The notes beneath the pieces are model-generated. The model saw only the letters and a program-made list of their open reading frames with translations, made no database searches and had not been told where the DNA came from. Positions 1 to 64,000 of a DNA stretch of 64,000 nt are shown one piece after another. Numbering within the stretch: position 1 is the first letter of the stretch; each line of letters begins with the position of its first letter. The stretch is from contig CDRNVI010000005.1 in NCBI GenBank assembly GCA_977017575.1, forward strand, positions 62,001-126,000. Reading direction: 5' to 3'. The position numbers and the translations under genes are program-made. The stretch is from Paramoeba atlantica. Its lineage: Eukaryota > Protista > Discosea.

Positions 1-59
1 CGCGGCACTGCAAATTTCGTACACACGCATCCGATAACCCTCAGGATCCTTCCCGTGAG

Positions 60-2267
60 GTGAACGACTCCCCCAACCCTACCACAAACGCCGCTGTGAT
101 GCCTGAACGCCCCCCCGGTACGAACCCTAATGATCGGCCCGATCAGATGGAGGATGTTGACAACTTGCTGCCGACCTTATCTTCTGTGTGCGCACTGCCG
201 GTGATTACGAGCAAGGATATCCCTTATTGCTGCAGGGCTGAATGGGCACGAGTACTCACTTCCTGCTTGATGGCAGCCACGCTAGATAACACACTCGAGG
301 CGTGGACTCTCCTTGCGATGCTTCCGAAATGTGTCCTTCCGGCCCCCCGCCGTGGAGGCAGTAAGAACAAAACCTCTTATGCGTCCTACGTCCGAAAATG
401 TCTTTCCAGATGGAACCAAAAGGAGTACATACCACTCTGGAGTGAAGCAATCGCCAGTCTACAGCGCAAACGCAAATCCCCGGCGCAATCACTAGGCCCT
501 CTTTTATTTTCTCTCGTCGCGAAGGAACTATTTACGGAAATCAAGAAGGCAGCCCCAAGGCTTGACTTAAACATGTGGTTCTTGGACGATGGGGTTCTGT
601 CAGGCAAATCTTCAGACGTCAGGCATGCACTTGACGTAATTGCAGTCGAAGGTTCCAAGTGGGGCTTACATCTCAATGTTGCTAAATGTGAACTCATTAC
701 GAATCCAGCTGCCTCTGACCGATTTGCTCTTTTCCCGGACATTCCTGGTCTGAACAAAAACACAGACGGCAATCTTGACATCTTGGGAAGCCCTATTGGA
801 TCTACAAGCTTTTGTCACCGATACCTATTGGAAAATCCAATCAGTCTCGCTGAGGACTCACTAACAGCAATACAAAAGTTGGATGACCCTCAAGTGGCCC
901 TATCGCTCATTCGTCATTGCACAGGATTTTGCAAAATGGTGTATGCTCTACGCACGACACCTACCGCGGAGCTACAAGACCTTTGCGAACGCCTGGACCG
1001 AGCAGTCCAAAACACGACGGAGCGCTTTATCGGTCCTTTGGGTGAATCGGCTCGACGACAGGCACAACGAGACAAACGACACGGAGGATTAGGGTTGAGG
1101 TCCGCTGCAACACACGCCACATCAGCATACGTATCTTCTGTAGCCTTTGCGTCTGCAAATGACCGTTGGGACCCCGCGCAAGCTGAGAGTTTTGAATTCG
1201 CAGTACGGGACGTCAATAGGCGCGCGGGCTATAACTTCGTTTCAAATATCGGGAGAATTCCAAAGCCCTCGTCCTCCCCACCTGAACAGTTGAACCCAGA
1301 GACAGCAAACTCCGACAATATCATCCCGGACGAAAGAATCCCAGAAGTTTTGCACCCCGACGACGCAGACCCTGAAGCCTCTCGCCCCGTACTGGTAATC
1401 CCGCGACAACGGGAATTAAGCCAGGCGATTTCAGCATCCCAATACTTGGCAGACTATAAAAAAGCAGATGACAAAACCAGAGCCCGATGGGTATCCCAAA
1501 CGGGAGAAGGGGCATCGGAGTGGGCCTTTGTGATTCCATCGAAGACCAGTGGTTTCGCTTTCACTTCCGCCGAGTTTCACACTCTGACGCGATGGTGGCT
1601 AGGGGAAAAAATTTACCCCAAGGCAAGACCCTGCCCTATGGACAAATGTGGGCTCCCGCTAGGCCCTGAGGGGGACCATGCACTTTCCTGCAAGAGTGGG
1701 CATGGTATCATCACTCGCCACAACGCTCTTGCCAGACAGTTTGCCTGAGACTGCACAAATGCCGGGCTTACAACGAAGCGCGAAGTAAGCCTGCATAACA
1801 CGGGCCCTGGCGGCGGTCTGACGCGACCGGCGGACGTATTTATCTCAAGTTTTCGAGCGGGCCAGGGCCTTGTAATGGATTTCGCTGTCACACACGTCCA
1901 GCAAACGAAATATACGGATCTAGTCCGTGATGCTAGCGTGGTTTCAGCTGGATCCTTTGCGGAAAGATACGCAACGGAACACAAGCAGAAACAACGAGAA
2001 GAAGCCGCCGCAGCCAAACTCCGATTTGCGGCCATGGCCGTAGAATCATACGGCTCATGGTGCCCCAGCGCTATGGCAGTGATCCGTGACGTGGCAATTG
2101 AGCACTCAATGCACTCCGGTAACCTATCCAAAAAAGAAGCCTTACATCGACTTCTTGCTGGCTTGAACGTCACTTTAATGCGGTCACAGGCACGTATGAT
2201 GGTGCTAAGATCCCCACCGACACCTGACCCAGCCCTGATAGGCTATGGCGATATGGAAGTGGTGTAG
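60..2267 (+). pseudogene. CRE-clade non-LTR retrotransposon family A, copy A1 (internally deleted RT, in-frame TGA at 1746-1748)
   Basis: EAWTLLAMLPKC motif, then a jump from RKRKSPAQS directly to LGPLLFSL...WFLDDG (first half of RT missing). C-terminal CCHC knuckle, RHN and the in-frame continuation RPAD..VMDFAVTH..VESYGSW of the RLE follow. Confidence 0.9.
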
Positions 2268-2288
2268 TTCCATCCTCTCTTGCATCCT

Positions 2289-2528
2289 CTGGTCCGGATG
2301 TTGGTCGAGTCGACAGAGTCTATACTCACGCCTAGCCCGCGAGGGCTAGGTACTCCAAGTGAGGTAGTACACGGGTAGTGAATCTCCTCCCCGTCGGCCA
2401 GCATCCTGTTTCGCGACCGTGTCGCTGTCGACACAGGCCCGCGCCTGCGCCCTCCTGTATAACAAGGGAAGGGTCCACAAGTCAGGCCGTGGAGAGGTCG
2501 AAAGACCCGGTCCGGAACGCGCGAATGG
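2289..2528 (+). ncRNA. Conserved structured 3'UTR RNA module of family A (type a)
   Basis: Near-identical ~240-nt block after the stop codon of several divergent family A ORFs; helices supported by compensatory changes between copies. Confidence 0.75.
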
Positions 2529-2715
2529 ATTGGGCGTGGATTGCTTGTTTTAATTTTTACTGTTTTTCTTGTTTGTAGTATATACTTAGGGGAGACTAAA
2601 TTGCTAGTTTTGGGCTGAGAAAAAAGGTACATCTGTGGAAAGAAAAAGAATTGCTAATTTGATTGCTTGTTTTCAACTCGTATCCCCCCCCCAAAAAAAA
2701 AACAAAAAAAAAAAT

Positions 2716-3596
2716 CCCCCCCGCAATGGTTGAAAGGGAAGATCCCTCGCCAGCGAGACATTAGCTACGCGATCGCGGCCCACGATTTCTCCCAATCATA
2801 CGAAATGTCAGATGTGCGGACACGAGCACGATGGATATCTCAGTGCGGTAAAGGGGCAAGCAGCTGGGCTTTTGTAACCCCGTCTAAGGACATGGGGTAT
2901 TCCTTTACCCCTACAGCATTTCGAACCTTGGCCCGTTGGTGGTTAGGGATCGATGTTTACCCTGAAGAAGGGAAGTGTCCTATGCCGAAATGCCCTCTTC
3001 CACTCGACACAAAAGGGGACCACGCATTGTCTTGCAAGCACGACAACGGAATTATCGCGAGGCACAATGCCGTGGCAGATCAGTTCACGGACCTTTGCAG
3101 CAGAGCCAAACTGGCCCCACAACGGGAGAAAAGTCTTGGCAACAGAGGCCCAGGGGGGGCCCTCACCAGACCTGGCGACGTATACCTGCGCAGTCTTTTC
3201 TTGGGGAATCCCATCGTGCTTGACTTCGCGGTCACCCATGCTCAGCAACTAAAATATACGGACAAAGTCCGGAACGCTAGCTGGGTAACCGCGGGGTCGT
3301 TTGCCGAGCATTATTCCTCCATGGAGAAGGGTAGGCAGCGCCGGGAAGCCGTTGACGCCGGGTGTGACTTTACGGCCATGGTGGTCGAAAGCTATGGCGC
3401 CTGGAGCCCCAGTGCTTCAGCAGTGATCTGCAAAGTTGGGGAACGTCTCTCACATGCCTCGTATGGGTTATTGACAGAGGGGGAAGCCACGAGCAGAATC
3501 TTTACGGAGCTGAACGTCACCCTCATGCGCCTTCAGGCGCGCATGATGGTTACTCGTTTACTTCCTGAGGATCCGCTCTCTCCTACGGAGGTGTAA
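2716..3596 (+). pseudogene. 5'-truncated CRE family A copy A2 (CCHC + RLE only)
   Basis: Begins after an A-tract; CPMPKCPLPLDTKGDHALSC, RHN, RPGD, IVLDFAVTH, VESYGAW. Confidence 0.9.
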
Positions 3597-3657
3597 ACGT
3601 TCGTAAACGTCGACCGCGCCCCTTTTGGCACGGGAACACGTTTGCGCCCATGAAGAG

Positions 3658-3897
3658 CTGGTCGGGATGCTGGTCGAGTCGACAGAGTCTATACTCACGC
3701 CTAGCCCGCGAGGGCTAGGTACCCCAAGTGAGGTAGTACACGGGTAGTGAATCTCCTCCCCGTCGGCCAGCATCCTGTTTCGCGACCGTGTCGCTGTCGA
3801 CACAGGCCAGCGCCTGCGCCCTCCCATATAACAAGGGAAAGGTTCACAAGTCAGGCCGTGGAGAGGTCGAAAGACCCGGTCCGGAACGCGCGAATGG
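3658..3897 (+). ncRNA. Structured 3'UTR RNA module (type a)
   Basis: Copy of 2289-2528. Confidence 0.75.
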
Positions 3898-4257
3898 ATT
3901 GGGCATAAATTGCTTCTTTTTATTATTATTGTTATCAAAATCATAAATACTGTAACTTAAGGCAGGTTGAATTATTAGTTTTGGGCTACAACATGTGAAA
4001 TTACTAATTTGATTGCTTGCTTACAAATCATATACCCCACCCCAATGGACCTACTTGGTTCGTCTACGGAGTAAAAATATAGAGGCAATGCCGCGTTTTA
4101 TACTTCTCCCCCCCTATTTATTACAAAAAAAAAATATATATATATATACTTAGGGGGGATTAAATTGCTAGTTTTGGGCTGAGAAAAAAGGTACATCTGT
4201 GGAAAGAAAAAGAATTGCTAATTTGATTGCTTGTTTTCAAAAAAAAAAAAAAAAAAA

Positions 4258-4466
4258 TCTCACGCCTAGTCCGCCAGGTCTAGGTACTCCAAGTGAGGTA
4301 GGACAAGGGCTGGGAACTTTGTTCCTCCCCGTCGGCCAGCATCATGCTCCGCGACCGTGCCGCTGTCGGCACAGGCCCATTGCTTGCGCCCTCTCGTACA
4401 ACAAGAGAAGGGTTAACAAGGCAAGCTGGGAGAGGTCGAAAGACCCGGTCCGGAACGCGCGAATGG
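4258..4466 (+). ncRNA. 5'-truncated structured 3'UTR module (type b); second copy at 10138-10346
   Basis: Starts right after a poly(A) tract; matches 9504-9748. Confidence 0.7.
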
Positions 4467-4834
4467 TTAGGGGAAAGTCTGCCCCTCCTAGCAGAGGGAG
4501 ACCTCACCCTCCCTGGAAAGCTGAAAAGATTGGTAAAGGGAAGTGGGTAAGATGGGAAAGCATATATTTACTAGTTTTATATTTTGCTCGTTTCCAAAAT
4601 GGGGGGAAGTGAGGGAAAGAAGTTGAGCAAGTAGGAAAGTAAGTGAGAAAGTCATACCGTACATACAAAAAAAAAAAAAACGTTGTCTTAATAAAAAAAA
4701 AAAAGGTAATATGTACTTAGGGGAGACTAAATTGCTAGTTTTGGGCTGAGAAAAAAGATACATCTGTGGAAAGAAAAAAGAATTGCTAATTTGATTGCTT
4801 GTTTTCAACTCGTAAAAAAAAAAAAAAAAAAAAA

Positions 4835-5368
4835 GTAGCCCTCGTGGGATAATCGTTTCCTAACCACACCGTTGTCGGCACAGGCCCACGTTAGCGCCCT
4901 CGGAAACAACTGATCTGGAAGCTGGTCGAGTCGACAGAGTCTATGCTCACGCCTAGCTCGCCGAGGGCTAGGTACCCCAAGTGAGGTAGTACACGGGTAG
5001 TGAATCTCCTCCCCGTCGACCAGCTTCCTGTTTCGCGACCGTGTCGCTGTCGACACAGGCCCGCGCCTGCGCCCTCCCATATAACAAGGGAAGGGTCCAC
5101 AAGTCAGGCCGTGGTGAGGTCGAAAGACCCGGTCCGGAACGCGCGGATGGATTGGGCGTGGATTGCTTCCTTTTTTATTATTATTGTTATCAGAATCATA
5201 AATAACTTAAGGCAGGTTGAATTACTAGTTTTGGGCTACAACATGTGAAATTGCTAATTTGATTGCTTGTTTACAAATCATATACCCCCCCAATGGACCT
5301 TCATGGTTCATGTATTGGGTAATATAGAGGCAATGCCGCGTTTCATACTTCTCCCCCCTTATTAATCG
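4835..5368 (+). mobile_element. 3'UTR-only retrocopy (module 4917-5150 plus shared tail) between two A-tracts
   Basis: Flanked by A-tracts 4814-4834 and 5369-5384; absent from the otherwise matching duplicate, which has a single A-tract at 10726-10743. Confidence 0.75.
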
Positions 5369-5514
5369 AAAAATAAAAAAAAAAGCGGCGACGGGGAGAA
5401 CTAGACGACGGAGGCCTCTGAGAGAGGAGAACGACACAGTGCAGGAAAACGATGTATCGGAAGACAAACAGTCGAATTTGCTGGATAAGCAAAAAAAAAA
5501 ACGATAAAGATTTA

Positions 5515-5549
5515 TTTAACGATAAAGATACAGTTTCTGTACCTTGTTG
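5515..5549 (+). other. Spliced-leader exon sequence (nt 5-39) at the 5' end of element A3
   Basis: TTTAACGATAAAGATACAGTTTCTGTACCTTGTTG; the ACAGTTTCTGTAC core and terminal TTG fall at the same positions as in the 39-nt trypanosomatid SL. Confidence 0.85.
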
Positions 5550-5588
5550 AATTTTTTACGTAGTATTCTCTCGGGGCCCAGCTCTTTT

Positions 5589-8500
5589 ATGACGCAAACC
5601 AATACTCCTCAGAGCCCCGCACGCTCGAACGAGGACCACCCCTCATTCCATATGAGTGCAAAGGAAGGAACTCTCAGCGTAGGCGCTCTCGCCGACGAAG
5701 AACGTGCGCACTCTCTCGGCAGTTGGGACCAATTCCAAGGAAACAAGCATTTGATTCGCGCTGTCAGCACATACGACGAACAACTCTACACTACACCAAT
5801 CCCGGCGAATATTCCTAAGGAATGGTTGGAACGCGCACGTCACATCTCCCAGGAAAAGGAAACCCCAGACACGGGCCACGTAGAGGCCGAAGACGAGGAG
5901 ATGCAGCACTGTGGAGTGAGAAGGCAGAAAATTACTCACGAGGCTACACCCACATCAAAGATCCCCGATGAAGCTCGGACGCTCAAATCCGCAGTGAAGG
6001 ATGCTCTTTCCCACCAAGGTCGAAACACTTCCCCATCGAAAGGAGTGACCAAAGCGGACTCGCGCTCGTCAAGGCGAACACCGGAGCCCCGGACATATTT
6101 CTCTTCACCGCGACACGCCGCAAACCAAAATAACTTCGCTGAAAAGACACAAACAAGAGAAGAGACTCGGGAATGTCCGGCCATGGGATGCACTTGGAGA
6201 AGTCTGCCGCACGGAGGGTCTTGGCAAGCGTTTTATAACCACGTCGCGTGTCGCCACGGAAACGGAGTTCCCGCTACCTGGTGGGATGCAGAAGGCCGAT
6301 TTCTTTGCAACTTATGCGGGCGCCATTATGACATCAACAAAAGGGAAGCTCATCCACAAGCCTGCAAAGGGAACGTTGCGAACCCCCAAATCCCATCGCG
6401 CGCAGCACACTCGAGCGACCCAAGCCACCTTCCGGGGACTCAAACTCATCACTCTGAACTTCCCTCGCTATCCTCTATCTGCACGCTGCGCCTGAACACT
6501 TGCAAGGACGTGCCTCCACGTTGCCGTCAACTGTGGGGAGAAATTATCACCAAAGCAGCCCAAAACGCAGTCACCGAAAACTCTACAGCCGCGTAGACCC
6601 TATTCGCCATGCTCCCCAAGTGCTTACTACCCGCCCCACACCGAGGAGGACGTAAGAACCACACAACTTACGCATCATACGTCCAGAAGTGCATGAACCG
6701 ATGGCTCGCGCAAGATTATGTCTCCCTATGGAATGAAGCAGTAGACAACGCACTCAAGAAACAATCTGTAGCCCCTACAACCGTTCACGACGAAGAGGAA
6801 AAGGCAGCTATCCGAGCAGAGCTTCTAGCTCGACAAGGCGAGTACTCTAGGGGTATGGCTGCACTCACGGCGGATGCTATGGCGCCTGACGACGAAGATA
6901 CACTCCTCAAACTTCAGAGCAAGCACCCGCCCCGACATCCAGACAGTGACATCATCGACTATACGCCTCCGCCCACAGCGCCCCCAATAATGGATGAACC
7001 CGTGGTAGCGAAAACTATCAAGAGCTTTCACCGGGGTTCCTCGTCCGGAACCATGGGTTTACGACCCGAGCACTTGCAAGCTGTACTCCTGGCGCACGTA
7101 GATAACACCGTGAAACCCCTTACTGCCCTTAAAAACCTCGTGAATCATCTACTAGCCGGGAAAGCACCCCTAGAGGTACAACCATATTTTGCGGGAGCCA
7201 GACTTTGCGCGCTTGAAAAGGGCGAAAATGACGTCCGCCCCATAGCAGCGGGAGAAACGATACGTCGATTGGTAAGCAAAGCGGCTTGCAATGCAGTGAG
7301 GAGCAAAGCCAGGGAATTTTTTAAGGGACTACAGTTCGGCGTCGCGACACCGGCCGGTTCGGAACGAATAATTCACACTTGCCGGCACGCAATGACAATT
7401 CATACGGACAACCCCGACATGGTATTATGTAAAGTCGACCTAAGCAACGCATTCAACAACGTTAGCAGAGCAACTTTCTTGAAACTTGTAGGCGATCATT
7501 TTCCGGAATTGTTCCCCTGGGCTAGCTGGTGCTATACGACAACTAGTGCTTTGACCTATCGTGACCACACACTCCTTTCGGATGAAGGCGTCCAACAGGG
7601 CGATCCCCTGGGACCACTTTTCTTTTCACTGGTCTCCTTGGAATTTGCAAAAGAAATCTATCACCAGGCCGACCTGGACTTGCAGCTATGGTACCTAGAC
7701 GACGGGATTCTCATTGGCAGGGCAGAAGACGTCAGGAATTCGTTGGATACAATCGCCAGAGTAGGTCCGCGATGGGGCCTATATCTGAACATGTCCAAGT
7801 GCGAAATAATCACCCCCCCTGCCTCGGCTAACGTTGTAACCATATTTCCGGACATACCCGATGCCAAAATAAACGTGTGCGGTAACTTTAGTGTCCTAGG
7901 AAGCCCAATTGGGTCCCCTGAGTACTGTACTGAATATCTGCTGACACACGCGGTTGAGCCCGCCGAAATGGCCCTTGATGCCATAACCAGAATCCGGGAC
8001 CCCCAGGTAGCCATGGCGCTAATTCGACAATGTGCTGGATTCTGCAAATTGGTACATGCTCTACGAACGACGCCCCCGCAATCAGTTATGAACCTCTGCA
8101 AGCGGCTCGACGACTTCCTAATGCACGCGGTCGAATCCACTCTATGTCCTTTGCCTCCCTCCGCACGCGCCCAAATTCAGCGCTTGAAAAGACACGGAGG
8201 TTTCGGTTTAAAATCGGCGACCGTGCACGCATCCTCCGCTTACGCCTCCTCTGTAGTTTTCGCGGCGGCCACGGACTCATGGGATGCTTCAGAAGTGGAG
8301 GGCTTTCTACAATCGATTGAAGACGTGAATTCGAAAGTTGGTATCAGTCTACTCGACTCAAACGGACTCGTGCGTTCCATCCCGCGCCATAAATGTGAAG
8401 AACTCTCCCCCAAAGCTCGCTTCACCAAGAGATCTCGCGAGGGAGAAACCAGACATCCCTTTGAACCCGCAAATCCGCCTTCTCTTCCTCGTGACCGCGC

Positions 8501-9455
8501 ATTGCCTCATTCCGAAGACTTTCTACACGATACAAACCCCCTTTACGCATCCGAAGATTGCGTTGACGCGGAGCCACCCGACTGGGCAAGTAATAGCGTC
8601 CCCCGCCAAAAAGACATAAGTTACGCGATCTCTGCCACAGAGTTCTCGCACGCATATGAAAACGCCGACGCCCGGACTCGCGCACGCTGGGCTTCTCAGT
8701 GTGGTAAAGGAGCAAGCAGCTGGGCGTTCGTAACTCCTTCCAGAGACACGGGCCACGCCTTTAACCCCACAGAATTCCGCATCCTATCCCGCTGGTGGTT
8801 AGGTGTGCCCGTGTACGGGGAAGAAGGTACATGTCCCAAGGGGAACTGCACACTCCCATTGGACATACACGGCGATCACGCTCTCACATGCAAGCACGGG
8901 GACGGTATCATCGGCCGTCACAACGCCTTGGCCGATCACTTTGCCGATACTTGCAGTAACGCACGCCTAGCTCCCCAACGGGAAAAAAGCCTCGGGAACC
9001 GGGGCCCCGGAGGCGCTCTGACTAGACCCGGGGACGTCTTCCTTCCGAGTCTCTTCCTCGGGAAACCTATCGTGCTTGACTTCGCGGTCACTCACGCCCA
9101 GCAATCTAAATACACGGACACAGTCCGAAATGCTAGCTGGGTGGCCGCGGGATCCTTCGCAGAGCATTATGCCTCAGAGCAGAAAGTCCGACAACGCCGT
9201 GAATCTGAAGATGCCGGAAGCGACTTCACAGCTATTGTGGTCGAGAGCTATGGCTCTTGGAGTGCCAGTGCTTTAGCCGTTCTCCGGAAGGTTGGAGAAC
9301 GAAGGGCAAAAGCGTCCAACGGTATCTTGACAGACGAGGCCTCTACGCTCCGTCTCGTGACCGACATGAACGTAACATTGATGCGTTGCCAGGCACGCAT
9401 GATGATTACGCGCCTGCCGGCTGTGGACCCTTTGCCCCCTTTAATCGAGCAATAG
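5589..9455 (+). mobile_element. Full-length CRE family A element A3 ORF (LsmAD-like, 2 Zn fingers, RT, CCHC, RLE) with in-frame TAG at 6594-6596
   Basis: ORFs 5544-6596 and 6609-9455 are in frame; the TAG replaces the conserved W of AWTL. RT motifs QFGVA, KVDLSNAFN, GVQQGDPLGP, WYLDDG; RLE RPGD..VLDFAVTH. Confidence 0.93.
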
Positions 9456-9503
9456 CACGATGACGGATGTGCAAGATGGACCGCTCAGCCGGAACTCGAA
9501 CAG

Positions 9504-9748
9504 CTGGTCCGGATGCTGGTCGATGCCGGCAGGGTCTATGCTCACGCCTAGTCCGCCAGGGCTAGGTACTCCAAGTGAGGTAGGACATGGGTAGGGAACT
9601 TTGTTCCTCCCCGTCGGCCAGCATCATGCTCCGCGACCGTGCCGCTGTCGGCACAGGCCCTTTGCTTGCGCCCTCTCGTACAACAAGAGAAGGGTTAACA
9701 AGGCAAGCTGGGAGAGGTCGAAAGACCCGGTCCGGAACGCGCGAATGG
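9504..9748 (+). ncRNA. Structured 3'UTR RNA module (type b)
   Basis: Homologous to type a with compensatory substitutions; second copy at 14863-15107. Confidence 0.75.
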
Positions 9749-9953
9749 TTCGGGGAAAGTCTGCCCCTCCTAGCCGAGGGAGAACTTACCCTCCCTGGAA
9801 AGCTGGTAAGACTGGTAAGGGGAAGTGGGTAAGATGGGAAAGCATATATTTACTAGTTTTATATTTTGCTCGTTTCCAAAATGGGGGGAAGTGAGGGAAA
9901 TAAGTTGAGCAAGTAGGAAAGTAAGTGAGAAAGTCATACCGTACATACAAAAA

Positions 9954-10007
9954 AAAAAACGTTGTCTTAATAAAAAACGTTGTCTTAATAAAAAACGTTG
10001 TCTTAAT
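9954..10007 (+). repeat. (AAAAAACGTTGTCTTAAT)x3 junction repeat; also 10554-10607 (x3), about 4675-4692 (x1) and reverse-complement at about 16862-16900 (x2)
   Basis: Direct reading. Confidence 0.9.
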
Positions 10008-10873
10008 ATAAAAAAAAAGGTAATATATACTTAGGGGGGATTAAATTGCTAGTTTTGGGCTGAGAAAAAAGGTACATCTGTGGAAAGAAAAAGAATTGCT
10101 AATTTGATTGCTTGTTTTCAAAAAAAAAAAAAAAAAATCTCACGCCTAGTCCGCCAGGTCTAGGTACTCCAAGTGAGGTAGGACAAGGGCTGGGAACTTT
10201 GTTCCTCCCCGTCGGCCAGCATCATGCTCCGCGACCGTGCCGCTGTCGGCACAGGCCCATTGCTTGCGCCCTCTCGTACAACAAGAGAAGGGTTAACAAG
10301 GCAAGCTGGGAGAGGTCGAAAGACCCGGTCCGGAACGCGCGAATGGTTAGGGGAAAGTCTGCCCCTCCTAGCAGAGGGAGACCTCACCCTCCCTGGAAAG
10401 CTGAAAAGATTGGTAAAGGGAAGTGGGTAAGATGGGAAAGCATATATTTACTAGTTTTATATTTTGCTCGTTTCCAAAATGGGGGGAAGTGAGGGAAAGA
10501 AGTTGAGCAAGTAGGAAAGTAAGTGAGAAAGTCATACCGTACATACAAAAAAAAAAAAACGTTGTCTTAATAAAAAACGTTGTCTTAATAAAAAACGTTG
10601 TCTTAATAAAAAAAAAGGTAATATGTACTTAGGGGAGACTAAATTGCTAGTTTTGGGCTGAGAAAAAAGATACATCTGTGGAAAGAAAAAAGAATTGCTA
10701 ATTTGATTGCTTGTTTTCAACTCGTAAAAAAAAAAAAAAAAAAGCGGCGACGGGGAGAACTAGACGACGGAGGCCTCTGAGAGAGGAGAACGACACAGTG
10801 CAGGAAAACGATGTATCGGAAGACAAACAGTCGAATTTGCTGGATAAGCAAAAAAAAAAACGATAAAGATTTA

Positions 10874-10908
10874 TTTAACGATAAAGATACAGTTTCTGTA
10901 CCTTGTTG
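10874..10908 (+). other. Spliced-leader sequence (nt 5-39) at the 5' end of A3 duplicate
   Basis: Identical to 5515-5549. Confidence 0.85.
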
Positions 10909-10947
10909 AATTTTTTACGTAGTATTCTCTCGGGGCCCAGCTCTTTT

Positions 10948-13900
10948 ATGACGCAAACCAATACTCCTCAGAGCCCCGCACGCTCGAACGAGGACCACCC
11001 CTCATTCCATATGAGTGCAAAGGAAGGAACTCTCAGCGTAGGCGCTCTCGCCGACGAAGAACGTGCGCACTCTCTCGGCAGTTGGGACCAATTCCAAGGA
11101 AACAAGCATTTGATTCGCGCTGTCAGCACATACGACGAACAACTCTACATTACACCAATCCCGGCGAATATTCCTAAGGAATGGTTGGAACGCGCACGTC
11201 ACATCTCCCAGGAAAAGGAAACCCCAGACACGGGCCACGTAGAGGCCGAAGACGAGGAGATGCAGCACTGTGGAGTGAGAAGGCAGAAAATTACTCACGA
11301 GGCTACACCCACATCAAAGATCCCCGATGAAGCTCGGACGCTCAAATCCGCAGTGAAGGATGCTCTTTCCCACCAAGGTCGAAACACTTCCCCATCGAAA
11401 GGAGTGACCAAAGCGGACTCGCGCTCGTCAAGGCGAACACCGGAGCCCCGGACATATTTCTCTTCACCGCGACACGCCGCAAACCAAAATAACTTCGCTG
11501 AAAAGACACAAACAAGAGAAGAGACTCGGGAATGTCCGGCCATGGGATGCACTTGGAGAAGTTTGCCGCACGGAGGGTCTTGGCAAGCGTTTTATAACCA
11601 CGTCGCGTGTCGCCACGGAAACGGAGTTCCCGCTACCTGGTGGGATGCAGAAGGCCGATTTCTTTGCAACTTATGCGGGCGCCATTATGACATCAACAAA
11701 AGGGAAGCTCATCCACAAGCCTGCAAAGGGAACGTTGCGAACCCCCAAATCCCATCGCGCGCAGCACACTCGAGCGACCCAAGCCACCTTCCGGGGACTC
11801 AAACTCATCACTCTGAACTTCCCTCGCTATCCTCTATCTGCACGCTGCGCCTGAACACTTGCAAGGACGTGCCTCCACGTTGCCGTCAACTGTGGGGAGA
11901 AATTATCACCAAAGCAGCCCAAAACGCAGTCACCGAAAACTCTACAGCCGCGTAGACCCTATTCGCCATGCTCCCCAAGTGCTTACTACCCGCCCCACAC
12001 CGAGGAGGACGTAAGAACCACACAACTTACGCATCATACGTCCAGAAGTGCATGAACCGATGGCTCGCGCAAGATTATGTCTCCCTATGGAATGAAGCAG
12101 TAGACAACGCACTCAAGAAACAATCTGTAGCCCCTACAACCGTTCACGACGAAGAGGAAAAGGCAGCTATCCGAGCAGAGCTTCTAGCTCGACAAGGCGA
12201 GTACTCTAGGGGTATGGCTGCACTCACGGCGGATGCTATGGCGCCTGACGACGAAGATACACTCCTCAAACTTCAGAGCAAGCACCCGCCCCGACATCCA
12301 GACAGTGACATCATCGACTATACGCCTCCGCCCACAGCGCCCCCAATAATGGATGAACCCGTGGTAGCGAAAACTATCAAGAGCTTTCACCGGGGTTCCT
12401 CGTCCGGAACCATGGGTTTACGACCCAAGCACTTGCAAGCTGTACTCCTGGCGCACGTAGATAACACCGTGAAACCCCTTACTGCCCTTAAAAACCTCGT
12501 GAATCATCTACTAGCCGGGAAAGCACCCCTAGAGGTACAACCATATTTTGCGGGAGCCAGACTTTGCGCGCTTGAAAAGGGCGAAAATGACGTCCGCCCC
12601 ATAGCAGCGGGAGAAACGATACGTCGATTGGTAAGCAAAGCGGCTTGCAATGCAGTGAGGAGCAAAGCCAGGGAATTTTTTAAGGGACTACAGTTCGGCG
12701 TCGCGACACCGGCCGGTTCGGAACGAATAATTCACACTTGCCGGCACGCAATGACAATTCATACGGACAACCCCGACATGGTATTATGTAAAGTCGACCT
12801 AAGCAACGCATTCAACAACGTTAGCAGAGCAACTTTCTTGAAACTTGTAGGCGATCATTTTCCGGAATTGTTCCCCTGGGCTAGCTGGTGCTATACGACA
12901 ACTAGTGCTTTGACCTATCGTGACCACACACTCCTTTCGGATGAAGGCGTCCAACAGGGCGATCCCCTGGGACCACTTTTCTTTTCACTGGTCTCCTTGG
13001 AACTTGCAAAAGAAATCTATCACCAGGCCGACCTGGACTTGCAGCTATGGTACCTAGACGACGGGATTCTCATTGGCAGGGCAGAAGACGTCAGGAATTC
13101 GTTGGATACAATCGCCAGAGTAGGTCCGCGATGGGGCCTATATCTGAACATGTCCAAGTGCGAAATAATCACCCCCCCTGCCTCGGCTAACGTTGTAACC
13201 ATATTTCCGGACATACCCGACGCCAAAATAAACGTGTGCGGTAACTTTAGTGTCCTAGGAAGCCCAATTGGGTCCCCTGAGTACTGTACTGAATATCTGC
13301 TGACACACGCGGTTGAGCCCGCCGAAATGGCCCTTGATGCCATAACCAGAATCCGGGACCCCCAGGTAGCCATGGCGCTAATTCGACAATGTGCTGGATT
13401 CTGCAAATTGGTACATGCTCTACGAACGACGCCCCCGCAATCAGTTATGAACCTCTGCAAGCGGCTCGACGACTTCCTAATGCACGCGGTCGAATCCACT
13501 CTATGTCCTTTGCCTCCCTCCGCACGCGCCCAAATTCAGCGCTTGAAAAGACACGGAGGTTTCGGTTTAAAATCGGCGACCGTGCACGCATCCTCCGCTT
13601 ACGCCTCCTCTGTAGTTTTCGCGGCGGCCACGGACTCATGGGATGCTTCAGAAGTGGAGGGCTTTCTACAATCGATTGAAGACGTGAATTCGAAAGTTGG
13701 TATCAGTCTACTCGACTCAAACGGACTCGTGCGTTCCATCCCGCGCCATAAATGTGAAGAACTCTCCCCCAAAGCTCGCTTCACCAAGAGATCTCGCGAG
13801 GGAGAAACCAGACATCCCTTTGAACCCGCAAATCCGCCTTCTCTTCCTCGTGACCGCGCATTGCCTCATTCCGAAGACTTTCTACACGATACAAACCCCC

Positions 13901-14814
13901 TTTACGCATCCGAAGATTGCGTTGACGCGGAGCCACCCGACTGGGCAAGTAATAGCGTCCCCCGCCAAAAAGACATAAGTTACGCGATCTCTGCCACAGA
14001 GTTCTCGCACGCATATGAAAACGCCGACGCCCGGACTCGCGCACGCTGGGCTTCTCAGTGTGGTAAAGGAGCAAGCAGCTGGGCGTTCGTAACTCCTTCC
14101 AGAGACACGGGCCACGCCTTTAACCCCACAGAATTCCGCATCCTATCCCGCTGGTGGTTAGGTGTGCCCGTGTACGGGGAAGAAGGTACATGTCCCAAGG
14201 GGAACTGCACACTCCCATTGGACATACACGGCGATCACGCTCTCACATGCAAGCACGGGGACGGTATCATCGGCCGTCACAACGCCTTGGCCGATCACTT
14301 TGCCGATACTTGCAGTAACGCACGCCTAGCTCCCCAACGGGAAAAAAGCCTCGGGAACCGGGGCCCCGGAGGCGCTCTGACTAGACCCGGGGACGTCTTC
14401 CTTCCGAGTCTCTTCCTCGGGAAACCTATCGTGCTTGACTTCGCGGTCACTCACGCCCAGCAATCTAAATACACGGACACAGTCCGAAATGCTAGCTGGG
14501 TGGCCGCGGGATCCTTCGCAGAGCATTATGCCTCAGAGCAGAAAGTCCGACAACGCCGTGAATCTGAAGATGCCGGAAGCGACTTCACAGCTATTGTGGT
14601 CGAGAGCTATGGCTCTTGGAGTGCCAGTGCTTTAGCCGTTCTCCGGAAGGTTGGAGAACGAAGGGCAAAAGCGTCCAACGGTATCTTGACAGACGAGGCC
14701 TCTACGCTCCGTCTCGTGACCGACATGAACGTAACATTGATGCGTTGCCAGGCACGCATGATGATTACGCGCCTGCCGGCTGTGGACCCTTTGCCCCCTT
14801 TAATCGAGCAATAG
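10948..14814 (+). mobile_element. Near-identical duplicate of A3 (offset 5359), same in-frame TAG at 11953-11955
   Basis: Proteins differ at only a few residues (T/I, E/K, F/L). Confidence 0.93.
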
Positions 14815-15218
14815 CACGATGACGGATGTGCAAGATGGACCGCTCAGCCGGAACTCGAACAGCTGGTCCGGATGCTGGTCGATGCCGGCAGGGTCTATGC
14901 TCACGCCTAGTCCGCCAGGGCTAGGTACTCCAAGTGAGGTAGGACATGGGTAGGGAACTTTGTTCCTCCCCGTCGGCCAGCATCATGCTCCGCGACCGTG
15001 CCGCTGTCGGCACAGGCCCATTGCTTGCGCCCTCTCGTACAACAAGAGAAGGGTTAACAAGGCAAGCTGGGAGAGGTCGAAAGACCCGGTCCGGAACGCC
15101 CGAATGGTTCGGGGAAAGTCTGCCCCTCCTAGCCGAGGGAGACCTTACCCTCCCTGGAAAGCTGGTAAGATTGGTAAGGGGAAGTGGGTAAGATGGGAAA
15201 GCATGTATTTGCTAGTTA

Positions 15219-16565
15219 TAAACCCCGCGTCACCAATAAGTGACCCCCCCTTATTTTTAGCACAGGGGGTCGTGGGGGGGTTATCATACCACGTTGTCGT
15301 TCAAAATTTTGAGATCTGTACGTTCCCGCTGTTTTTAGCTCATTTTAAAACTTTAAAATTCAGTAAAAAAAAATTAATTTTTTCAACTTTTTTTTCAAAA
15401 ATGCCAAAATCACCATATCGACTCCCAAGAGGGGGGCTGACTTCTAGTGGAAATGTTCTTTTAAAGATGAGGCACGGAGAAGGAGTACCAATAAAAGAGC
15501 TAACCCGTGATTTCAACGTTTCTAGAAGGATAGTTAAAAAATATTTGAACGAAAAAAAAAAACTACCCCAGTATACACTTTGAGTCCTGAGCGAAAAAAA
15601 ATAATGAAAACTCGTAAAACGAAAATTGAAAAGATAACCCCTCTTGACCCCGCTGGAGTACCGAGACTTAATTCATCAAGGCGCATAGCAGCCCAATTGA
15701 AGAAAAAGAATATACAAGTTTCAAAAAGAACTGTACAGAGAGACTTATCATCCCTGGATTACAGTTGTGCCGCTCGACCGCTATGCCAAGGGCTTACCGA
15801 ACGACAAAAGTAAAAAGAGTTCAATTTGCGTTGAATTACAATATGGATACTTCCCGTGTCATCTTTACAGACGAAAAAATATTTGATACTAATGATGGCA
15901 GAAGAAAAGTGTGGGTAAGGCGCGGTCAAAAAGCAGCCCCGCGTCAAAAAGTACGTTGGGCACCAAGATGCCAAGTTTGGGGTGCTGTAGGGGTGGGGTG
16001 GAGGTACTTGGTAATTCTACAAAATGACACATCTATTACAAGTGAGACGTACATAGAAACATTAAAAGAGGTAGATTTCCCCCCTAATCGTATTTTTCAG
16101 CAAGATGGGGCAACGGCACACACTGCTCGTGCCTCAAAGGAGTACATTGAAAGCGCAGTGAGTGAACTTCTGAAAAATTGGCCCCCCAACTCACCAGATC
16201 TTTCCCCAATAGAAAACGTCTGGTCTATGGTCCGAGGGGCGGTGGACGAACAAACCCCATCGGATAAGCCTTCACTCATCCGATGTGTACGCAAAGCGTG
16301 GTCTCGCTTGTCTCAAAATGTGATCGACAAAACGGTCTTAAGCTTTGACTCACGCCTTAAGGAGTGTATAAGATTGAAAGTATAAGATCGAAAAGGTGAA
16401 AAAATGGTAATTCCTCAATAAAATATACGTATTCGCTTCTTTTTGTTTCATTTCTTCACGCGCAAAGTCCTTGTGTTGAGATCTCCAAAATGCAACAAAG
16501 ATCAGCTCAAACGGACACTTGTACGAAAAAAAAGTGGGGGGTCACTTTTCATGACGCGGGGTTTA
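15219..16565 (+). mobile_element. Tc1/mariner DNA transposon with imperfect ~30-bp TIRs, inserted at TA
   Basis: Left end TAAACCCCGCGTCA..AAGTGACCCCCC; right end GGGGGGTCACTT..TGACGCGGGGTTTA; TA on both sides; the empty site CTAGTTTTATATTTTGCTCG is seen in sister 3'UTRs (about 9852, 4571, 10451). Confidence 0.9.
15401..16385 (+). pseudogene. Tc1-like transposase, DD35E, split by two frameshifts at A-runs
   Basis: HTH-like segments (VSRRIVKKYL, VSKRTVQRDL), then IFTDE, QQDGATAH and WPPNSPDLSPIENVW; 35 residues between the second D and E. Confidence 0.88.
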
Positions 16566-16660
16566 TATTTTGCTCGTTTTCAAAATGGGGGGAAGTGAGG
16601 GAAAGAAGTTGAGCAAGTAGGAAAGTAAGTGAGAAAGTCAAAAAAATAAAAAAATAAAAT

Positions 16661-16742
16661 AAGAACACCTTTTTTATAAGAACACCTTTTTTATAAGAAC
16701 ACCTTTTTTATAAGAACACCTTTTTTATAAGAACACCTTTTT
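16661..16742. repeat. (AAGAACACCTTTTTTAT)x5 tandem repeat
   Basis: Direct reading. Confidence 0.9.
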
Positions 16743-17094
16743 AAAAGAAAAAGAAAAAAAGAATATGCTTGGGAAAGGACGTGCAATACCCCCCATCCAC
16801 AAAAAAATTAGAACTTCAGTTATAGTATCCTAAATTTCATATCGTAATTAATTTTATTTTTTTTATTAAGACAACGTTTTTTATTAAGACAACGTTTTTT
16901 TTTATGTCATAAATGGAGATGTGACTGAGACCGTCCGAGATCGCTTAACCCGGTGTCGAATTATAGTTTTTTTTTTTTTTAAGCAATAAAATTAGCAATT
17001 TCATATTTTGGAGCCCAAAACTAGCAATTCGATCTCCCGTAAGTATAATAACAATAATAACAATAATAATAAAAACAAGCAATCCACGCCCAAT

Positions 17095-17334
17095 CCATTC
17101 GCGCGTTCCGGACCGGGTCTTTCGACCTCTCCACGGCCTGACTTGTGAACCCTTCCCTTGCTATATGGGAGGGCGCAGGCGCGGGCCTGTGTCGACAGCG
17201 ACACGGTCGCGAAACAGGATGCTGGCCGACGGGGAGGAGATTCACTACCCGTGTACTACCTCACTTGGGGTACCTAGCCCTCGCGGGCTAGGCGTGAGCA
17301 TAGACTCTGTCGACTCGACCAACATCCAGGCCAG
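17095..17334 (-). ncRNA. Structured 3'UTR RNA module (type a) of A4
   Basis: Reverse complement of 2289-2528. Confidence 0.75.
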
Positions 17335-17343
17335 AAGTTTTCC

Positions 17344-20300
17344 TTACTCTTCTTTGCCATACCCCACAAGTGCAGGGCCTGTGTTCGCCGAGGGGAGGCG
17401 AAGAACGAGCATACGCGCCTGGGAGCGCATGAGGGTGACGTTCAGACTTGTTAGTATTTGCTGTAACGCCCCCCCTTGCGAAAGTGTTCCACCTGTCGCA
17501 GCTTGGCCTTTCGAGACTTCCCGCAAGACCGACATAGCGGCCGGACTCCAGCATCCGTATGTTTCGACAGCCATAGCTGTGAACTTGGTCTTCGCTTCTT
17601 CAGCTTCCTCCCGTTGCTTCCGCTTGTGTTCGACGGCGTACCTCTCGGCGAATGACCCGGCTGCCACCATGTTAGCATCACGGACCAGGTCCGTATACTT
17701 TTGTTGCTGAACATGTGTGACAGCGAAATCAAGGACGAGGGCCTGACCGAGACCACCGTTCCGGACATAGACATCTGCGGGTCGCGTGAGGGCGCCGCCC
17801 GGACCCCTGTTTCCCAGAGAGACTTCTCTCTGTGGGCTCAACCCGGCCTTGCTGCATTCAGCGGAGAACTGTTCCGCTAGGGCGTTGTGCCTTGTAATGA
17901 TTCCGTGGCCGCACTTGCAGGCTAGCGCATGGTCCCCCCCAGGGCCGAGTGGGAGGCGACAATTCGGAATCGGGCAGTTGTGACCTTGAGGGTATATACT
18001 CTCCCCGAGCCACCAACGAATCAGAGTCCGAAATTCAGTAGGGGTGTAGGCATGACCGCAGAGAGTTGAGGGAACCGTGAAGGCCCAGTTGGATGCCCCG
18101 TCGCCCGTTTGTGAGAGCCACCTAGCCCGAGTGCGGGGATCCGCTCTTGCGTAATCTTCCTCAAAGTCTCTCGCTGAAATCGCATGACTGAGATCGCGTT
18201 GTCGAGGAATCGCCAAATCTTGAGAAAGGTCAATATCGGGGGAGGGCGAGAAGGGGCATCTCTTTATGACGGAGTCCTTGTGGATTTTCCCGGTAGATTT
18301 GTCCACCATACACCCCCCTACACGCCGGTTAATGTCCTCCACGGCGTAAGAAAAGCCCTCAGCCTCATTTGCATCCCATCGATCCTTGTCGGAAGCGAAA
18401 GCTACTGAAGCTACGTACGCTGAGGTGGCATGCATTTCCGCTGAGCGAAGGCCGAGACCGCCGAACTGTTTATTTCTTTGTGCTTGTCGTCGAGCCATGT
18501 CACTCAGTGGGCGACAAAACGTTTCAACCGTACGCTGAACGGCGTTGTCGAGTCTGCGACATAAGTCCAGTAGTTCGTCCGTCGGCGTCGTGCGAAGGGA
18601 GTAAACCATCTGGCAAAACCCTGTGCACTGTCGGATGAGAGAGAAAGCGACCTGAGGGTCCTCCAGTTTCTCGATCGCTTCAAGGGATTCCTCCGCCTGG
18701 GAAATCGCGCTGTCGAGGAGGAACTGACGGCTGTACGTCGTAGATCCGATGGGGCTTTCCAAGATGCTCAGATTACCTTCCATGTTGATGTTGAGCCCGG
18801 GAATGTCAGGAAAGTGGGTAGTTTGATGAGATGAGGAAGGGTGTGTGATTATTTCGCACTTGGACGGATTGAGGTTCAGACCCCACTTTGGCCCTCCAAT
18901 TTCGATGATATCTAGTGCGTGACGTACATCAGAAGCCTGGCCTGCAAGGACGCCATCATCAAGGTACCAGAGATTGAGATGAAGATCAGGAGCTCCGGCC
19001 TTAAGTTCTGCGGCCATTTCTCTCATGACGAGCGAGAACAAAAGGGGTCCGAGCGGGTCTCCTTGTTGTACGCCTTCAGAGGATTGAACTACACGTGCGC
19101 CGAATGTCAGGTTACTGTCCGAACTGTAGCACCATTCCACGAACGGGCTCAACTCAGGGAAATGATGCCGCGTCAAGGCCATAAAGCTATTTCTTGAAAT
19201 GTGATTGAAAGCGTTGCGAAGGTCAACCTTGCATAGCACAAAATCCTCGTTATTGATGTGGTGCGCAACCAGGCGCCTGCAAATGTGGATAACACGTTCG
19301 GCTCCTGCGGGCGTCGCCACTCCATATTGTTGATCTTTGAAGAGCGTTCTGGATTTAGCCTTTGCAGACAGACATCCTATCTTGCTCGCTAGTCGGCGGA
19401 AGGTTTCCCCTGCGGCAATGGGGCGGACATCACCCTGACCCTTGTGTAAGGCACATAAGCGTCCGCCGGCGAAGCAGTGTTGGACTTCAAGTGGTACTTT
19501 GCCCGCTAGCATATGACTAATAAGTTTCGTGAGCGTACCGAGCGGATCTGTCCTGGCGTCGTGATGGAATTGCACTGCTACTTGTAGGTGCTCAGGCCGA
19601 AGTCCGAGAGCTCCCCCTGAGGAACCGCGGTGAAAGCTGGAAAGCGCCGTAATGATGTCCTCTTCGGTTGCGGTGATCGGTTTAATATCGAAATCCAGTT
19701 CGTGCTTTCACGTACATTAACAAAGAATATGAAAAGATATATTAAGAAGAAATAGAACTGGAAATAGAACATAACGAAAATTCATTGAAATCGTCATACA
19801 TGTAGATCAGTTTCTCAAAGAGTACAAGTCTCATCACATCAGCACAGTTTGAAACAATATTCCGGAATTCCATAATCAAAGTAACTTGTGAACGGGAAGA
19901 CCCATCCCCTCAGCTCGCAGCCAACCAACCCTGCGAAAACGAGTGAAGCTTTACCCAAATAGAATAGTCACTAATACAGTCACATAAGAATAAAATCAAT
20001 TTCACGCGAAAATGCATACAGTTCATACACGTACATAATTATTAACAAACCCTATTCAAATATAATCCCTCCTGAATTTCAATCCGTAAACTTTTACAAA
20101 GAAGGCGTGGTAATCGGACTTGGACCCAGAAGTCGAGACGGGTGTTTCGCCTGGAGCTTTTGATAAGTCGTGTCATCGTTTGGGGCAAGTGGTTCGGATG
20201 TCAACGCAGTCATTGCGCGGGAAAGTTCACCATCTCGCACGAGGCGTACTGCTCGGAGCGCAGCTTTCTGATCCTCCTCTTCAATGCTCTGAGCCTGTGG

Positions 20301-21764
20301 AGAACTTTTCCGCTTACGCTTCAGGCTTGACAAGGCCTCGTTCCAAAGTGGTAGAAATTCCTTGTTCTTCCATCTGGAAAGGCATTTGCGGACGTGGGAG
20401 GCGTATGAGGCTTTACCCTTGTCCCCGCCGCGTCGTGGTGCTGGAATTACACATTTAGGTAACATAGCCAGCAGGGTCCAAGCCTCGATGGTGTTGTCAC
20501 GTACGGCCGCCGCCATGCATTCGGTAAGTGTTTTCGCCCATTCAGGCTTACAGCTGTTTGGGATATTTTTGCAGGTATTGACGGACAAGGCGCATACTGA
20601 TGATAGGGACGGCAGATCTTCCACTGTTGGGGCGCCTTGCATAGTGTTCTCGCTAAGCTGCTGCTCAGGGTGGTGCTCAGTAACGGAATTTGGGGGCGGG
20701 ACGGGGTAATCTTTGGAGCCAGCGGAGTAACCATGCGAAGGTTTGGGTGACGGCGTGCGAAACCTGCAGTGCATCTTGTGTGTTGCTTGCTTGCGCATGG
20801 AGTAGTGCTTTTTGCAACCCGGGCATAGGAATCTTCCCTCCTCTGTCCACCATGATTCCGCCACTTCTTCCCCATGTCTGTTAGCCACGTGGTTGTAAAA
20901 GGCTTGCCATTGATCGCCGTGCGGCCCTGTTTCCCAGGTACATGAATCCAAGGGGCATTTCCTGGGCCGACTTGGTGTGCTAATAATGGGGGCGGGCGTG
21001 CTTTTAGATGACTCGGCGTTTCGGGAGGTTAATGGGCGTCGGTGTCGCTTGAGACTTACTGAAGTGTCCGCATGGGGCTTTGTGTCCGGTTTTTTCGGAG
21101 ATGATGCCGCAGACAGATTGCTGTCACTTTCAGCCTCAGGAGTGTATGGCCTAGGGGAGTTGGAACTTGATTGTGCGGTGTCACGGTCGTCGCTGTCGGC
21201 CCCGGACTCAGCACACAATTGGGAAAGGGAGATGCTCTTGGGTCGCTTCTTCTTTTTCCGTCCTTTTCCGCATCCATTCACAGACACAGTAAGGTCTTCA
21301 GGAGTGAGATCGGGGAAGAGCAATTTATCTTTTTCGTAATTATATTCGTTGTCGTATGACCTCCGGATATGTCGTTCGCACCTCTCCTTCACAGCCTTAT
21401 TTGTGGTTTTTGATAGGCTGAGTGAAGAAGATTCTGCTCCCGCAAACTGGAATTCGAAGTCCTCAGTTGGACGGACGCTGGAGAAAAGTTCCTCTTCCGT
21501 GCTTGTCTGCTGTTGCCCTGTATCTGGGGTCTCACCTTCCACAGAGTTCGTAATGCTGAGTGCAATCTCGTCCGCTCGCCGTAAAGATTCAGCTGAAGGA
21601 TTAGGTGGGAGGGGTGTAGTGTATAAGTCTACATGGTACGTACTCTTGCCTTCAACAAGGTCCTTGTTTGCGTCGAATTGGTCCCAGCAGCCGAGTGTGT
21701 GTGCTTTCACCTCGCGCTCGAAGTTCGAGACCTGCTTCGCCTTAGATCGAGTTAAAACAACCAT
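17344..21764 (-). mobile_element. Full-length CRE family A element A4; ORF open (1337 aa) once the insertion at 19690-20096 is removed
   Basis: MVVLTRSKAK start, LsmAD-like motif, Zn fingers; TTG|GAT joins in frame to DIKPITATEED..FHRGSSGG; complete RT and RLE motifs. Confidence 0.9.
19690..20096 (-). mobile_element. TSD-less non-autonomous insertion (family X), 407 bp
   Basis: Left end TAAAAGTTTACG-N4-GAAATT and right end GGATTTC match the other family X copies; removal restores the host ORF. Confidence 0.75.
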
Positions 21765-21800
21765 GGGGCGTAAGAGTGAGATAAAGAAAAGAAAATAATT

Positions 21801-21839
21801 CAACAAGGTACAGAAACTGTATCTTTATCGTTAAAGATT
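21801..21839 (-). other. Complete 39-nt spliced leader at the 5' end of A4, preceded by a partial SL stutter
   Basis: Reverse complement of AATCTTTAACGATAAAGATACAGTTTCTGTACCTTGTTG; an extra AATCTTTAACGATAAAG lies at about 21845-21861. Confidence 0.88.
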
Positions 21840-22991
21840 TTTAACTTTATCGTTAAAGATTTTTTTTTTCTATGATTTTGATAACAATAATAATAAAAAG
21901 AAGCAATTTATGCCCAATTCATTCGCGCGTTCCAAATCTTCATTTTTTTTTTTTTACTTTCCGCAGGTGTATGACTTAAAAAAAATCGCATTTTCTTATC
22001 AATTACCATAAAGTTACATAATATGACCGGTCTTTTCAGATAATGAATAATATGATTTTCTCTCGTGTGTTGAGCCGGAACCAAAATTACTTTCTCAAGT
22101 TTTCATAATTAATAAAGAATGGTTGATTAAATCGCCGTATCTTCTCGGCTCTGCGGCACTAGAAATTTGCCAAGTTGCGAGAGAACAACCGATCCGTTGA
22201 ATTCTTGTAATCGAAGTGTAAAATCTTGGATCACGTAATCCCGCGCTAATCCACACGCGTCGGCTAAAGCGAGAAGCAGGTTCTTTGTGTTAGCGTGCAT
22301 AGCTCCTCCTGCAAGCATCGGTATGCACTGAAATTGGATTTGGGGGAGCAGTTTTGAGGCTACGTACGTCTTGTTCTTCCGTTTAATGGCGTCCCTCATA
22401 AGGATTGTGCCGCCTCGCGTTAAATTCGAAGGACATAGTTCATGCACAATGGTGAAGTCGTAGAATACGTCTCCGTCGGCCCAGTGAATAACTAGATCCG
22501 GCCCTGAGTGGTGAAAAGATCCTGATCCGCAGATCCTTTGGTGTGATGGTTTAGAATCCCCATCCAGATGAGCTCCACATTTGACACACGTGTACGTAGA
22601 GAACTGCCGGGGTTCTCGTTCAAAAGGAATGCCTGCTTTGATGCATAATTCATACAGTCTGTGGACCATTTTGTTGTGCTTCGTTGTCGCGTTGTTACCA
22701 GTGCAAGTCGAGCATCCAGCCACGTGGGAAATAGCGTTCTCGGAAGTCAGCAAGGTGTGACACCCGGGGCACTGTAGGTGTGCAGGGAGTCTGGGATGTG
22801 CCAGTCCAAAACGGGGCATTACCGCAAGGGTGAATAGTCTGCTGGGCACTAATCTGGTGGAGGAGGCCAGCCACGTGTAACTTCCTTTAGCACTTGTAGC
22901 TCGTAATATGTCGGCTTGGCATGGTTCTTCCATCAATTTGTCGCGTATGTATTTGTGGTGCAGGTCTTCTGTTGTTGGCTCATCGGCGGAA

Positions 22992-23948
22992 AGTCAGGGC
23001 ATTCGGCTTTTGTCGGATGATGGGGCGTAGCGACCCCAGCTTCCCTAGCTAACTCACCCGGCGTCGCATAACAAGACGCTACATGCCTAGGGTGGGTACG
23101 ATCAGGGCCCCGCGGGTGACACTACCCGGTGCCAGCAAAACAAGGCACAAAATAACTAGGGTAACGGTCACCCAGACATTGCAGCGTGAGAATGACACCG
23201 CCCGGTACCGGATATAACAAGGTACTAAGGAACTAGGGTGGGTGTCATCCAGCATAATCTTTGGAGTGTGTTGTGTTTTTCACTTCAAAAGAAGTGTTTT
23301 TCATAAAGGAAATCCACACCGAGGGGCCGCACAGGACATAAAAGAAAATAACTATAAAGATGAAATAATAATTTATTTTCACATGAGTTCACCTATTCAT
23401 ATCATATACATGAAAAGCAAATTGAAACGTATGTAGCTTCTACATCATCTTGACAAAATAGGCCTTTCAAAACAAACAATATAAATTTATAATATATCAC
23501 TATGTTAGCGGGTTGCACCCGCCAAACCCGGCGGCTATAGGATGGGGGTTTGGTGGGTGGGACAAAAAACGCGTAAAGGAAAAGGATTCTACAAGTAAGT
23601 AATCAGTAAATATGTAAATTTTCAGAATACATATTGTAGCTTTTATACATGATTCAATTACAACCCCCTTTCGGGGAAAAGAACAATGAAAATTATAACC
23701 CCCTTCCGGGGCATTTGACCCGATATTAGCCCCTCGGTTAAATTTCCATGCGTAGACTTCTAAATATTTTCTTGTAGTATATAAAAGGGGTTAAAAAAGA
23801 TAAGCTGGCTGCTCGCGCTCGATCTGGTCAAATCTTCGGATTTGACTTGCGTGCTGCGTGGCACAGCTCCTAGCAAGCGATAAGGGGGGGCTTGTCCTAG
23901 GGAGGTAACATCTCCTCGGAGATATATTGCCTTTTTTCAATCAATCAA
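22992..23948 (+). mobile_element. SINE-like structured element, copy 1 (12-bp TSD TCATCGGCGGAA, (CAAT)n tail), itself interrupted by family X at 23309-23762
   Basis: TSD at 22980-22991 and 23949-23960; the host ORF reads through (..PSAD|E..) when the element is removed. Confidence 0.8.
23309..23762 (-). mobile_element. Family X insertion, 454 bp (near-identical to 37876-38329)
   Basis: Ends TAGAAGTCTACG..GAAATTTAACCGAGGGG and CCCCTCGGTGTGGATTTC. Confidence 0.8.
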
Positions 23949-26900
23949 TCATCGGCGGAAGGGTTATTATGATTTGGCTGAGTAGTTAGCTGCGTGGCCA
24001 AACCCGTGCAAGGGGCGGGAGCTGAAAGATATATTGGTCGCTCCGTTGCCATTTGCTTGGATTTAGTATACGCTGCTTCCCTAATTGGTTCGGAAGGAGT
24101 GATACCTAACCCGCCTTTCTTAAGAGGAAGCCGTGTCCATGAGATTTGTTTTTCTGTTAGTCCGCCAAACCATGAGGAAAGAGTGTTGGAAACTTCTCCG
24201 TCAAATTGTCTCGTGAGCTCCGATGATTTTCCGGATGATGTACGCGGATATGATATCGGTGGCGTACATTAATGCACTTGGAAAGCAAAAGAACAGAAAC
24301 ATTGTTTGCCCCCATTTGCTGAAGACGTCGGAATGCTGTACGGTGTTTTTGAAGCATCTGAACGAGTTTTTCGCTGACCAGATGACTGTCGCCCACGAAT
24401 GCTCCTAGAACCTTTGTGGCGCCTGGCTCCCAGTTTACACCTTCCTGCATTAACTGATGCGGCAAAGGGATATGATTGATTCCCTCGAACCAAATACATT
24501 TACTGGAGGAAGTCTCTACGCGTTTCGACGTCAACAGTTCCTTAAGCCGTAAGAATGCATTGGATACCATTTCTGCGTCAGTCGATGCAAAATTGATGTC
24601 ATCAACGAATGCATAAATACGTAGCGTGGGAAATTCGGACGCGATTGTTTCCAAGATTGGTTGAAGAAAAGCGCAGAACAAGATAGTGGATAAGGGGGAC
24701 CCTTGGCGCACGCCAGCAGCGCTCATTACAGTGTTGCAAAGTCGGCCATCTTTTCCATAGTAAAGCAGCTCGGATGGAGACCCGTACTCCGCATTGAAGA
24801 GGCGTAAGAATGGACGTAGGCTGTGGAATCCAAAGACTGCTCTGGCAATCTCGTCCCGTGATGGGGAGTTGAAGGCGTTCTTAAGGTCAATCGATAAGAT
24901 GGCGCATCTTATTCTTCTCGTGGTGTCCTTCCTCTTCTGCATCTTGTGGCATTCTATCTGCTAAAACTGGTGCGTTTACCGTCGCTTTCTTGCCGCGTCG
25001 ACAAAAAAGGTTCGAAAACAGGTCCTTCGAAAACAATTTCGCGGGTATTTTAACCGTTGCTTTGTTCGCTGGAGTTGGCGGGGGGAGCGGTGGATGGAGA
25101 AGTGGGGTATGCGGCTGGGGGGTATACAAAAGACACAAAGGACAAACGACACAAAGAACAATACCAGTTGCGGTTTCACGAAAAGATTCAGAATTTCCAC
25201 CATCGCTCTCGTCGACAAACGTTTCGCCAAACGTCGCATCAGAATCACCAAACATCAGGTCTCAGAAAACCATGAAAATTACAATTTCAAAGTCAAACAT
25301 TCGGAGGCAAACGTTCAACGATTTGTGGACACGCATGCAGAAAGAAAAACGAGAAGCTCAGCGAAAGAACGCCTCGGTAGCACCGCGCATAGTCCAATCT
25401 TCTCCTATTAGCAAAACTCCGTATCATCATTCCGGATTGCTCCGGATGGTCACTGGCAAGCCAGACCCTTCACAGACATATTTGGAAGTTCCGAGGCCGA
25501 CGTCCTCTACCAGTTTCCGCTTGTCCAAGGCGGCACCAACGTGCTGTTGCCAACACGCTGCGTCGACGAACTGCACGTCAACACAGCTTACCCAAGAGGT
25601 GTAAGCCGGGTAAGGGAGATGGTTCCCTGAGGGGAGGGTCCGGGACGGTCCTCCGAGTACTGGGCCTAGTCGGTTATCATCCCAGCCTCTTAGAGTGAGG
25701 CCGCCGGGAATATTGCGATGAACGGGTTTGAACTCGCCGTCTGAGCACCATGTGCTTCAAACTTTGAATTCTTGCCACTCCGCCACCTCCGCCATCCGTA
25801 TCAAGTAAATGGATGGAGTTCCATTATCACGAAATCGTGCGGCATGGCAGCGAAAACGTGCGGCGCAGCTGTCTCAACTTTGACATCGATTGCAAGCAGT
25901 CAGCAAAGCATTCAGCTGCCTCAACTTCCTAATCGCAGCCACAGTCCATCACCAGTGAAACTGCGAAACGAGGATGATTCAACTCGGATAAGGATCCAGA
26001 ACGTGACAGCGGAAACGACAAATGGAACTGCGGTTACATGTCATAAATCACATCACGGGAATTCTCAAGTGAACACGAATACCCCGCCGACGGTAGCAAA
26101 TGACGCCAATGAAACCAACATCGAGATGAATCCAGATCCCAAAGACCCTCGATTTGAAGGATACAGATGGATCGGTAATGGTTACGTGCACGACGTTCAC
26201 AAGTTTGATGTTTTTTCTGAAGAGCCGTCTTCCCCGTCAGATGAGCCACGTCAGTTTTTTGAGTGCAACACTCCCGAAACTCCCATGAAAAAAACGAACC
26301 AACGTGATCAGCTTCTCTCTCAGTTGGGGTCTCCATCAAGTCCCAAAATCGATGCGGAATTACCCGAGCGGGAGCCAAATGCAACGAAGTCACAGAACGA
26401 GAAAAATTCAGCGATCATGTTTATCGGAATCGACCCAAGCACAGAGGAGAATAAATCCTTTGACCTGATGAAGAATGTAACGCCCGAGTCACAATTTCCG
26501 GCCTCGCTGGATGAGATTTGGACGCATTCGAAGCAAATCAAACCGGGCGCAATGTGTACAGTGGCCTGGACATTTAACAAACAAGGTGCGCTTAACATCT
26601 CAATAGGCAAAGTCACTCGAACACATAGTAAGCGTGGAGGATTTGGTAAGTTATCTATCTCGTATCGGGGCGTTGTTGGTCACAAAGTTGGGGAACAATT
26701 TTCCGGGGTTTTACCTCCACAAGAGGACGTACGGATCTATAAACTAGCGTGGCATCAAGCGCCGCCAGCGATCGATACTACTGTGCAAAGGGATGCGTTT
26801 CTGGAGAATCATCAGATGAACTTTCCAGAAAAAGCCAAAGATGATTCATCAATGGATTTGTTACCAATACCCACGCTACGTTCAATAAGCCCTGACCTCG

Positions 26901-28887
26901 CTCCCTGTGTTGTCGTGGTGCTGAGGAACATCGTCCAGGAGTATATAAATTCCGATCACACGCAAAGAACAAAAATATGGCACCGTTTGCTATCAGCCAT
27001 TAAGTTATCCCTAGCGACTGTTCGAGAAAACAGTGGAAAAAGGCGAAGACGGCGCCCGTTACGGGAGCCCGATGACGGTGAACGAAAAGAGGAGACAATG
27101 AGCGATACACGAGCCATCAAACGAGCGACAAGGCTAGTATTGGATGGATGTACTTCTAAGGCGGCCAAGGTCTTGGATCAGACCTTTACACCAAAGCAAC
27201 TAACTTCAGGGCATCCGGCTTATGTCGGATGATGGGACTTAGCGATCTTTTTTTTTTATTAAGATTTTTTTTTTTTGCATTCTGCCACAATGACGGATCA
27301 GAGATAAGGCTTATATAAGGCTTGCGCGACTTTGCAAGCTGTGTAATATTTCGTATTATAATATAAAAACTAATGAGCTGATTTATAGACTGAATTCCTG
27401 CGTAGCGCCTTCTTCGTTTAGGTATTTCCGAAGGTGGGAATAAACTTCTAGACCATTTAATTCCTGCACCAGTAGTTTAAATTCCTGTTCAACCCCCTGC
27501 CGGTCTAGTAAGGCGGCATCTGCTTTTTTTTTTTTTTTGACCGAAAAGGGTAATCACGATAAGGCTTATATATAATAGGCTATATATAATAGGCTTATAT
27601 AAGGCTTGCGCGACTTTGCAAGCTGTGTAATATTTCGTATTATGATATAAAAACTAATGAGCTGATTTATAGACTGAATTCCTGCGTAGCGCCTTCTTCG
27701 TTTAGGTATTTCCGAAGGTGGGAATAAACTTCTAGGCCATTTAATTCCTGCACCAGTAGTTTAAACTCCTGTTCAACCCCCTGCCGGTCTAGTAAGGCGG
27801 CATCTGCTATCGCATGGATCAGACTTTGCGTGTTGCGATGTAAAGAACCTCCGGACAGAACAGGCAAGCATTGGAAGCATTCTTCTCGTATAATATTCGT
27901 CTGCACGTACGTGTTATGTTTCCTTTTGATCGCGTCGTTGATTAGTTGGATGCATTTTTTAGACCTATTGCTCTGCGAAAGCTCGTGTATTACGGTTAAG
28001 TCATAGTATACCTCGCCGTTGTTCCAATAAATAACGAGATCCGGTCCGGATCGGCATAGCCGTCTTCCAGTGCAAACTTTCTGATGAGTTACGTGATTGC
28101 TTGGACTAATTATATCTCTGCACTGCAGACATTTCCATGACGAGAAAGCTCTGGGTTCCTTTTCACATGGCAATCCAGCTTTGTGGCATAGTCGCTGTAG
28201 AAATGTAACAAGTGCATTGTGCTTCGCCGTTGAATTGAATCCTGAGCATTGAACGCATCCTGGGATATGTGACAGAGCATTCCGATTGTCGAGAACAATG
28301 CCACATCCCGGGCAAAGAAGGTTGGTCGGAAGATTTTGATGTTGAGCATTTAGCCTAGGCATAACCGCAAGCTTAAATAGGTGTGACGGTATACTTCGTA
28401 CATGTGACGTGAGCCAGTCGTTGTTGCCTTTGAAAGAAGTGGCTTGAAGTATGGGCTTAAGTTCGGGATTTAGCAGCAATTCTTTCCAATCCTTTTCATG
28501 TTGAATCACGTTGGATGTTTCGTCGTCAACAGGTGTAATTTTTAGACTAGATTTCTTTGGAATGCATTTGTGTGCAGCTGTGGTGTTTGTTACAGTCCGA
28601 GCTGAAGAAGATCTTTGGCGCTCAAGAACTGAAAAACGCGAAGCAGCGTACGCATTCGCTCTATTGGGATTACTGGCTGTTAATCCGAAACCCCCTTTTT
28701 TGAATGGAAGACGGATGATTTTCTTTTGATTTGATGATAACGGCCCGAACCAGGCTTCCACGACATCCTCGACTTTTTGATCAAACTCCGCAGTAGCAGT
28801 GTCTGTGGTGTCCGCTTCGTGAACGCGCATGAGGTATTGCAGTCTAAAGTTTACGCATTTAGACAGCAGCAGAAGAGAAATATTATT

Positions 28888-29957
28888 GGGTACGAGGACA
28901 CTTCCGTGAGTACTCATCGAAACGCCCACGTGTCAAAACGAAAATCATCGAAACGAAAGAAACTCATCGAAGGTGTTTTTAATTACTTTTGAGGTGGTAG
29001 CTGCATTTTCGACTAAAAAACAAATACACAATCCTGCGGAAGTGGCAGACATAGGTTCTCAGTGCGCGACCCGCGCGCCAGCGCGATTTTCATTTTCCGT
29101 GCGTTCAGTATCCTACACTTCACTATATACGTTGACAACGCCTGCGTAGCGAAAACTACGAAATTCAGTGAGCTTCGCAAATTGCTTCCCACTAACGACG
29201 AACAGGGGAATCCTACGCGGGGTACGGCTCAGGCCCGCTCACGCGGGCCCTCGCCGTTTCGCGGCCGCGCGCACCCCCGCTCACGCGGGGGCCCCCGCGC
29301 GGCCAAAATGGGTACTAAAATTTGTTATCAAGGTAGTTGGGCTTCGCAAATTGCTTCCCACGAATCTAGAGAGAAGCACACGTACAATAATCTTTAACGA
29401 TAAAGATACAGTTTCTGTACCTTGTTGATTATTTACTTTTTTTACCTTTCATGGGAGTGTTCACACGCTCCAAAGCAAAAGAATCAGGAGTAGCTCCTGA
29501 GATTTTGCCGCTCCCTCGTGCCCGATGGAAAAAGAAGGCCGTGATGCCAACTCATCCGCCCGCCGTGCTAATATCCACCACCACCGCATGGAGCGCGCGG
29601 GTCGCCAAAAAATATAATTCTGTCCCAGGGCTACGCTCACAGTTGGGCCTTGCTCGCAAAAGGGGGCTTTTGCCTCCAGAAGTGGGCTTCGCTCAAAGTT
29701 GGGCCTTGCCTCCAGACACGTAAACTAGGTGTCGTAGTATAGGAAAACAAATACACAAACCTGCGGAAGTGGCAGACACAGATTCTCAGTGTCGCCGCTT
29801 TCTTATTTTCATGTTCTCGATTTTTTTCTTTCCAAAGCAATTAAAATCACCTCCGATGAGAAGATTGACGTTTCGATGAGTCACCCTGTGACACGTAGGC
29901 ACTTCGGTGAGAAATCATCGAAGTGTCTCAAAAACTCACGGAAGTGCCCGTGGAGCC
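28888..29957. mobile_element. Non-autonomous Merlin/IS1016-like TIR element 1 (1070 bp, 8-bp TSD ATATTATT)
   Basis: TSD at 28880-28887 and 29958-29965; 23-bp TIRs (18/23 identical) starting GG; superfamily inferred from the termini only. Confidence 0.75.
29389..29427 (+). other. Complete 39-nt SL followed by the 5' end of a family B ORF (MGVFTRSKAK)
   Basis: Exact SL match, preceded by non-poly(A) sequence. Confidence 0.88.
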
Positions 29958-30534
29958 ATATTATTTATACCCATTTTCTTTAGCCGCCTAAACCCGTCAT
30001 CATGTTTGTTTACCTGTCGAAGGAGCCTTTCACTAATCGATTCGTTTTCACCTATGTGAGCACCCAGTATCTTAATGGCATCGGATTCTGTTTTAAGACC
30101 TTGCTGTTGAAGAGACCATGGTATGGAGTTTCCTGACATTCCCTGAAACCACACATACTTCGTCTCGGCGAGACTCACCCGTTTCTGCTTGAGAAGATCT
30201 CTAAGTCGGAAAAACACCGTTTCTAATTCGTTAGGGTCTCGCGAAACCAGAGTTATATCGTCGATGTAAGCGTTGATTTCTACACCAGGGAATTCCATGG
30301 CCAACGTTTCAAGGATCGGCTGACAAAATACACAAAAGTATAGACTTGCTAAGGCAGAACCTTGTCGTACTCCAGCGGAACTCGGTATAATGCTCGCTAA
30401 ATTGCCATCAGAACCGAAATACAGCAGGTCAGAGGGTTCGGAGTATTCGGCGGTGAAGAACCTCTGGAAAGGTTTGAGTGTTGCAAATGCAAAGACGCTT
30501 TTGGCCATTTCGGTCCTTGAAGGGGTGTTAAATG

Positions 30535-31954
30535 GGGGAGGGGGGGCACTCGATGAATATTCATCGAACGGACAGTGCGTTCGATGAATATTCATCGAAC
30601 AGGACATCCTGTTCGATGAATGGATTGCAGTACGACCCGTTCGATGAATCATTCATCGAACAGGATGTCCTGTTCGATGAATGAAAACGCATTTTTTTTT
30701 GTAAAAAAAAAGCTCGTTTCGGTCTGCATCATGCTCCTGGCTGCTACCTTGATCCGTAAGACAAAAACAAATCCGAAACGTTATCAAAAAGCGGAAGGAT
30801 TCTTAAAACTATTGCCTCATAAGTTTACAAAGATAAAATCATAACTTACAAATACACAAACCTGCGGAAGTGGCAGACACAGGTCCTCAGTGCGCGACCC
30901 AAAAAATATTGGGTTGGGGGTACGTTCGTTGTACTCAACGAACTGCCGGATTTTCGTTGAGTACTCAACGAACGGAAATTTACGGTGCAAGTCAAGGACT
31001 TTTGCATATGTCAAGGACTTTTGTGGAACACCCAAGAATTTTTTTTGATTTTCATTTTCCGTGCGTTCAGTATCCTACACTTCACTATATACGTTGACAA
31101 CGCCTGCGTAGCGAAAACTACGAAATTCAGTGAGCTTCGCAAATTGCTTCCCACTAACGACGCACAGGGGAATCCTACGCGGGGTACGGCTCAGGCCCGC
31201 TCACGCGGGCCCTCGCCGTTTCGCGGCCGCGCGCACCCCCGCTCACGCGGGGGCCCCCGCGCGGCCAAAATGGGTACTAAAATTTGTTATCAAGGTAGCT
31301 GGGCTTCGCAAATTGCTTCCCACGAATCTAGAGAGAAGCACACGTACAATAATCTTTAACGATAAAGATACAGTTTCTGTACCTTGTTGATTATTTACTT
31401 TTTTTACCTTTCATGGGAGTGTTCACACGCTCCAAAGCAAAAGAATCAGGAGTAGCTCCTGAGATTTTGCCGCTCCCTCGTGCCCGATGGAAAAAGAAGG
31501 CCGTGATGCCAACTCATCCGCCCGCCGTGCTAATATCCACCACCTCCGCATGGAGCGCGCGGGTCGCCAAAAAATATAATTATGTCCCAGGGCTACGCTC
31601 ACAGTTGGGCCTTGCTCGCAAAGGGGGGCTTTTGCCTCCAGAAGCGGGCTACGCTCACAGTTGGGCCTTGCTCGCAGACGGGGGCCTTGCTTGCACACTT
31701 GGGCTTCGCTGACAGTTGGGCCTTGCCTCCAGACATGTAAACGAGATGGTAATGTTCAAATTCCCCCCAAAAAAAATCGAGACGAAAAATTCGTGCAGCA
31801 GTGCCCGTTGGATGAATGATTCATCGAACGTACTGCCCGTTCGATGAATATTCATCGAACGGGACGCCTGGTCATCGAACGGGACGCCGTTCAATGAATA
31901 TTCATCGAACGCACGGTGCGTTCGATGAATTTTCATCGAATGCCCCCCCTGGCC
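30535..31954. mobile_element. Non-autonomous Merlin-like TIR element 2 (1420 bp, 8-bp TSD GTTAAATG, TIRs over 60 bp)
   Basis: TSD at 30527-30534 and 31955-31962; TIRs GG..AGGGGGGGCA(C/T)TCGATGAA.. built of palindromic TTCGATGAATATTCATCGAA units. Confidence 0.8.
31351..31389 (+). other. Complete 39-nt SL followed by a family B 5' end
   Basis: Same cassette as 29389-29427. Confidence 0.88.
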
Positions 31955-33248
31955 GTTAAATGCATTCCTCATGTCGACAGATAGAATCGTGTGACCGTCT
32001 CGATATCGGTCGCGTAGCTTGTGGACGATTCTTTCACACCCCGCCTGCGAAAACACCCCCTGTTGCATTGGAGAGAAAAGGGGTTCCAGCGTTTTTTCAT
32101 ACCTCTGCAGCAATATCAGGCCGGCTAGCTTACCAAATATTAGCGATCCCAACTTCCCGAGCTAACTCACCCGGCGTCGCATAACAAGACGCTAAAGAAC
32201 TAGGGTGAGCACAACGAAGACAATATGGATGACACTACCCGGTGCCAGTAAAACGAGGCACTAAATAATTAGGGTGGATGTCATTCTGGCAACGTAGAAT
32301 GGGTGGCACCGCCCAGTACCGAATATAACAAGGTACTAAGAAACTAGGGTGGGTGCCATTCGGGCTAATCTTTGGAATGTGTTTGTGTGTTTTTTTTATC
32401 CACCCTCAAAAGATAGAGTGGTTTTTTTGGTCAAGGGGCGCCTTATTTGCATTGCCTAAGGTGCAGGGGTATAGCGCACCCCACCTCCCTAGCTGTAACC
32501 TAACTCCTCTCCAAGCGGAGGTCAGCCGTAGCTTGCTATGGCTGGCTCTCCGGATACGTCGCAAGACGTATTCGGACTGCCCGTTTGGGGAGTTGAGGGG
32601 CCATAACTCTTCGGAGTCGAAAGGCCCAATACATCATCATCATCAAAGCAACTAACGGATGAAGAGACCCTTGACAAGCTTGCCGCCTTACATCCGCAAA
32701 GACAATACGAAGTTTCTTTGCCGGAGGATGCGCCGATAATTAGCGGGATAATGACGGAGGAGCTACGGAAAGCTGGGAAGCGACTCGCAAAAGGCGTAAA
32801 CCCTGGCCCAACTGGAATGACAGACGGGATTGTGCAACTCATGCTCGATGATGAGATTTCATGCACTAATCTTGCCCATATGATATCGGATCTAATCAAC
32901 GGATTCGTGGATCACAGCGTTTTGTTTCGATTAAACCGAGCACGGCTCGTAGCCATTCCTAAATCCAACGGAGGAGTCAGACTAGTGGCAATGGGCGAGA
33001 TATTTATGAAGCTTGCCGGCGTTATATTGCTCCAGCGCTACGAACACACTTTGGGCCCTCTTTTTGCACCACTGCAACACGGCGTTTCGTCAAAGGCAGG
33101 ATGCGAAAAAAAATCGTTCATAGACTGCATGAGCGTTTTAAGTCTGGACACGTCATTCTTTCCATTGACGCCAAAAATGCCTTCAACTCCCCGAATAGGG
33201 CGGATATCGCCAAACACGTATTTGCTTTTGGTACACTACGCCCGTTTC

Positions 33249-35360
33249 TAATAGTTTACGAGATGAAATTTAGGCGAGGGCTATTTACGTTTAATAACCT
33301 GGCCCTTCGGGGCACATAAATATATGAACTTATGATATGGCCCTTCGGGGCACATGTATTATTAGTTTCTTCTTTCTCATATTCTTCAGTTTATGACTTT
33401 CAAACATCAACATATTTAGTAGACTTTATTTCCTTTTTGTAGCTGTAATACGAGTTTCGAGGCCCACCCACCAACCCCCAGCCTCGGCTGCGGGGTGTGG
33501 GGGGCTGAGCCCCTTCACTTCGTACTACTAGTATTTAATATTTACGTTATAGCGCGCAAGGCCTTTTTTCATTCATTTTGGAAATATTTAGGTGAACTTC
33601 TTAATTTTCGGAGATTATGTGCCTCGTAGGGCCATTCGAGAAAAAGGAGTCTTTTCAAATTCGTATTTGTTCTCGTCTAAATTTCCTCTCGTAAACTATC
33701 AAATACATTTTTTACTTCGTCATCTGACTATGACGGAACCAAAATTACTCTTTCAAGTTTACATTAATCGATCAATCAATCAATCAAAACTTTCAGCTGT
33801 GTAGGTCTACGAATTGATAGAACCTAGCCATGCGGCCTTTGGTAGGCTGTCGCGTAATTGCGTGACAATCGTGTACGCATTCAGCTTTTCAATCTCTAGT
33901 TGAAAAGCCTCTACTACTTCTTTCACATTCAGATTTGCTTTCTTCGCTAAAGCTGTTATTAATTTTCGTGTATGTTCATGAAGAAAACCACTCTCGGTCA
34001 TTGGAATGCATTTAAAATAATCATCTTCTATTCCGCCAGAGTAAACATACTTTTTCTTTTTCCTTTCAATAGCATTTTGCAGCAGTTGTGCTTCTGTCAT
34101 TTTTAGGTAACTTGGGCTTCCGGTGTGGACGACTGTAATGTCATACAGCACTTCACCTATGTGAGGCCACATGATTCCTAGATCGGGGCCTGATCTGATT
34201 CTGCGGGCACGGCAGGGATGTTTTTCTATCTCTCCCTCGGAAACGTGAGCTTTACATTTGGTACAGTAGAAGGAAGAATGTGAGCGCGGTTCTACTACAC
34301 AGGGGACACCAGCTTTCGAGCAGAGGGACGCAAGGAACCTGACGAGATATGAGTGTTTCTTGGTTGCGTTCATTCCGTTACATTTAGTACAGCCGACAAT
34401 GTGTTGGAATATGTGAGCAGAGCTAACCTCGGCGGCACATCCAGGGCAATCGATCTTGTCATTTAAGGTTGGAGGCTTGATCCCAAGTCTAGTCATAATT
34501 ACGTATCGAAAGAGGTACGGATTAATGTAACCAGAAGAAGACTGTAGATGACTAAAGGATGATGTTGTCCGTTTTAATATGGAGTCGAGTCGCGGATCTT
34601 TGCGAATCTCTTCTGACAGTTTCTTTTGCTCAAATTTTATGGACTTCAACGCTTGTTTTCGGGCCTTTTGCTGCTTGAGTAAAGGGAGTGCGACGTGCCG
34701 TTCCTGAGTGGAAGTCTTCGACTTGCGCGCGTCTACCGGAGCTTTTGTGGTTTGAATTTGCTCATCAATAGATTTGGAGGCAGTGTCGAAGAAGTAGCGA
34801 TGTTTCAAAACGGAGGGAGTTAAACCGAGTCCTCCTAGGTACTGTGGAAGGGAGGCGAGTTGCATGACTCATATTTCAGTTGCATGTGAACTCATATTTC
34901 AGGGCTGAGTAATGCGAACTATTTCGTGGCTGCGAACTATTTTCAGAGTCTTATTTCTTGATGAGTATATCTATTTTTATATCATTTTAACTTTACTTGA
35001 TGCTTTTTTTTTTTTTTGCACCCAAAACTAGTAGAACTCTTAAAACAATCATATCCTTTAAGTCTATTAATTCCCGATGCTTTCTACAGCACTTCTCCCC
35101 TTGATTGCCCTTCTTAGGGCGTTAGTCCCTTAGCACTCCATGGTTTCGTTTTCACACTCCACGCGGTCGTCCAGATGTCGCTTGTAAAAACAGAGTTCAC
35201 GGCTCTCGTCGTTGGTGGGCACAATTCCGAACTCCTCCGTCTCTCCTTCACCGAGCTGAAAGGGAGTTAGGGCGCTCAAGATGAAGGTGTTGACGTTGGC
35301 TTCAAGTTGATGCTGCTGTGAGCCACGTTGATGCTGCTGTGAGCCCTCGCCGTGGATTTC
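33249..35360 (+). mobile_element. Family X ends bracketing about 2.1 kb of nested material inside B2
   Basis: Left end TAATAGTTTACG..GAAATTTAGGCGAGGGC; right end GCCCTCGCCGTGGATTTC; the host codons rejoin. A second family X left end lies on the minus strand at 33607-33701. Confidence 0.7.
33807..34865 (-). pseudogene. 3' fragment of a divergent family B element B4 (Zn knuckle + RLE)
   Basis: LPQYLGGLG, CPGC..H..GC..C, VEPR, SGPDLGI..YDITVVH. Confidence 0.85.
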
Positions 35361-36236
35361 AACGGATCTTTCACGCTGAATACGGCCAACCCTCAGAGCT
35401 ACTGTATTACGGATCCGATGGAACGCTATTCGGAGTCATTCCCAGCACATGTGGTTTGCGGCAAGGTTCCCCGCTGGCATCTCTATACTACTGCGCCTTC
35501 CTGCAGCCACTATTGGAGACTCTGAAACAAGAGTTTCCCGACATCGAAATATATGCGTTTATTGATGACGTGAACATGGCTTCGAAAAACTCACAATCAT
35601 TGGCCAAAGCATTTGTAAGGCTCCAAGAAATGGTGAATGCTCACAACATTGAACTTGCTCCTGGAAAATGCGTGTGGTTCGGTGGGCAGGAAAAAATCCC
35701 GATTCCAGAACAGCTTGCAAATGAAGGGGTCAAGGCTGCGTACGATTCTATAAAGATCCTTGGGGCACACCTTGGAGAAGATGAATCTGTAAAGTCGGGC
35801 TTGTTTCAGCAGCTTGTCAGGAATACCGAAGCCTTTCGCCGATTAAAACTTATGGGCGCCAACAATGTCTCACTTTTGCTACTTTCCAAAAGCATGAATG
35901 TGAGGCATCAATACGCCATAAGAGTGCACGAGCCAACGTTAACCGACGCGGTCTCTCTCAGTTTCGACAACAACGTCGAAAAAGTGCTGCACCAGTGGTT
36001 GGGAGAAATGACCAAAGAGCAAATCGAATTGTCTCGGCTGCCGCTAAAGAAAGGAGGCCTCGGTCTGACATCATGTCATAGTATTACACATCCTGTCAAA
36101 ATTTTTTTTTTTACAGAATTATTTTTTTTTTAAACGTTGTCTTAATAATTGTATGATATAAACTGCGAATCCTCTTCAAACAATTCTTTTCGTAAACTAT
36201 GAGACTTCCTACCACGGATTCTCACTGCATATTCCA

Positions 36237-37875
36237 TCAAAAAGCGCAAATATCGTCCCCATGGCTTTGGCTCAGGTACTTTCTGAGCTGGCCTAGGAGA
36301 ATGTTTCCATTCATCTCCTGCAAGAGAAGTATGAAATCGTTTTCCACCTTGCTGGGCTCAATAGAAATCTTTTCCGCCAGAAGCCGTAGCAGCTCCCGAG
36401 TTCGGGCGTGCAACGAGCCACTTGACAGCACCGGTAAACAGGCGAATTGCTCCTCGGCGAACATATTCGATGAGACGTATTTGGTGTTTTTCCGCGCGAT
36501 CGCATCTTTGATTGCCTTCGCCGGTGTTGTTCCCGCAAGAGATGGTGCCAGATCGTGTACGACGGTGAGATCATAGAAGATTTCACCTGTCGCCCAATAA
36601 ATAACCAAATCGGGCCCTGAACGGTGTAGCGTGCTGCCTTTGCATGTCGCAATGTGCTCTCGCCGACGTTCTTCTCGGATCACCTCGGAGCATGATGTGC
36701 ACACATATGTGGAGAATTGCCGTGGCTCTAACTCACAAGGAATACCCGCACGCAGACACATATTATGAATATAGCGTACTAGTGCGTTGTGCTTTACCGT
36801 TGTATTCATTCCCGCACATCGGACGCAACCCGGAATATGTGTAAGGGCAGTGGCACTGTTTAGAAGAACTCTGCATCCGGGGCAGGTGAGAGATTCGGGA
36901 AGACGTGGATGGCCCATTCCCAGGCGGGGCATTACTGCTAAGGTGAATTACCGCGACGGCACGAGTCGCTCGTTTGCTTGTATCCATGTATAACTACCCT
37001 TCTTCGTTGTAGCGTCCATGATTCTTGCAAATTTCTTGTTCTTCCGAAGGCGCTCCTTCACTTCTTTGTGCATCTTGACTTCGACTGCCGTCATCTCAGC
37101 GACAGGTGCAGTGTCCGACTCGCTAGGCGTGACTTGAGCTGAAAGGAATTTTGGCTGCTCAAAAGCCACACTGCGCGACGCCTGGTACGCGGCGGCTCGG
37201 AGTGCATCAGTAGAAGGCAGGCCCAGCCCACCCATACGAAGGGGAAGCCTTGCCCAGTCCAGTTGATCTTGCGTCATTGGTCCGAACCATGTCTTCAGAA
37301 CTTTATCAACTTCGCCGTCAAACTCCTTTGCCATCGCTTCAGAGGAGTTCGGTGTGTGTGTGCGAATATGAAAACGATGACGAATGTTAACACATTTAGA
37401 GAGCAGGATAGTAGATACGTTGCTCGCTCCCATCTGACTTAACCGACGGAAAATTGTTTTATGTTTCTGTAGCTTTTCTAGTAGTAGGGGATCTACCTTT
37501 TCGTCTTCTCCCACGTAAGCGCCGAGAACCTTGATTGCGTCCTTCTCTACGTTGACTTGCGCCATTCGCAGAACTTCCGGAATTTCCGTGCCCTTCGTTC
37601 CTCCGAACCACACACATTTATGATTTGCCATTTGCATGTTTCTTTCATTCAACAAATCCCACACTCTATAAAATGCCTTCGTTAGGAGTGCAGGATCATC
37701 CGAAGCAAAGGTTATGTCGTCTATGTATGCGAATATTTTGATCGAGGGAAATTCTAAGGCCAGCGTTGCGAGGATGGGTTGCATCATTGTACAGAAAAGA
37801 AGCGTAGAAAGGGGAGACCCCTGTCGAACTCCTGCTGTGCTGAAAACTTTGTCGTGTAACTTTCCGTCTGATCCA
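36237..37875 (-). pseudogene. Family B fragment B5 with in-frame TAA at 36948-36950
   Basis: GSDG..AGVRQGSPL, YIDD, LPLRMGGLG, VPSR*FTLAVMPRLG, RLE motifs. Confidence 0.87.
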
Positions 37876-38558
37876 GAAATCCACACCGAGGGGCCGCACA
37901 GGACATAAAAGAAAATAACTATAAAGATGAAATAATAATTTATTTTCACATGAGTTCACCTATTCATATCATATACATGAAAAGCAAATTGAAACGTATG
38001 TAGCTTCTACATCATCTTGACAAAATAGGCCTTTCAAAACAAACAATATAAATTTATAATATATCACTATGTTAGCGGGTTGCACCCGCCAAACCCGGCG
38101 GCTATAGGATGGGGGTTTGGTGGGTGGGACAAAAAACGCGTAAAGGAAAAGGATTCTACAAGTAAGTAATCAGTAAATATGTAAATTTTCAGAATACATA
38201 TTGTAGCTTTTATACATGATTCAATTACAACCCCCTTTCGGGGAAAAGAACAATGAAAATTATAACCCCCTTCCGGGGCATTTGACCCGATATTAGCCCC
38301 TCGGTTAAATTTCCATGCGTAGACTTCTAGAAATCCACACCGAGGGGCCGCACAGGACATAAAAGAAAATAACTATAAAGATGAAATAATAATTTATTTT
38401 CACATGAGTTCACCTATTCATATCATATACATGAAAAGCAAATTGAAACGTATGTAGCTTCTACATCATCTTGACAAAATAGGCCTTTCAAAACAAACAA
38501 TATAAATTTATAATATATCACTATGATAGCGGGTTGCACCCGCCAAACCCGGCGGCTA
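37876..38558 (-). mobile_element. Tandem family X copies (37876-38329 complete; 38330-38558 partial)
   Basis: Head-to-tail junction GTGGATTTC|TAGAAGTCTAC at 38329/38330. Confidence 0.8.
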
Positions 38559-38672
38559 CCTGCCCACACACACGTCACAATATTTTCCCAAACACACAGT
38601 AATTTTTTTTTTTTCGAAAATAACTAGGGAAGGATAACACAATAATAGATGACCGGTCTATTATCGTGCCCT

Positions 38673-39864
38673 TTACATCACACACTTTTTAATCTGTTTA
38701 ATGTCAACTTCTTTACCCCGACTTATATGATCGGCCGGATTGTTCAACGTAGACACATATCTCGCCTCGACACAAATCCCACGTTTCTCAGTGTCTCGTA
38801 TTATTTCTTTCAATTCCTTTGACACTCCTTCTGACTTCGATAATCTCCTGTTCAACGCTGCCTTACAGGAGGTGTTATCCACGAAGATATCCAAGCACGT
38901 TCCTTTGGGGGAGTGCATAGCAAACTTTTTAATAGCTAAGCGGACCGCCATCGCTTCGGCCCGATTCACTTCATACTTAAAATGTTTCGGCCATGCCTCA
39001 CCAGTAATTAATACCTCCCCAGAATCAAGGTAAATGATGGCCCCCCATCCCTTCGCAGAAGCATCCGTGTATAACTTGTGGTGGTGAGGAACGGTGTCAG
39101 GATGAGGAGGCGGGGGTCGGGGAAGATTGCATATCAATTCATTTCGCCATTCGGTAAGTGTAGAACGAGTAACTACCGGAAGATCAACTGGCTTGTCGAT
39201 CAAATACGGACAGCGATTTAATAAGTTGATCCTACGCTGCGCGACTTTCATCGCGAAATAAAAGCGTGGCATATTGAGCCGCAAGACTGCAGATCCATAC
39301 AGAAGACGCCCCACCGCCGCCTCAAGATCACCAAAAGACAATTTATGAAATTTGTCTTTTTGCAGTTTACTGACCACTCTCGGTCCCAGGCAGACCGTAT
39401 GAGTGTCGTGGTCGAAAGCCACCCCATTGAAAACATACTTCAAAGCAGGGGGCTGTCCGGCGTCTTTAAAGAGGCCGTTTGCTTTGGAACACCGCTCGTC
39501 AATAAAGCGAGCGTATTCGACGGCATCGTTCGCTGTCCCCGAAAAACGAACTCCGTCGACGTAAACGTCAGTGGCACCTCTGTGAAACGAGAAACGCTCC
39601 TGACACACCGACCTCTCGCCGGCAATTGCGGCGGTAACAGTGTGCATGATTTCTGGTGCGCAGCGATGACCCATGGGAAGAACGTTCATCTCGAAAACTT
39701 CGCCCAATGTCGATCGAAATCTAAACCTCGGCCGTGCCTTCAAGGGAATACTAATTTGGTAAAAACCACAAGTGAAGTCGCGCTTCACTGCCATAGCATC
39801 ATGTGCTTTGTGTAGATATTTGGATGGGTGATACAGCGCAACTTCCGGTTCATAATTTAAAAGC
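38673..39864 (-). pseudogene. DIRS/TATE-like (tyrosine-recombinase retroelement) RT-RNase H fragment D1
   Basis: DFTCGFYQI, VLPMG..CAPE, VYVDG, FNGVAFD; RNase H LYTDAS.GWG, AEAMAV, FVDNT, NPAD.ISRG. No recombinase is visible. Confidence 0.8.
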
Positions 39865-40316
39865 GAAATCCACGCCGAGGGGGCTCCATGAAACATATAA
39901 GTAACAAACAAATATAAGCAAATACCTATGACTAATATAATCACACTTCCAAATCGTCCCAAAATGAAAGAACACATAATACGATATATAGATAGAATTC
40001 ACATGCACAAACATAGTTCAAAAGAAAGCCTGCATAAAACAAATAATCATGTGTCACGTTGTTAACGGGATTCCCCCCCACCGGAACCCTCGGCCAAATG
40101 GCTGGGGGCTTGGTGGGTGGGCACAAAAACTTAAAGCGAAGTAAAATAACAACCTAACAAGGATATATAAGATAATAGTAAATACCCATCCCATGTAAAA
40201 TTCTGAATACAAATCATAATTCGAAGAAACTATGTGCCCCGAAGGGCCAGCAGGCAAATACATAACAGCCCCTCGGCTAAATTTCAAAACGTGGACTATT
40301 AGAAATCCACGCCGAG
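39865..40316 (-). mobile_element. Family X copy (39865-40301, 437 bp) plus the right end of a tandem neighbour (40302-40316)
   Basis: Ends TAATAGTCCACG..GAAATTTAGCCGAGGGG and CCCCTCGGCGTGGATTTC. Confidence 0.78.
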
Positions 40317-40336
40317 CTTTTTTTTTTTTTTTTTTG

Positions 40337-41000
40337 CAAATAATTGGGGGGAATAGTATTGGGTCTAACTTTTTATGTATGGAGTCCAACTTTTCCACAA
40401 TTTCCACACTTACGGCCCTTCACTTTCCCTTACTCCCCATACTTTCCACACCTACTCCTCTTAGCCCTCTCGTACTTCTCTTCCCTCACTCCCTACCCCA
40501 CTCACCGATCCGCATGCACCCAGGCCCGTATGGTCCTGCACCTCCGCTCCCACCCCGTTAGCAGTAATAAATACTTTTGGTTGCCGTACGAGGGTGGGAG
40601 ACGTGGAGGCCACGAAACACAAAGACGTCGTCACGCCGAGGGAGAAGAGCGCGGAGAGAGACACGGGGCGACTGACGCAGGGGCGAGAGGAGGCGAAGCA
40701 CGGGCCCATCTGCCAGGAACTCTGCCCCCACCCCGTGAGCAAGTATTGTATACTTTTGGCTGCTGACACGGGGGTGGGGGACGCGAGAGAGAAACACAAC
40801 AGGGGGGCAAGCGCACTGCGGAGGGAGGGTGAGGTGGGGGGATGCGGCGCAGGGGGTGATGGGACGAGACGGGGAAGGGGGATGCCGACAAAAAGGAGTG
40901 TATTTGAGGGGGGTGCCCTCCCATGGTCTGGAAGATGGTGTATGGAAGAAAAGGGGAAATAATTCAACAAGGTACAGAAACTGTATCTTTATCGTTAAAG
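40337..41000 (-). mobile_element. SL-headed, polyadenylated non-coding element S, complete copy (SL at 40965-41000)
   Basis: SL nt 4-39, about 630 nt with no consistent ORF, then poly(A); further copies at 48110-48598, 62055-62671 and partial at about 42860-42995. Confidence 0.75.
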
Positions 41001-41291
41001 TTTTTTTTTTTTTTTTTTTTTTTTTTTGCAAATAATTGGGGGGAATAGTATTGGGTCTAACTTTTTATGTATGGAGTCCAACTTTTTTTTTTTTTTTTTT
41101 TACTGGACAATACCTTCGCAGGCGTTCTTTTGCAGAATTCCTCGTTGCTATATAAAAAATCCTTTTATGAATAAAATATCTTACTTTTATACACTATTTT
41201 TTTTTTTTTTTTGCGCCAATTACTATCTCAAGTTCTGAAAAATCTATCCTGACTGCAGGCTTTAGAAGCTCTGCCCCTCTTTAGAAACTCT

Positions 41292-42840
41292 TTATATAGC
41301 GAACTGGAGCGCCCCCTTGTCCTTCTCAAGGTAATTCCGAAGTTGTGAATATAGTATGGCACCATTTTGCTCCTGTAGCAAAAGTTGTAGCTCAAGCTGA
41401 AGCTGCTGTCGAGGTACGCTGCCCGCATCTGCGAGGGCCATTAACAGCGACTTCGTATTGAAGTGGAGGGATCCACCAGAGAGGATGGGAATACATCTGA
41501 ATTTTTCTTTCGCGATTTTATTTGTTGCGACATAAGTATCGTGTTTTCGTTTGATGGCGTCCCGGAATAGCTTATTGCATTTCGTTCCCAAATTTGAAGG
41601 CGCTAATTCATGTACCACGGTGAAATCGTAATATATTTCTCCATCATTCCAGTAAATTACGAGATCTGGTCCAGAGCGGCGAAAAGATTTCCCTCCGCAC
41701 ACTTTACTATGTGTCTGCCTGTATTCCGGCCCGACTACTTCATTGCATTGCGTGCACCGATACGTTGAATATAGGCGCGGTTCCTTCTCACAAGGAATAC
41801 CAGCTTTCAAGCTTAACTCATAGAGGAAATTCACTAGCGTGCTATGTTTCACGGTTGCGTTGAGCCCTGAGCATTTTGTGCAGCCTGCTATGTGCGTCAG
41901 AATGGAACCGGATGTTAGTAGAACTTTGCATCCTGGGCATAACATTCGGGGTGGAAGTTCCGGATGAGTTAGACCTAGCCTAGGTAAAAGTGCCAGAGTG
42001 AATAGATGAGATGGCACAAACCGTGCGCTTGACATGATCCATGCGTAGTTTCCTTTATGCGTCGTTGCTTGCAATATAGATGCCATGGGAGATTCCGACT
42101 CCGTGAGTTGCACCCAAGTTTTCGCGTGTATCTCTGCCGCCTGCGTTGATTCGTCTACTGGTACGTCCTTATGCATGTTGGCATTCGCTTCTTGGAATTC
42201 CCCAGTCCGAACTGAATTGGTTTTTGGGCGTTCAAGAACTGTGAATTTCGAAGATTCATATGCCGCTTTGCGGGTAGGTAGACACGCAGTCAGACCCAGG
42301 CCTCCTTTCTTTACAGGTAGTCTAAGTAGCGAAATCTGGTCGTCGGATAGCTTTCCAAACCACGAAGTGAGAACTTCCGCAATGGCATTGTCAAAATTGA
42401 ACGTTAATGCCTCAGTCGCAGTTGGGTTATGTACACGCATGTGATAAGTTTGCCGTACGTTTACACATTTTGACAGCAATTGGGTTGACACGTTGTTTGC
42501 TCCCATGAGCTTGAGTCTCCTGAAAATTGCATCGTGCTTTTTGAATGTACTTAAAAGTTTCTCACTAACTTTATCATCATCTCCTATAAAAGCTCCGAGT
42601 GTTTTCAGTGCATCTTCTTCATTTCTCACCCCTGCATCCCTGATGTCATCAGGTAAAGGCTCCTTGTTTACCCCGCTGAACCAGACGCACTTCTCAGTTG
42701 ATACAAGGAGATCTTCCGCTGCCAGCAGTTCTTTTAGGCGTACAAAAGCTTTGCTTAAGAGTTGCGTGTCGTGGGAAGCGAGGTTAATATCATCAACGTA
42801 TGCAGCAATCGTGATGTCAGGGAATTCTGCAGCCAAAGTT
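41292..42840 (-). pseudogene. 5'-truncated family B element B6
   Basis: AYVDD, LPVKKGGLG, CPGC, KEPR, SGPDLVIYW..YDFTVVHE. Confidence 0.88.
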
Positions 42841-43129
42841 TCAATAATATCAATAATAATACTTTTCCACAATTTCCACACTTACGGCCCTTCACTTTCC
42901 CTTACTCCCCATACTTTCCACACCTACTCCTCTTAGCCCTCTCGTACTTCCCTTCCCTCACTCCCTACCCCACTCACCGATCCGCATGCACCCAATCACT
43001 GACTAACGAAAGGGCCGTCCGCACGTGGACGTGGGGAGGCTGCCGGGGTATAACCATTTCCGGCTCGGCCGTCTTATCCGCGTCCATGTTGTTGAGTATG
43101 TGTCGTGGGCTTTTTTTTTTTTTTTTTTT

Positions 43130-43370
43130 TTTTGCGATTAATAAGGGGGGAGAAGTATGAAACGCGGCATTGCCTCTATATTACCCAATACATGAACCAT
43201 GAAGGTCCATTGGGGGGGGTATATGATTTGTAAACAAGCAATCAAATTAGCAATTTCCCATGTTGTAGCCCAAAACTAGTAATTCAACCTGCCTTAAGTT
43301 ATTTATGATTCTGATAACAATAATAATAAAAAAGGAAGCAATCCACGCCCAATCCATCCGCGCGTTCCGC
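43130..43370 (-). repeat. Family A 3' terminal tail fragment with poly(A)
   Basis: Reverse complement of about 5135-5368. Confidence 0.8.
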
Positions 43371-43557
43371 GGCTTTTTTTTTTTTTTTTTTTTTTAGCCC
43401 GTGGAGCGCATATATTATATACGCGCCGATTACTATCAAATGTGAGACATGTTCACCTTCCCCCCTTCTCTCAATTTTCAAAGAGAAACTATCCCGAAAA
43501 TGAAATCTATATAATTTTATAAGCTGACTCAGCTTATAGTGATATTGTGTTTAGAAC

Positions 43558-46500
43558 TTATATACTATATTCTTGAGTTTGCGTGCAGCCGTCTAAGTAT
43601 TTCTTTAGCTGCGCATAAATCCCTAATCCATTAAGCTCCTGAATCGTCAGCTTCATTTCGAGTTCGACCTGTTTCCTGTTTAGCATGGCCGCGTCTGCTA
43701 GCGAGTGTACCAAGTTCTGCGTATTGCGGTGCAAAGCGCCTCCTGCCAGTACGGGTAAACATTGAAATGAGTCTTCACGAATTAAGTTCGTACGTACATA
43801 TGTGTTGGACTTTCGCTGCAGCGCGTCATTCATGAGCTGTGTGCATTTCTTTCCACGATTAGACATTGAGAGTTCGTGAATAACTGTCAGATCATAGAAG
43901 ACCGCACCCGTGTTCCAATAGATCACGAGATCGGGGCCAGACCGACAAAGTTTTTTTCCTGCACAAGTCTTCTGATGTACCAACTGGTTTTCCGGACTGA
44001 TTGTGGATCGGCAAGCGATGCACTTCCACGTAGAAAAGTTTCTAGGTTCCGTTTCACATGGGATGCCTGCTTTCACGCATAGACGATGTAAAAATCCGAC
44101 AAGTGAGTTATGTTTCACGGTCGTATTTATACCTGAACATTGAGCACAGCCTGGGATATGGGTGAGGGCGTTTCGGTTATTGAGGAGAATACCGCACCCT
44201 GGACACAATAGACTGGTAGGTAGATCTGGGTGTTGGGCATTTAGTCGTGGCATAATCGCGAGTTTGAAGAGATGGGAAGGGATGTACTTCGCGTTGGAAA
44301 GGATCCAGTCGCTGTTTCCTTTGAAGGATGTGGCTTGTAGAATGGGCTTAATGTCGGGATCCGTTTGCAACTTTTTCAATACTTCGACATGATGAATGCT
44401 GGTGGAAGCTTTTTCGTCCACTGGTATGACTTTCATTGTCGAGTTCTTAGGAATAGACGGGTGTGATGGCACCGCGTTGTCGATCCGAGCTGAAAAAGAG
44501 TTTCGGCGCTCAAGAACCGAGTAGCGGGATGCCACATATGCCGTCTCCCTAAGGGGACTGCTCGCTGCCAAACCCATTCCTCCCTTCTTAACGGGTAATC
44601 GTACAATTTTCATTTGATCAGGAGAGAGTGGACCAATCCAAGTCTCTACCACATTTTCAACCTCTTGATCGAATTGTGATGATGCTTTCTCTGTTGTTTC
44701 GGGCGGGTGAACACGAATCAGGTATTGTTGACGAACATTGGCACATTTTGCTAAAAGAATCATCGATATATTATTGATGCCCATTCGTTTTAGCCGCCGA
44801 AAAGCTGTGACCTGCTTCTCTAGTTGACGCAAAAGTCGTTCACTTATTGTGTTGTTTTCTCCAATATACGCTCCGAGTACTTTGACCGCTTCGTCCTCCG
44901 ACTTTACACCTTGGGTGCTCAGCGAATTCGGTATGGAATTTCCGGATTTTCCTCTGAACCAAACGCATTTTGCCTCGGCTAGTTTCACCTGTTTTTCTTC
45001 TAGGAGACCTTTGAGCCTAAAGAATGCTTTCTCCAGTTCGGTTGAATCTCGAGAGACTAACGTTATATCGTCAATGTATGCATTTATTTCAATACCTGGA
45101 AATTCGGAGGCCAGTGTCTCGAGTATTGGTTGACAGAATACGCAAAAGTAAAGACTAGCCAGAGCGGACCCTTGCCGTACACCTGCTGAGATCATTATAA
45201 TGTCCGTCAGGCTGCCATCGGAGCCATAAAATAAAAGTTCGGAAGCATTTGAATATTCGGCCGCAAAGAACCTTTGAAAGGGTTTCAGTGTAGCGAAAGC
45301 AAAAACGCACTTTGCAATTTCCTCTCGTGAGGGTGAGTTGAATGCATTTTGCATATCCACAGTCAGGATTGAGTGTCCGTCAAGCCAGCGGTCCCGCAAC
45401 TTGTGTACGATTCGTTCGCACCCCGCTTGAGAGAATACGCCTTGTTGCATTGGTGCAAAGAGGGGTTCTAGTGACTTTTCGTATCTTTGCAGCAGAATTA
45501 TTCCAGCTAATTTGCTAAATATTTCTCCAATAGCTACTGGGCGTACTCCCCCGTTGGGCTTGTCGATGGCTACGAGTCTTGCCCGATTTAGACGCTGTAG
45601 AACTTGTCTAGATAGGAATCCGTTGATCAGATCGCTCATCATGTGACAAAGACTATTGCAACATGGCTCGTCGTCTATGAGAAGTCTAACGATGCTGTCG
45701 GTCGTACCTGTAGGCCCAGGGCTCACACCTTTTGCCAGTCGTCTACTTGCACATCTTAATTCTTGTACGGCTATTCCTGCGATAATCGGTGCATCTTCCG
45801 GAACTTTGAAATTGCAGTTTTGTTCTGGATGAAGTGCACGTAGTTTTTGGACTTTTTCTTGATCAGTCAACGTGCTCTTCTGAAAAGAACAGTCGAAAAT
45901 CCTTGAAGCCTTCGATGTACAGTTTTCTAGCACCAAACGAGTGGCCCGTTTGATTGCTCGCTTGTCCTCATGAAAAAACTCGTCTTCTGGTTGATTGTGT
46001 TCAACTGTCTCTTGTTGTATGGGTCTTCGCCGCCGTTGTCTACTATTGGCTTGACGCACGGAAGCTAATGAAAGTTTCATTGGAAATCAACGACGAGAGT
46101 CTTCCACATACATTAAAAACAACTTGTAAGAAAACATTGTTGTAAGAGCTAAAGAAATATATCGCTGATATCCTGAATCTCATCCACTGCCTATATTTAC
46201 TAGCTAAAGAATATTCGTATTATTGATGCAACTATCCGGATGTATATAGCGCGCAAACTATTTCAAAAGCATAATATAAAATTATAATACGTAGTGAAGG
46301 GGCTTTGCCCCCTGGCACGCAGCCACCACCCCAAAAAAAAAATAACTTGTAAGAGAATGTAAGCTATAAAACTATACACAATCTACATAAAGTTATAATT
46401 TAAATCATATTAAAAGATATAATAGAATTCATAATCAGAGATTATGTGCCTCGTAGGGCCATTCGAGAAAAAGGAGTCTTTTCAAATTCGTATTTCTTCT

Positions 46501-48071
46501 CGTCTAAATTTCCTCTCGTAAACTATCACAGACAAAACTTTATTCCAAATTTGATTTCTTTGTACGTAGTCGCTTTCTGCATAGATGTGCATGATGTCCC
46601 TGTATATGGCAATCACACTGGAGATAAAATCAGGACTAATGGTTTTCGCGGTTGGAATTGGGAGATGGTCTACGTCTTCAGCTCCTGTGTCCAGCTTAAG
46701 CGCTCTGGCCTTTTTAACATGTGTTTCTTCGCGGGTCTCAATAGGAAGGTTCTCGTCAATGGCTGGAGGAGCTCTGTACCAACGGATCTGATATACACGG
46801 ATATTTTCTTGCGGAGGAAGAAAACCTGGAAAACTTTCTTCTGCACGATGGCCGAACAGACCTTTATAGCTCAAATGTAGTTTCGACGCCCCGGTCCGAT
46901 TCGCGGATCGTGTTACGGTTCCTTCGGAGATGTTCAAGGCGGTTTGTTTATCGAATGTCCACGCCACTGTGCATTTGGTTCCTTTTTTTATTGAAGAACA
47001 AGACTTCTGTATGCGCTCGAAAGGAATGGGGAATTCGGTGTCTGGATTTATCGATTTTATGATGCCACCGATGTGGTTGTCTTGTTCCGGATTTCCTTCG
47101 CTATAAAGTATGCTGATGACTTGATTTGTTGTTTCGGTTGGTTTGTCCTTTTCTTGTGTGTCTGGCGTGATGCAGTCGTAGAACTCGGTGTTACTTCCAT
47201 ACTCCTTGGTTTTGGGGCCCGGAGTCGTGCTAATTACCTGTATTTCGCTCGATGTGTCAGGTCGGAAACCTTCGTCGCCGTTGGGCGCAATTTCGCCGTA
47301 CTGAATCGGTTCGTTGTTTTGTACGCGTCCGTTTTCCTGGACGTTCTTTGTACTCTTGTTGTGCTCGTTTTCCTTTTGGATGATAGCATCCTGCAGAGCT
47401 TTAGCCTTCTTACGGTAACTGTCCATGGCAACGGCCGACGGATTTAACGGTCGTAAAACGAGTTCATCCAGAGTAGTGGGATCTTTTGGTGGAGGGGTGG
47501 CCGCCTGAGCGTACGTTGGTTCCTTGCTCCAGTTCGTAAATGCTGTGTTCCGAGCGGTGTTCGTTCTTATTTTGATGCATCTTTCTGGGTGACGAATGGT
47601 TGGGCTCTCGTCTTGCGACACTTTGTCAGCTCTTGTCTGAAGAAGGTTGAGTTGTTTGTTTCGCCGATTGAAGAAATTTGAAGACAGCAGTGCGTTCTTA
47701 ATTGTGACTTTGCAGTCACTTTTCGGCAGTGGGGTCGGCGATCGACGCATCGACGGAGGAGGAGATTGTGGACACTCAGATGGCGTTGATGGTGGTGATG
47801 GCGGCGGTAGTGGCGGCGGAAGTGGCGGTGAAGTAGGTGACCGCGATGCGGCGGGGACGGGCGATGGAAGAGACGGAGTTTCAGTGGACAAAGTCGTGGG
47901 TGGTGAGGGCGGCGGGGGCGGCGGGGGCGGCGAAGGAGAAGCGCTCGGTTCGGACGGAGCCTCAGGCGGTTTCTCCTCAATTGTTTTCTTCCTGCGACGG
48001 GTCGGAGGTAGAGGCTGTACGACGGGTGCTACTCCCGTTTCTTTCGCCCGGCTCCGCGTGAACATGCCCAT
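43558..48071 (-). mobile_element. Full-length family B element B7; single 1355-aa ORF once family X at 46083-46528 is removed
   Basis: MGMFTRSRAK start, Pro-rich linker, conserved barrel-like domain; KVLS|AMKL rejoins (1543+2525=4068 nt); full RT and RLE. Confidence 0.9.
46083..46528 (-). mobile_element. Family X copy, 446 bp
   Basis: Ends TGATAGTTTACG..GAAATTTAGACGAGA and TCTCGTCGTTGATTTC; no TSD. Confidence 0.8.
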
Positions 48072-48109
48072 GAAAGTGAGAAAGTAATAGAAAATAAAGC
48101 AACAAGGCC

Positions 48110-48598
48110 CGTATGCACCCAGGCCCGTATGGTCCTGCACCTCCGCTCCCACCCCGTTAGCAGTAATAAATACTTTTGGTTGCCGTACGAGGGTGGGAGA
48201 CGTGGAGGCCACGAAACACAAAGACGTCGTCACGCCGAGGGAGAAGAGCGCGGAGAGAGACACGGGGCGACTGACGCAGGGGCGAGAGGAGGCGAAGCAC
48301 GGGCCCATCTGCCAGGAACTCTGCCCCCACCCCGTGAGCAAGTATTGTATACTTTTGGCTGCTGACACGGGGGTGGGGGACGCGAGAGAGAAACACAACA
48401 GGGGGGCAAGCGCACTGCGGAGGGAGGGTGAGGTGGGGGGATGCGGCGCAGGGGGGTGATGGGACGAGACGGGGAAGGGGGATGCCGACAAAAAGGAGTG
48501 TATTTGAGGGGGGTGCCCTCCCATGGTCTGGAAGATGGTGTATGGAAGAAAACAACAAGGTACAACAAGGTACAGAAACTGTATCTTTATCGTTAAAG
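48110..48598 (-). mobile_element. Element S copy (SL at 48563-48598) fused to the 5' end of B7
   Basis: Matches 40510-41000; joins CCTTGTTG (SL 3' end, 48100-48107) through a CCT microhomology. Confidence 0.75.
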
Positions 48599-48624
48599 TT
48601 TTTTTTTTTTTTTTTTTTTTTTTG

Positions 48625-48991
48625 CAGTTAATAAGGGGGGAGAAGTATGAATCGCGGCATTGCCTCTATATTTTGACCCAGTAGACGAACCAAGTAGGTC
48701 CATTGGGGGGGGTATACGAGTTGAAAACAAGCAATCAAATTAGCAATTCTTTTTGTTTCCACAGATGTACCTTTTGTTTTTTCTCAGCCCAAAACTAGCA
48801 ATTTAATCTCCCCTAAGTATATACTACAAACAAGAAACAGTAAAAACTAAAACAAGCAATACAGACCCAATCCATTCGCGCGTTCCGGACCGGGTCTTTC
48901 GACCACTCCACGGCCTGACTTGTGAACCCTTCCCTTGCTATATGGGAGGGCGCAGGCGCGGGCCTGTGTCGACAGCGACACGGTCGCGAAA
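48625..48991 (-). repeat. 3'UTR-only retrocopy (3' half of module plus tail plus poly(A)); near-identical copy at 51498-51867
   Basis: Direct comparison. Confidence 0.8.
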
Positions 48992-49200
48992 CGCGAAAAA
49001 AAGTTTTTTTTTTTTTTTTTTTTGTTTTTATGCAAATAAAGAAAATTTTTCTCTCTCTTTCTCCTCTTTCTCACCTCTTGACATACTTTTCCCACCTTTC
49101 TCCCTACTTTCCTGCTTTCCCCTACCCAACTTTTCAACTTTTCAGGGGGGGTAAGGTCACCCTCAGCTTCGCCTCACCCGGCCTGCAGGCGGCTCCTCAA

Positions 49201-49433
49201 CCATTCGCGCGTTCCGGACCGGGTCTTTCGACCTCTCCACGGCCTGACTTGTGGACCCTTCCCTTGTTATACGGGAGGGCGCAGGCGCGGGCCTGTGTCG
49301 ACAGCGACACGGTCGCGAAACAGGATGCTGGCCGACGGGGAGGAGATTCACTACCCGTGTACTACCTCACTTGGGGTACCTAGCCCTGACGGACTAGGCG
49401 TGAGTATAGACTCTGTCGACGAGACCAGCACCC
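49201..49433 (-). ncRNA. Structured 3'UTR module (type a) of A5
   Basis: Homology to 2289-2528. Confidence 0.75.
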
Positions 49434-49475
49434 TCAGCCTTCGAACATGCCGGGATCCGCGAGCCTTGGTTTAGG

Positions 49476-51464
49476 CTACTGCAAAATAAGTGCCGGTTGT
49501 GGATCTTCAGCCGGCATGCGTGAGACAAGCATTCTCGATTGAGAACGCATCAGGGTGAGGTTAAGCTCTTGAAGCAGCTGACGGGTAGCTGCTTCTTGAG
49601 ATAGAGTCCCCTGGGAACATGAGGCGCGATGCTTCCCAACCCATCTAAGGATTGATAGGGCACTTGCACTCCAAGCACCATATGATTCTACCACCATGGC
49701 AACAAACACATGTTTTGCTTGTTCCGCCTCCTCTCTCTCTTTCACCTTGTGAGAAGCGGCGTAGTGCTCCGCAAATGATCCTGCCGCCACCCCGTTAGCG
49801 TTGCGGACTAAGTCCGTGTATTTAGGTTGCTGAACGTGGGTGACAGCAAAATCAAGCACCAGACCTTGAGCTTTCTCATAGCCCGGAATAAAGACATCGC
49901 CCGGCCTCGTGGGACAGCCGCCAGGCCCTAGGTTCCCCAGGCTTACCTCACGTGAAGGTGATAAATTCGCCTTGGAGCACGTGTCGGTGAATTGTGTAAT
50001 GAGCGCATTGTGGCGGGAGATCAGTCCATTCCCACTTTTGCAAGACACTGCATGGTTTCCTTCGAGGTCGAGAGGTTGTTGGCATGTGTTAATTGGGCAC
50101 GTGCTCAACTCGTTGTAGACCTTGGCACCTAACCACCACCTGGAGAGGGCGCGGAATTCTGTGGGTGTGTAAGCGTGGCCAAGCTCTGTTGATGGGATGC
50201 AAAATGCCCAGCTGCTGGCCCCATCTCCAGTCTGAGAGGTGTACCTCGCGCGAGTGCTACTGTCTGCCGCTGCGTACGCACATGAAAATTCGTGCGCCGA
50301 GATTGCGTCGCTCAAGGCACGTTGACGGGGGGTGCAAGAATTGTCCGTTTCTGTACTTTGACTAGATCCTGTCGGAAAAGGGGAGCTGATCTCCTCTAAT
50401 GCTCTTCCCGTGTCCGGATCAACTACGGGGCCTCCGCTCCGGCGATTGATGTCCAGGACTGCGGAAGAGAATCCTTCTGCATCTGACGGTAGCCAACGAT
50501 CCGTCTCTGCAGCAAAAGCAACTGAAGACACGTACGCCGCTGAGCGGTGCGCAGATGCAGATCGGAGACCAAAACCTCCATACCGTTTCGGGCGTTGAAC
50601 TTGTGATCGAGCTGAGGAGCTAAGCGGGCATATATTCCATTCATACGCATGGAGGACTGCTTCATCAAGGCGCTGACAGAGTGCAGAAAGCTCATGTGGT
50701 GGGGTAGTTCGAAGCGAATGGACCATTTGACAAAAACCCGCACACTGTCTGATCAATGACAAGGCAATTTGAGGATCTTCGAGCATTTCTATAGCTTCCA
50801 GGGTCTCTTCTGCCGGTTCCACGGCGTGTGTCGTAAGGAAATCTATGCAATGTTGAGCAGAGCCTATGGGGCTCCCAAGAATGTCAAAATTTCCTTCGCG
50901 GTTTATCTTGGGTTCCGGAATATCGGAAAAAAGAGCAGTTTGGTGTGCCGAGGCAGGGTTCGTTATTATTTCGCATTTAGAGGTATTGATGTGAAGACCC
51001 CACTTAGGACCAACTCGAGAAAGAGTCTCTAAAGCGAAACTGACGTCTTCGGCCTTACCGGCTATTACCCCGTCGTCGAGGTACCAGAGGTGAAGCTGGA
51101 GACTGCCTGGGAGTGCTTCTTTGATCATTTTCGCGGCTTCGAGCATTACGAGGGAAAAAAGGAGAGGCCCTAGGGGGTCCCCTTGTTGAACCCCCTCGGA
51201 TGATGGAAGAGTTCTGGAACCGTAAGTTAGGAGACTATCCGTGGAGTAGGTCCACTCCACCCATGCTGACAATTCTGGAAAATGTTTGCGAAGTAAGGCG
51301 ATGAACGCAGATCTGGATACTCTATTGAACGCGTTCGCTAGGTCCACCTTACATAGCACAAAGTTCGTGTCATCGGCATGGCGGGACATAGTCTGTCGGC
51401 AGAGGTGGATCACCCTCTCCGATCCGGCTGGCGTGGCAACCCCATACTGTATTCCTTTAAACAA
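49476..51464 (-). pseudogene. 5'-truncated family A element A5 (RT + RLE open)
   Basis: QYGVATPAG, KVDLANAFN, GVQQGDPLGP, WYLDDG, RPGD..LVLDFAVTH. Confidence 0.92.
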
Positions 51465-52155
51465 GCGACTAGCTTTTTTCTTTTTTTTTTTTTTTTTGCA
51501 GTTAATAAGGGGGGAAAAGTATGAATCGCGGCATTGCCTCTATATTTTGACCCAGTAGACGAACCAAGTAGGTCCATTGGGGGGGTATACGAGTTGAAAA
51601 CAAGCAATCAAATTAGCAATTCTTTTTGTTTCCACAGATGTACCTTTTGTTTTTTCTCAGCCCAAAACTAGCAATTTAATCTCCCCTAAGTATATACTAC
51701 AAACAAGAAACTGTAAAAACTAAAACAAGCAATACAGACCCAATCCATTCGCGCGTTCCGGACCGGGTCTTTCGACCACTCCACGGCCTGACTTGTGAAC
51801 CCTTCCCTTGCTATATGGGAGGGCGCAGGCGCGGGCCTGTGTCGACAGCGACACGGTCGCGAAACAGTTTTTTTTTTTTTTTTTTTTTTGAACGATTAGA
51901 AGTATGAACACCGACGATAAAAATATTAAAATTCTTTTCGTAAACTCTTATAATATACTTTTTTTTATGACTTTCTCACTTACTTTCCTGCTTGCTCAAC
52001 TTCTTTCCCTAACTTCCCCCCATTTTGAAAACGAGCAAAATATAAAACTAGTAAATGCATGCTTTCCCATCTTACCCACTTCCCCTTACGAATCTTTCCA
52101 GCTTTCCAGGGAGGGTAAGGTCTCCCTCTGCTAGGAGGGGCAGACTTTCCCCTAA

Positions 52156-52400
52156 CCATTCGCGCGTTCCGGACCGGGTCTTTCGACCTCTCCCAGCTTG
52201 CCTTGTTAACCCTTCTCTTGTTGTACGAGAGGGCGCAAGCAATGGGCCTGTGCCGACAGCGGCACGGTCGCGGAGCATGATGCTGGCCGACGGGGAGGGA
52301 ACAAAGTTCCCAGCCCTTGTCCTACCTCACTTGGAGTACCTAGACCTGGCGGACTAGGCGTGAGCGTAGACCCTGTCGGCATCGACCGGCATCCGGACCG
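52156..52400 (-). ncRNA. Structured 3'UTR module (type b) of A6
   Basis: Homology to 9504-9748. Confidence 0.75.
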
Positions 52401-52420
52401 GCAGTTTGTGTGCCCACGAC

Positions 52421-53220
52421 CTATGTCACTACCATAGGTTCCGTGGGATCCGGCACGCAGATGCGTGAAACCATCATTCTGGCTTGGGAACGCATCAGGG
52501 AAATGTTGAGCTCCGTTAGGAGGTCATTTCGCGCTTGGCTCCATGAGAGAAGCTCTTTTGACGCATTAGCCCGTTGTGCTCCGATATTACGGAGAACCGA
52601 GAGCGCGCTTTCGCTCCAAGAGCCAAAGGATTCGACGACCATAGCTTCGAAAAGGTGTCCCGCATCTTCCGCTTCTTGTCGCTGCCTCGCCTTCGTCTCG
52701 GCGTACTGTCCGGCAAAAGATCCTGGTGTCACCCAGCTAGCAGTACGGACTAGGTCCAAATACTTCATTTGCTGTGCATGTGTGACTGCAAAATCTAATA
52801 CCATTCCTTGCGCCAGAACTCCCTTTTCCAGAGAGCCAGTAGGAAGAAAAACGTCCGCGGGTCTAGTGAGAGCGCCACCTGGGCCTCGGTTTCCCAGACT
52901 CTTTTCTCTCTGTGGTTGAAGAAAGGCCTTGCTGCAGAAAGAAGTGAACTGATGTGCCAGGGCGTTGTGGCGGGATATCAAACCGTGTCCGTTTTTACAT
53001 AGTATGGCGTGCTCTCCATTCTTTAGCAATGGGAGGGTGCAGCCTTCTGCTGGGCATGTTCGATCTTCCGGGAAGACGTCCATTCCAAGCCACCAACGCG
53101 AAAGAGTCCTGAACTCAGTTTTAGTAAAAGCGTAACCTCTGCTCTTTGAGGGTACTACGAAGGCCCAGTTTCCTGCTCCTCTTCCCGATTGTGAAACCCA
53201 CCGGGCCCGAAACCCACCGG
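52421..53220 (-). pseudogene. 5'-truncated family A element A6 (CCHC + RLE)
   Basis: RARWVSQSG, CPAEGC..H..C, RPAD..VLDFAVTH. Confidence 0.9.
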
Positions 53221-53255
<35 letters not shown>

Positions 53256-53597
53256 CCTCCAAACCCCAGGATCCCGTCCGCTTTTTTTTTTTTTTTTTTT
53301 TTAACAAGCAATCAAATTAGCAATTTCATATTTTGGAGCCCAAAACTAGCAATTCGATCTCCCGTAAGTATAAGAACAATAAAAACAATAACAATAAAAA
53401 CAAGCAATCTATGCCCAAGCAAACCCGAAACGAGCAAACCTCAACCTGCCACCTCTCTCACTACCCCGGACCTTATTGCCCGCAGGACCGTCCGACGCTG
53501 GCCACAACCCCCCTGCAGAACCAGGAACCAAGCAAAGCAACCACGACACTTACCGCCCCACCCTTGCCCACGAGGTTTTCCACCTCTTGGCCGCTTG

Positions 53598-56500
53598 CTA
53601 CTCTTCCTTCCCGTACCCCAGGAGAGCCAGGTCGGGGCCCGTTGCGGGTAATCGCAAGACTAGCATTCGGGCCTGCGACCTCATCAGTGTTACATTCAGA
53701 GCTGTGAGAATCTGATGTAAGGCCGCCCCCTTCGATATGTCACTGCCCGATTTAGCCGCCCTAGCTACTGCGACCTCTCGGAGAACAGACATTGCGCTGG
53801 GACACCACGAGCCGTAGGATTCTACGACCATAGCTCCGAACTTAAAGTGTGCTGCAGTCGCCTCTGCGCGTTGCATGCTCTTGTTCACGGTGGCATATTG
53901 TTCCGCGAACGACCCCGCCGTCACCCAGTTAGCGTCACGGACTGTGTCCGTATACTTTTGTTGCTGGACATGGGTGACAGCGAAGTCGAGTACAAGGGAC
54001 CGACCGAGGTGGCTGTCTATAAAGACATCTGCAGGCCTAGTGAGGGTGCCCCCCGGACCCTTGTTTCCCAGGCTGACCTCTCGTTTGGGGGCGAGCCCGG
54101 CCTTGGAACACTCCGCCGCAAACTGTGTTGCCAGAGCATTGTGTCGGGAAATGATACCATGCCCGCTTTTGCACGACATCGCGTGATCCCCCTCTGGACC
54201 AAGCGGCTGCGTGCATTTGTCCATGGGGCAAGGTCGGGTGCCGGGGTATATGTTCTCCCCAAGCCACCAGCGTACCAGCATCCGGAACTCTGTCGGGGTA
54301 TATGCGTGACCGTTCTTCTTGGAAGGCAAAACAAATGCCCACTCCGACGCTCCTTCCCCCGTTTCAGAGATCCATCGGGCCCTCGTCCGCGGGTCAGCGG
54401 TATTAAGCGCGTTGTTGTATTCCTGGGAAGAGATCGAGTGACTGAGATCCCGTTGTCTGGGAACTACCGCTTCATTTCTAGATTCGCTCGCTTCGATAGT
54501 ACTAAAGAGGGAACGATCTGACACAACCATGCTCTTGGGTATTGTGCCATTTTCGCCGTCTACCAGATTTAGTCCAGCGCGATTGTTGACATCGCTCACT
54601 GCTTCTTCGAAACCTTTCGCTTCGGTGGGGGCCCAGCCATCCTTCCTTGATGCGAATGCCACGGAGGCCACGTAAGCAGAAGAGGAATGTTCCTCTGCTG
54701 AACGGAGCCCTAGCCCTCCGAAGCGCTTGTCTCGTTGTGTCTGTCGCCGGGCGTCATCGCCAAGTGGGTGGAAAAAGTTTTCGAGAGTGGACTGAACAGT
54801 GTCGTCCAGGCGTCGACAAATATCTTGCAGTGCAGATGTCGGGGTGGTACGGAGAGAGTAGACCATCTTGCAGAAGCCTGTACAATGCCGGATGAGGGAG
54901 AGAGCGATCTGGGGATCCTCGAGCAAAGTTATAGCGGTTAGGGAATCTTGGGCCAGTTCGAAGGCATTGTCCAAATGGAATTTATGACAGTATTCAGTGG
55001 ATCCGACTGGGCTACCTAAAATGTTGAAATTACCCTCTAAATTTTTATTCGGGCCAGGGATGTCAGGGAAAACGGAGGCGCGAGGAGATGATGAGGGGTG
55101 TAAGGCGAGTTCACATTTAGCGGCGTTGATATGGAGTCCCCGTTGTGGTCCTTTGATTTCCAGCACGTCGAATGCGTGCCGCACATCAGCAGATGATCCA
55201 GCCAGCACCCCGTCGTCCAGATACCACAGATTCAAATCGAGCATTGGGGCTACTGCGTGAATTTCCGCCGCTACTTCTCTCAGAACCAGGGAAAAAAGGA
55301 GAGGACCTAAGGGGTCGCCTTGTTGCACTCCTTCAGAAGACGGAATGGTGCGTGTTCCGAAAGTAAGTAGGCTGTCCGAAGAGTAACACCAATCTACGTA
55401 GTGACTGAGAGCGGGAAAGTGTTCGCGAGTAAGGGCAATGATCCAGTCCCGTGAGACATGGTTAAATGCGTTTTTCAGGTCAATTTTGCATAGAATGAAG
55501 TCATTGTCATCAACGTGAGAATCGAATGTCTGTCTGCATCGATGGATGACGCGCTCAGACCCTGCTGGAGTGGCCACACCGTATTGGTGTCCTTTGAAGA
55601 GCTTACGAGCTGTTGTTTTGGCGGAGAGACAGGCGACTTTGCTCACCAGGCGACGGAGCGTCTCTCCGGCCGCTATTGGCCGCACGTCGCGCTCCCCTTT
55701 CTTTAACGCGCATAAGCGGCCTCCAGCGAAATAGCACTGAACTTCGAGCGGCACTTGCCCCGCGAGCATGTGGTTCGTAAAGTCGGTCAGTGTACCCAAT
55801 GGATCCGTACGGCCGTCATGGTGGTACTCTAGTGCCACTTGTACGTGTTCAGGGCGTAGCCCAAAAGCGCCACCCGATGACCCCCGGTGAAAAGTTGCAA
55901 GAGCCTGCGTTACGTCTTCCTCTGTGGCTCGAAGTGGTTTTGGTCCCATTTCCGTCGAAGAACTGAGGGGTTTCACCGACGTAGCGAGTCGGGATGGATG
56001 CTTAGCTTGGAGTTTAGTGTAAGTATCATCGTCATACGGGGCTACTGGTTCAGAGGTTAGGGCAGCCATAGCTCGAGATAGTTCCGAGTCGCGAACGAGT
56101 CTTTCAGCTCGCATAGCAGATTTGGTTATCTCGTCCTCCGGACTCTGTGCTTGTGCGACGCGTTTTTTGTGTTGTAGGCTCGCAATTGTTTCGTTCCAAA
56201 GGGGGAGAAATTCTTTCCGTGACCACCGGGCGAGACACTTCCGAACGTGCGAGGCGTACGATAGTTTTGCCCTGCTCCCCCCACGATGAGGTGCCGGTAG
56301 TACGCATTTCGGTAGCATGGCGAGAAGAGTCCAGGCCTCAACTGTATTGTCTCGTACAGCGGAAGAGAGACACTCACAGAAGACTTTCGCCCACCCCTGG
56401 CGACAGCTGTTGGGAATGTCTTTGCATGTGTTGAGAGGTGTCGAACAGATTGACGCCAGGGAGGGAAGGGGTTCGGCGACGGCTTGTGCGGCAAAAAATG

Positions 56501-57587
56501 CAGGGTTGTCCCTCGGGTCGCCCCCTGTCTGTGTAGGTTCGGAGATAGGTGGGGGAGAAGAGCAGCGGAAAGCGCAGTTTTCGGCATGGGTGACCTGTTT
56601 GCTTAGGTTGTAGTGCCTGTTGCAATCCCTGCATCGGAAACGTCCCTCCTCGTTCCACCAGGTATCAGGCACCTCGTCCCCGTGTCTGTGGGATGCGTGG
56701 TTATAAAAGGATTGCCATTGGCCCCCGTGAGGCACAGTTTGCCATGCACATCCCTGAGAAGGACATTTCCGCGTGTTTCCATTGACTGTAGGTGGCTTTT
56801 CTGGAGTGGTATTGGGGGGTTGATTGAGCCTTTCGGTATCTGAGGAATCGCGTGGCCCTGGTTTCGACACCTGCACGTGACGTTTACGCTTACCCGTGGG
56901 GGTGTTAGTGTTCTGTTCCTTTTGGGACAATTTGATAGACGGGCTGTCCATGACTCCGGTGGCATGAGTGCGTGGCCCGGGTGAATTCGCGCTGGACTCT
57001 ATATTGTCGCGTTCCTCGCTGTCGGCCCCGGACACTGCATCCAGCTGAGAAAGATTGATGCCCTTCGGGCGTTTCTTCTTTTTACGGCCTTTACTGCTAC
57101 CCTTTACTGAGAAGCGAAGATCAGGAGGCGTGAGATCAGGAAAAACTAGCCTGTTATCAGCATAGTCATATTCGGCACAGCCTACCCTGCGGTTATGGCG
57201 CTCGTACTTCTCCTTCACAGCCTTGCTAGAGGACTTTAATTGGCTGAGTGAAGAGGAATTGGCTCCTTCGAATTGGAACTCGAGGCTTTCCGTCGGGCGG
57301 ACACTGGAGAACAGTTCTTCTTCGGTGGTAGCATTCTGGTGTCCTGTGTCTGGCGTTTCGCCTTCTGTAGAGTTCTTAATGTCGCAGGCAATCTTGTCAG
57401 CGCGCTCCAATAATTCAGATGAGGGATCAGGTGGAAGTGGCGTGGTATAAAGACTCTCCTCGAATGTACTCACCCCTTCGACTAGATCTTTATTGGCTTC
57501 AAATTGATCCCAAGAGCCAAGTTTGTGCGCGCTAACTTCGTGCTGGAAGTCGGTACCCTGCTTAGCTTTGGACCGGGTTGTCACCAT
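53598..57587 (-). CDS. Intact full-length family A retrotransposon protein A7 (1329 aa): LsmAD-like, basic patch, 2 Zn fingers, RT, CCHC, RLE
   Basis: Uninterrupted ORF from MVTTRSKAK with all RT and RLE motifs. Confidence 0.95.
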   Translation of the reverse strand: MVTTRSKAKQGTDFQHEVSAHKLGSWDQFEANKDLVEGVSTFEESLYTTPLPPDPSSELLERADKIACDIKNSTEGETPDTGHQNATTEEELFSSVRPTESLEFQFEGANSSSLSQLKSSSKAVKEKYERHNRRVGCAEYDYADNRLVFPDLTPPDLRFSVKGSSKGRKKKKRPKGINLSQLDAVSGADSEERDNIESSANSPGPRTHATGVMDSPSIKLSQKEQNTNTPTGKRKRHVQVSKPGPRDSSDTERLNQPPNTTPEKPPTVNGNTRKCPSQGCAWQTVPHGGQWQSFYNHASHRHGDEVPDTWWNEEGRFRCRDCNRHYNLSKQVTHAENCAFRCSSPPPISEPTQTGGDPRDNPAFFAAQAVAEPLPSLASICSTPLNTCKDIPNSCRQGWAKVFCECLSSAVRDNTVEAWTLLAMLPKCVLPAPHRGGSRAKLSYASHVRKCLARWSRKEFLPLWNETIASLQHKKRVAQAQSPEDEITKSAMRAERLVRDSELSRAMAALTSEPVAPYDDDTYTKLQAKHPSRLATSVKPLSSSTEMGPKPLRATEEDVTQALATFHRGSSGGAFGLRPEHVQVALEYHHDGRTDPLGTLTDFTNHMLAGQVPLEVQCYFAGGRLCALKKGERDVRPIAAGETLRRLVSKVACLSAKTTARKLFKGHQYGVATPAGSERVIHRCRQTFDSHVDDNDFILCKIDLKNAFNHVSRDWIIALTREHFPALSHYVDWCYSSDSLLTFGTRTIPSSEGVQQGDPLGPLLFSLVLREVAAEIHAVAPMLDLNLWYLDDGVLAGSSADVRHAFDVLEIKGPQRGLHINAAKCELALHPSSSPRASVFPDIPGPNKNLEGNFNILGSPVGSTEYCHKFHLDNAFELAQDSLTAITLLEDPQIALSLIRHCTGFCKMVYSLRTTPTSALQDICRRLDDTVQSTLENFFHPLGDDARRQTQRDKRFGGLGLRSAEEHSSSAYVASVAFASRKDGWAPTEAKGFEEAVSDVNNRAGLNLVDGENGTIPKSMVVSDRSLFSTIEASESRNEAVVPRQRDLSHSISSQEYNNALNTADPRTRARWISETGEGASEWAFVLPSKKNGHAYTPTEFRMLVRWWLGENIYPGTRPCPMDKCTQPLGPEGDHAMSCKSGHGIISRHNALATQFAAECSKAGLAPKREVSLGNKGPGGTLTRPADVFIDSHLGRSLVLDFAVTHVQQQKYTDTVRDANWVTAGSFAEQYATVNKSMQRAEATAAHFKFGAMVVESYGSWCPSAMSVLREVAVARAAKSGSDISKGAALHQILTALNVTLMRSQARMLVLRLPATGPDLALLGYGKEE

Positions 57588-57620
57588 AGGGCGTAAGGAT
57601 GATATAAAGGGAAAAGAAAT

Positions 57621-57656
57621 CAACAAGGTACAGAAACTGTATCTTTATCGTTAAAG
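57621..57656 (-). other. Spliced leader (nt 4-39) at the 5' end of A7
   Basis: Exact match, preceded by an A-tract. Confidence 0.87.
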
Positions 57657-57919
57657 GTTTTTTTTTTATTTTTTTATTTTTACGAGTTGAAAACAAGCAA
57701 TCAAATTAGCAATTTGAAAATTTAACTTTTTTTTTTTTTACTAAAAACTAGCAAACAATTCTACCCGAAATCCACCCCTAATCAAATCACTCCCGCACCA
57801 AAACTAAGACCCGTGACGGCACGTCGGTTAGTGACTTGGTACCCCCCCTTGCCCCCCCCCCTTTCGCAGAGAAACACCCTCCACCCCCCTGCGGCTGTTA
57901 AATGATTGGGGGGACCGAA

Positions 57920-60900
57920 TTACTCATCGTTCCCATATCCAAGGAGGGCCGTGTCAGGGACCGCCGCGGGAAGTCGGAGTACCAGCATCCGATCCTGTGT
58001 CCGCATCAGAGTGATGTTAAGTGAGGTCACCAATTGGTGTAAGGCTTCCCCGTTCGAAAGGGTACCCCCGGAGTATGCCGCACGAGAGACGGAAACCTCC
58101 TTGAGGATCGCAAAGGCGCTTGGACTCCACGCTCCATAAGATTCCACGACCATCGCTCCAAATCGATGGCGTGCAAACTCTGCTTCCTCTCTTTGCTTCT
58201 TTTTGTTTTCGGTGGCGTATCGTTCCGCAAAAGACCCCGCCGTCACCCAGTTAGCATCACGGACTAAGTCCGTATACTTTGGTTGCTGAACATGAGTGAC
58301 GGCGAAGTCTAATACAAGAGACTGGCCTAGCCCGATTGTAGGGATGAACACGTCTCCGGGCCTGGTGAGGGCGCCCCCAGGACCCTTGTTGCCCAGACTC
58401 ACTTCTCTCCGCGGGGTGAAACCGGCCTTTTTACATTCAGAAGTAAACTGTGCCGCTAGTGCGTTGTGGCGTCCGATTATACCATGCCCGCTTTTGCACC
58501 CCAGAGCGTGGTCACCCTCGGGATCTAGCGGTAGCGTGCATTTTTCCATAGGACAAGGCCGGGACGCTGGATAGATTGGGTCCCCTAGCCACCAGCGTGT
58601 GAGGGTGCGAAACTCCGTCGGTGTGAAAGCCAGACCGGTTTTCTTGGAGGGGATCACGAAAGCCCATGCTGAGGCTCCTTCTCCTGTTTCTGATATCCAC
58701 CTGGCCCGTGTGCGAAGGTCAGCTTTCACAAATGCCTCGTTAAATTCCTGGTTGGCGATGGCGTGGCTAAGGTCGCGTTGTCGGGGAATCACCAGTTCTG
58801 TTCCGGATTCCTGCGCGTCGGTATACGGAGAATCAGTCGCCAAAGCCATACTTTTCGGAATTTTGCCGCCTTGTTGGACCACCGTCTTTCCGGCACGCCT
58901 GTTCACCTCCCGCACGGCATGGTCAAAGCCCTCAGCGTCCGCTGGGTACCAACGGTCTTTGTCCGTTGAGAAAGCTACGGAGGCAACGTAAGCCGCACTC
59001 GAATGTTCCCCCGCCGACCGAAGGCCCAACCCCCCGTACCGCTTTTCGCGTTGCGCCTGGCGTCGCGCCCTATCACTCAAAGGACGGAAGAAGTGTTCAA
59101 TAGTGCGCTGGACGGCATCATCTAAGCGTTGGCAGATATCTTGAAGTTCCGTTGTCGGGGTAGTCCTGAGCGAGTAAACCATTTTACAGAAACCAGTACA
59201 GTGGCGTATGAGGGAAAGGGCCACCTGGGGATCTTCAAGTGTAGCTATGGCCTCGAGAGATTCCTCTGCCATGTCGATTGTGTTCTTGAGAAAGAATTCG
59301 CGGCAAAATTCTGTCGAACCAATTGGACTCCCCAAAATGTGAAAATTTCCTGCCGAATTCGTGTTCAGACCGGGGATGTCAGGGAAAAGTGAGCAACGAT
59401 GGGAGGAAGCTGGGTGTGTTGCGATCTCGCACTTGGCCACGTTGATATGCAATCCCCATTTCGGGCCGGACATCGCGATCACGTCCAGTGCGTGCCGAAC
59501 GTCGCAGGATGGACCGGCGAGTATCCCGTCGTCTAAGTACCACAGGTTTAAAGCGAGTTTCGGAGCGGCAGTGTGGATTTGTAGGGAAACTTCTTTCATC
59601 ACAAGCGAAAAGAGCAGAGGGCCCAGGGGGTCGCCTTGTTGCACCCCTTCAGATGATTCGATAAAGCGTGAGCCAAAGGTCAGAATGCTTTGAGTGTTGT
59701 AACACCACTCCACGTACGCACCCAGCTCAGGGAAATGCTGGCGTGTTAGGGCCACAAAGAAATCCCGTGAGACGTTATTGAAAGCGTTTTTGAGGTCGAC
59801 TTTGCATAGCAGGAAGTCGTCATCCTCAATATGTTCGGCGAAGGTCTTCCGACAGAGGTGGATGATGCGCTCGGCTCCAGCAGGTGTGGCTACGCCGTAC
59901 TGGTGCTCTCTGAAGAGTTTTCGGGCCTTGAATTTTGCGGAGAGGCAGGCAACTTTGCTTGCCAAGCGGCGAAGGGTTTCTCCGGCAGCAATTGGACGAA
60001 CATCGTGTTCACCCTTTTTCAGGGCGCATAACCGACCACCCGCAAAATAATGTTTGACCTCCAACGGTGCTTTTCCTGCGAGCAAGTGATTGGTAAACTT
60101 CGTAAGCGTGCCCAGAGGATCGGTGTACGCGTCGTGATGGTACTGCATCGCGGCCTGAACGTGCTCCGGCCGCATACCGAAGGCCCCTCCCGAGGACCCT
60201 CGGTGGAAAGTCGCTAGGGCCTCGGCTACTTCGTCTTCCGTTGCTTCAAGCGGTTTTGCTTCCGGCGCTGAAGGGCTTGCCACGTTGAAAGTGCTGTCAA
60301 GTCTCTGAGGATGCTTTGCCTGGAGCTTCGAGTAGGTGGCGTCGTCGTCAGGGGCAAGTGGTTCCGAAGTTAATGCTGTCATGGCGCGGGAGAGCTCCGC
60401 GTCGCGGACAAGCCGTTCTGCCCGTAAAGCCGCTTTCTTTACTTCTTCGTCTATGGTAAGCGCTTGTGGTACATTTTTCTTTTTGCGTGATACACTCGAG
60501 ACAGCTTCTTTCCAAAGCGCCAGGAAATCTTTGTTGGACCATCTCGCGAGGCACTTCTTTACATGGGAGGCGTAAGAGGCTTTTGCGCGGTTACCTCCGC
60601 GATGAGGGGCGGGTAGGACGCATTTGGGCAGCATGGCGAGGAGTGTCCATGCCTCGAGCGTGTTCTCTCTCGCTGCTGTGGATAAGCAACAGCAGAGTGC
60701 TTTAGCCCATTCTTGTCGGCAACTGTTGGGGATGTCCTTGCAAGTGTTAATAAGTAGCGCACTGATAGAGGATAAACTCGGAAGGGGTGTGTCGGAGACT
60801 TTCACGTTTTCGCTTACTACGCTTTGATGAGAGGGTGTGGAAGGAGAGTTAAGGGAAGGCAGAGCATTCGAGTCCACATTGGGGCTTAGAACAGGATCGG

Positions 60901-61963
60901 CACTGCTCGTCTAGGGCGACGGACGGCTTTGAGGAGAGGAATGGCGGAACATGCAGATCTTGTCGTGGGTTTCCCGTTTGCCTTGATCATAATGTTTATT
61001 GCAATCATGACACCTAAAACGTCCTTCGTCTTTCCACCACTCGTCTGGGACCTCATCACCGTGTCTGTTTGCTACGTGGTTGTGGAATGCCTGCCATTGG
61101 CCCCCGTGGGGCCCTGTTTTCCAAGCACATCCCTCGAAGGGACATTTTCGCGTATTTTCATGCGTGGTGTGTGTTTTTTCTATCGCACAGTTTTGGGTTG
61201 GGGTCGGTTCGGGGGCATTGTTCATTGTTTCAGCTTTGGGGGCGTCAGGGGAGGTAGTTTTCGACACCTGCTGGGGACGTTTACGTTTGCCTACAGCCGT
61301 TTTCGGGGTTAACTTCTTCAGGGGTGATTCAGCCGGAGAGCTGTGAACACTTGTTGACGCATCTGTGGAGTCACGGTCATCACTGTCGCCCCCAGACTCG
61401 GTGCATAACTGGGTATGTAGCTGGGAAAGTGAGATCCCTTTAGGGCGCTTTTTCTTTTTCCTTACTTTGGTTCCACCGCTCAACGAAAAGTCGAGGTCTT
61501 GAGGCGTCAGGTCGGGGAAAATTAATTTGTCGTCGTCATAATTGTATTCGGTACGAGCGATCCCCCGGTTGTGGCGCTCGCATTTCTCCTTCACAGCCTT
61601 GTTTGTAGATTTCGATTGGCTGAGTGAAGAAGGAGCGGCCCCTTCGAACTGGAAAACGGAATTCTCGGTGGGACGGACGCTGGAAAATAATTCTTCTTCC
61701 GAGCTCGTTTGCTGACGCCCTGTGTCTGGTGTCACGCCTTCGATGGAGTTCGTAATGCTGAGGGCAATGTCTTCGGCCCGTTGTTCTAATTCTGATGAAG
61801 GATCCGGCGGAAGTGGTGTCGTGTACAGCTCTTCCTTGTATGTGCTAGCGCCTTTAACCAGGTCTTTGTTTGCCTGAAACTGGTCCCATGAACCGAGCTT
61901 GTGCGCGCCCGCTTCGCGATCAAAGTTGGATTCCTGTTTTGCTTTAGAGCGAGTTAGAACCAT
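57920..61963 (-). mobile_element. Full-length family A element A8 with one in-frame TAG at 60911-60913
   Basis: ORFs 60911-61963 and 57920-60877 share a frame (33-nt gap with no other stop); all motifs present. Confidence 0.92.
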
Positions 61964-61992
61964 GGAACGTGAGAAAGATTAAGAAAATAAAT

Positions 61993-62031
61993 CAACAAGG
62001 TACAGAAACTGTATCTTTATCGTTAAAGATT
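61993..62031 (-). other. Complete 39-nt SL at the 5' end of A8
   Basis: Exact match; the first AA is ambiguous with the preceding A-tract. Confidence 0.87.
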
Positions 62032-62054
62032 TTTTTTTTTTTTATTTTTATTTT

Positions 62055-62671
62055 TAACTTTTCCACAATTTCCACACTTACGGCCCTTCACTTTCCCTTA
62101 CTCCCCATACTTTCCACACCTACTCTTCTTAGCCCTCTCGTACTTCCCTTCCCTCACTCCCTACCCCACTCACCGATCCGCATGCACCCAGGCCCGTATG
62201 GTCCTGCACCTCCGCTCCCACCCCGTTAGCAGTATAAGATACTTTGAGTTGCCGTACGAGGGTGGGAGACGTGGAGGCCACGAAACACAAAGACGTCGTC
62301 ACGCCGAGGGAGAAGAGCGCGAAGAGAGACACGGGGCGACTGACGCAGGGGCGAGAGGAGGCGAAGCACGGGCCCATCTGCCAGGAACTCTGCCCCCACC
62401 CCGTGAGCAAGTATTTGTATACTTCTGGCTGCTGACACGGGGGTGGGGGACGCGAGAGAGAAAGACAACAGGGGGGCAAGCGCACTGCGGAGGGAGGGTG
62501 AGGTGGGGGGATGCGGCGCAGGGGGGTGATGGGACGAGACGGGGAGGGGGGATGCCGACGAAAAGGAGTGTATTTGAGGGGGGTGCCCTCCCATGGTCTG
62601 GAAGATGGTGTATGGAAGAAAAGGGGAAATAATTCAACAAGGTACAGAAACTGTATCTTTATCGTTAAAGA
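62055..62671 (-). mobile_element. Element S copy (SL at 62635-62671)
   Basis: Homologous to 40385-41000 with several substitutions. Confidence 0.75.
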
Positions 62672-62788
62672 AAAGTAAGTTTTTTTTTTTTTTTTTTGTC
62701 TTTGTTTTTTTTTCTTTTTTTCTTGTCTTTGTTTTTTTTCTTTTTTTCTTGTCTTTGTTTTTTTTTTTGTATTTGGTGATCCTGTCCC

Positions 62789-64000
62789 TTAGGGCTTTCT
62801 CTGAATATGACTGCCTACCTTATTAATGTCTCTCTCCATCTTACCTTCGTATCTCTCGACCTTCTCCATCTCAATCTCCTTCCCGCGACTGACAGCATCC
62901 GCCGGGTTCTCATCCGTGGATATATACGCTGCCTTGACACAAATACCTTTCTCCTCTGTCAGTCGCAGGACTTCGCGCAATTCCATTGAAACCCCCTCTG
63001 ACTTGGAGATCCTCCTGTTCAGTGCAGCCTGACAGGAGGTGTTGTCAACAAAAACATCCAAGCAGGTTCCACGGGGGCAATGCGCGGAAAACTTCTCGAG
63101 GGCTAAGCGGACTGCTGCAGCTTCCGCACGATTCACCTCATACGAGGAGGACTCAGGCCACGCCTCTCCCGTAATCAAAACCTCTCCGCTGTCTAAATAC
63201 ATAATCGCTCCCCACCCTTTCACCGAGGCATCGGTGTAGAGACGATGCTTGTGTGGAACAACATCGGGATGGGGAGGTGGAGACCGTGGAACATTCTCCA
63301 ACAACTCGTTTCTCCACTCTGCTAGCATGGAGCGAGTGACAACAGGGAGTGCGACCGGACGGTCACATAACTTCGGGCAACGGTTCAACAAGTTGATACG
63401 CCGTTGCGCCACCTTCAAAGCGAAATAAAACCGCGGCATATTGAGTCGGAGAACTGCGGAGCCATAAATGAGGCGCCCCACCACCGCCTCTAGGTCAACA
63501 AAGGAAATGTTGAAGAAAGAGTCGGCTCGCAGTTTCCTGATCACTCGCGGCCCCAGGCAGACCGTATGCGCGTTATGGTCGAACGCCACCCCATTGAACA
63601 CGTACTGTGCTACAGGGGGCTGACCCCGATCTTTGAAAAGACCGTTCGCCTTGTCGCAACGCTCGTCAATGAACTGAGCGTACGTGGTGGCCTCGGAGTC
63701 GGTTCCTGCAAACCGAACTCCGTCAACATAAACGTCGATAGCGCCTCGGTGAAACGAGTAGCGCTGAGAACAAATCGACGCCTCGCCAGCAATCGCGGCG
63801 GTAACCGTGTGCATAACCTCCGGTGCACACCTATGGCCCATCGGGAGGACGTTCATCTCATACACGTCTCCACTGGTCGTTCTAAGGCGGAATTTGGGCC
63901 GCGCCCTCTTCGGGATACCAATCTGGTAAAACCCGCATGTGAAGTCCCGCTTCACAGCCATCGGCTCGTGCGCCTTATGAAGATACTTGGAGGGATGATA
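62789..64000 (-). CDS. DIRS/TATE-like RT-RNase H ORF D2, continuing beyond the window end
   Basis: YHPSKYLHKAHEPMAVKRDF.. frame is open to the window edge; VYVDG; LYTDAS.GWG; followed by an A-rich tail. Confidence 0.8.
   Translation of the reverse strand, partial: YHPSKYLHKAHEPMAVKRDFTCGFYQIGIPKRARPKFRLRTTSGDVYEMNVLPMGHRCAPEVMHTVTAAIAGEASICSQRYSFHRGAIDVYVDGVRFAGTDSEATTYAQFIDERCDKANGLFKDRGQPPVAQYVFNGVAFDHNAHTVCLGPRVIRKLRADSFFNISFVDLEAVVGRLIYGSAVLRLNMPRFYFALKVAQRRINLLNRCPKLCDRPVALPVVTRSMLAEWRNELLENVPRSPPPHPDVVPHKHRLYTDASVKGWGAIMYLDSGEVLITGEAWPESSSYEVNRAEAAAVRLALEKFSAHCPRGTCLDVFVDNTSCQAALNRRISKSEGVSMELREVLRLTEEKGICVKAAYISTDENPADAVSRGKEIEMEKVERYEGKMERDINKVGSHIQRKP

Follow-up and report, generated by a model that had tools for sequence, protein, structure and literature searches.

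R2-type retrotransposons choose their template by means of a structured RNA in the 3'UTR, and R2 systems are now engineered for gene insertion. To our knowledge, the structured 3'UTR RNAs of such retrotransposons are almost undescribed outside animals. The R2 protein binds the RNA of its own 3'UTR selectively as the template of target-primed reverse transcription (PMC11194090), and the stringent LINEs recognise the RNA of their own 3' tails (PMC4176376, PMC1636434). HDV-like ribozymes are located at the 5' ends of R2 and other non-LTR elements, according to a reference cited in PMC13188248. In the genome paper of Diplonema papillatum, SLACS/R2-like ORFs were reported, and the non-coding parts of transposons were left for later analysis (PMC10161547).

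Here, a 64-kb stretch of DNA (the window) was analysed, in which a sequence-only reading had proposed a structured, pseudoknotted RNA in the 3'UTR of one group of retrotransposons. This RNA is called the module below. Nine more contigs from the same assembly (ENA ERZ24900291), found via RT relatives, were added to the analysis; names with the prefix L (L001, L003, L008, L090 and others) refer to such contigs.

The module, its copies and its carrier elements

The conserved core of the module comprised the 233 nt at 2296..2528 (+) of the window, corresponding to module positions 8-240, as defined by the alignment of 29 distinct copies together with nhmmer and covariance-model matches. The extent proposed earlier, about 240 nt from 2289, was kept for 2296-2528 and given up for its first 7 nt: positions 2289-2295 differed among the copies in the alignment, so the core was taken from 2296. 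The onset of similarity at module position 8 was abrupt. The core also contained an invariant stretch of 23 nt. The module lay on the sense strand of the element, 7-300 nt 3' of the stop codon of the RT-CCHC-endonuclease ORF, and was followed by a variable tail of 150-260 nt and then by poly(A).

The ORF upstream of the 2289 copy, the 3' part of which spans 60..2267 (+), contained an RVT_1 domain (Pfam) followed by a CCHC knuckle and a restriction-like endonuclease motif, RPxDV...DFAVTH...K, and the CCHC and endonuclease motifs were readable in the translation of 1613-2267. An in-frame TGA stop at 1746-1748 breaks this ORF, and the element of the 2289 copy is therefore defective. For the intact ORF of 948 aa at 6609-9455, the only relative with a solved structure was the Bombyx R2 protein (8GH6, PDB). 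An LsmAD-like domain was present in the upstream ORF1, or at the N-terminus in the fused forms. Full-length elements started with a spliced leader (SL) of 39 nt, the core of which occurred 10 times in the window; it is similar, but not identical, to the spliced leader of D. papillatum (PMC10161547 supplement), and on this resemblance the host is probably another diplonemid. We classify the carriers as R2/CRE-like non-LTR retrotransposons that are headed by a spliced leader and end in poly(A).

The search of the window with blastn, using 2289-2528 as the query, gave 12 copies, eight full and four 5'-truncated, the same count as the eight near-full and four partial copies seen earlier. All four truncated copies had an A run directly upstream. 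The reference copy at 2289-2528 (+) is full, with the ORF stop codon at 2265-2267 just upstream. Full copies of lineage A were located at 3658..3897 (+), with an ORF ending at 3596 upstream; at 4910..5150 (+), with a U-A to A-U swap in the closing stem P1 and with about 75 nt of element sequence upstream, behind an A run; at 17095..17334 (-), downstream of the ORF 19575-17344; and at 49201..49433 (-), with a purine-rich tail and the ORF 51464-49476 upstream. Full copies of lineage B followed the intact 948-aa ORF (9504..9748, +), the ORF 11968-14814 of a duplicate of the 9504 element (14863..15107, +), and a 1342-aa LsmAD+RT ORF at 57626-53598 (52156..52399, -; variant B2). Among the truncated copies, 4259..4466 (+) belongs to lineage B and starts from module position 37, 10139..10346 (+) also belongs to lineage B and is part of a segment that duplicates the 4259 region with 99.7% identity, and the copies at 48872..48992 (-) and 51745..51867 (-) consist of domain II only. 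Segments 5369-9858 and 10728-15217 represent a segmental duplication of 4.5 kb with 99.7% identity, which contains an entire SL-headed element (ORF1, ORF2 and module B). Because of this duplication, two copy pairs among the 12 are not independent.

Across the window and the nine contigs, the nhmmer profile found 33 full copies and about a dozen partial ones, with 29 distinct copies, which fell into five to six lineages. Lineage A included the majority of the copies, which were 95-98% alike, and lineage B comprised the copies at 9504, 14863, 52399 and L090:1883; the two subtypes distinguished in the sequence-only reading were thus both real in the alignment. The copies L008:12718 and L001:6212 stood for one further lineage each. 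The copy at L003:2154-2374 was AT-rich (40% G+C) and only distantly alike, and it matched the covariance model of domain I with 58 bits (E 3e-9) and that of domain II with 17 bits only. It sits behind an A-rich tract after ORFs (L003 15-2009) with tyrosine-recombinase-like, RT and RNase H motifs, which represent a different retroelement class. This homologue is probably a truncated insertion beside the retroelement of the other class; alternatively, the module may belong to the tyrosine-recombinase-type class itself.

Contigs from four public runs on the same organism contained the module at a summed depth 100-300x that of the neighbouring ORF; as this value sums over contigs, it reflects copy number only roughly. 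Just four variant sites were common in these contigs, all in loops, in a bulge or at helix ends. The 5'-truncated copies behind A runs, together with this summed depth, indicated that the module travels with retrotransposition. The truncation points of the genomic copies were at model positions 36, 36, 66, 106, 116, 118, 159, 166, 183 and 213. Extra pieces of the module were located just 5' of full copies, one domain II-like piece of 55 nt (window 4855-4909) and one domain I-like piece of 80-110 nt (L090 13785-13896), and they hint at rearrangement or template switching within the module. The segment L091 321-18396 consists of units of about 4.47 kb arranged head to tail, each containing one RT ORF and two modules about 580 nt apart, an arrangement consistent with successive insertions, each into the A run of the copy before it.

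The tails were of at least three types and were less conserved than the module, and one module type was seen with different tail types. The tail of the 2289 copy, of type 1 and with an A/C-rich element end, occupied 2529..2715 (+). The type-1 tail opens at window 2546-2578 with a long pyrimidine tract ending in AG, which looks like a trans-splice acceptor of Euglenozoa or a tract guiding polyadenylation. Tails without modules were set aside, as they were mostly extreme 5' truncations. Directly behind the A run, several elements had 2.6-3.3 repeats of an 18-nt unit (AAAAAACGTTGTCTTAAT), at 9954-10013, 10554-10613 and 16859-16904 (-); the RT may have generated these as a terminal repeat, or they may represent a preferred target. 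No SINE partner dedicated to the module was identified; short copies such as 4836-5385 occur, and they look like 5' truncations keeping the spacer. Another SL-headed element in the window, at 41000-40340 (-), is non-coding and polyadenylated, with a purine-rich tail and a pair of bulged hairpins that are nearly identical to each other; considered as a relative of the module, it gave no match to the module models.

Fold of the module and the crossing inter-domain helix

The module is a folded sense-strand RNA of two domains, and compensatory changes across five to six lineages have maintained its fold. Domain I (2296..2406, +) was defined by RNAalifold, by pair counts and by the fold of the L003 copy. 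It is closed by stem P1 (2296-2307/2395-2406) and contains the long arm P3 (2318-2329/2359-2370), which bears the hairpin P4 (2330-2338/2343-2351) and the 3' bulge ACYCCAA (2352-2358), followed by P5 (2371-2394), which is variable in sequence and a hairpin in every case. Domain II (2407..2519, +), defined by RNAalifold and pair counts, is closed by P6 (2407-2418/2509-2519) and contains the hairpin P7 (2419-2424/2429-2434), the long arm P8-P9 (2438-2448/2481-2492) with the 3' bulge CCACAA (2475-2480), P10 at the end of this arm (2449-2456/2466-2474), and the GAAA hairpin P12 (2494-2499/2504-2508). Both domains are alike in build: each is closed by a stem and comprises a small hairpin, a long arm that is bulged on its 3' side by a sequence containing CCAA, and a terminal hairpin. 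Each covariance model aligned end to end on the other domain, with weak scores of 6.1 and 7.3 bits, and this likeness is suggestive of an origin of the two domains by internal duplication. The CCAA bulges of both arms and the GAAA loop were invariant across the lineages.

RNAalifold on the plain MAFFT alignment of eight copies gave 79 pairs, six of them with compensatory changes. The folding of single lineages reproduced the same layout, and L003 alone adopted the same fold of domain I. For the pair counts, covariance models were built for the two halves, all copies were aligned to these models, and the pairs were then counted. In domain I, 97.1% of the cells were paired and both sides had changed in 17 of the 40 pairs, compared with 3.9+-1.5 in shuffles (0/500 reached 17) and 2-8 when the 3' partner was slid by 1-3 columns. 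In domain II, 98.1% of the cells were paired and 14 of the 38 pairs had changed on both sides, compared with 3.7+-1.2 in shuffles (0/500 reached 14) and 1-4 in the slid controls, also of 1-3 columns; these counts come from alignments fitted to the models, and five or six independent lineages provide few events per pair. The claim of a covarying, structured RNA in the 3'UTR of one retrotransposon group was therefore upheld above both shuffled and slid controls.

The plain MAFFT alignment was less favourable. By lineage, the test of whether pairing was kept given a change yielded p = 0.04-0.26, with L001 off by one base in one arm, and the weakness of these values is due to this misalignment. 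The model-based alignments, which replaced the MAFFT alignment for the pair counts, lean towards the model. In a covariation screen of all column pairs, many unrelated columns appeared to covary, because most changes lie on the single branch between A and B. The strongest support for the structure, which is qualitative, is that P4, P5 and the P9-P10 arm stay helical despite sequence change: these segments had very different sequences in L001, L008 and L003, with helices at the same places.

The compensatory changes first noticed by eye were all present. GGAUG.../...CAUCC was replaced by GGAAG.../...CUUCC in the 4910 copy, and the changes from GCCUG/CAGGC to GCUUG/CAAGC, from CCC/GGG to CUC/GAG and from GUGUCG/CGACAC to GUGCCG/CGGCAC were likewise found, as were the hairpins GGUC-GAAA-GACC and CCUAGYCC/GGGCUAGG. 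The z-score of the fold was -3.4 on the sense strand (lineages A and B) versus -2.1 on the antisense strand, and G-U pairs dominated at least six helix positions. Both observations identify the sense strand as the functional one.

A further helix connects the two domains. Strand S1 (GUCGACAG; 2309..2316, +; module 21-28), in the junction of domain I, pairs with strand S3 (CUGUCGAC; 2425..2432, +; module 137-144), which comprises the loop and the 3' arm of P7. The S1:S3 helix contained 8 bp, canonical in nine of nine representative rows from six lineages, and was by far the longest such helix. Five of its pairs vary, and three (22:143, 25:140 and 28:137) changed on both sides. Column shuffling (n=300) gave no helix of 8 bp or more common to all rows: the longest had 3-5 bp in 298 shuffles, and in the two others it had 6 and 7 bp. 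Because this helix crosses P1, the fold is a pseudoknot, in line with the crossing pairings of the sequence-only reading.

S3 can pair either with S1 or, at 2429-2434, with 2419-2424 to form P7, and the two pairings are mutually exclusive. P7 has compensatory changes of its own, from U-A to C-G at 134:143 and from G-C to A-U at 136:141. The changes at 25:140 and 28:137 are explained by the crossing helix only, and the change at 136:141 by P7 only. In isolation, the S1:S3 duplex had a calculated free energy of -14.5 to -17.3 kcal/mol (-7.6 kcal/mol in L003), compared with -7.7 to -9.8 kcal/mol for the P7 hairpin. The 8-bp helix is thus predicted to be able to dock the two domains in competition with P7. 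It may act as a switch, represent the docked ground state or serve as an intermolecular contact, and the sequence fits each of these. Dimerization through a simple palindrome is unlikely, since self-pairing of S1 fails in two lineages.

Conservation, exchange between lineages and absence

The module was more conserved than the sequences on either side, as had been claimed for the adjacent ORFs. The median pairwise identity was 95% in the module, versus 61% in the 600 nt upstream (the ORF end) and 55% in the 200 nt downstream (the tail). Even tails of the same type were only 80-86% alike where the modules were 95-97% alike, which indicates that the module is under a constraint of its own.

The type of the module did not follow the relationship of the proteins. 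A maximum-likelihood tree was built from the C-terminal 230 residues encoded by 18 ORFs upstream of the module; A-type modules occurred in it in at least four separate, well-supported places, and module identity was 95-98% across elements in which the C-terminal 230 aa were 35-57% identical. The A-type copies at window 3658 and window 17334 were 98% identical in the module and 57% identical in the C-terminal protein sequence, and for the A-type copies L089:8216 and L007:7103 these values were 97% and 35%. The reverse was seen for window 3658 (type A) and L001 (type L001), with a protein identity of 83% and a module identity of 77%. The incongruence with the protein tree, the abrupt onset at position 8 and the varied tails show that the module has been exchanged between lineages. 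The nearly invariant A form was swapped between element lineages whose proteins are 35-60% identical.

Two related and apparently intact elements contained no module. The first, with ORF2 at 60877-57920 (-), is 51% identical to the ORF 6609-9455; in its 3'UTR (57919-57660, -; about 235 nt), a G-rich segment replaces the module and is followed by a type-1-like tail end. The G-rich segment has a GGUACCAAGUCAC motif that recalls the bulged arms of the module. The second, L003 10001-12664, is 54% identical and has an AT-rich 3'UTR of about 155 nt (12665-12835). The module is therefore not indispensable for this RT clade. At 80 metagenomic loci with RTs 28-41% identical, no module was found by nhmmer and both covariance models, and the exact invariant 23-nt motif gave 0 matches in JGI metagenome contigs.

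Possible functions and comparison with known systems

At the gathering thresholds of Rfam 15, no family matched anywhere in the window, and at permissive E values (E<=10, E<=1) lineages A, B and L003 gave chance-level matches to short hairpins only. ARAGORN found nothing on the module, and the rRNA, tRNA and snRNA models of Rfam gave no match. The models without a match included those of the small self-cleaving ribozymes (HDV-like, hammerhead, twister, hairpin, pistol, hatchet and VS), in line with the sequence-only reading, in which the module did not fit the HDV, hammerhead, twister or group I/II cores by eye. No description of the module was found in the literature searched. As about 3600 pieces of 28S rRNA are reported to be scattered in D. 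papillatum (PMC10161547), an origin of the module as a 28S fragment was considered, and no rRNA model matched; the module may have originated in a species-specific rRNA expansion segment. Taking the sequence evidence as a whole, we regard the module as a real, undescribed RNA family.

By analogy with R2, we tentatively prefer the reading that the module would act in cis from the 3'UTR, in the assembly of the RNP and in the choice of the template for target-primed reverse transcription. The proteins of the element itself, the RT and possibly the LsmAD-bearing ORF1 protein, would bind the folded module on their own mRNA, and this binding would mark the encoding RNA as the one to be copied. Annealing of the poly(A) end, which lies 150-260 nt further 3', to the nicked, A/T-rich target would then prime reverse transcription. 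Template switching inside the near-identical module would reshuffle the surrounding ORFs and tails and keep the module homogeneous; such switching between lineages is possible because the module is almost identical in many of them. The position, strand, size and structural conservation of the module, as well as its presence in truncated copies, fit a cis element of this kind. The near-identity of the module across RTs 35-60% identical, with a type incongruent with the tree, weakens the version in which each RT co-evolved with a private binding site. Template selection accounts less well for a module that lies away from the RNA 3' end, is shared by diverged RTs and is missing from some relatives, and the absence of the module beside the 80 metagenomic relatives of the RT also speaks against it. 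Of the two functions suggested by the sequence-only reading, an RT-recognition or regulatory RNA thus stays plausible by the analogy with R2, whereas an undescribed ribozyme found no model match and is at odds with the scattered truncations.

The same observations could be accommodated by a host factor, a serious competing reading although we consider it rather unlikely. The module would then recruit a cellular protein or machinery for mRNA stability, export, localisation or translation, unrelated to the RT. A lineage acquiring the module would make more RNA or protein, and the module would spread between lineages in this way, a course of events to which we give the same limited credence. A single host partner would explain how one module serves, and moves among, RT lineages so far diverged, why it behaves as an accessory with module-less relatives, why it adjoins the stop codon and not the RNA 3' terminus, and why the single-stranded motifs (the CCAA bulges and the GAAA loop) are invariant, as a fixed partner would require. 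However, searches of the examined DNA found relatives of the module in the 3' regions of retrotransposons only, and the spacing of 7-300 nt from the stop codon excludes roles of the read-through or frameshift type.

A bolder view, which we judge distinctly unlikely, is that the module defines a new class of retrotransposon RNAs, large and pseudoknotted, and is itself the machine, either a two-state switch of duplicated domains between translation and reverse transcription or a catalytic RNA, and that it is a selfish cassette spreading horizontally between lineages. The switch taken by itself is improbable to a slightly greater degree. The RNA would alternate between the P7 form, with free S1, and the docked S1:S3 form, for example between translation and reverse transcription, or S1:S3 would join two molecules as a dimer. 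Both pairings are kept in six of six lineages, each with changes of its own, an 8-bp helix common to all lineages arose in 0/300 column shuffles, and the S1:S3 duplex is more stable than P7 in isolation. On the other hand, six lineages provide only one to three events per covarying pair, and S1 and S3 share a near-palindromic hexamer, maybe a relic of the domain duplication. Moreover, a switch would add to template selection and to the host factor, and would replace neither.

It is very unlikely that the module is a new self-cleaving or other catalytic RNA that processes the transcript of the element. Its large size, many helices, pseudoknot and invariant junction nucleotides would suit such a role, and R2 and other non-LTR elements are known to have ribozymes of the HDV-like type at their 5' ends. 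But no ribozyme or other Rfam model matched any of the three lineages searched, the genomic copies hold the entire module with sequence on both sides, and the truncation points are scattered over ten model positions with no single site. Neither did any copy begin behind an A run at a fixed site or at the 5' edge of the module, and this edge is joined to the ORF ends of several families. Equally remote is the view that the module has no function of its own and is the 3' part of one young, massively amplified element, which would account for the similarity of the lineage A copies and the very few variant sites in the four runs, but not for the far greater divergence of the flanks and same-type tails of the same copies, nor for the compensatory changes that preserve the fold even in an AT-rich form whose kinship is seen chiefly in its structure.

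The module provides a well-defined and highly amplified example of a structured retrotransposon 3'UTR RNA from a probable diplonemid; the diplonemids are a major group of marine protists that has been little studied. It is unusual in its two domains of the same build, in its covarying, mutually exclusive helices, and in the exchange of an RNA cassette between long-diverged protein lineages. With it, one can test whether the RTs of this clade each recognise their template in a private way or have a common mode of recognition, and the new family, with its covariance models, can be used for annotating repeat-rich genomes.

In comparison with the known systems, the HDV-like ribozymes of R2, L1Tc and other elements are also pseudoknotted RNAs in non-LTR transcripts, including those of Euglenozoa. 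They lie at the 5' end, comprise about 70-180 nt in a nested double pseudoknot and set the 5' ends of the copies, whereas the module lies in the 3'UTR, matches no ribozyme model and sets no copy ends. The 3' tails of the stringent LINEs, such as UnaL2 of eel and ZfL2 of zebrafish (PMC1636434, PMC4176376), are nearer to the module in being conserved 3'UTR structures present in retrotransposed copies, even heavily 5'-truncated ones. These tails are single short hairpins right before the terminal repeats and are specific to their own ORF2 protein, whereas the module contains 233 nt and about 78 bp in two domains, lies 150-260 nt from the end and is not lineage-specific.

The closest counterpart is the 3'UTR RNA of R2 (RF00524, R2_retro_el; PMC11194090, 8GH6), likewise a folded 3'UTR RNA of about 250 nt, in an element encoding a protein with RT, CCHC and restriction-like endonuclease, and likewise held by compensatory change while its sequence drifts among lineages. 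The module has no sequence or covariance-model similarity to it, and, unlike the R2 RNA, is common to diverged RT lineages and missing from some. The R2 RNA reaches the 3' end of the element and abuts the 28S target, whereas the module is followed by the tail of 150-260 nt and poly(A); R2 inserts in rDNA, whereas the elements with the module are headed by a spliced leader and have A runs as their insertion sites. Although it stands outside RF00524 and lacks two positional features of that family, the module would, by analogy, work most like the 3'UTR RNA of R2.

What the first reader, a model, noticed from the sequence alone, without database searches (positions are those of the whole stretch)
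21801..21839. A 39-nt spliced leader heads full-length elements of several unrelated families
Seen: 10 near-complete copies (5515, 10874, 21801, 29389, 31351, 40965, 48563, 57621, 61993, 62635). Each is followed directly by a T-rich 5'UTR rather than a GT intron, in front of family A, family B and non-coding element S. Established: length, ACAGTTTCTGTAC register and terminal TTG match kinetoplastid/diplonemid SLs, but the 5' third is divergent. Inference: either trans-spliced element mRNAs are reverse-transcribed in full and re-integrated with their SL, or the SL is a regenerated target-site duplication from SL-targeted insertion. Either way each element carries an SL copy into the genome.
Basis: partly seen in the sequence, partly recalled or inferred. 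Interest (0 to 1): 0.82.

Follow-up and report, generated by a model that had tools for sequence, protein, structure and literature searches.

The report
Spliced leader copied onto retrotransposon heads
Every full-length retrotransposon copy in this transposon-filled stretch of a kinetoplastid-like protist genome starts with a DNA copy of the host's spliced leader, most likely because the elements copy themselves from mature trans-spliced, polyadenylated mRNA rather than by targeting spliced-leader genes.

Summary
A 32-nt core occurs 10 times without a mismatch (0 expected by chance), and the copies extend 5' to nt 1-6 of a 39-nt spliced leader (SL). Two pairs are tandem segmental duplicates, so the window holds 8 independent junctions. 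Ten more come from 10 other loci of the same assembly.

All 18 end exactly at ..CCTTGTTG and run straight into a family-specific T-rich 5'UTR. None is followed by GT.

The SL heads three kinds of element:
- two distantly related LINE families with a restriction-like endonuclease (RLE);
- a short derivative, S;
- elsewhere, an APE+RNase H LINE.

A metagenome contig from a relative carries the same exon followed by GTATGAG... beside a 5S rRNA gene, so the sequence is a genuine SL exon.

- most poly(A) tails are followed by something other than an SL;
- 5'-truncated copies lack the SL;
- the poly(A)/SL side is ragged;
- a before/after pair shows insertion into a poly(A) tail.

Reverse transcription of trans-spliced mRNA fits all of this. 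No RNA test was possible, because the one RNA run laid nothing.

One point stays unsolved: no AG acceptor sits at the junction and no SL-less source copy was seen. The scan's first readers noted the same thing on many other pieces of this genome.

The parts
5515..5549 (+). SL copy (nt 5-39) heading LINE A1, copy 1. It is preceded by A11, a partial SL piece CGATAAAGAT (5502-5511) and 3 nt of filler.
10874..10908 (+). The same junction in the second unit of a 5359-bp tandem duplication. It is not an independent event.
21801..21839 (-). SL copy heading LINE A2a, the finding's own coordinates. Upstream on the minus strand lie A10, a partial SL (nt 3-17, 21845-21859) and filler.
29389..29427 (+). 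Complete 39-nt SL copy (AATCTTT...) heading a roughly 330-nt 5' fragment of an A-group element. It is not preceded by poly(A).
31351..31389 (+). The same junction in the second unit of a 1962-bp tandem duplication.
40965..41000 (-). SL copy (nt 4-39) heading short element S1, directly after A27 of the upstream element.
48563..48598 (-). SL copy (nt 4-39) heading LINE B, directly after A25. It is followed by a 10-nt repeat of the SL 3' end (TACCTTGTTG, 48553-48562).
57621..57656 (-). SL copy (nt 4-39, preceded by C) heading LINE A2c, after the poly(A) of A2b.
61993..62031 (-). SL copy heading LINE A2b, after the poly(A) of S2.
62635..62671 (-). SL copy (nt 3-39) heading short element S2, after A18 plus the filler CTTACTTT.
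5515..10137 (+). LINE A1: SL, 5'UTR, ORF1 (LsmAD-like domain plus CCHC), ORF2 (RT plus C-terminal CCHC/RHN/E/PD..D restriction-like endonuclease), 3'UTR and poly(A).
16967..21839 (-). LINE A2a, from SL to poly(A).
53282..57656 (-). LINE A2c, from SL to poly(A), read as a single 1342-aa ORF.
57658..62031 (-). LINE A2b, from SL to poly(A). Its first 250 nt are 100% identical to a copy at L004 2258.
43111..48598 (-). LINE B, from SL to poly(A). ORF2 is RT plus RLE and is about 24% identical to family A.
40318..41000 (-). Short SL-headed, polyadenylated element S1: the first 493 nt of B joined to a different 3' end.
62030..62671 (-). Short element S2, 97.7% identical to S1.
48100..48107 (-). Internal CCTTGTTG (SL nt 32-39) inside B. 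It sits exactly where homology to A-group 5'UTR plus ATG begins (ATG at 48071-48069, in frame with the ORF1 start at 48524). It is probably a relic of an older SL head.
4835..5384 (+). A 550-nt 5'-truncated element without an SL, inserted inside a poly(A) tail. The empty site is the duplicate at 10726-10743.

Best explanation
The 39-mer is the host's spliced-leader exon, kinetoplastid-type. In this genome, LINE mRNAs are trans-spliced and polyadenylated like any other mRNA, and that mature mRNA is the template for target-primed reverse transcription.

When the reverse transcriptase reaches the 5' end of the RNA, the SL is copied into DNA. Every 5'-complete copy therefore begins with the SL, joined at nt 39 to a family-specific T-rich 5'UTR. 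Copies that stop early lack it.

Most insertions land in the poly(A) tails of earlier elements. This builds head-to-tail arrays in which the poly(A) of one element abuts the SL of the next.

Shown here:
- the exact repeats and the elements' anatomy;
- SL only on 5'-complete copies;
- the ragged poly(A)/SL side against the exact SL/UTR side;
- insertion into a poly(A) tail;
- a true SL RNA gene in a relative.

Inferred, not shown:
- that the SL reached the RNA by trans-splicing;
- that 5' raggedness reflects the hypermodified cap region;
- where the source copies with a splice acceptor lie.
For: (1) There are 10 exact copies in the window against 0 expected, and 10 more in 10 further loci of the same assembly. 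That makes 18 independent junctions. All end at ..CCTTGTTG and then continue into a 5'UTR, and none is followed by GT in about 270 kb.

(2) Every copy whose homology reaches the start of its family carries the SL, and all other copies are truncated further in and lack it. One copy lacking just 9 nt of UTR has no SL.

(3) Only about a quarter of poly(A) tracts are followed by an SL. The same A-type and B-type 3' ends are followed by many other sequences, often internal parts of elements.

(4) A before/after pair: 10726-10743 is the empty site and 4814-5384 is the filled one.

(5) The poly(A)/SL side is ragged. The SL starts at nt 1-6, and 7 of 14 poly(A) junctions carry filler or a partial second SL piece. 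The SL/UTR side has no extra bases in 18 of 18 and is identical in independent copies of A2b, S and B.

(6) The SL core is 100% identical in front of subfamilies whose adjacent 600 nt are only about 72% identical. Old copies show a decayed SL.

(7) The SL also heads an APE + RT + RNase H LINE, so the cause is a property of the host and not one element's target choice.

(8) L007 has this exon followed by GTATGAGAAGCTTCGAAC.. next to a 5S rRNA gene. L004 7418-7495 is a retrocopy of the same intron in this assembly.

(9) The D. papillatum genome paper reports hundreds of SL-exon fragments ascribed to reverse transcription of mRNAs, and loss of the first SL base in cDNA because of cap modifications (PMC10161547 supplement).
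Against: No RNA evidence was obtained. The only RNA-like run of this organism laid nothing on 57400-62800, so SL use on host or element mRNAs is not shown here.

The window contains no host gene on which to test it.

No SL-less source copy with a polypyrimidine-AG acceptor directly in front of the UTR was found in about 270 kb. SL-headed copies have no AG at the SL/UTR boundary, so how the exact junction is regenerated from one generation to the next is unexplained.

Partial SL pieces at junctions show that the reverse transcriptase switches templates among SL-bearing RNAs, which keeps a template-jump origin of the SL alive.
Confidence: 0.8

Rival explanations
1. SL-targeted insertion as in SLACS/CZAR/CRE. 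The endonuclease cuts in or next to an SL sequence, and the SL on each side of an element is target DNA (a target-site duplication), not part of the element RNA.
For: Families A and B carry the C-terminal CCHC/RHN/E/PD..D restriction-like endonuclease typical of site-specific LINEs. Their nearest solved structures are R2 proteins. Trypanosomatid CRE-clade elements do insert into SL RNA genes (PMC12278014). In arrays each poly(A) abuts an SL.
Against: Most poly(A) tails of the same families are followed by something other than an SL. 5'-truncated copies have no SL in front of them. The poly(A)/SL junction varies in position and carries filler, which is the behaviour of a 5' junction, not a cleavage-defined 3' junction. 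A duplication ending exactly at the exon's last base in many families would be a coincidence. An APE-type LINE shows the same head. No SL is followed by intron sequence.
Confidence: 0.03
2. Template jump. The element RNA is not trans-spliced. On reaching its 5' end, the reverse transcriptase jumps to the 3' end of the free SL exon (the trans-splicing intermediate) or to another SL-bearing RNA and copies it.
For: Partial SL pieces and fillers at junctions show frequent template switching onto SL sequences. The filler TGAGAAGC, identical to SL RNA intron nt 4-11, occurs at two poly(A) junctions in L004. End-to-end template jumping is a known property of R2-type reverse transcriptases, and unspliced LINE transcripts from an internal promoter are reported for L1Tc in T. 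cruzi; both points are from my own knowledge and were not checked here.
Against: The SL/UTR junction is exact in 18 of 18 independent copies, whereas junctions made by this enzyme on the other side carry extra bases in about half the cases. All 5'-complete copies have the SL, which a non-obligatory jump would not give. The junction position is conserved across subfamilies that are about 30% diverged.
Confidence: 0.08
3. Master copies sit inside SL RNA genes exactly at the exon/intron boundary and are transcribed from the SL RNA gene promoter. This would give SL+element RNA without trans-splicing, and the copies seen here would be off-target progeny.
For: The endonuclease is of the RLE type. 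SLACS RNA is reported to start at +1 of the interrupted SL RNA gene (my own knowledge, not checked here). The junction at nt 39/40 is precise. First-reader notes mention LINEs in the SL/5S unit of this genome (s1-377607, unchecked).
Against: It needs many families, among them an APE-type LINE, to have masters at the very same base. No poly(A)+GTATGAG target junction was seen apart from one locus, L004 7418, that looks like a 5'-truncated retrocopy with stutter.
Confidence: 0.05
4. Artefact: cDNA concatemers or chimeric reads assembled into the contig.
For: Poly(A)-SL-cDNA-like units lying head to tail resemble concatenated cDNA.
Against: The units are nested, 5'-truncated, tandemly duplicated with their flanks and diverged by up to 30%. 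The same structures occur on 10 other contigs. Contigs of three other runs cover the elements, and one runs from the S2 5'UTR into the SL (table 7, X1 at 62622).
Confidence: 0.01

Closest known systems
Dinoflagellate retrogenes tagged by relic DinoSL (PMC6050394, PMC5585692, PMC12014239)
   Same: A DNA-encoded spliced leader at the 5' end of a retrocopy marks reverse transcription of a trans-spliced mRNA. Partial SL pieces can stack.
   Different: Here the tagged units are the retrotransposons themselves (RLE and APE LINEs and a short derivative), in a euglenozoan with a 39-nt SL. The heads are complete SLs. The partial pieces are not bounded by the SL's internal AG, so they do not read as simple re-splicing relics.
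SL-exon fragments scattered in the Diplonema papillatum genome (PMC10161547, supplement)
   Same: This is a euglenozoan genome with many SL exon pieces outside SL RNA genes. The authors ascribe them to reverse transcription of mRNAs by retrotransposon machinery.
   Different: That report gives only a hypothesis about fragments in intergenic regions and introns. Here the SL has a different sequence, is complete, and sits systematically on the 5' end of every full-length LINE copy examined, with the junction anatomy worked out.
CRE clade: SLACS, CZAR, CRE1/2 of trypanosomatids (PMC12278014)
   Same: RT plus restriction-like endonuclease plus zinc-finger motifs, a poly(A) tail, and physical association with SL sequence.
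   Different: Those elements interrupt SL RNA genes at one fixed position inside the exon. Here the SL is not target DNA, is never followed by the intron, and insertion is mostly into poly(A) tails. Placement of the RT within the CRE clade was not tested.
L1-type target-primed reverse transcription with 5' truncation and untemplated 5' bases
   Same: Poly(A) tails, frequent 5' truncation, messy 5' junctions, clean 3' junctions, and nesting in A-rich targets.
   Different: The endonuclease of families A and B is RLE, not APE. The full-length 5' end is defined by a host-added leader, not by an internal promoter's start site.

Membership tests
Kinetoplastid/diplonemid spliced-leader exon | An exon of about 39 nt containing ACAGTTTCTGTAC and ending in TTG | tested here: met
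   It shares GATACAGTTTCTGTAC with the T. cruzi and Leishmania SLs and AACGAT..ACAGTTTCTGTAC..TTG with the D. papillatum SL.
Kinetoplastid/diplonemid spliced-leader exon | In its gene the exon is followed by a GT intron, often in a repeat unit with 5S rRNA | tested here: inconclusive
   Met in a metagenome relative: L007 has the exon followed by GTATGAGAAGC.. and a 5S rRNA gene at 98 bits. In this assembly only a retrocopy of the same intron was seen (L004 7418-7495). No SL+GT occurs in the 270 kb examined.
Kinetoplastid/diplonemid spliced-leader exon | Present at the 5' end of host mRNAs | tested here: inconclusive
   RNA run X5 laid nothing on 57400-62800, and the window has no host gene.
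CRE clade (SLACS/CZAR/CRE1/2) | RT followed by a CCHC motif and a restriction-like endonuclease, with no APE domain | tested here: met
   Alignment A1 shows invariant C742, C747, H757 and C761, then RHN, E792, R806 and D824. Pfam finds only RVT_1. R2 is the nearest solved structure.
CRE clade (SLACS/CZAR/CRE1/2) | Insertion at one fixed position inside the SL RNA gene exon | tested here: not met
   No SL copy is followed by intron sequence. Poly(A) tails are followed by many different sequences. Insertion into a poly(A) tail is shown directly.
CRE clade (SLACS/CZAR/CRE1/2) | RT groups with CRE-clade references in a phylogeny | not tested
   No named CRE, SLACS or CZAR sequence was returned.
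SL-tagged retrocopies (dinoflagellate type) | A genomic SL without its intron at the 5' end and poly(A) at the 3' end of the copied unit | tested here: met
SL-tagged retrocopies (dinoflagellate type) | Stacked relic SLs, each truncated at the SL's internal AG acceptor | tested here: not met
   The partial pieces start at CTG|TACC, C|TGTACC and similar points, or are 5' pieces lying upstream of the full SL. None starts after AAAG or ACAG.
Non-LTR retrotransposon (target-primed reverse transcription) | ORF1/ORF2 with RT, a 3' poly(A) and frequent 5' truncation | tested here: met

The most novel reading that the evidence does not exclude
SL-headed DNA copies are themselves the active sources. Either the genomic SL is re-used as the element's heritable 5' end, or a fresh SL is spliced on at the non-AG boundary TTG|UTR. 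Re-use would mean transcription starting at SL nt 1, or RNA being processed back to it. On this reading these LINEs have adopted the host leader as a promoter-free, acceptor-free way to make capped mRNA, and poly(A) tails act as self-renewing landing sites that build co-transcribed trains. Three observations are compatible with it. No SL-less source copy was seen. The heritable SL+TACCTTGTTG head occurs in two diverged B lineages. B carries an internal relic SL in front of an older head.
Probability: 0.15. Interest if true: 0.85.

Novelty: new variant of a known kind. Interest (0 to 1): 0.6.

Why it matters
The SL acts as a natural tag for the true 5' end of the RNA that was copied. From DNA alone it indicates that retrotransposon RNAs of several LINE classes in this euglenozoan are most likely processed like host mRNAs, and that the mature trans-spliced, polyadenylated mRNA is the transposition intermediate.

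It separates full-length from truncated insertions at single-base resolution and records how the reverse transcriptase behaves at a heavily modified cap.

It raises a sharp, testable question. A copy that starts with the SL has lost its splice acceptor, so either rare acceptor-bearing master loci exist or the elements have an unknown way of regenerating the exact 5' end.

There are two practical consequences. Genomic SL hits here are mostly not SL RNA genes. Mapping trans-splice sites from soft-clipped reads will miss or mis-place sites at genome-encoded SLs.

Tried and rejected
- **RNA test.** The single read-laying run (57400-62800; runs X1-X3 and X5) gave no RNA contigs. The DNA-run contigs break at the SL and poly(A) repeats, so there is no direct read across a junction beyond 12 nt.
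- **Exact-string literature searches.** The SL 3' half gave 0 papers. The shared 16-mer found only trypanosomatid SLs.
- **Rfam.** No SL RNA family matched L007 or the L004 intron copy; only 5S rRNA did. A tRNA scan of L007 found nothing.
- **Naming the LINE clade.** Protein searches returned unnamed proteins, almost all from the same ENA assembly. The Atlas gave only 'RVT_1' clusters.
- **SL-less source copies.** The two candidates, L003 9025- and L010 1497+, are old copies at about 78% identity whose upstream 39 nt look like a decayed SL rather than an acceptor.
- **Partial 5' SL pieces as remains of a target SL split by insertion.** Rejected, because the matching 3' SL part does not follow the element's poly(A).
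- **The first UTR base is always A, hinting at a longer leader.** Rejected after four T-starting heads were found.
- **A shared TTGTTTT motif upstream of the SL as a promoter.** Only 1 of 18 heads has it, so the idea was dropped.
- **Target duplications for the heads not in poly(A).** None was convincing. L010 3219 instead lies between long direct repeats.

Full report
**Observation**

The 32-mer AACGATAAAGATACAGTTTCTGTACCTTGTTG occurs ten times in the window with no mismatch, four times on the plus strand and six on the minus. None is expected in shuffled sequence. The kinetoplastid signature ACAGTTTCTGTAC gives the same ten sites.

Read in the SL's own orientation, each copy extends 5' to between nt 1 and nt 6 of AATCTTT+core, 39 nt in all. 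Each ends at ..CCTTGTTG and is followed by a T-rich stretch of 23-45 nt and then an ATG, never by GT.

Two pairs, 5518/10877 and 29396/31358, have identical flanks and lie in tandem duplications of 5359 and 1962 bp. The window therefore holds eight independent junctions.

**What the SL heads**

Pfam, self-comparison and alignment show that almost the whole window is retrotransposon sequence, with no host gene.

- **Family A** (A1, A2a, A2b, A2c and a 330-nt head fragment at 29389). ORF1 has an LsmAD-like domain and a CCHC motif. ORF2 has RT followed by a CCHC..RHN..E..PD..D restriction-like endonuclease.
- **Family B.** It has the same ORF2 architecture but only about 24% identity to A. R2 proteins are the nearest solved structures for both families.
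- **Element S** (about 650 nt). It is the first 493 nt of B joined to a different 3' end.

The families are therefore related, if distantly. In another contig of the same assembly, however, the same SL heads a LINE with an APE endonuclease, RT and RNase H (L002). The phenomenon is not tied to one kind of element.

**More junctions**

Ten further loci of the same ENA assembly were fetched through relatives of the two ORF2 proteins. They add ten SL heads, for 18 independent junctions in about 270 kb.

- Fourteen follow a poly(A) tract and four do not.
- All 18 end exactly at ..TTG and continue into a UTR.
- Independent copies of the same family (A2b twice, S twice, B twice) have the same first UTR bases.
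- Subfamilies that are about 30% diverged keep the junction within one base.

**Is it a real spliced leader?**

The sequence shares its core with the T. cruzi and Leishmania SLs and with the D. papillatum SL.

A scan of metagenome contigs for the 3' 22-mer returned one contig, L007. In it the exon, there starting AACTTT, is followed by GTATGAGAAGCTTCGAAC... and lies about 400 bp from a 5S rRNA gene scoring 98 bits. That is the classic euglenozoan SL/5S arrangement.

In this assembly, L004 7418-7495 holds the same 18 intron bases and a further 50 nt. These fold into two hairpins with z = -5. The piece is placed after a poly(A) tract and ends in a short A run, so it is a 5'-truncated retrocopy of the SL RNA itself.

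The 39-mer is thus a genuine SL exon of this lineage. Its presence on host mRNAs could not be tested: the one RNA-like run of the organism laid nothing on 57400-62800. Contigs of three other runs do cover the elements, and one runs from the S2 UTR into the SL.

Under SL-targeted insertion, every poly(A) tail would be followed by the rest of an SL, 5'-truncated copies would still be preceded by an SL, and the poly(A)/SL junction would be a clean 3' junction at a fixed base. None of this holds.

- **3' junctions.** The same A-type and B-type 3' ends plus poly(A) are followed by many different sequences. At least 20 of these are internal parts of elements in the same orientation, that is, 5'-truncated insertions without an SL.
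- **5' completeness.** Every copy whose homology reaches the start of its family has the SL, and every other copy is truncated and lacks it. One copy missing only nine UTR bases has none.
- **Before/after pair.** The duplicated unit shows A-type 3' end + A18 + gcggcgacgg.. at 10726. Its twin at 4814 has A21, a 550-nt truncated element, A10 and then the same gcggcgacgg... This is an insertion into a poly(A) tail.
- **Ragged 5' side.** The SL copy starts at nt 1-6, most often at nt 4. Seven of 14 poly(A) junctions carry filler (G, GCAG, CTTACTTT) or a partial second SL piece plus filler (window 5502 and 21845; L001; L006; L011). The SL/UTR side has no extra bases in 18 of 18.

A messy side facing the upstream DNA and an exact side facing the element is what one expects if the SL is the 5' end of the copied RNA and was joined to the element RNA by splicing.

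The first four SL positions also vary (AATC, AACTC, C for T). This fits the report that cDNA of D. papillatum mRNAs loses the first SL base because of cap modifications. That link is an inference.

**Fresh or inherited?**

The SL core is identical in front of A2a, A2b and A2c, whose next 600 nt are only about 72% identical. Old copies at about 78% identity to their family show a decayed SL. Either the SL is renewed from the host pool at each cycle or it is under strong selection. After insertion it decays like the rest of the copy.

**Mechanism proposed**

Element mRNAs are trans-spliced and polyadenylated. The proteins copy their own mRNA by target-primed reverse transcription, mostly at nicks in poly(A):poly(T) tracts of older elements. 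Full-length products carry the SL. Repeated use of poly(A) tails builds the arrays seen at 62.8-53.3 kb (X, S2, A2b, A2c).

The main rival is a template jump from an unspliced element RNA onto the free SL exon. The evident template switching onto SL sequences keeps it alive, including the filler TGAGAAGC (intron nt 4-11) at two L004 junctions. The exactness and universality of the SL/UTR junction argue against it.

**What is not explained**

A copy that begins with the SL has no AG at the SL/UTR boundary. Re-splicing at the SL's internal AGs would leave 16- or 22-nt relics, and none is seen in 18 heads. No SL-less copy with a polypyrimidine-AG in front of the UTR was found.

Three observations show that SL-headed DNA copies do re-enter the cycle in some way:

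- B and a diverged B relative (about 52% identity over the 623 aligned nt, closer only in the first 150 nt or so) both have SL+TACCTTGTTG+UTR.
- L009 7405-7446 has a stack of partial 3' SL pieces.
- Inside B, CCTTGTTG sits exactly where homology to A-group heads begins, in frame with ORF1. B therefore looks like an older SL-headed element that acquired a new 455-nt leader and a new SL.

**Comparison with what is known**

The nearest analogue in principle is the dinoflagellate retrogene with relic DinoSL. The nearest in lineage is a supplementary remark on scattered SL-exon fragments in D. papillatum.

The trypanosomatid CRE clade shares the enzyme architecture but is defined by insertion into SL RNA genes. 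That feature was tested here and not met.

I rate this a new variant of a known kind. It is well supported at the DNA level, with an interesting unsolved step.

First readers of this scan noted SL-headed retroelements on many other pieces of this genome. None had been followed up.

Noticed in passing
L004:7398-7495: A retrocopy of the SL RNA's intron half sits after a poly(A) tract. It reads TT+GTATGAGAAGCTTCGAAC.., forms two hairpins and ends in a short A run. It is preceded by the stutter TGAGAAGC. The same 8-mer is also the filler at another poly(A) junction, L004 7056.
   Followed up: partly
L007:1-568: A metagenome contig (Ga0316204_10168667) carries a true SL RNA gene: an exon starting AACTTT, then a GTATGAG.. 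intron cut off by the contig end. A 5S rRNA gene lies about 400 bp away on the other strand. It comes from a close relative or the same lineage.
   Followed up: partly
L010:3170-3260 and about 6.8 kb downstream: An SL head that is not in poly(A) lies between direct repeats of at least 45 nt, 6.8 kb apart. At the downstream repeat the sequence continues ATCTAG instead of the SL. This suggests an element with terminal or split repeats (LTR or tyrosine-recombinase type) that also passed through a trans-spliced RNA.
   Followed up: no
L009:7405-7446: A stack of five partial copies of the SL 3' end (units such as CTGTACC, TGTACCTTG and TACCTTGTTG) lies in front of a T-rich UTR and an ATG. The unit borders are not at AG.
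   Followed up: no
window 48069-48524 (minus strand): B's ORF1 has a 151-codon N-terminal extension. It is translated through the leader shared with S, the relic SL end and the old 5'UTR, in frame with the ancestral start MGMFTRSRAKE.
   Followed up: partly
window 5369-15220 and 29085-31679: Tandem segmental duplications with periods of 5359 and 1962 bp copy whole SL-headed units together with their junction flanks. One of the two 5359-bp units later received a 550-nt insertion in a poly(A) tail.
   Followed up: partly
window 5544-6596, 60911-61963, 20094-21806, 53598-57626: ORF1 of family A matches the LsmAD domain of Ataxin-2/Pbp1, with E-values from 2e-4 down to 7e-8, and has a CCHC motif. 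In A2c, ORF1 and ORF2 are read as one 1342-aa frame.
   Followed up: partly
window 43558-46080 (minus strand): The family B ORF2 has almost no relatives outside this one assembly among 5.8 billion proteins: only three distant metagenome hits, at 24-28% identity.
   Followed up: no
window 1-64000: The whole 64 kb is transposon-derived, mostly same-strand head-to-tail runs. No stretch longer than 2.6 kb lacks similarity to element proteins, and no host gene was recognised.
   Followed up: partly

Follow-up and report, generated by a model that had tools for sequence, protein, structure and literature searches.

Retrotransposons with a restriction-like endonuclease carry an N-terminal LsmAD domain of Ataxin-2/Pbp1, very probably of host origin and under selection

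In the window, that is, the whole stretch of 64,000 nucleotides that was analysed, five copies of a retrotransposon encode proteins that begin with a block resembling Ataxin-2/Pbp1's LsmAD domain. This raises the questions of whether the block is a true LsmAD, from where it was acquired and what it does in a mobile element. The motif WDQF..N..L....ST(Y/F)...LYTTP(L/I)P, which the preliminary description had reported at five places, was indeed found in the translation of all five copies. It is read from the minus strand at 57378-57527, 61754-61903 and 21552-21701 and from the plus strand at 5709-5858 and in the near-duplicate at 11068-11217. In each copy, the motif lies 20-60 residues past the first ATG of the retrotransposon reading frame, and these frames open just behind a spliced-leader (SL)-like head. 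Alignment of six divergent families revealed a conserved block of approximately 80 residues, followed by an indel-rich linker and then by the conserved zinc-finger and pre-RT regions. The low complexity and weak conservation ascribed earlier to the flanking sequence were seen for this linker.

Because the five copies are homologous, their number is no independent argument against a chance resemblance. Therefore, the identity of the block was judged by comparison with Pfam LsmAD (PF06741), for which the gathering cut-off is 25 bits. Two window copies exceeded this cut-off, with 33.2 and 31.2 bits (E 7e-8 and 3e-7), in agreement with the LsmAD signature that had been recognised from the letters alone; the remaining copies gave 22-27 bits with partial coverage. 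A six-frame search of the 45.7 Mb genome yielded at least 85 matches over the cut-off. Nearly all of them were N-terminal in long retrotransposon frames, which spanned about 1300-1480 codons, and in about 29 copies an open frame of at least 1300 codons ran through the LsmAD. Considering the matches above the cut-off in the window and throughout the genome, it could be concluded that the motif is not a product of chance.

It is extremely improbable that the resemblance reflects convergence on a short motif without homology. The domain is short and disordered in part, the AF2 fold of the isolated 80-aa domain was of moderate confidence (pLDDT 69.7), and the two nearest rows of a shape search, although both were LsmAD+SM-ATX clusters, had weak TM scores (0.41 and 0.34) under 0.5. 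However, besides the Pfam result, four motifs are colinear across 80 residues and include lineage-specific residues common to the block and the host Pbp1. Colinearity of all LsmAD motifs was observed in the alignment of the element block, the host Pbp1 and the canonical Pbp1 homologue P0290, including the C-terminal EE.(L/x)(F/H)S.V, where DEERLFSGVERP of the host Pbp1 is aligned with TEEELFSSVRP of the element. A search by language-model features provided an independent match, since the ESM Atlas cluster nearest to the first 110 aa was 'LsmAD domain-containing protein' (0.92, 196 shared features), and the tree described below also agrees with homology. When the PDB was searched by sequence with the host Pbp1 or by profile with the LsmAD alignment, no solved LsmAD structure was retrieved. 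The N-terminal block is a genuine LsmAD (LSm-associated domain), as known from Ataxin-2/Pbp1.

The element proteins contain the N-terminal LsmAD, zinc fingers, a reverse transcriptase (RT), and a C-terminal CCHC and restriction-like endonuclease (RLE) (Table 1). Copy A1 matched RVT_1 with 63 bits, and Pfam detected no other nuclease domain in it. The RPADV.../LDFAV and CCHC motifs are present in its translation and are kept in the relative P0020, with which the ORF of copy A1 is colinear from the zinc fingers through the RLE. The elements are single-ORF RLE non-LTR retrotransposons (R2/CRE/NeSL/R4/HERO group), with C-terminal motifs that are assigned to the RLE type by analogy with R2, CRE and NeSL elements. 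The ORF layout given in the preliminary description was corrected: the protein is encoded by one long ORF, and the division into ORF1 and ORF2 in two window families is due to a single in-frame TAG. The nearest solved relatives of the elements in the PDB are R2 proteins, and in the databases the closest relatives are proteins of sponges, cnidarians and metagenomes; trypanosomatid SLACS, CZAR or CRE elements were absent from the best 120 relatives. The name CRE, used in the preliminary description, is a putative assignment.

Table 1. Positions of the retrotransposon copies and their domains in the window
Feature	Position	Strand	Basis or remark
LsmAD domain, 80 aa, copy A1	57291..57530	-	Pfam PF06741 33.2 bits, aa 53-110 of frame
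Whole element copy A1: SL-like head, single ORF, 3' UTR, poly(A) tail	53281..57655	-	SL core, A-run
Copy A1 ORF, 1329 codons uninterrupted from first ATG: LsmAD, linker, zinc fingers, RT, CCHC, RLE	53598..57587	-	
Copy A1 Cys/His zinc-finger region, CP..GC.W....HG..W..F.NH...RHG ... RC..C..HY......H...C	56568..56768	-	Invariant C/H columns in six-family alignment
Copy A1 reverse transcriptase domain	55101..55703	-	Pfam RVT_1 63 bits; best PDB matches R2 proteins 8gh6, 8ibw
Copy A1 C-terminal CCHC and RLE motifs RHN., RPADVFI, LDFAVTH	53958..54245	-	Translation; conserved in P0020
LsmAD domain, copy A2	61667..61906	-	Pfam 31.2 bits
Copy A2 coding region, one frame with single in-frame TAG (ORFs 60911-61963, 57920-60877)	57920..61963	-	
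LsmAD domain, copy A3	21465..21704	-	Frame 20094-21806 ends ahead of RT; RT piece 17344-19575
LsmAD domain, copy B	5706..5945	+	Coding region 5544-9455, one in-frame TAG at 6594-6596
LsmAD domain, near-identical duplicate of copy B	11065..11304	+	Coding region 10903-14814

The copies start with the SL-like head, often just after the poly(A) of another copy or after partial SL repeats. In copy A1, the SL core was found at 57620-57643 and the A-run at about 53281-53302, and the head of a neighbouring copy has poly(A) upstream. This arrangement fits either copying of a trans-spliced mRNA or targeting of SL-like sequence. The element was present in contigs of DNA-like runs from one study, and no RNA run with the element was found.

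In the host Pbp1, SM-ATX precedes LsmAD (Pfam), whereas none of the element proteins gave a Pfam match to this LSm domain (SM-ATX, PF14438), and the LsmAD is preceded by only 20-60 residues. Therefore, the elements carry LsmAD yet fall outside the Ataxin-2/Pbp1 family. A simple pattern scan of copy A1, which is a weak test, found no PAM2 motif.

Retention of the block was studied by comparing substitution rates. The dN/dS ratio was 0.06-0.29 where it was computable (46-codon core), and synonymous sites were saturated. In the LsmAD block, dN (0.14-0.50) was at the level seen for the zinc-finger and pre-RT regions, while in the linker it reached 0.44-1.68, so that the flanking linkers evolve 2-4 times faster than the block. 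For one pair, L021/L024, omega was 0.08 in the LsmAD and 0.36 in the linker. These values bear out the earlier suggestion that the domain is retained and support the conclusion that the block is held under strong purifying selection. The block was kept in every full-length family examined, and copies without it were 5'-truncated or rearranged. Contigs C55 and C39 contained candidates for LsmAD-less sister families, which were rejected since they proved to be 5'-rearranged or truncated copies. If the block were a neutral passenger or a relic with no role in the life cycle of the element, neither this retention nor a dN equal to that of the core regions and below that of the adjoining linker would be expected. 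Amino acids are conserved across families despite the saturation of synonymous sites, and the same saturation opposes a nucleic-acid signal as the cause of conservation. Such a passenger is highly improbable.

The origin of the domain was studied by phylogenetic analysis. In a tree of about 86 columns, from which Bodo, Trypanosoma and Perkinsela PBP1 were left out and compared by eye instead, canonical LsmADs were separated from the host Pbp1 and all element LsmADs with support of 99/98. The element LsmADs and, nested among them, that of the host gene L019 formed one group (87/85), to which the host Pbp1 was sister. Moreover, the best database match of the LSm-LsmAD region of the host Pbp1 was an element protein (63% identity). 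The TT(P/S)IP.N signature of the elements recurs in the host Pbp1 and in Perkinsela PBP1 and is absent from Bodo and Trypanosoma PBP1 (PMC12898128, supplement). The grouping with the host Pbp1 agrees with the capture from the host that had been proposed previously. Most likely, the LsmAD was acquired in a single event from the Pbp1 gene of the host lineage, and the preceding LSm domain was not included. There is strong support for a subsequent radiation of the LsmAD-bearing elements to at least a dozen families in the kinetoplastid-like protist; this radiation was large, and apparently it was recent.

L019 is a single-copy host gene of 360 aa, which adjoins an NIF phosphatase gene and encodes a C-terminal LsmAD. 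In the tree, this LsmAD was nested inside the element group on a long branch (80/64). Because of this position, the donor could be L019 rather than Pbp1, or L019 could be element-derived. It also gives some ground for a reversed or mixed transfer, in which the retrotransposons gave rise to the unusual LsmAD signature seen in the host Pbp1 or to the L019 LsmAD. However, LsmAD together with SM-ATX is the universal Ataxin-2 architecture and is present in the host Pbp1, and Perkinsela PBP1 also has TTPIPQN, which makes the signature a property of the host lineage. For Pbp1, an origin from the elements is unlikely; for L019 it is possible. A transfer of this kind, taken as a whole, is very improbable. 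All in all, the elements very probably carry a real, host-derived LsmAD under selection.

Among 290 fetched relatives, LsmAD was found in 30 element proteins and in P0290, the Pbp1 homologue that was fetched with the host query. All LsmAD-bearing element proteins that were checked come from one ENA assembly of the same organism. Foreign relatives, with about 40% identity, are devoid of LsmAD and instead have a C-terminal MLLE or an N-terminal Prim-Pol. In the databases searched, no LsmAD-bearing element was found outside this organism. A metagenome scan with the narrow pattern G[SC]WDQFx[GA]N yielded 12 loci, all of which resembled ordinary Ataxin-2 genes and contained no RT. In a profile search, the best 150 of 4452 matches were inspected.

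The acquisition of host modules, for example RNase H, proteases, PHD fingers or RRMs, is known for non-LTR retrotransposons. The literature searched holds no report of a LINE or other non-LTR retrotransposon with an Ataxin-2/Pbp1 domain, in line with the earlier statement that no such LINE was known. In a catalogue of Ataxin-2 chimerism, reverse transcriptase and transposons are unmentioned in the main text and 14 supplementary files (PMC12898128). LsmAD is thus a new accessory domain for non-LTR retrotransposons. It also represents a new case of a mobile element exploiting the mRNA-metabolism machinery of its host through a captured part, with a parallel in the capture of MLLE by sister elements.

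Conservation of LsmAD is high across protists and humans; among the parts of Ataxin-2 it is the most conserved, and its function is the least understood. Its retention in the elements without LSm, PAM2 or disordered tails shows a selectable function of the domain itself and suggests that it can work alone. It was previously proposed that LsmAD may route the RNP or engage the poly(A) machinery; such a role is indirectly supported by the MLLE of sister elements and by the controlled complex prediction with DHH1. In our opinion, LsmAD probably serves as a docking module into the host mRNP machinery. It would tie the new element protein to a conserved host mRNP factor while this protein is still on its own trans-spliced, polyadenylated mRNA. 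Such docking may help the element RNA pass from translation to a retrotransposition-competent RNP. Taken together, a captured and selected LsmAD with a docking role seems a somewhat better than even explanation of the data.

The best current candidate for the partner is the P-body helicase DHH1/DDX6. Complex prediction for RecA2 of the host DHH1 and the 80-aa element LsmAD gave 0.70, while the best control gave 0.00; this score is a model confidence, which is uncalibrated on peptides and disordered chains and may reflect likeness to solved DDX6-peptide complexes. Of 78 solved complexes, 51 attained the mark used for such predictions, as did 2 of 108 mismatched pairs. Contacts agreed by at least 68% between model runs, and the pLDDT of the partner was 52-57. 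Ten of the 15 predicted interface residues were invariant or near-invariant in the LsmAD alignment, which was no input to the prediction. The predicted interface corresponds to yeast Dhh1 293-335 and overlaps patch 3 (yeast Asn294, Leu298), not patch 1; the modelled complex has the invariant W-D-Q-F..N..L..S-T-(Y/F) helix on the RecA2 surface overlapping patch 3. This patch is the docking place for Pat1 and yeast Edc3 helices. DHH1 can be regarded as a tentative partner of the element LsmAD, at clearly less than even chances.

Mimicry of an FDF motif was also considered because of a likeness of WDQF..N..L(F) to the LSM14/EDC3 motif that occupies the FDF pocket of DDX6, and it was dropped. The predicted interface is at patch 3; Pfam FDF had no match in the genome, with control genomes equally silent; and no FDF peptide was retrieved when the LsmAD alignment was run as a profile against the PDB.

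Experimental data on human proteins are relevant to the choice of partner. The Ataxin-2 LSm domain co-precipitated DDX6 in an RNA-dependent manner, and the LSmAD (185-317) alone did not co-precipitate it (PMC11254730). LsmAD alone did not bind RNA either, and it helps the neighbouring LSm domain fold and bind RNA (PMC11898529). These observations are in favour of a partner other than DHH1 for a real and selected domain: the orphan LsmAD could mimic Pbp1 to another ligand, or it could bind in trans to the LSm domain of Pbp1. In both cases, the element would enter PABP-Pbp1 complexes on poly(A) tails or be their competitor. The presence of MLLE in sister elements also points in this direction, since the clade repeatedly gains parts of the PABP-Pbp1 axis. 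On the other hand, for the LSm domain of Pbp1, its own LsmAD in cis would be expected to prevail over a copy in trans, and the partner site of LSM12 on Ataxin-2 is the LSm domain, not LsmAD (PMC11166328). For the latter reason, LSM12 was rejected as an LsmAD partner; a genome search for Pfam AD (PF09793) was empty and uninformative. We know of no LsmAD-specific ligand. Another partner is possible, at clearly less than even chances.

The most specific form of the docking reading is that LsmAD would be an autonomous DHH1/DDX6 docking peptide at RecA2 patch 3, and that the RLE lineage would have repeatedly taken pieces of the PABP-Ataxin-2 system (LsmAD, MLLE) that move its own polyadenylated mRNA into the retrotransposition RNP. 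This form is rather doubtful. If it were true, the element would be a natural 'minimal construct' revealing the role of LsmAD. In any case, the element offers an 80-residue natural bait for the LsmAD partner, and the DHH1 prediction provides a concrete first test.

Several known systems can be compared with these elements. The DDX6/Dhh1-binding peptides of Pat1, Edc3, LSM14 and 4E-T are similarly short, helical and aromatic- and Asn-containing, and a position on RecA2 was predicted here for the element LsmAD; unlike them, it is predicted to lie outside the FDF pocket (patch 1) and has no FDF sequence match (Pfam, PDB profile). With the LsmADs of Ataxin-2, Pbp1 and kinetoplastid PBP1, the element domain shares WDQF..N, ST(Y/F).E.LYTT, the helix RA..IA, an H-containing motif and EE..(Y/F/H)S.V; the LsmAD nearest to it is that of the host Pbp1. 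It differs in standing alone at the N-terminus, without LSm, PAM2 (pattern scan) or a long disordered tail.

SLACS, CZAR, CRE1 and CRE2 resemble the present elements in their euglenozoan host, spliced-leader association, N-terminal Cys/His fingers, RT, and C-terminal CCHC and RLE. Elements of the CRE clade reside inside SL-RNA genes, whereas here a full SL stands ahead of each copy and the copies are dispersed. In the literature searched, no report of LsmAD in SLACS, CZAR, CRE1 or CRE2 was found. The R2 proteins (PDB 8gh6, 8ibw, 9nl2) likewise have N-terminal DNA-binding fingers, RT, CCHC and RLE; their match is weak and covers the RT core alone (E 3e-6), and R2 is without LsmAD.

A parallel is offered by the sister elements, which have the same backbone, with about 40% identity and colinearity from the zinc fingers to the RLE, and the same habit of carrying one host-derived module at an end. 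P0013 and P0029 have an N-terminal Prim-Pol, and P0193 has an RNase H; in NeSL-type elements, a C48/Ulp1 protease is the appended host domain. In P0020 and P0015, MLLE is C-terminal, after the RLE, whereas the module of the LsmAD elements is N-terminal. In PABP, MLLE is the domain to which the PAM2 motif of Ataxin-2/Pbp1 binds. Both modules, MLLE and LsmAD, are part of the PABP-Ataxin-2 network.

The LsmAD-like motif (LsmAD is Pfam PF06741, a domain of Ataxin-2/Pbp1) that the preliminary description had read in five stretches of the window was recovered in all five on translation, in each case within a long reading frame and 20-60 residues after its first ATG. A spliced leader (SL)-like head directly preceded each of these frames.

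Coordinates of the LsmAD motif stretches and of the best-preserved element copy in the window
Feature	Position	Strand	Content or basis
LsmAD motif stretches	57378-57527, 61754-61903, 21552-21701	minus	translation
LsmAD motif stretches	5709-5858 and near-duplicate 11068-11217	plus	translation
Best-preserved copy	~57655 to 53281	minus	SL-like head, single ORF, 3' UTR, A-run
ORF of best-preserved copy	ATG 57587 to stop 53598	minus	1329 codons

The 3' UTR of the best-preserved copy was approximately 290 nt long. Pfam recognised LsmAD near the N-terminus of its protein with 33.2 bits (cut-off 25), as the preliminary assignment had anticipated, and RVT_1 in mid-protein. In A1, the alignment of six divergent element families, the interval between these domains consisted of three parts: a linker of low complexity that includes a lysine-rich patch, Cys/His zinc fingers, and a conserved region preceding the reverse transcriptase (pre-RT). 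C-terminal to the RT, a CCHC motif was read from the translation, along with RPADVFI and LDFAVTH, which we take to be typical restriction-like endonuclease (RLE) motifs of the kind found in R2, CRE and NeSL elements. The closest solved proteins were those of R2. The elements are RLE-type non-LTR retrotransposons. Two window families appeared to have separate ORF1 and ORF2; this reading was rejected. Because the two parts lie in the same frame with a single TAG between them, and the related copies L024 and L026 are uninterrupted, the native form of the element, judged from the reading frames, is one ORF. Within the otherwise fast-evolving linker (window 56900-57050, minus strand; A1 columns 240-275), FPDLTP.(D/E)L persists in several families, as does a lysine-rich patch, GRKKKK.PK, resembling a nuclear localisation signal.

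Several lines of sequence-based evidence agree that the N-terminal block is an LsmAD. In the 80-residue alignment A3, no part of LsmAD was missing from the element domain, down to the C-terminal acidic-(F/H)S.V motif (TEEELFSSVRP in the element, DEERLFSGVERP in host Pbp1). A protein-language-model search with the first 110 residues led to 'LsmAD domain-containing protein' clusters (0.92), and when the ESM Atlas was searched by shape, two LsmAD+SM-ATX clusters ranked first, although their TM scores were weak (0.41 and 0.34). AlphaFold2 predicted short helices with moderate confidence (pLDDT 69.7), which fits the published poor folding of isolated LSmAD (PMC11898529). When the 45.7 Mb genome was searched in six frames, at least 85 LsmAD matches passed the cut-off, a lower bound, and about 29 of these sit in frames that stay open for 1300 codons or more. 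The top two were the host Pbp1/Ataxin-2 gene, encoding 994 residues with SM-ATX and LsmAD (LsmAD 48.5 bits), and its second haplotype copy. Near-identical pairs on different contigs were seen for Pbp1, for DHH1 and further DEAD-box genes, and for the host gene L019; therefore, the assembly probably contains two haplotypes, and element copy counts may be inflated up to twofold.

The domain was found to be constrained rather than evolving neutrally. Between families, synonymous sites of the 46-codon LsmAD core were saturated, and dN/dS, where computable, was 0.06-0.29. The dN of the LsmAD block, 0.14-0.50, was on a par with that of the zinc fingers (0.15-0.53) and of the pre-RT region (0.12-0.56). 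The flank, which had been described as low-complexity and poorly conserved, proved to be so: dN of the linker was 0.44-1.68, and linker and spacer evolved 2-4 times faster than the LsmAD, zinc-finger and pre-RT regions. For a moderately diverged pair of copies (L021/L024), the omega values were 0.08 (LsmAD), 0.10 (zinc fingers), 0.11 (pre-RT region) and 0.36 (linker). LsmAD was kept in all full-length families examined, and copies lacking it were 5'-truncated or rearranged. A tandem array (L076, G000:C55:289500-296800) contains at least five rearranged copies; in each, a piece of the C-terminal region has been fused upstream of the zinc fingers, replacing LsmAD and linker.

The capture of host domains by such retrotransposons is a known phenomenon. 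With the pre-RT half as profile query, an exhaustive search returned 4452 relatives. Among 290 proteins fetched in all searches, LsmAD was present in 30 element proteins and, besides them, in P0290, a canonical Pbp1 homologue. All 30 came from ENA; the source of those checked was assembly ERZ24900291, of the same organism (P0003 is 100% identical to host contig C54). Foreign relatives (sponge, cnidarian-labelled clusters and metagenomes; best 150 of the 4452 profile matches) lacked LsmAD and showed 30-40% identity across the whole RT-RLE part, and a narrow DNA pattern for LsmAD found only ordinary Ataxin-2-like genes in metagenomes. As far as these searches reach, LsmAD-bearing elements appear confined to this organism. 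No paper linking LsmAD or Ataxin-2 domains with retrotransposon proteins was found in the searched literature, and a 2026 catalogue of Ataxin-2 'chimerisms' (PMC12898128) mentions neither reverse transcriptase nor transposons in its text and 14 supplementary files; within these sources, the earlier remark that no LINE was known to carry this domain stands. LsmAD is, within the searches made, a new module for RLE-type non-LTR retrotransposons.

Other domains were found in related proteins. P0020, P0015 and the metagenome locus L075:529-5661 (JGI metagenome 3300050212), among the closest foreign relatives listed, carry the PABP domain MLLE (PF00658, 47-49 bits) at the C-terminus, behind the RLE; they showed ~40% identity and were colinear from zinc fingers to RLE. 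No report of a LINE with MLLE was found. P0013 and P0029 (Logan and JGI metagenomes), which share the element backbone, have an N-terminal Prim-Pol (PF09250) at 24-27 bits, barely over the cut-off, and P0193, from a related RT family in the same ENA assembly and organism, has RNase H (PF00075, 50.6 bits) downstream of the RT.

The origin of the domain was studied with a maximum-likelihood tree of 29 LsmADs, in which the canonical set came from unrelated eukaryotes (metagenome loci and P0290). The alignment was short, with host Pbp1 as the sole kinetoplastid PBP1. Canonical LsmADs were separated from host Pbp1 and all element LsmADs with support 99/98, and the element LsmADs, including that of host gene L019, formed one group (87/85) with host Pbp1 as sister. 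Elements and host Pbp1 share TT(P/S)IP.N after LYTT, and HL(V/I)RG where canonical domains have (K/Q)xFG(V/I). By eye, Perkinsela PBP1 has YTTPIPQN, and Bodo and Trypanosoma have the canonical TTxLDK (sequences from the PMC12898128 supplement). In the databases, the LSm-LsmAD region of host Pbp1 was matched best by an element protein (63% identity). The data are explained most economically by a single capture from the Pbp1 of this host lineage and a deep radiation thereafter. The capture and retention proposed in the preliminary description are thus supported by the grouping with host Pbp1 and by the constraint on the domain, but the donor may be L019 (L019:1965-3047:-, G000:C48:75506 region; second haplotype copy on C90). 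This single-copy gene of 360 residues lies beside a NIF-type phosphatase gene and encodes 270 unrecognised N-terminal residues and a C-terminal LsmAD. Because its LsmAD sits on a long branch within the element group, L019 could be either the donor or a domesticated fragment derived from an element. A canonical Ataxin-2-type LsmAD (WDQFSANKELFGV ... NVHLQEERG ... EEDLYSGV), split by two apparent T-rich introns and very unlike host Pbp1 on C44, was also observed at L015:2800-3600:- (G000:C163); it belongs either to a second paralogue or to a contig of another organism.

No LSm domain was detected by Pfam in any element protein. Because LsmAD is under selection in a protein without LSm, PAM2 or a disordered tail, it must, on this reasoning, have a function of its own. 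LsmAD by itself does not bind RNA and folds poorly when isolated (PMC11898529), and a docking role is therefore most likely. The partner site of LSM12 is the LSm domain (PMC11166328), Mkt1 binds a distant region of Pbp1 (PMC12345631), and fly LsmAD is neither necessary nor sufficient for mRNA targeting (PMC7946432).

Complex prediction with controls was applied to the 80-residue element LsmAD and RecA2 of host DHH1/DDX6 (L055:1330-2553:+, E 5e-173 to yeast Dhh1). This pair scored 0.70 and the best control 0.00; of 78 solved complexes, 51 attained this mark, as did 2 of 108 mismatched pairs. Between runs, at least 68% of contacts agreed, and partner pLDDT was at least 52. The predicted interface comprised peptide residues 2, 4-5, 7, 9-10, 12-13, 16-19 and 21-23, including 10 invariant or near-invariant LsmAD positions, although the LsmAD alignment was not an input to the prediction. 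On DHH1 it comprised residues 281-323, equivalent to yeast Dhh1 293-335 (gapless offset +12), and overlapped 'patch 3' (Asn294, Leu298), the docking site for Pat1 and yeast Edc3 helices, rather than the FDF pocket (PMC3783180). The prediction supports binding of the element LsmAD to DHH1. However, the calibration of the predictor does not extend to peptides or disordered chains, its result may reflect solved DDX6-peptide complexes, and in human cells an LSmAD fragment did not co-precipitate DDX6 (PMC11254730); for these reasons, DHH1 is considered a possible but rather unlikely partner.

Copies were also observed in head-to-tail order, where the SL-like head of a copy directly adjoins the poly(A) of the one before it (window 57656-57700; upstream of copies L024, L026 and L030), and some heads were preceded by partial or inverted SL repeats. 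These arrangements suggest insertion at SL-like sequence or template switching, beyond copying of trans-spliced mRNA alone. The SL-like heads and A-tails suggest that the elements copy mRNA that is SL-capped and polyadenylated, and the sister elements took MLLE from the same PABP-Pbp1 network. The broader idea, that LsmAD would plug the element RNP into the PABP-Pbp1-DHH1 mRNP network, seems fairly probable given this apparent mRNA copying, the MLLE of the sister elements and parallels with known systems: yeast Ty elements require Dhh1, Pat1 and Lsm1, and PABPC1 is an associate of L1 ORF1p.
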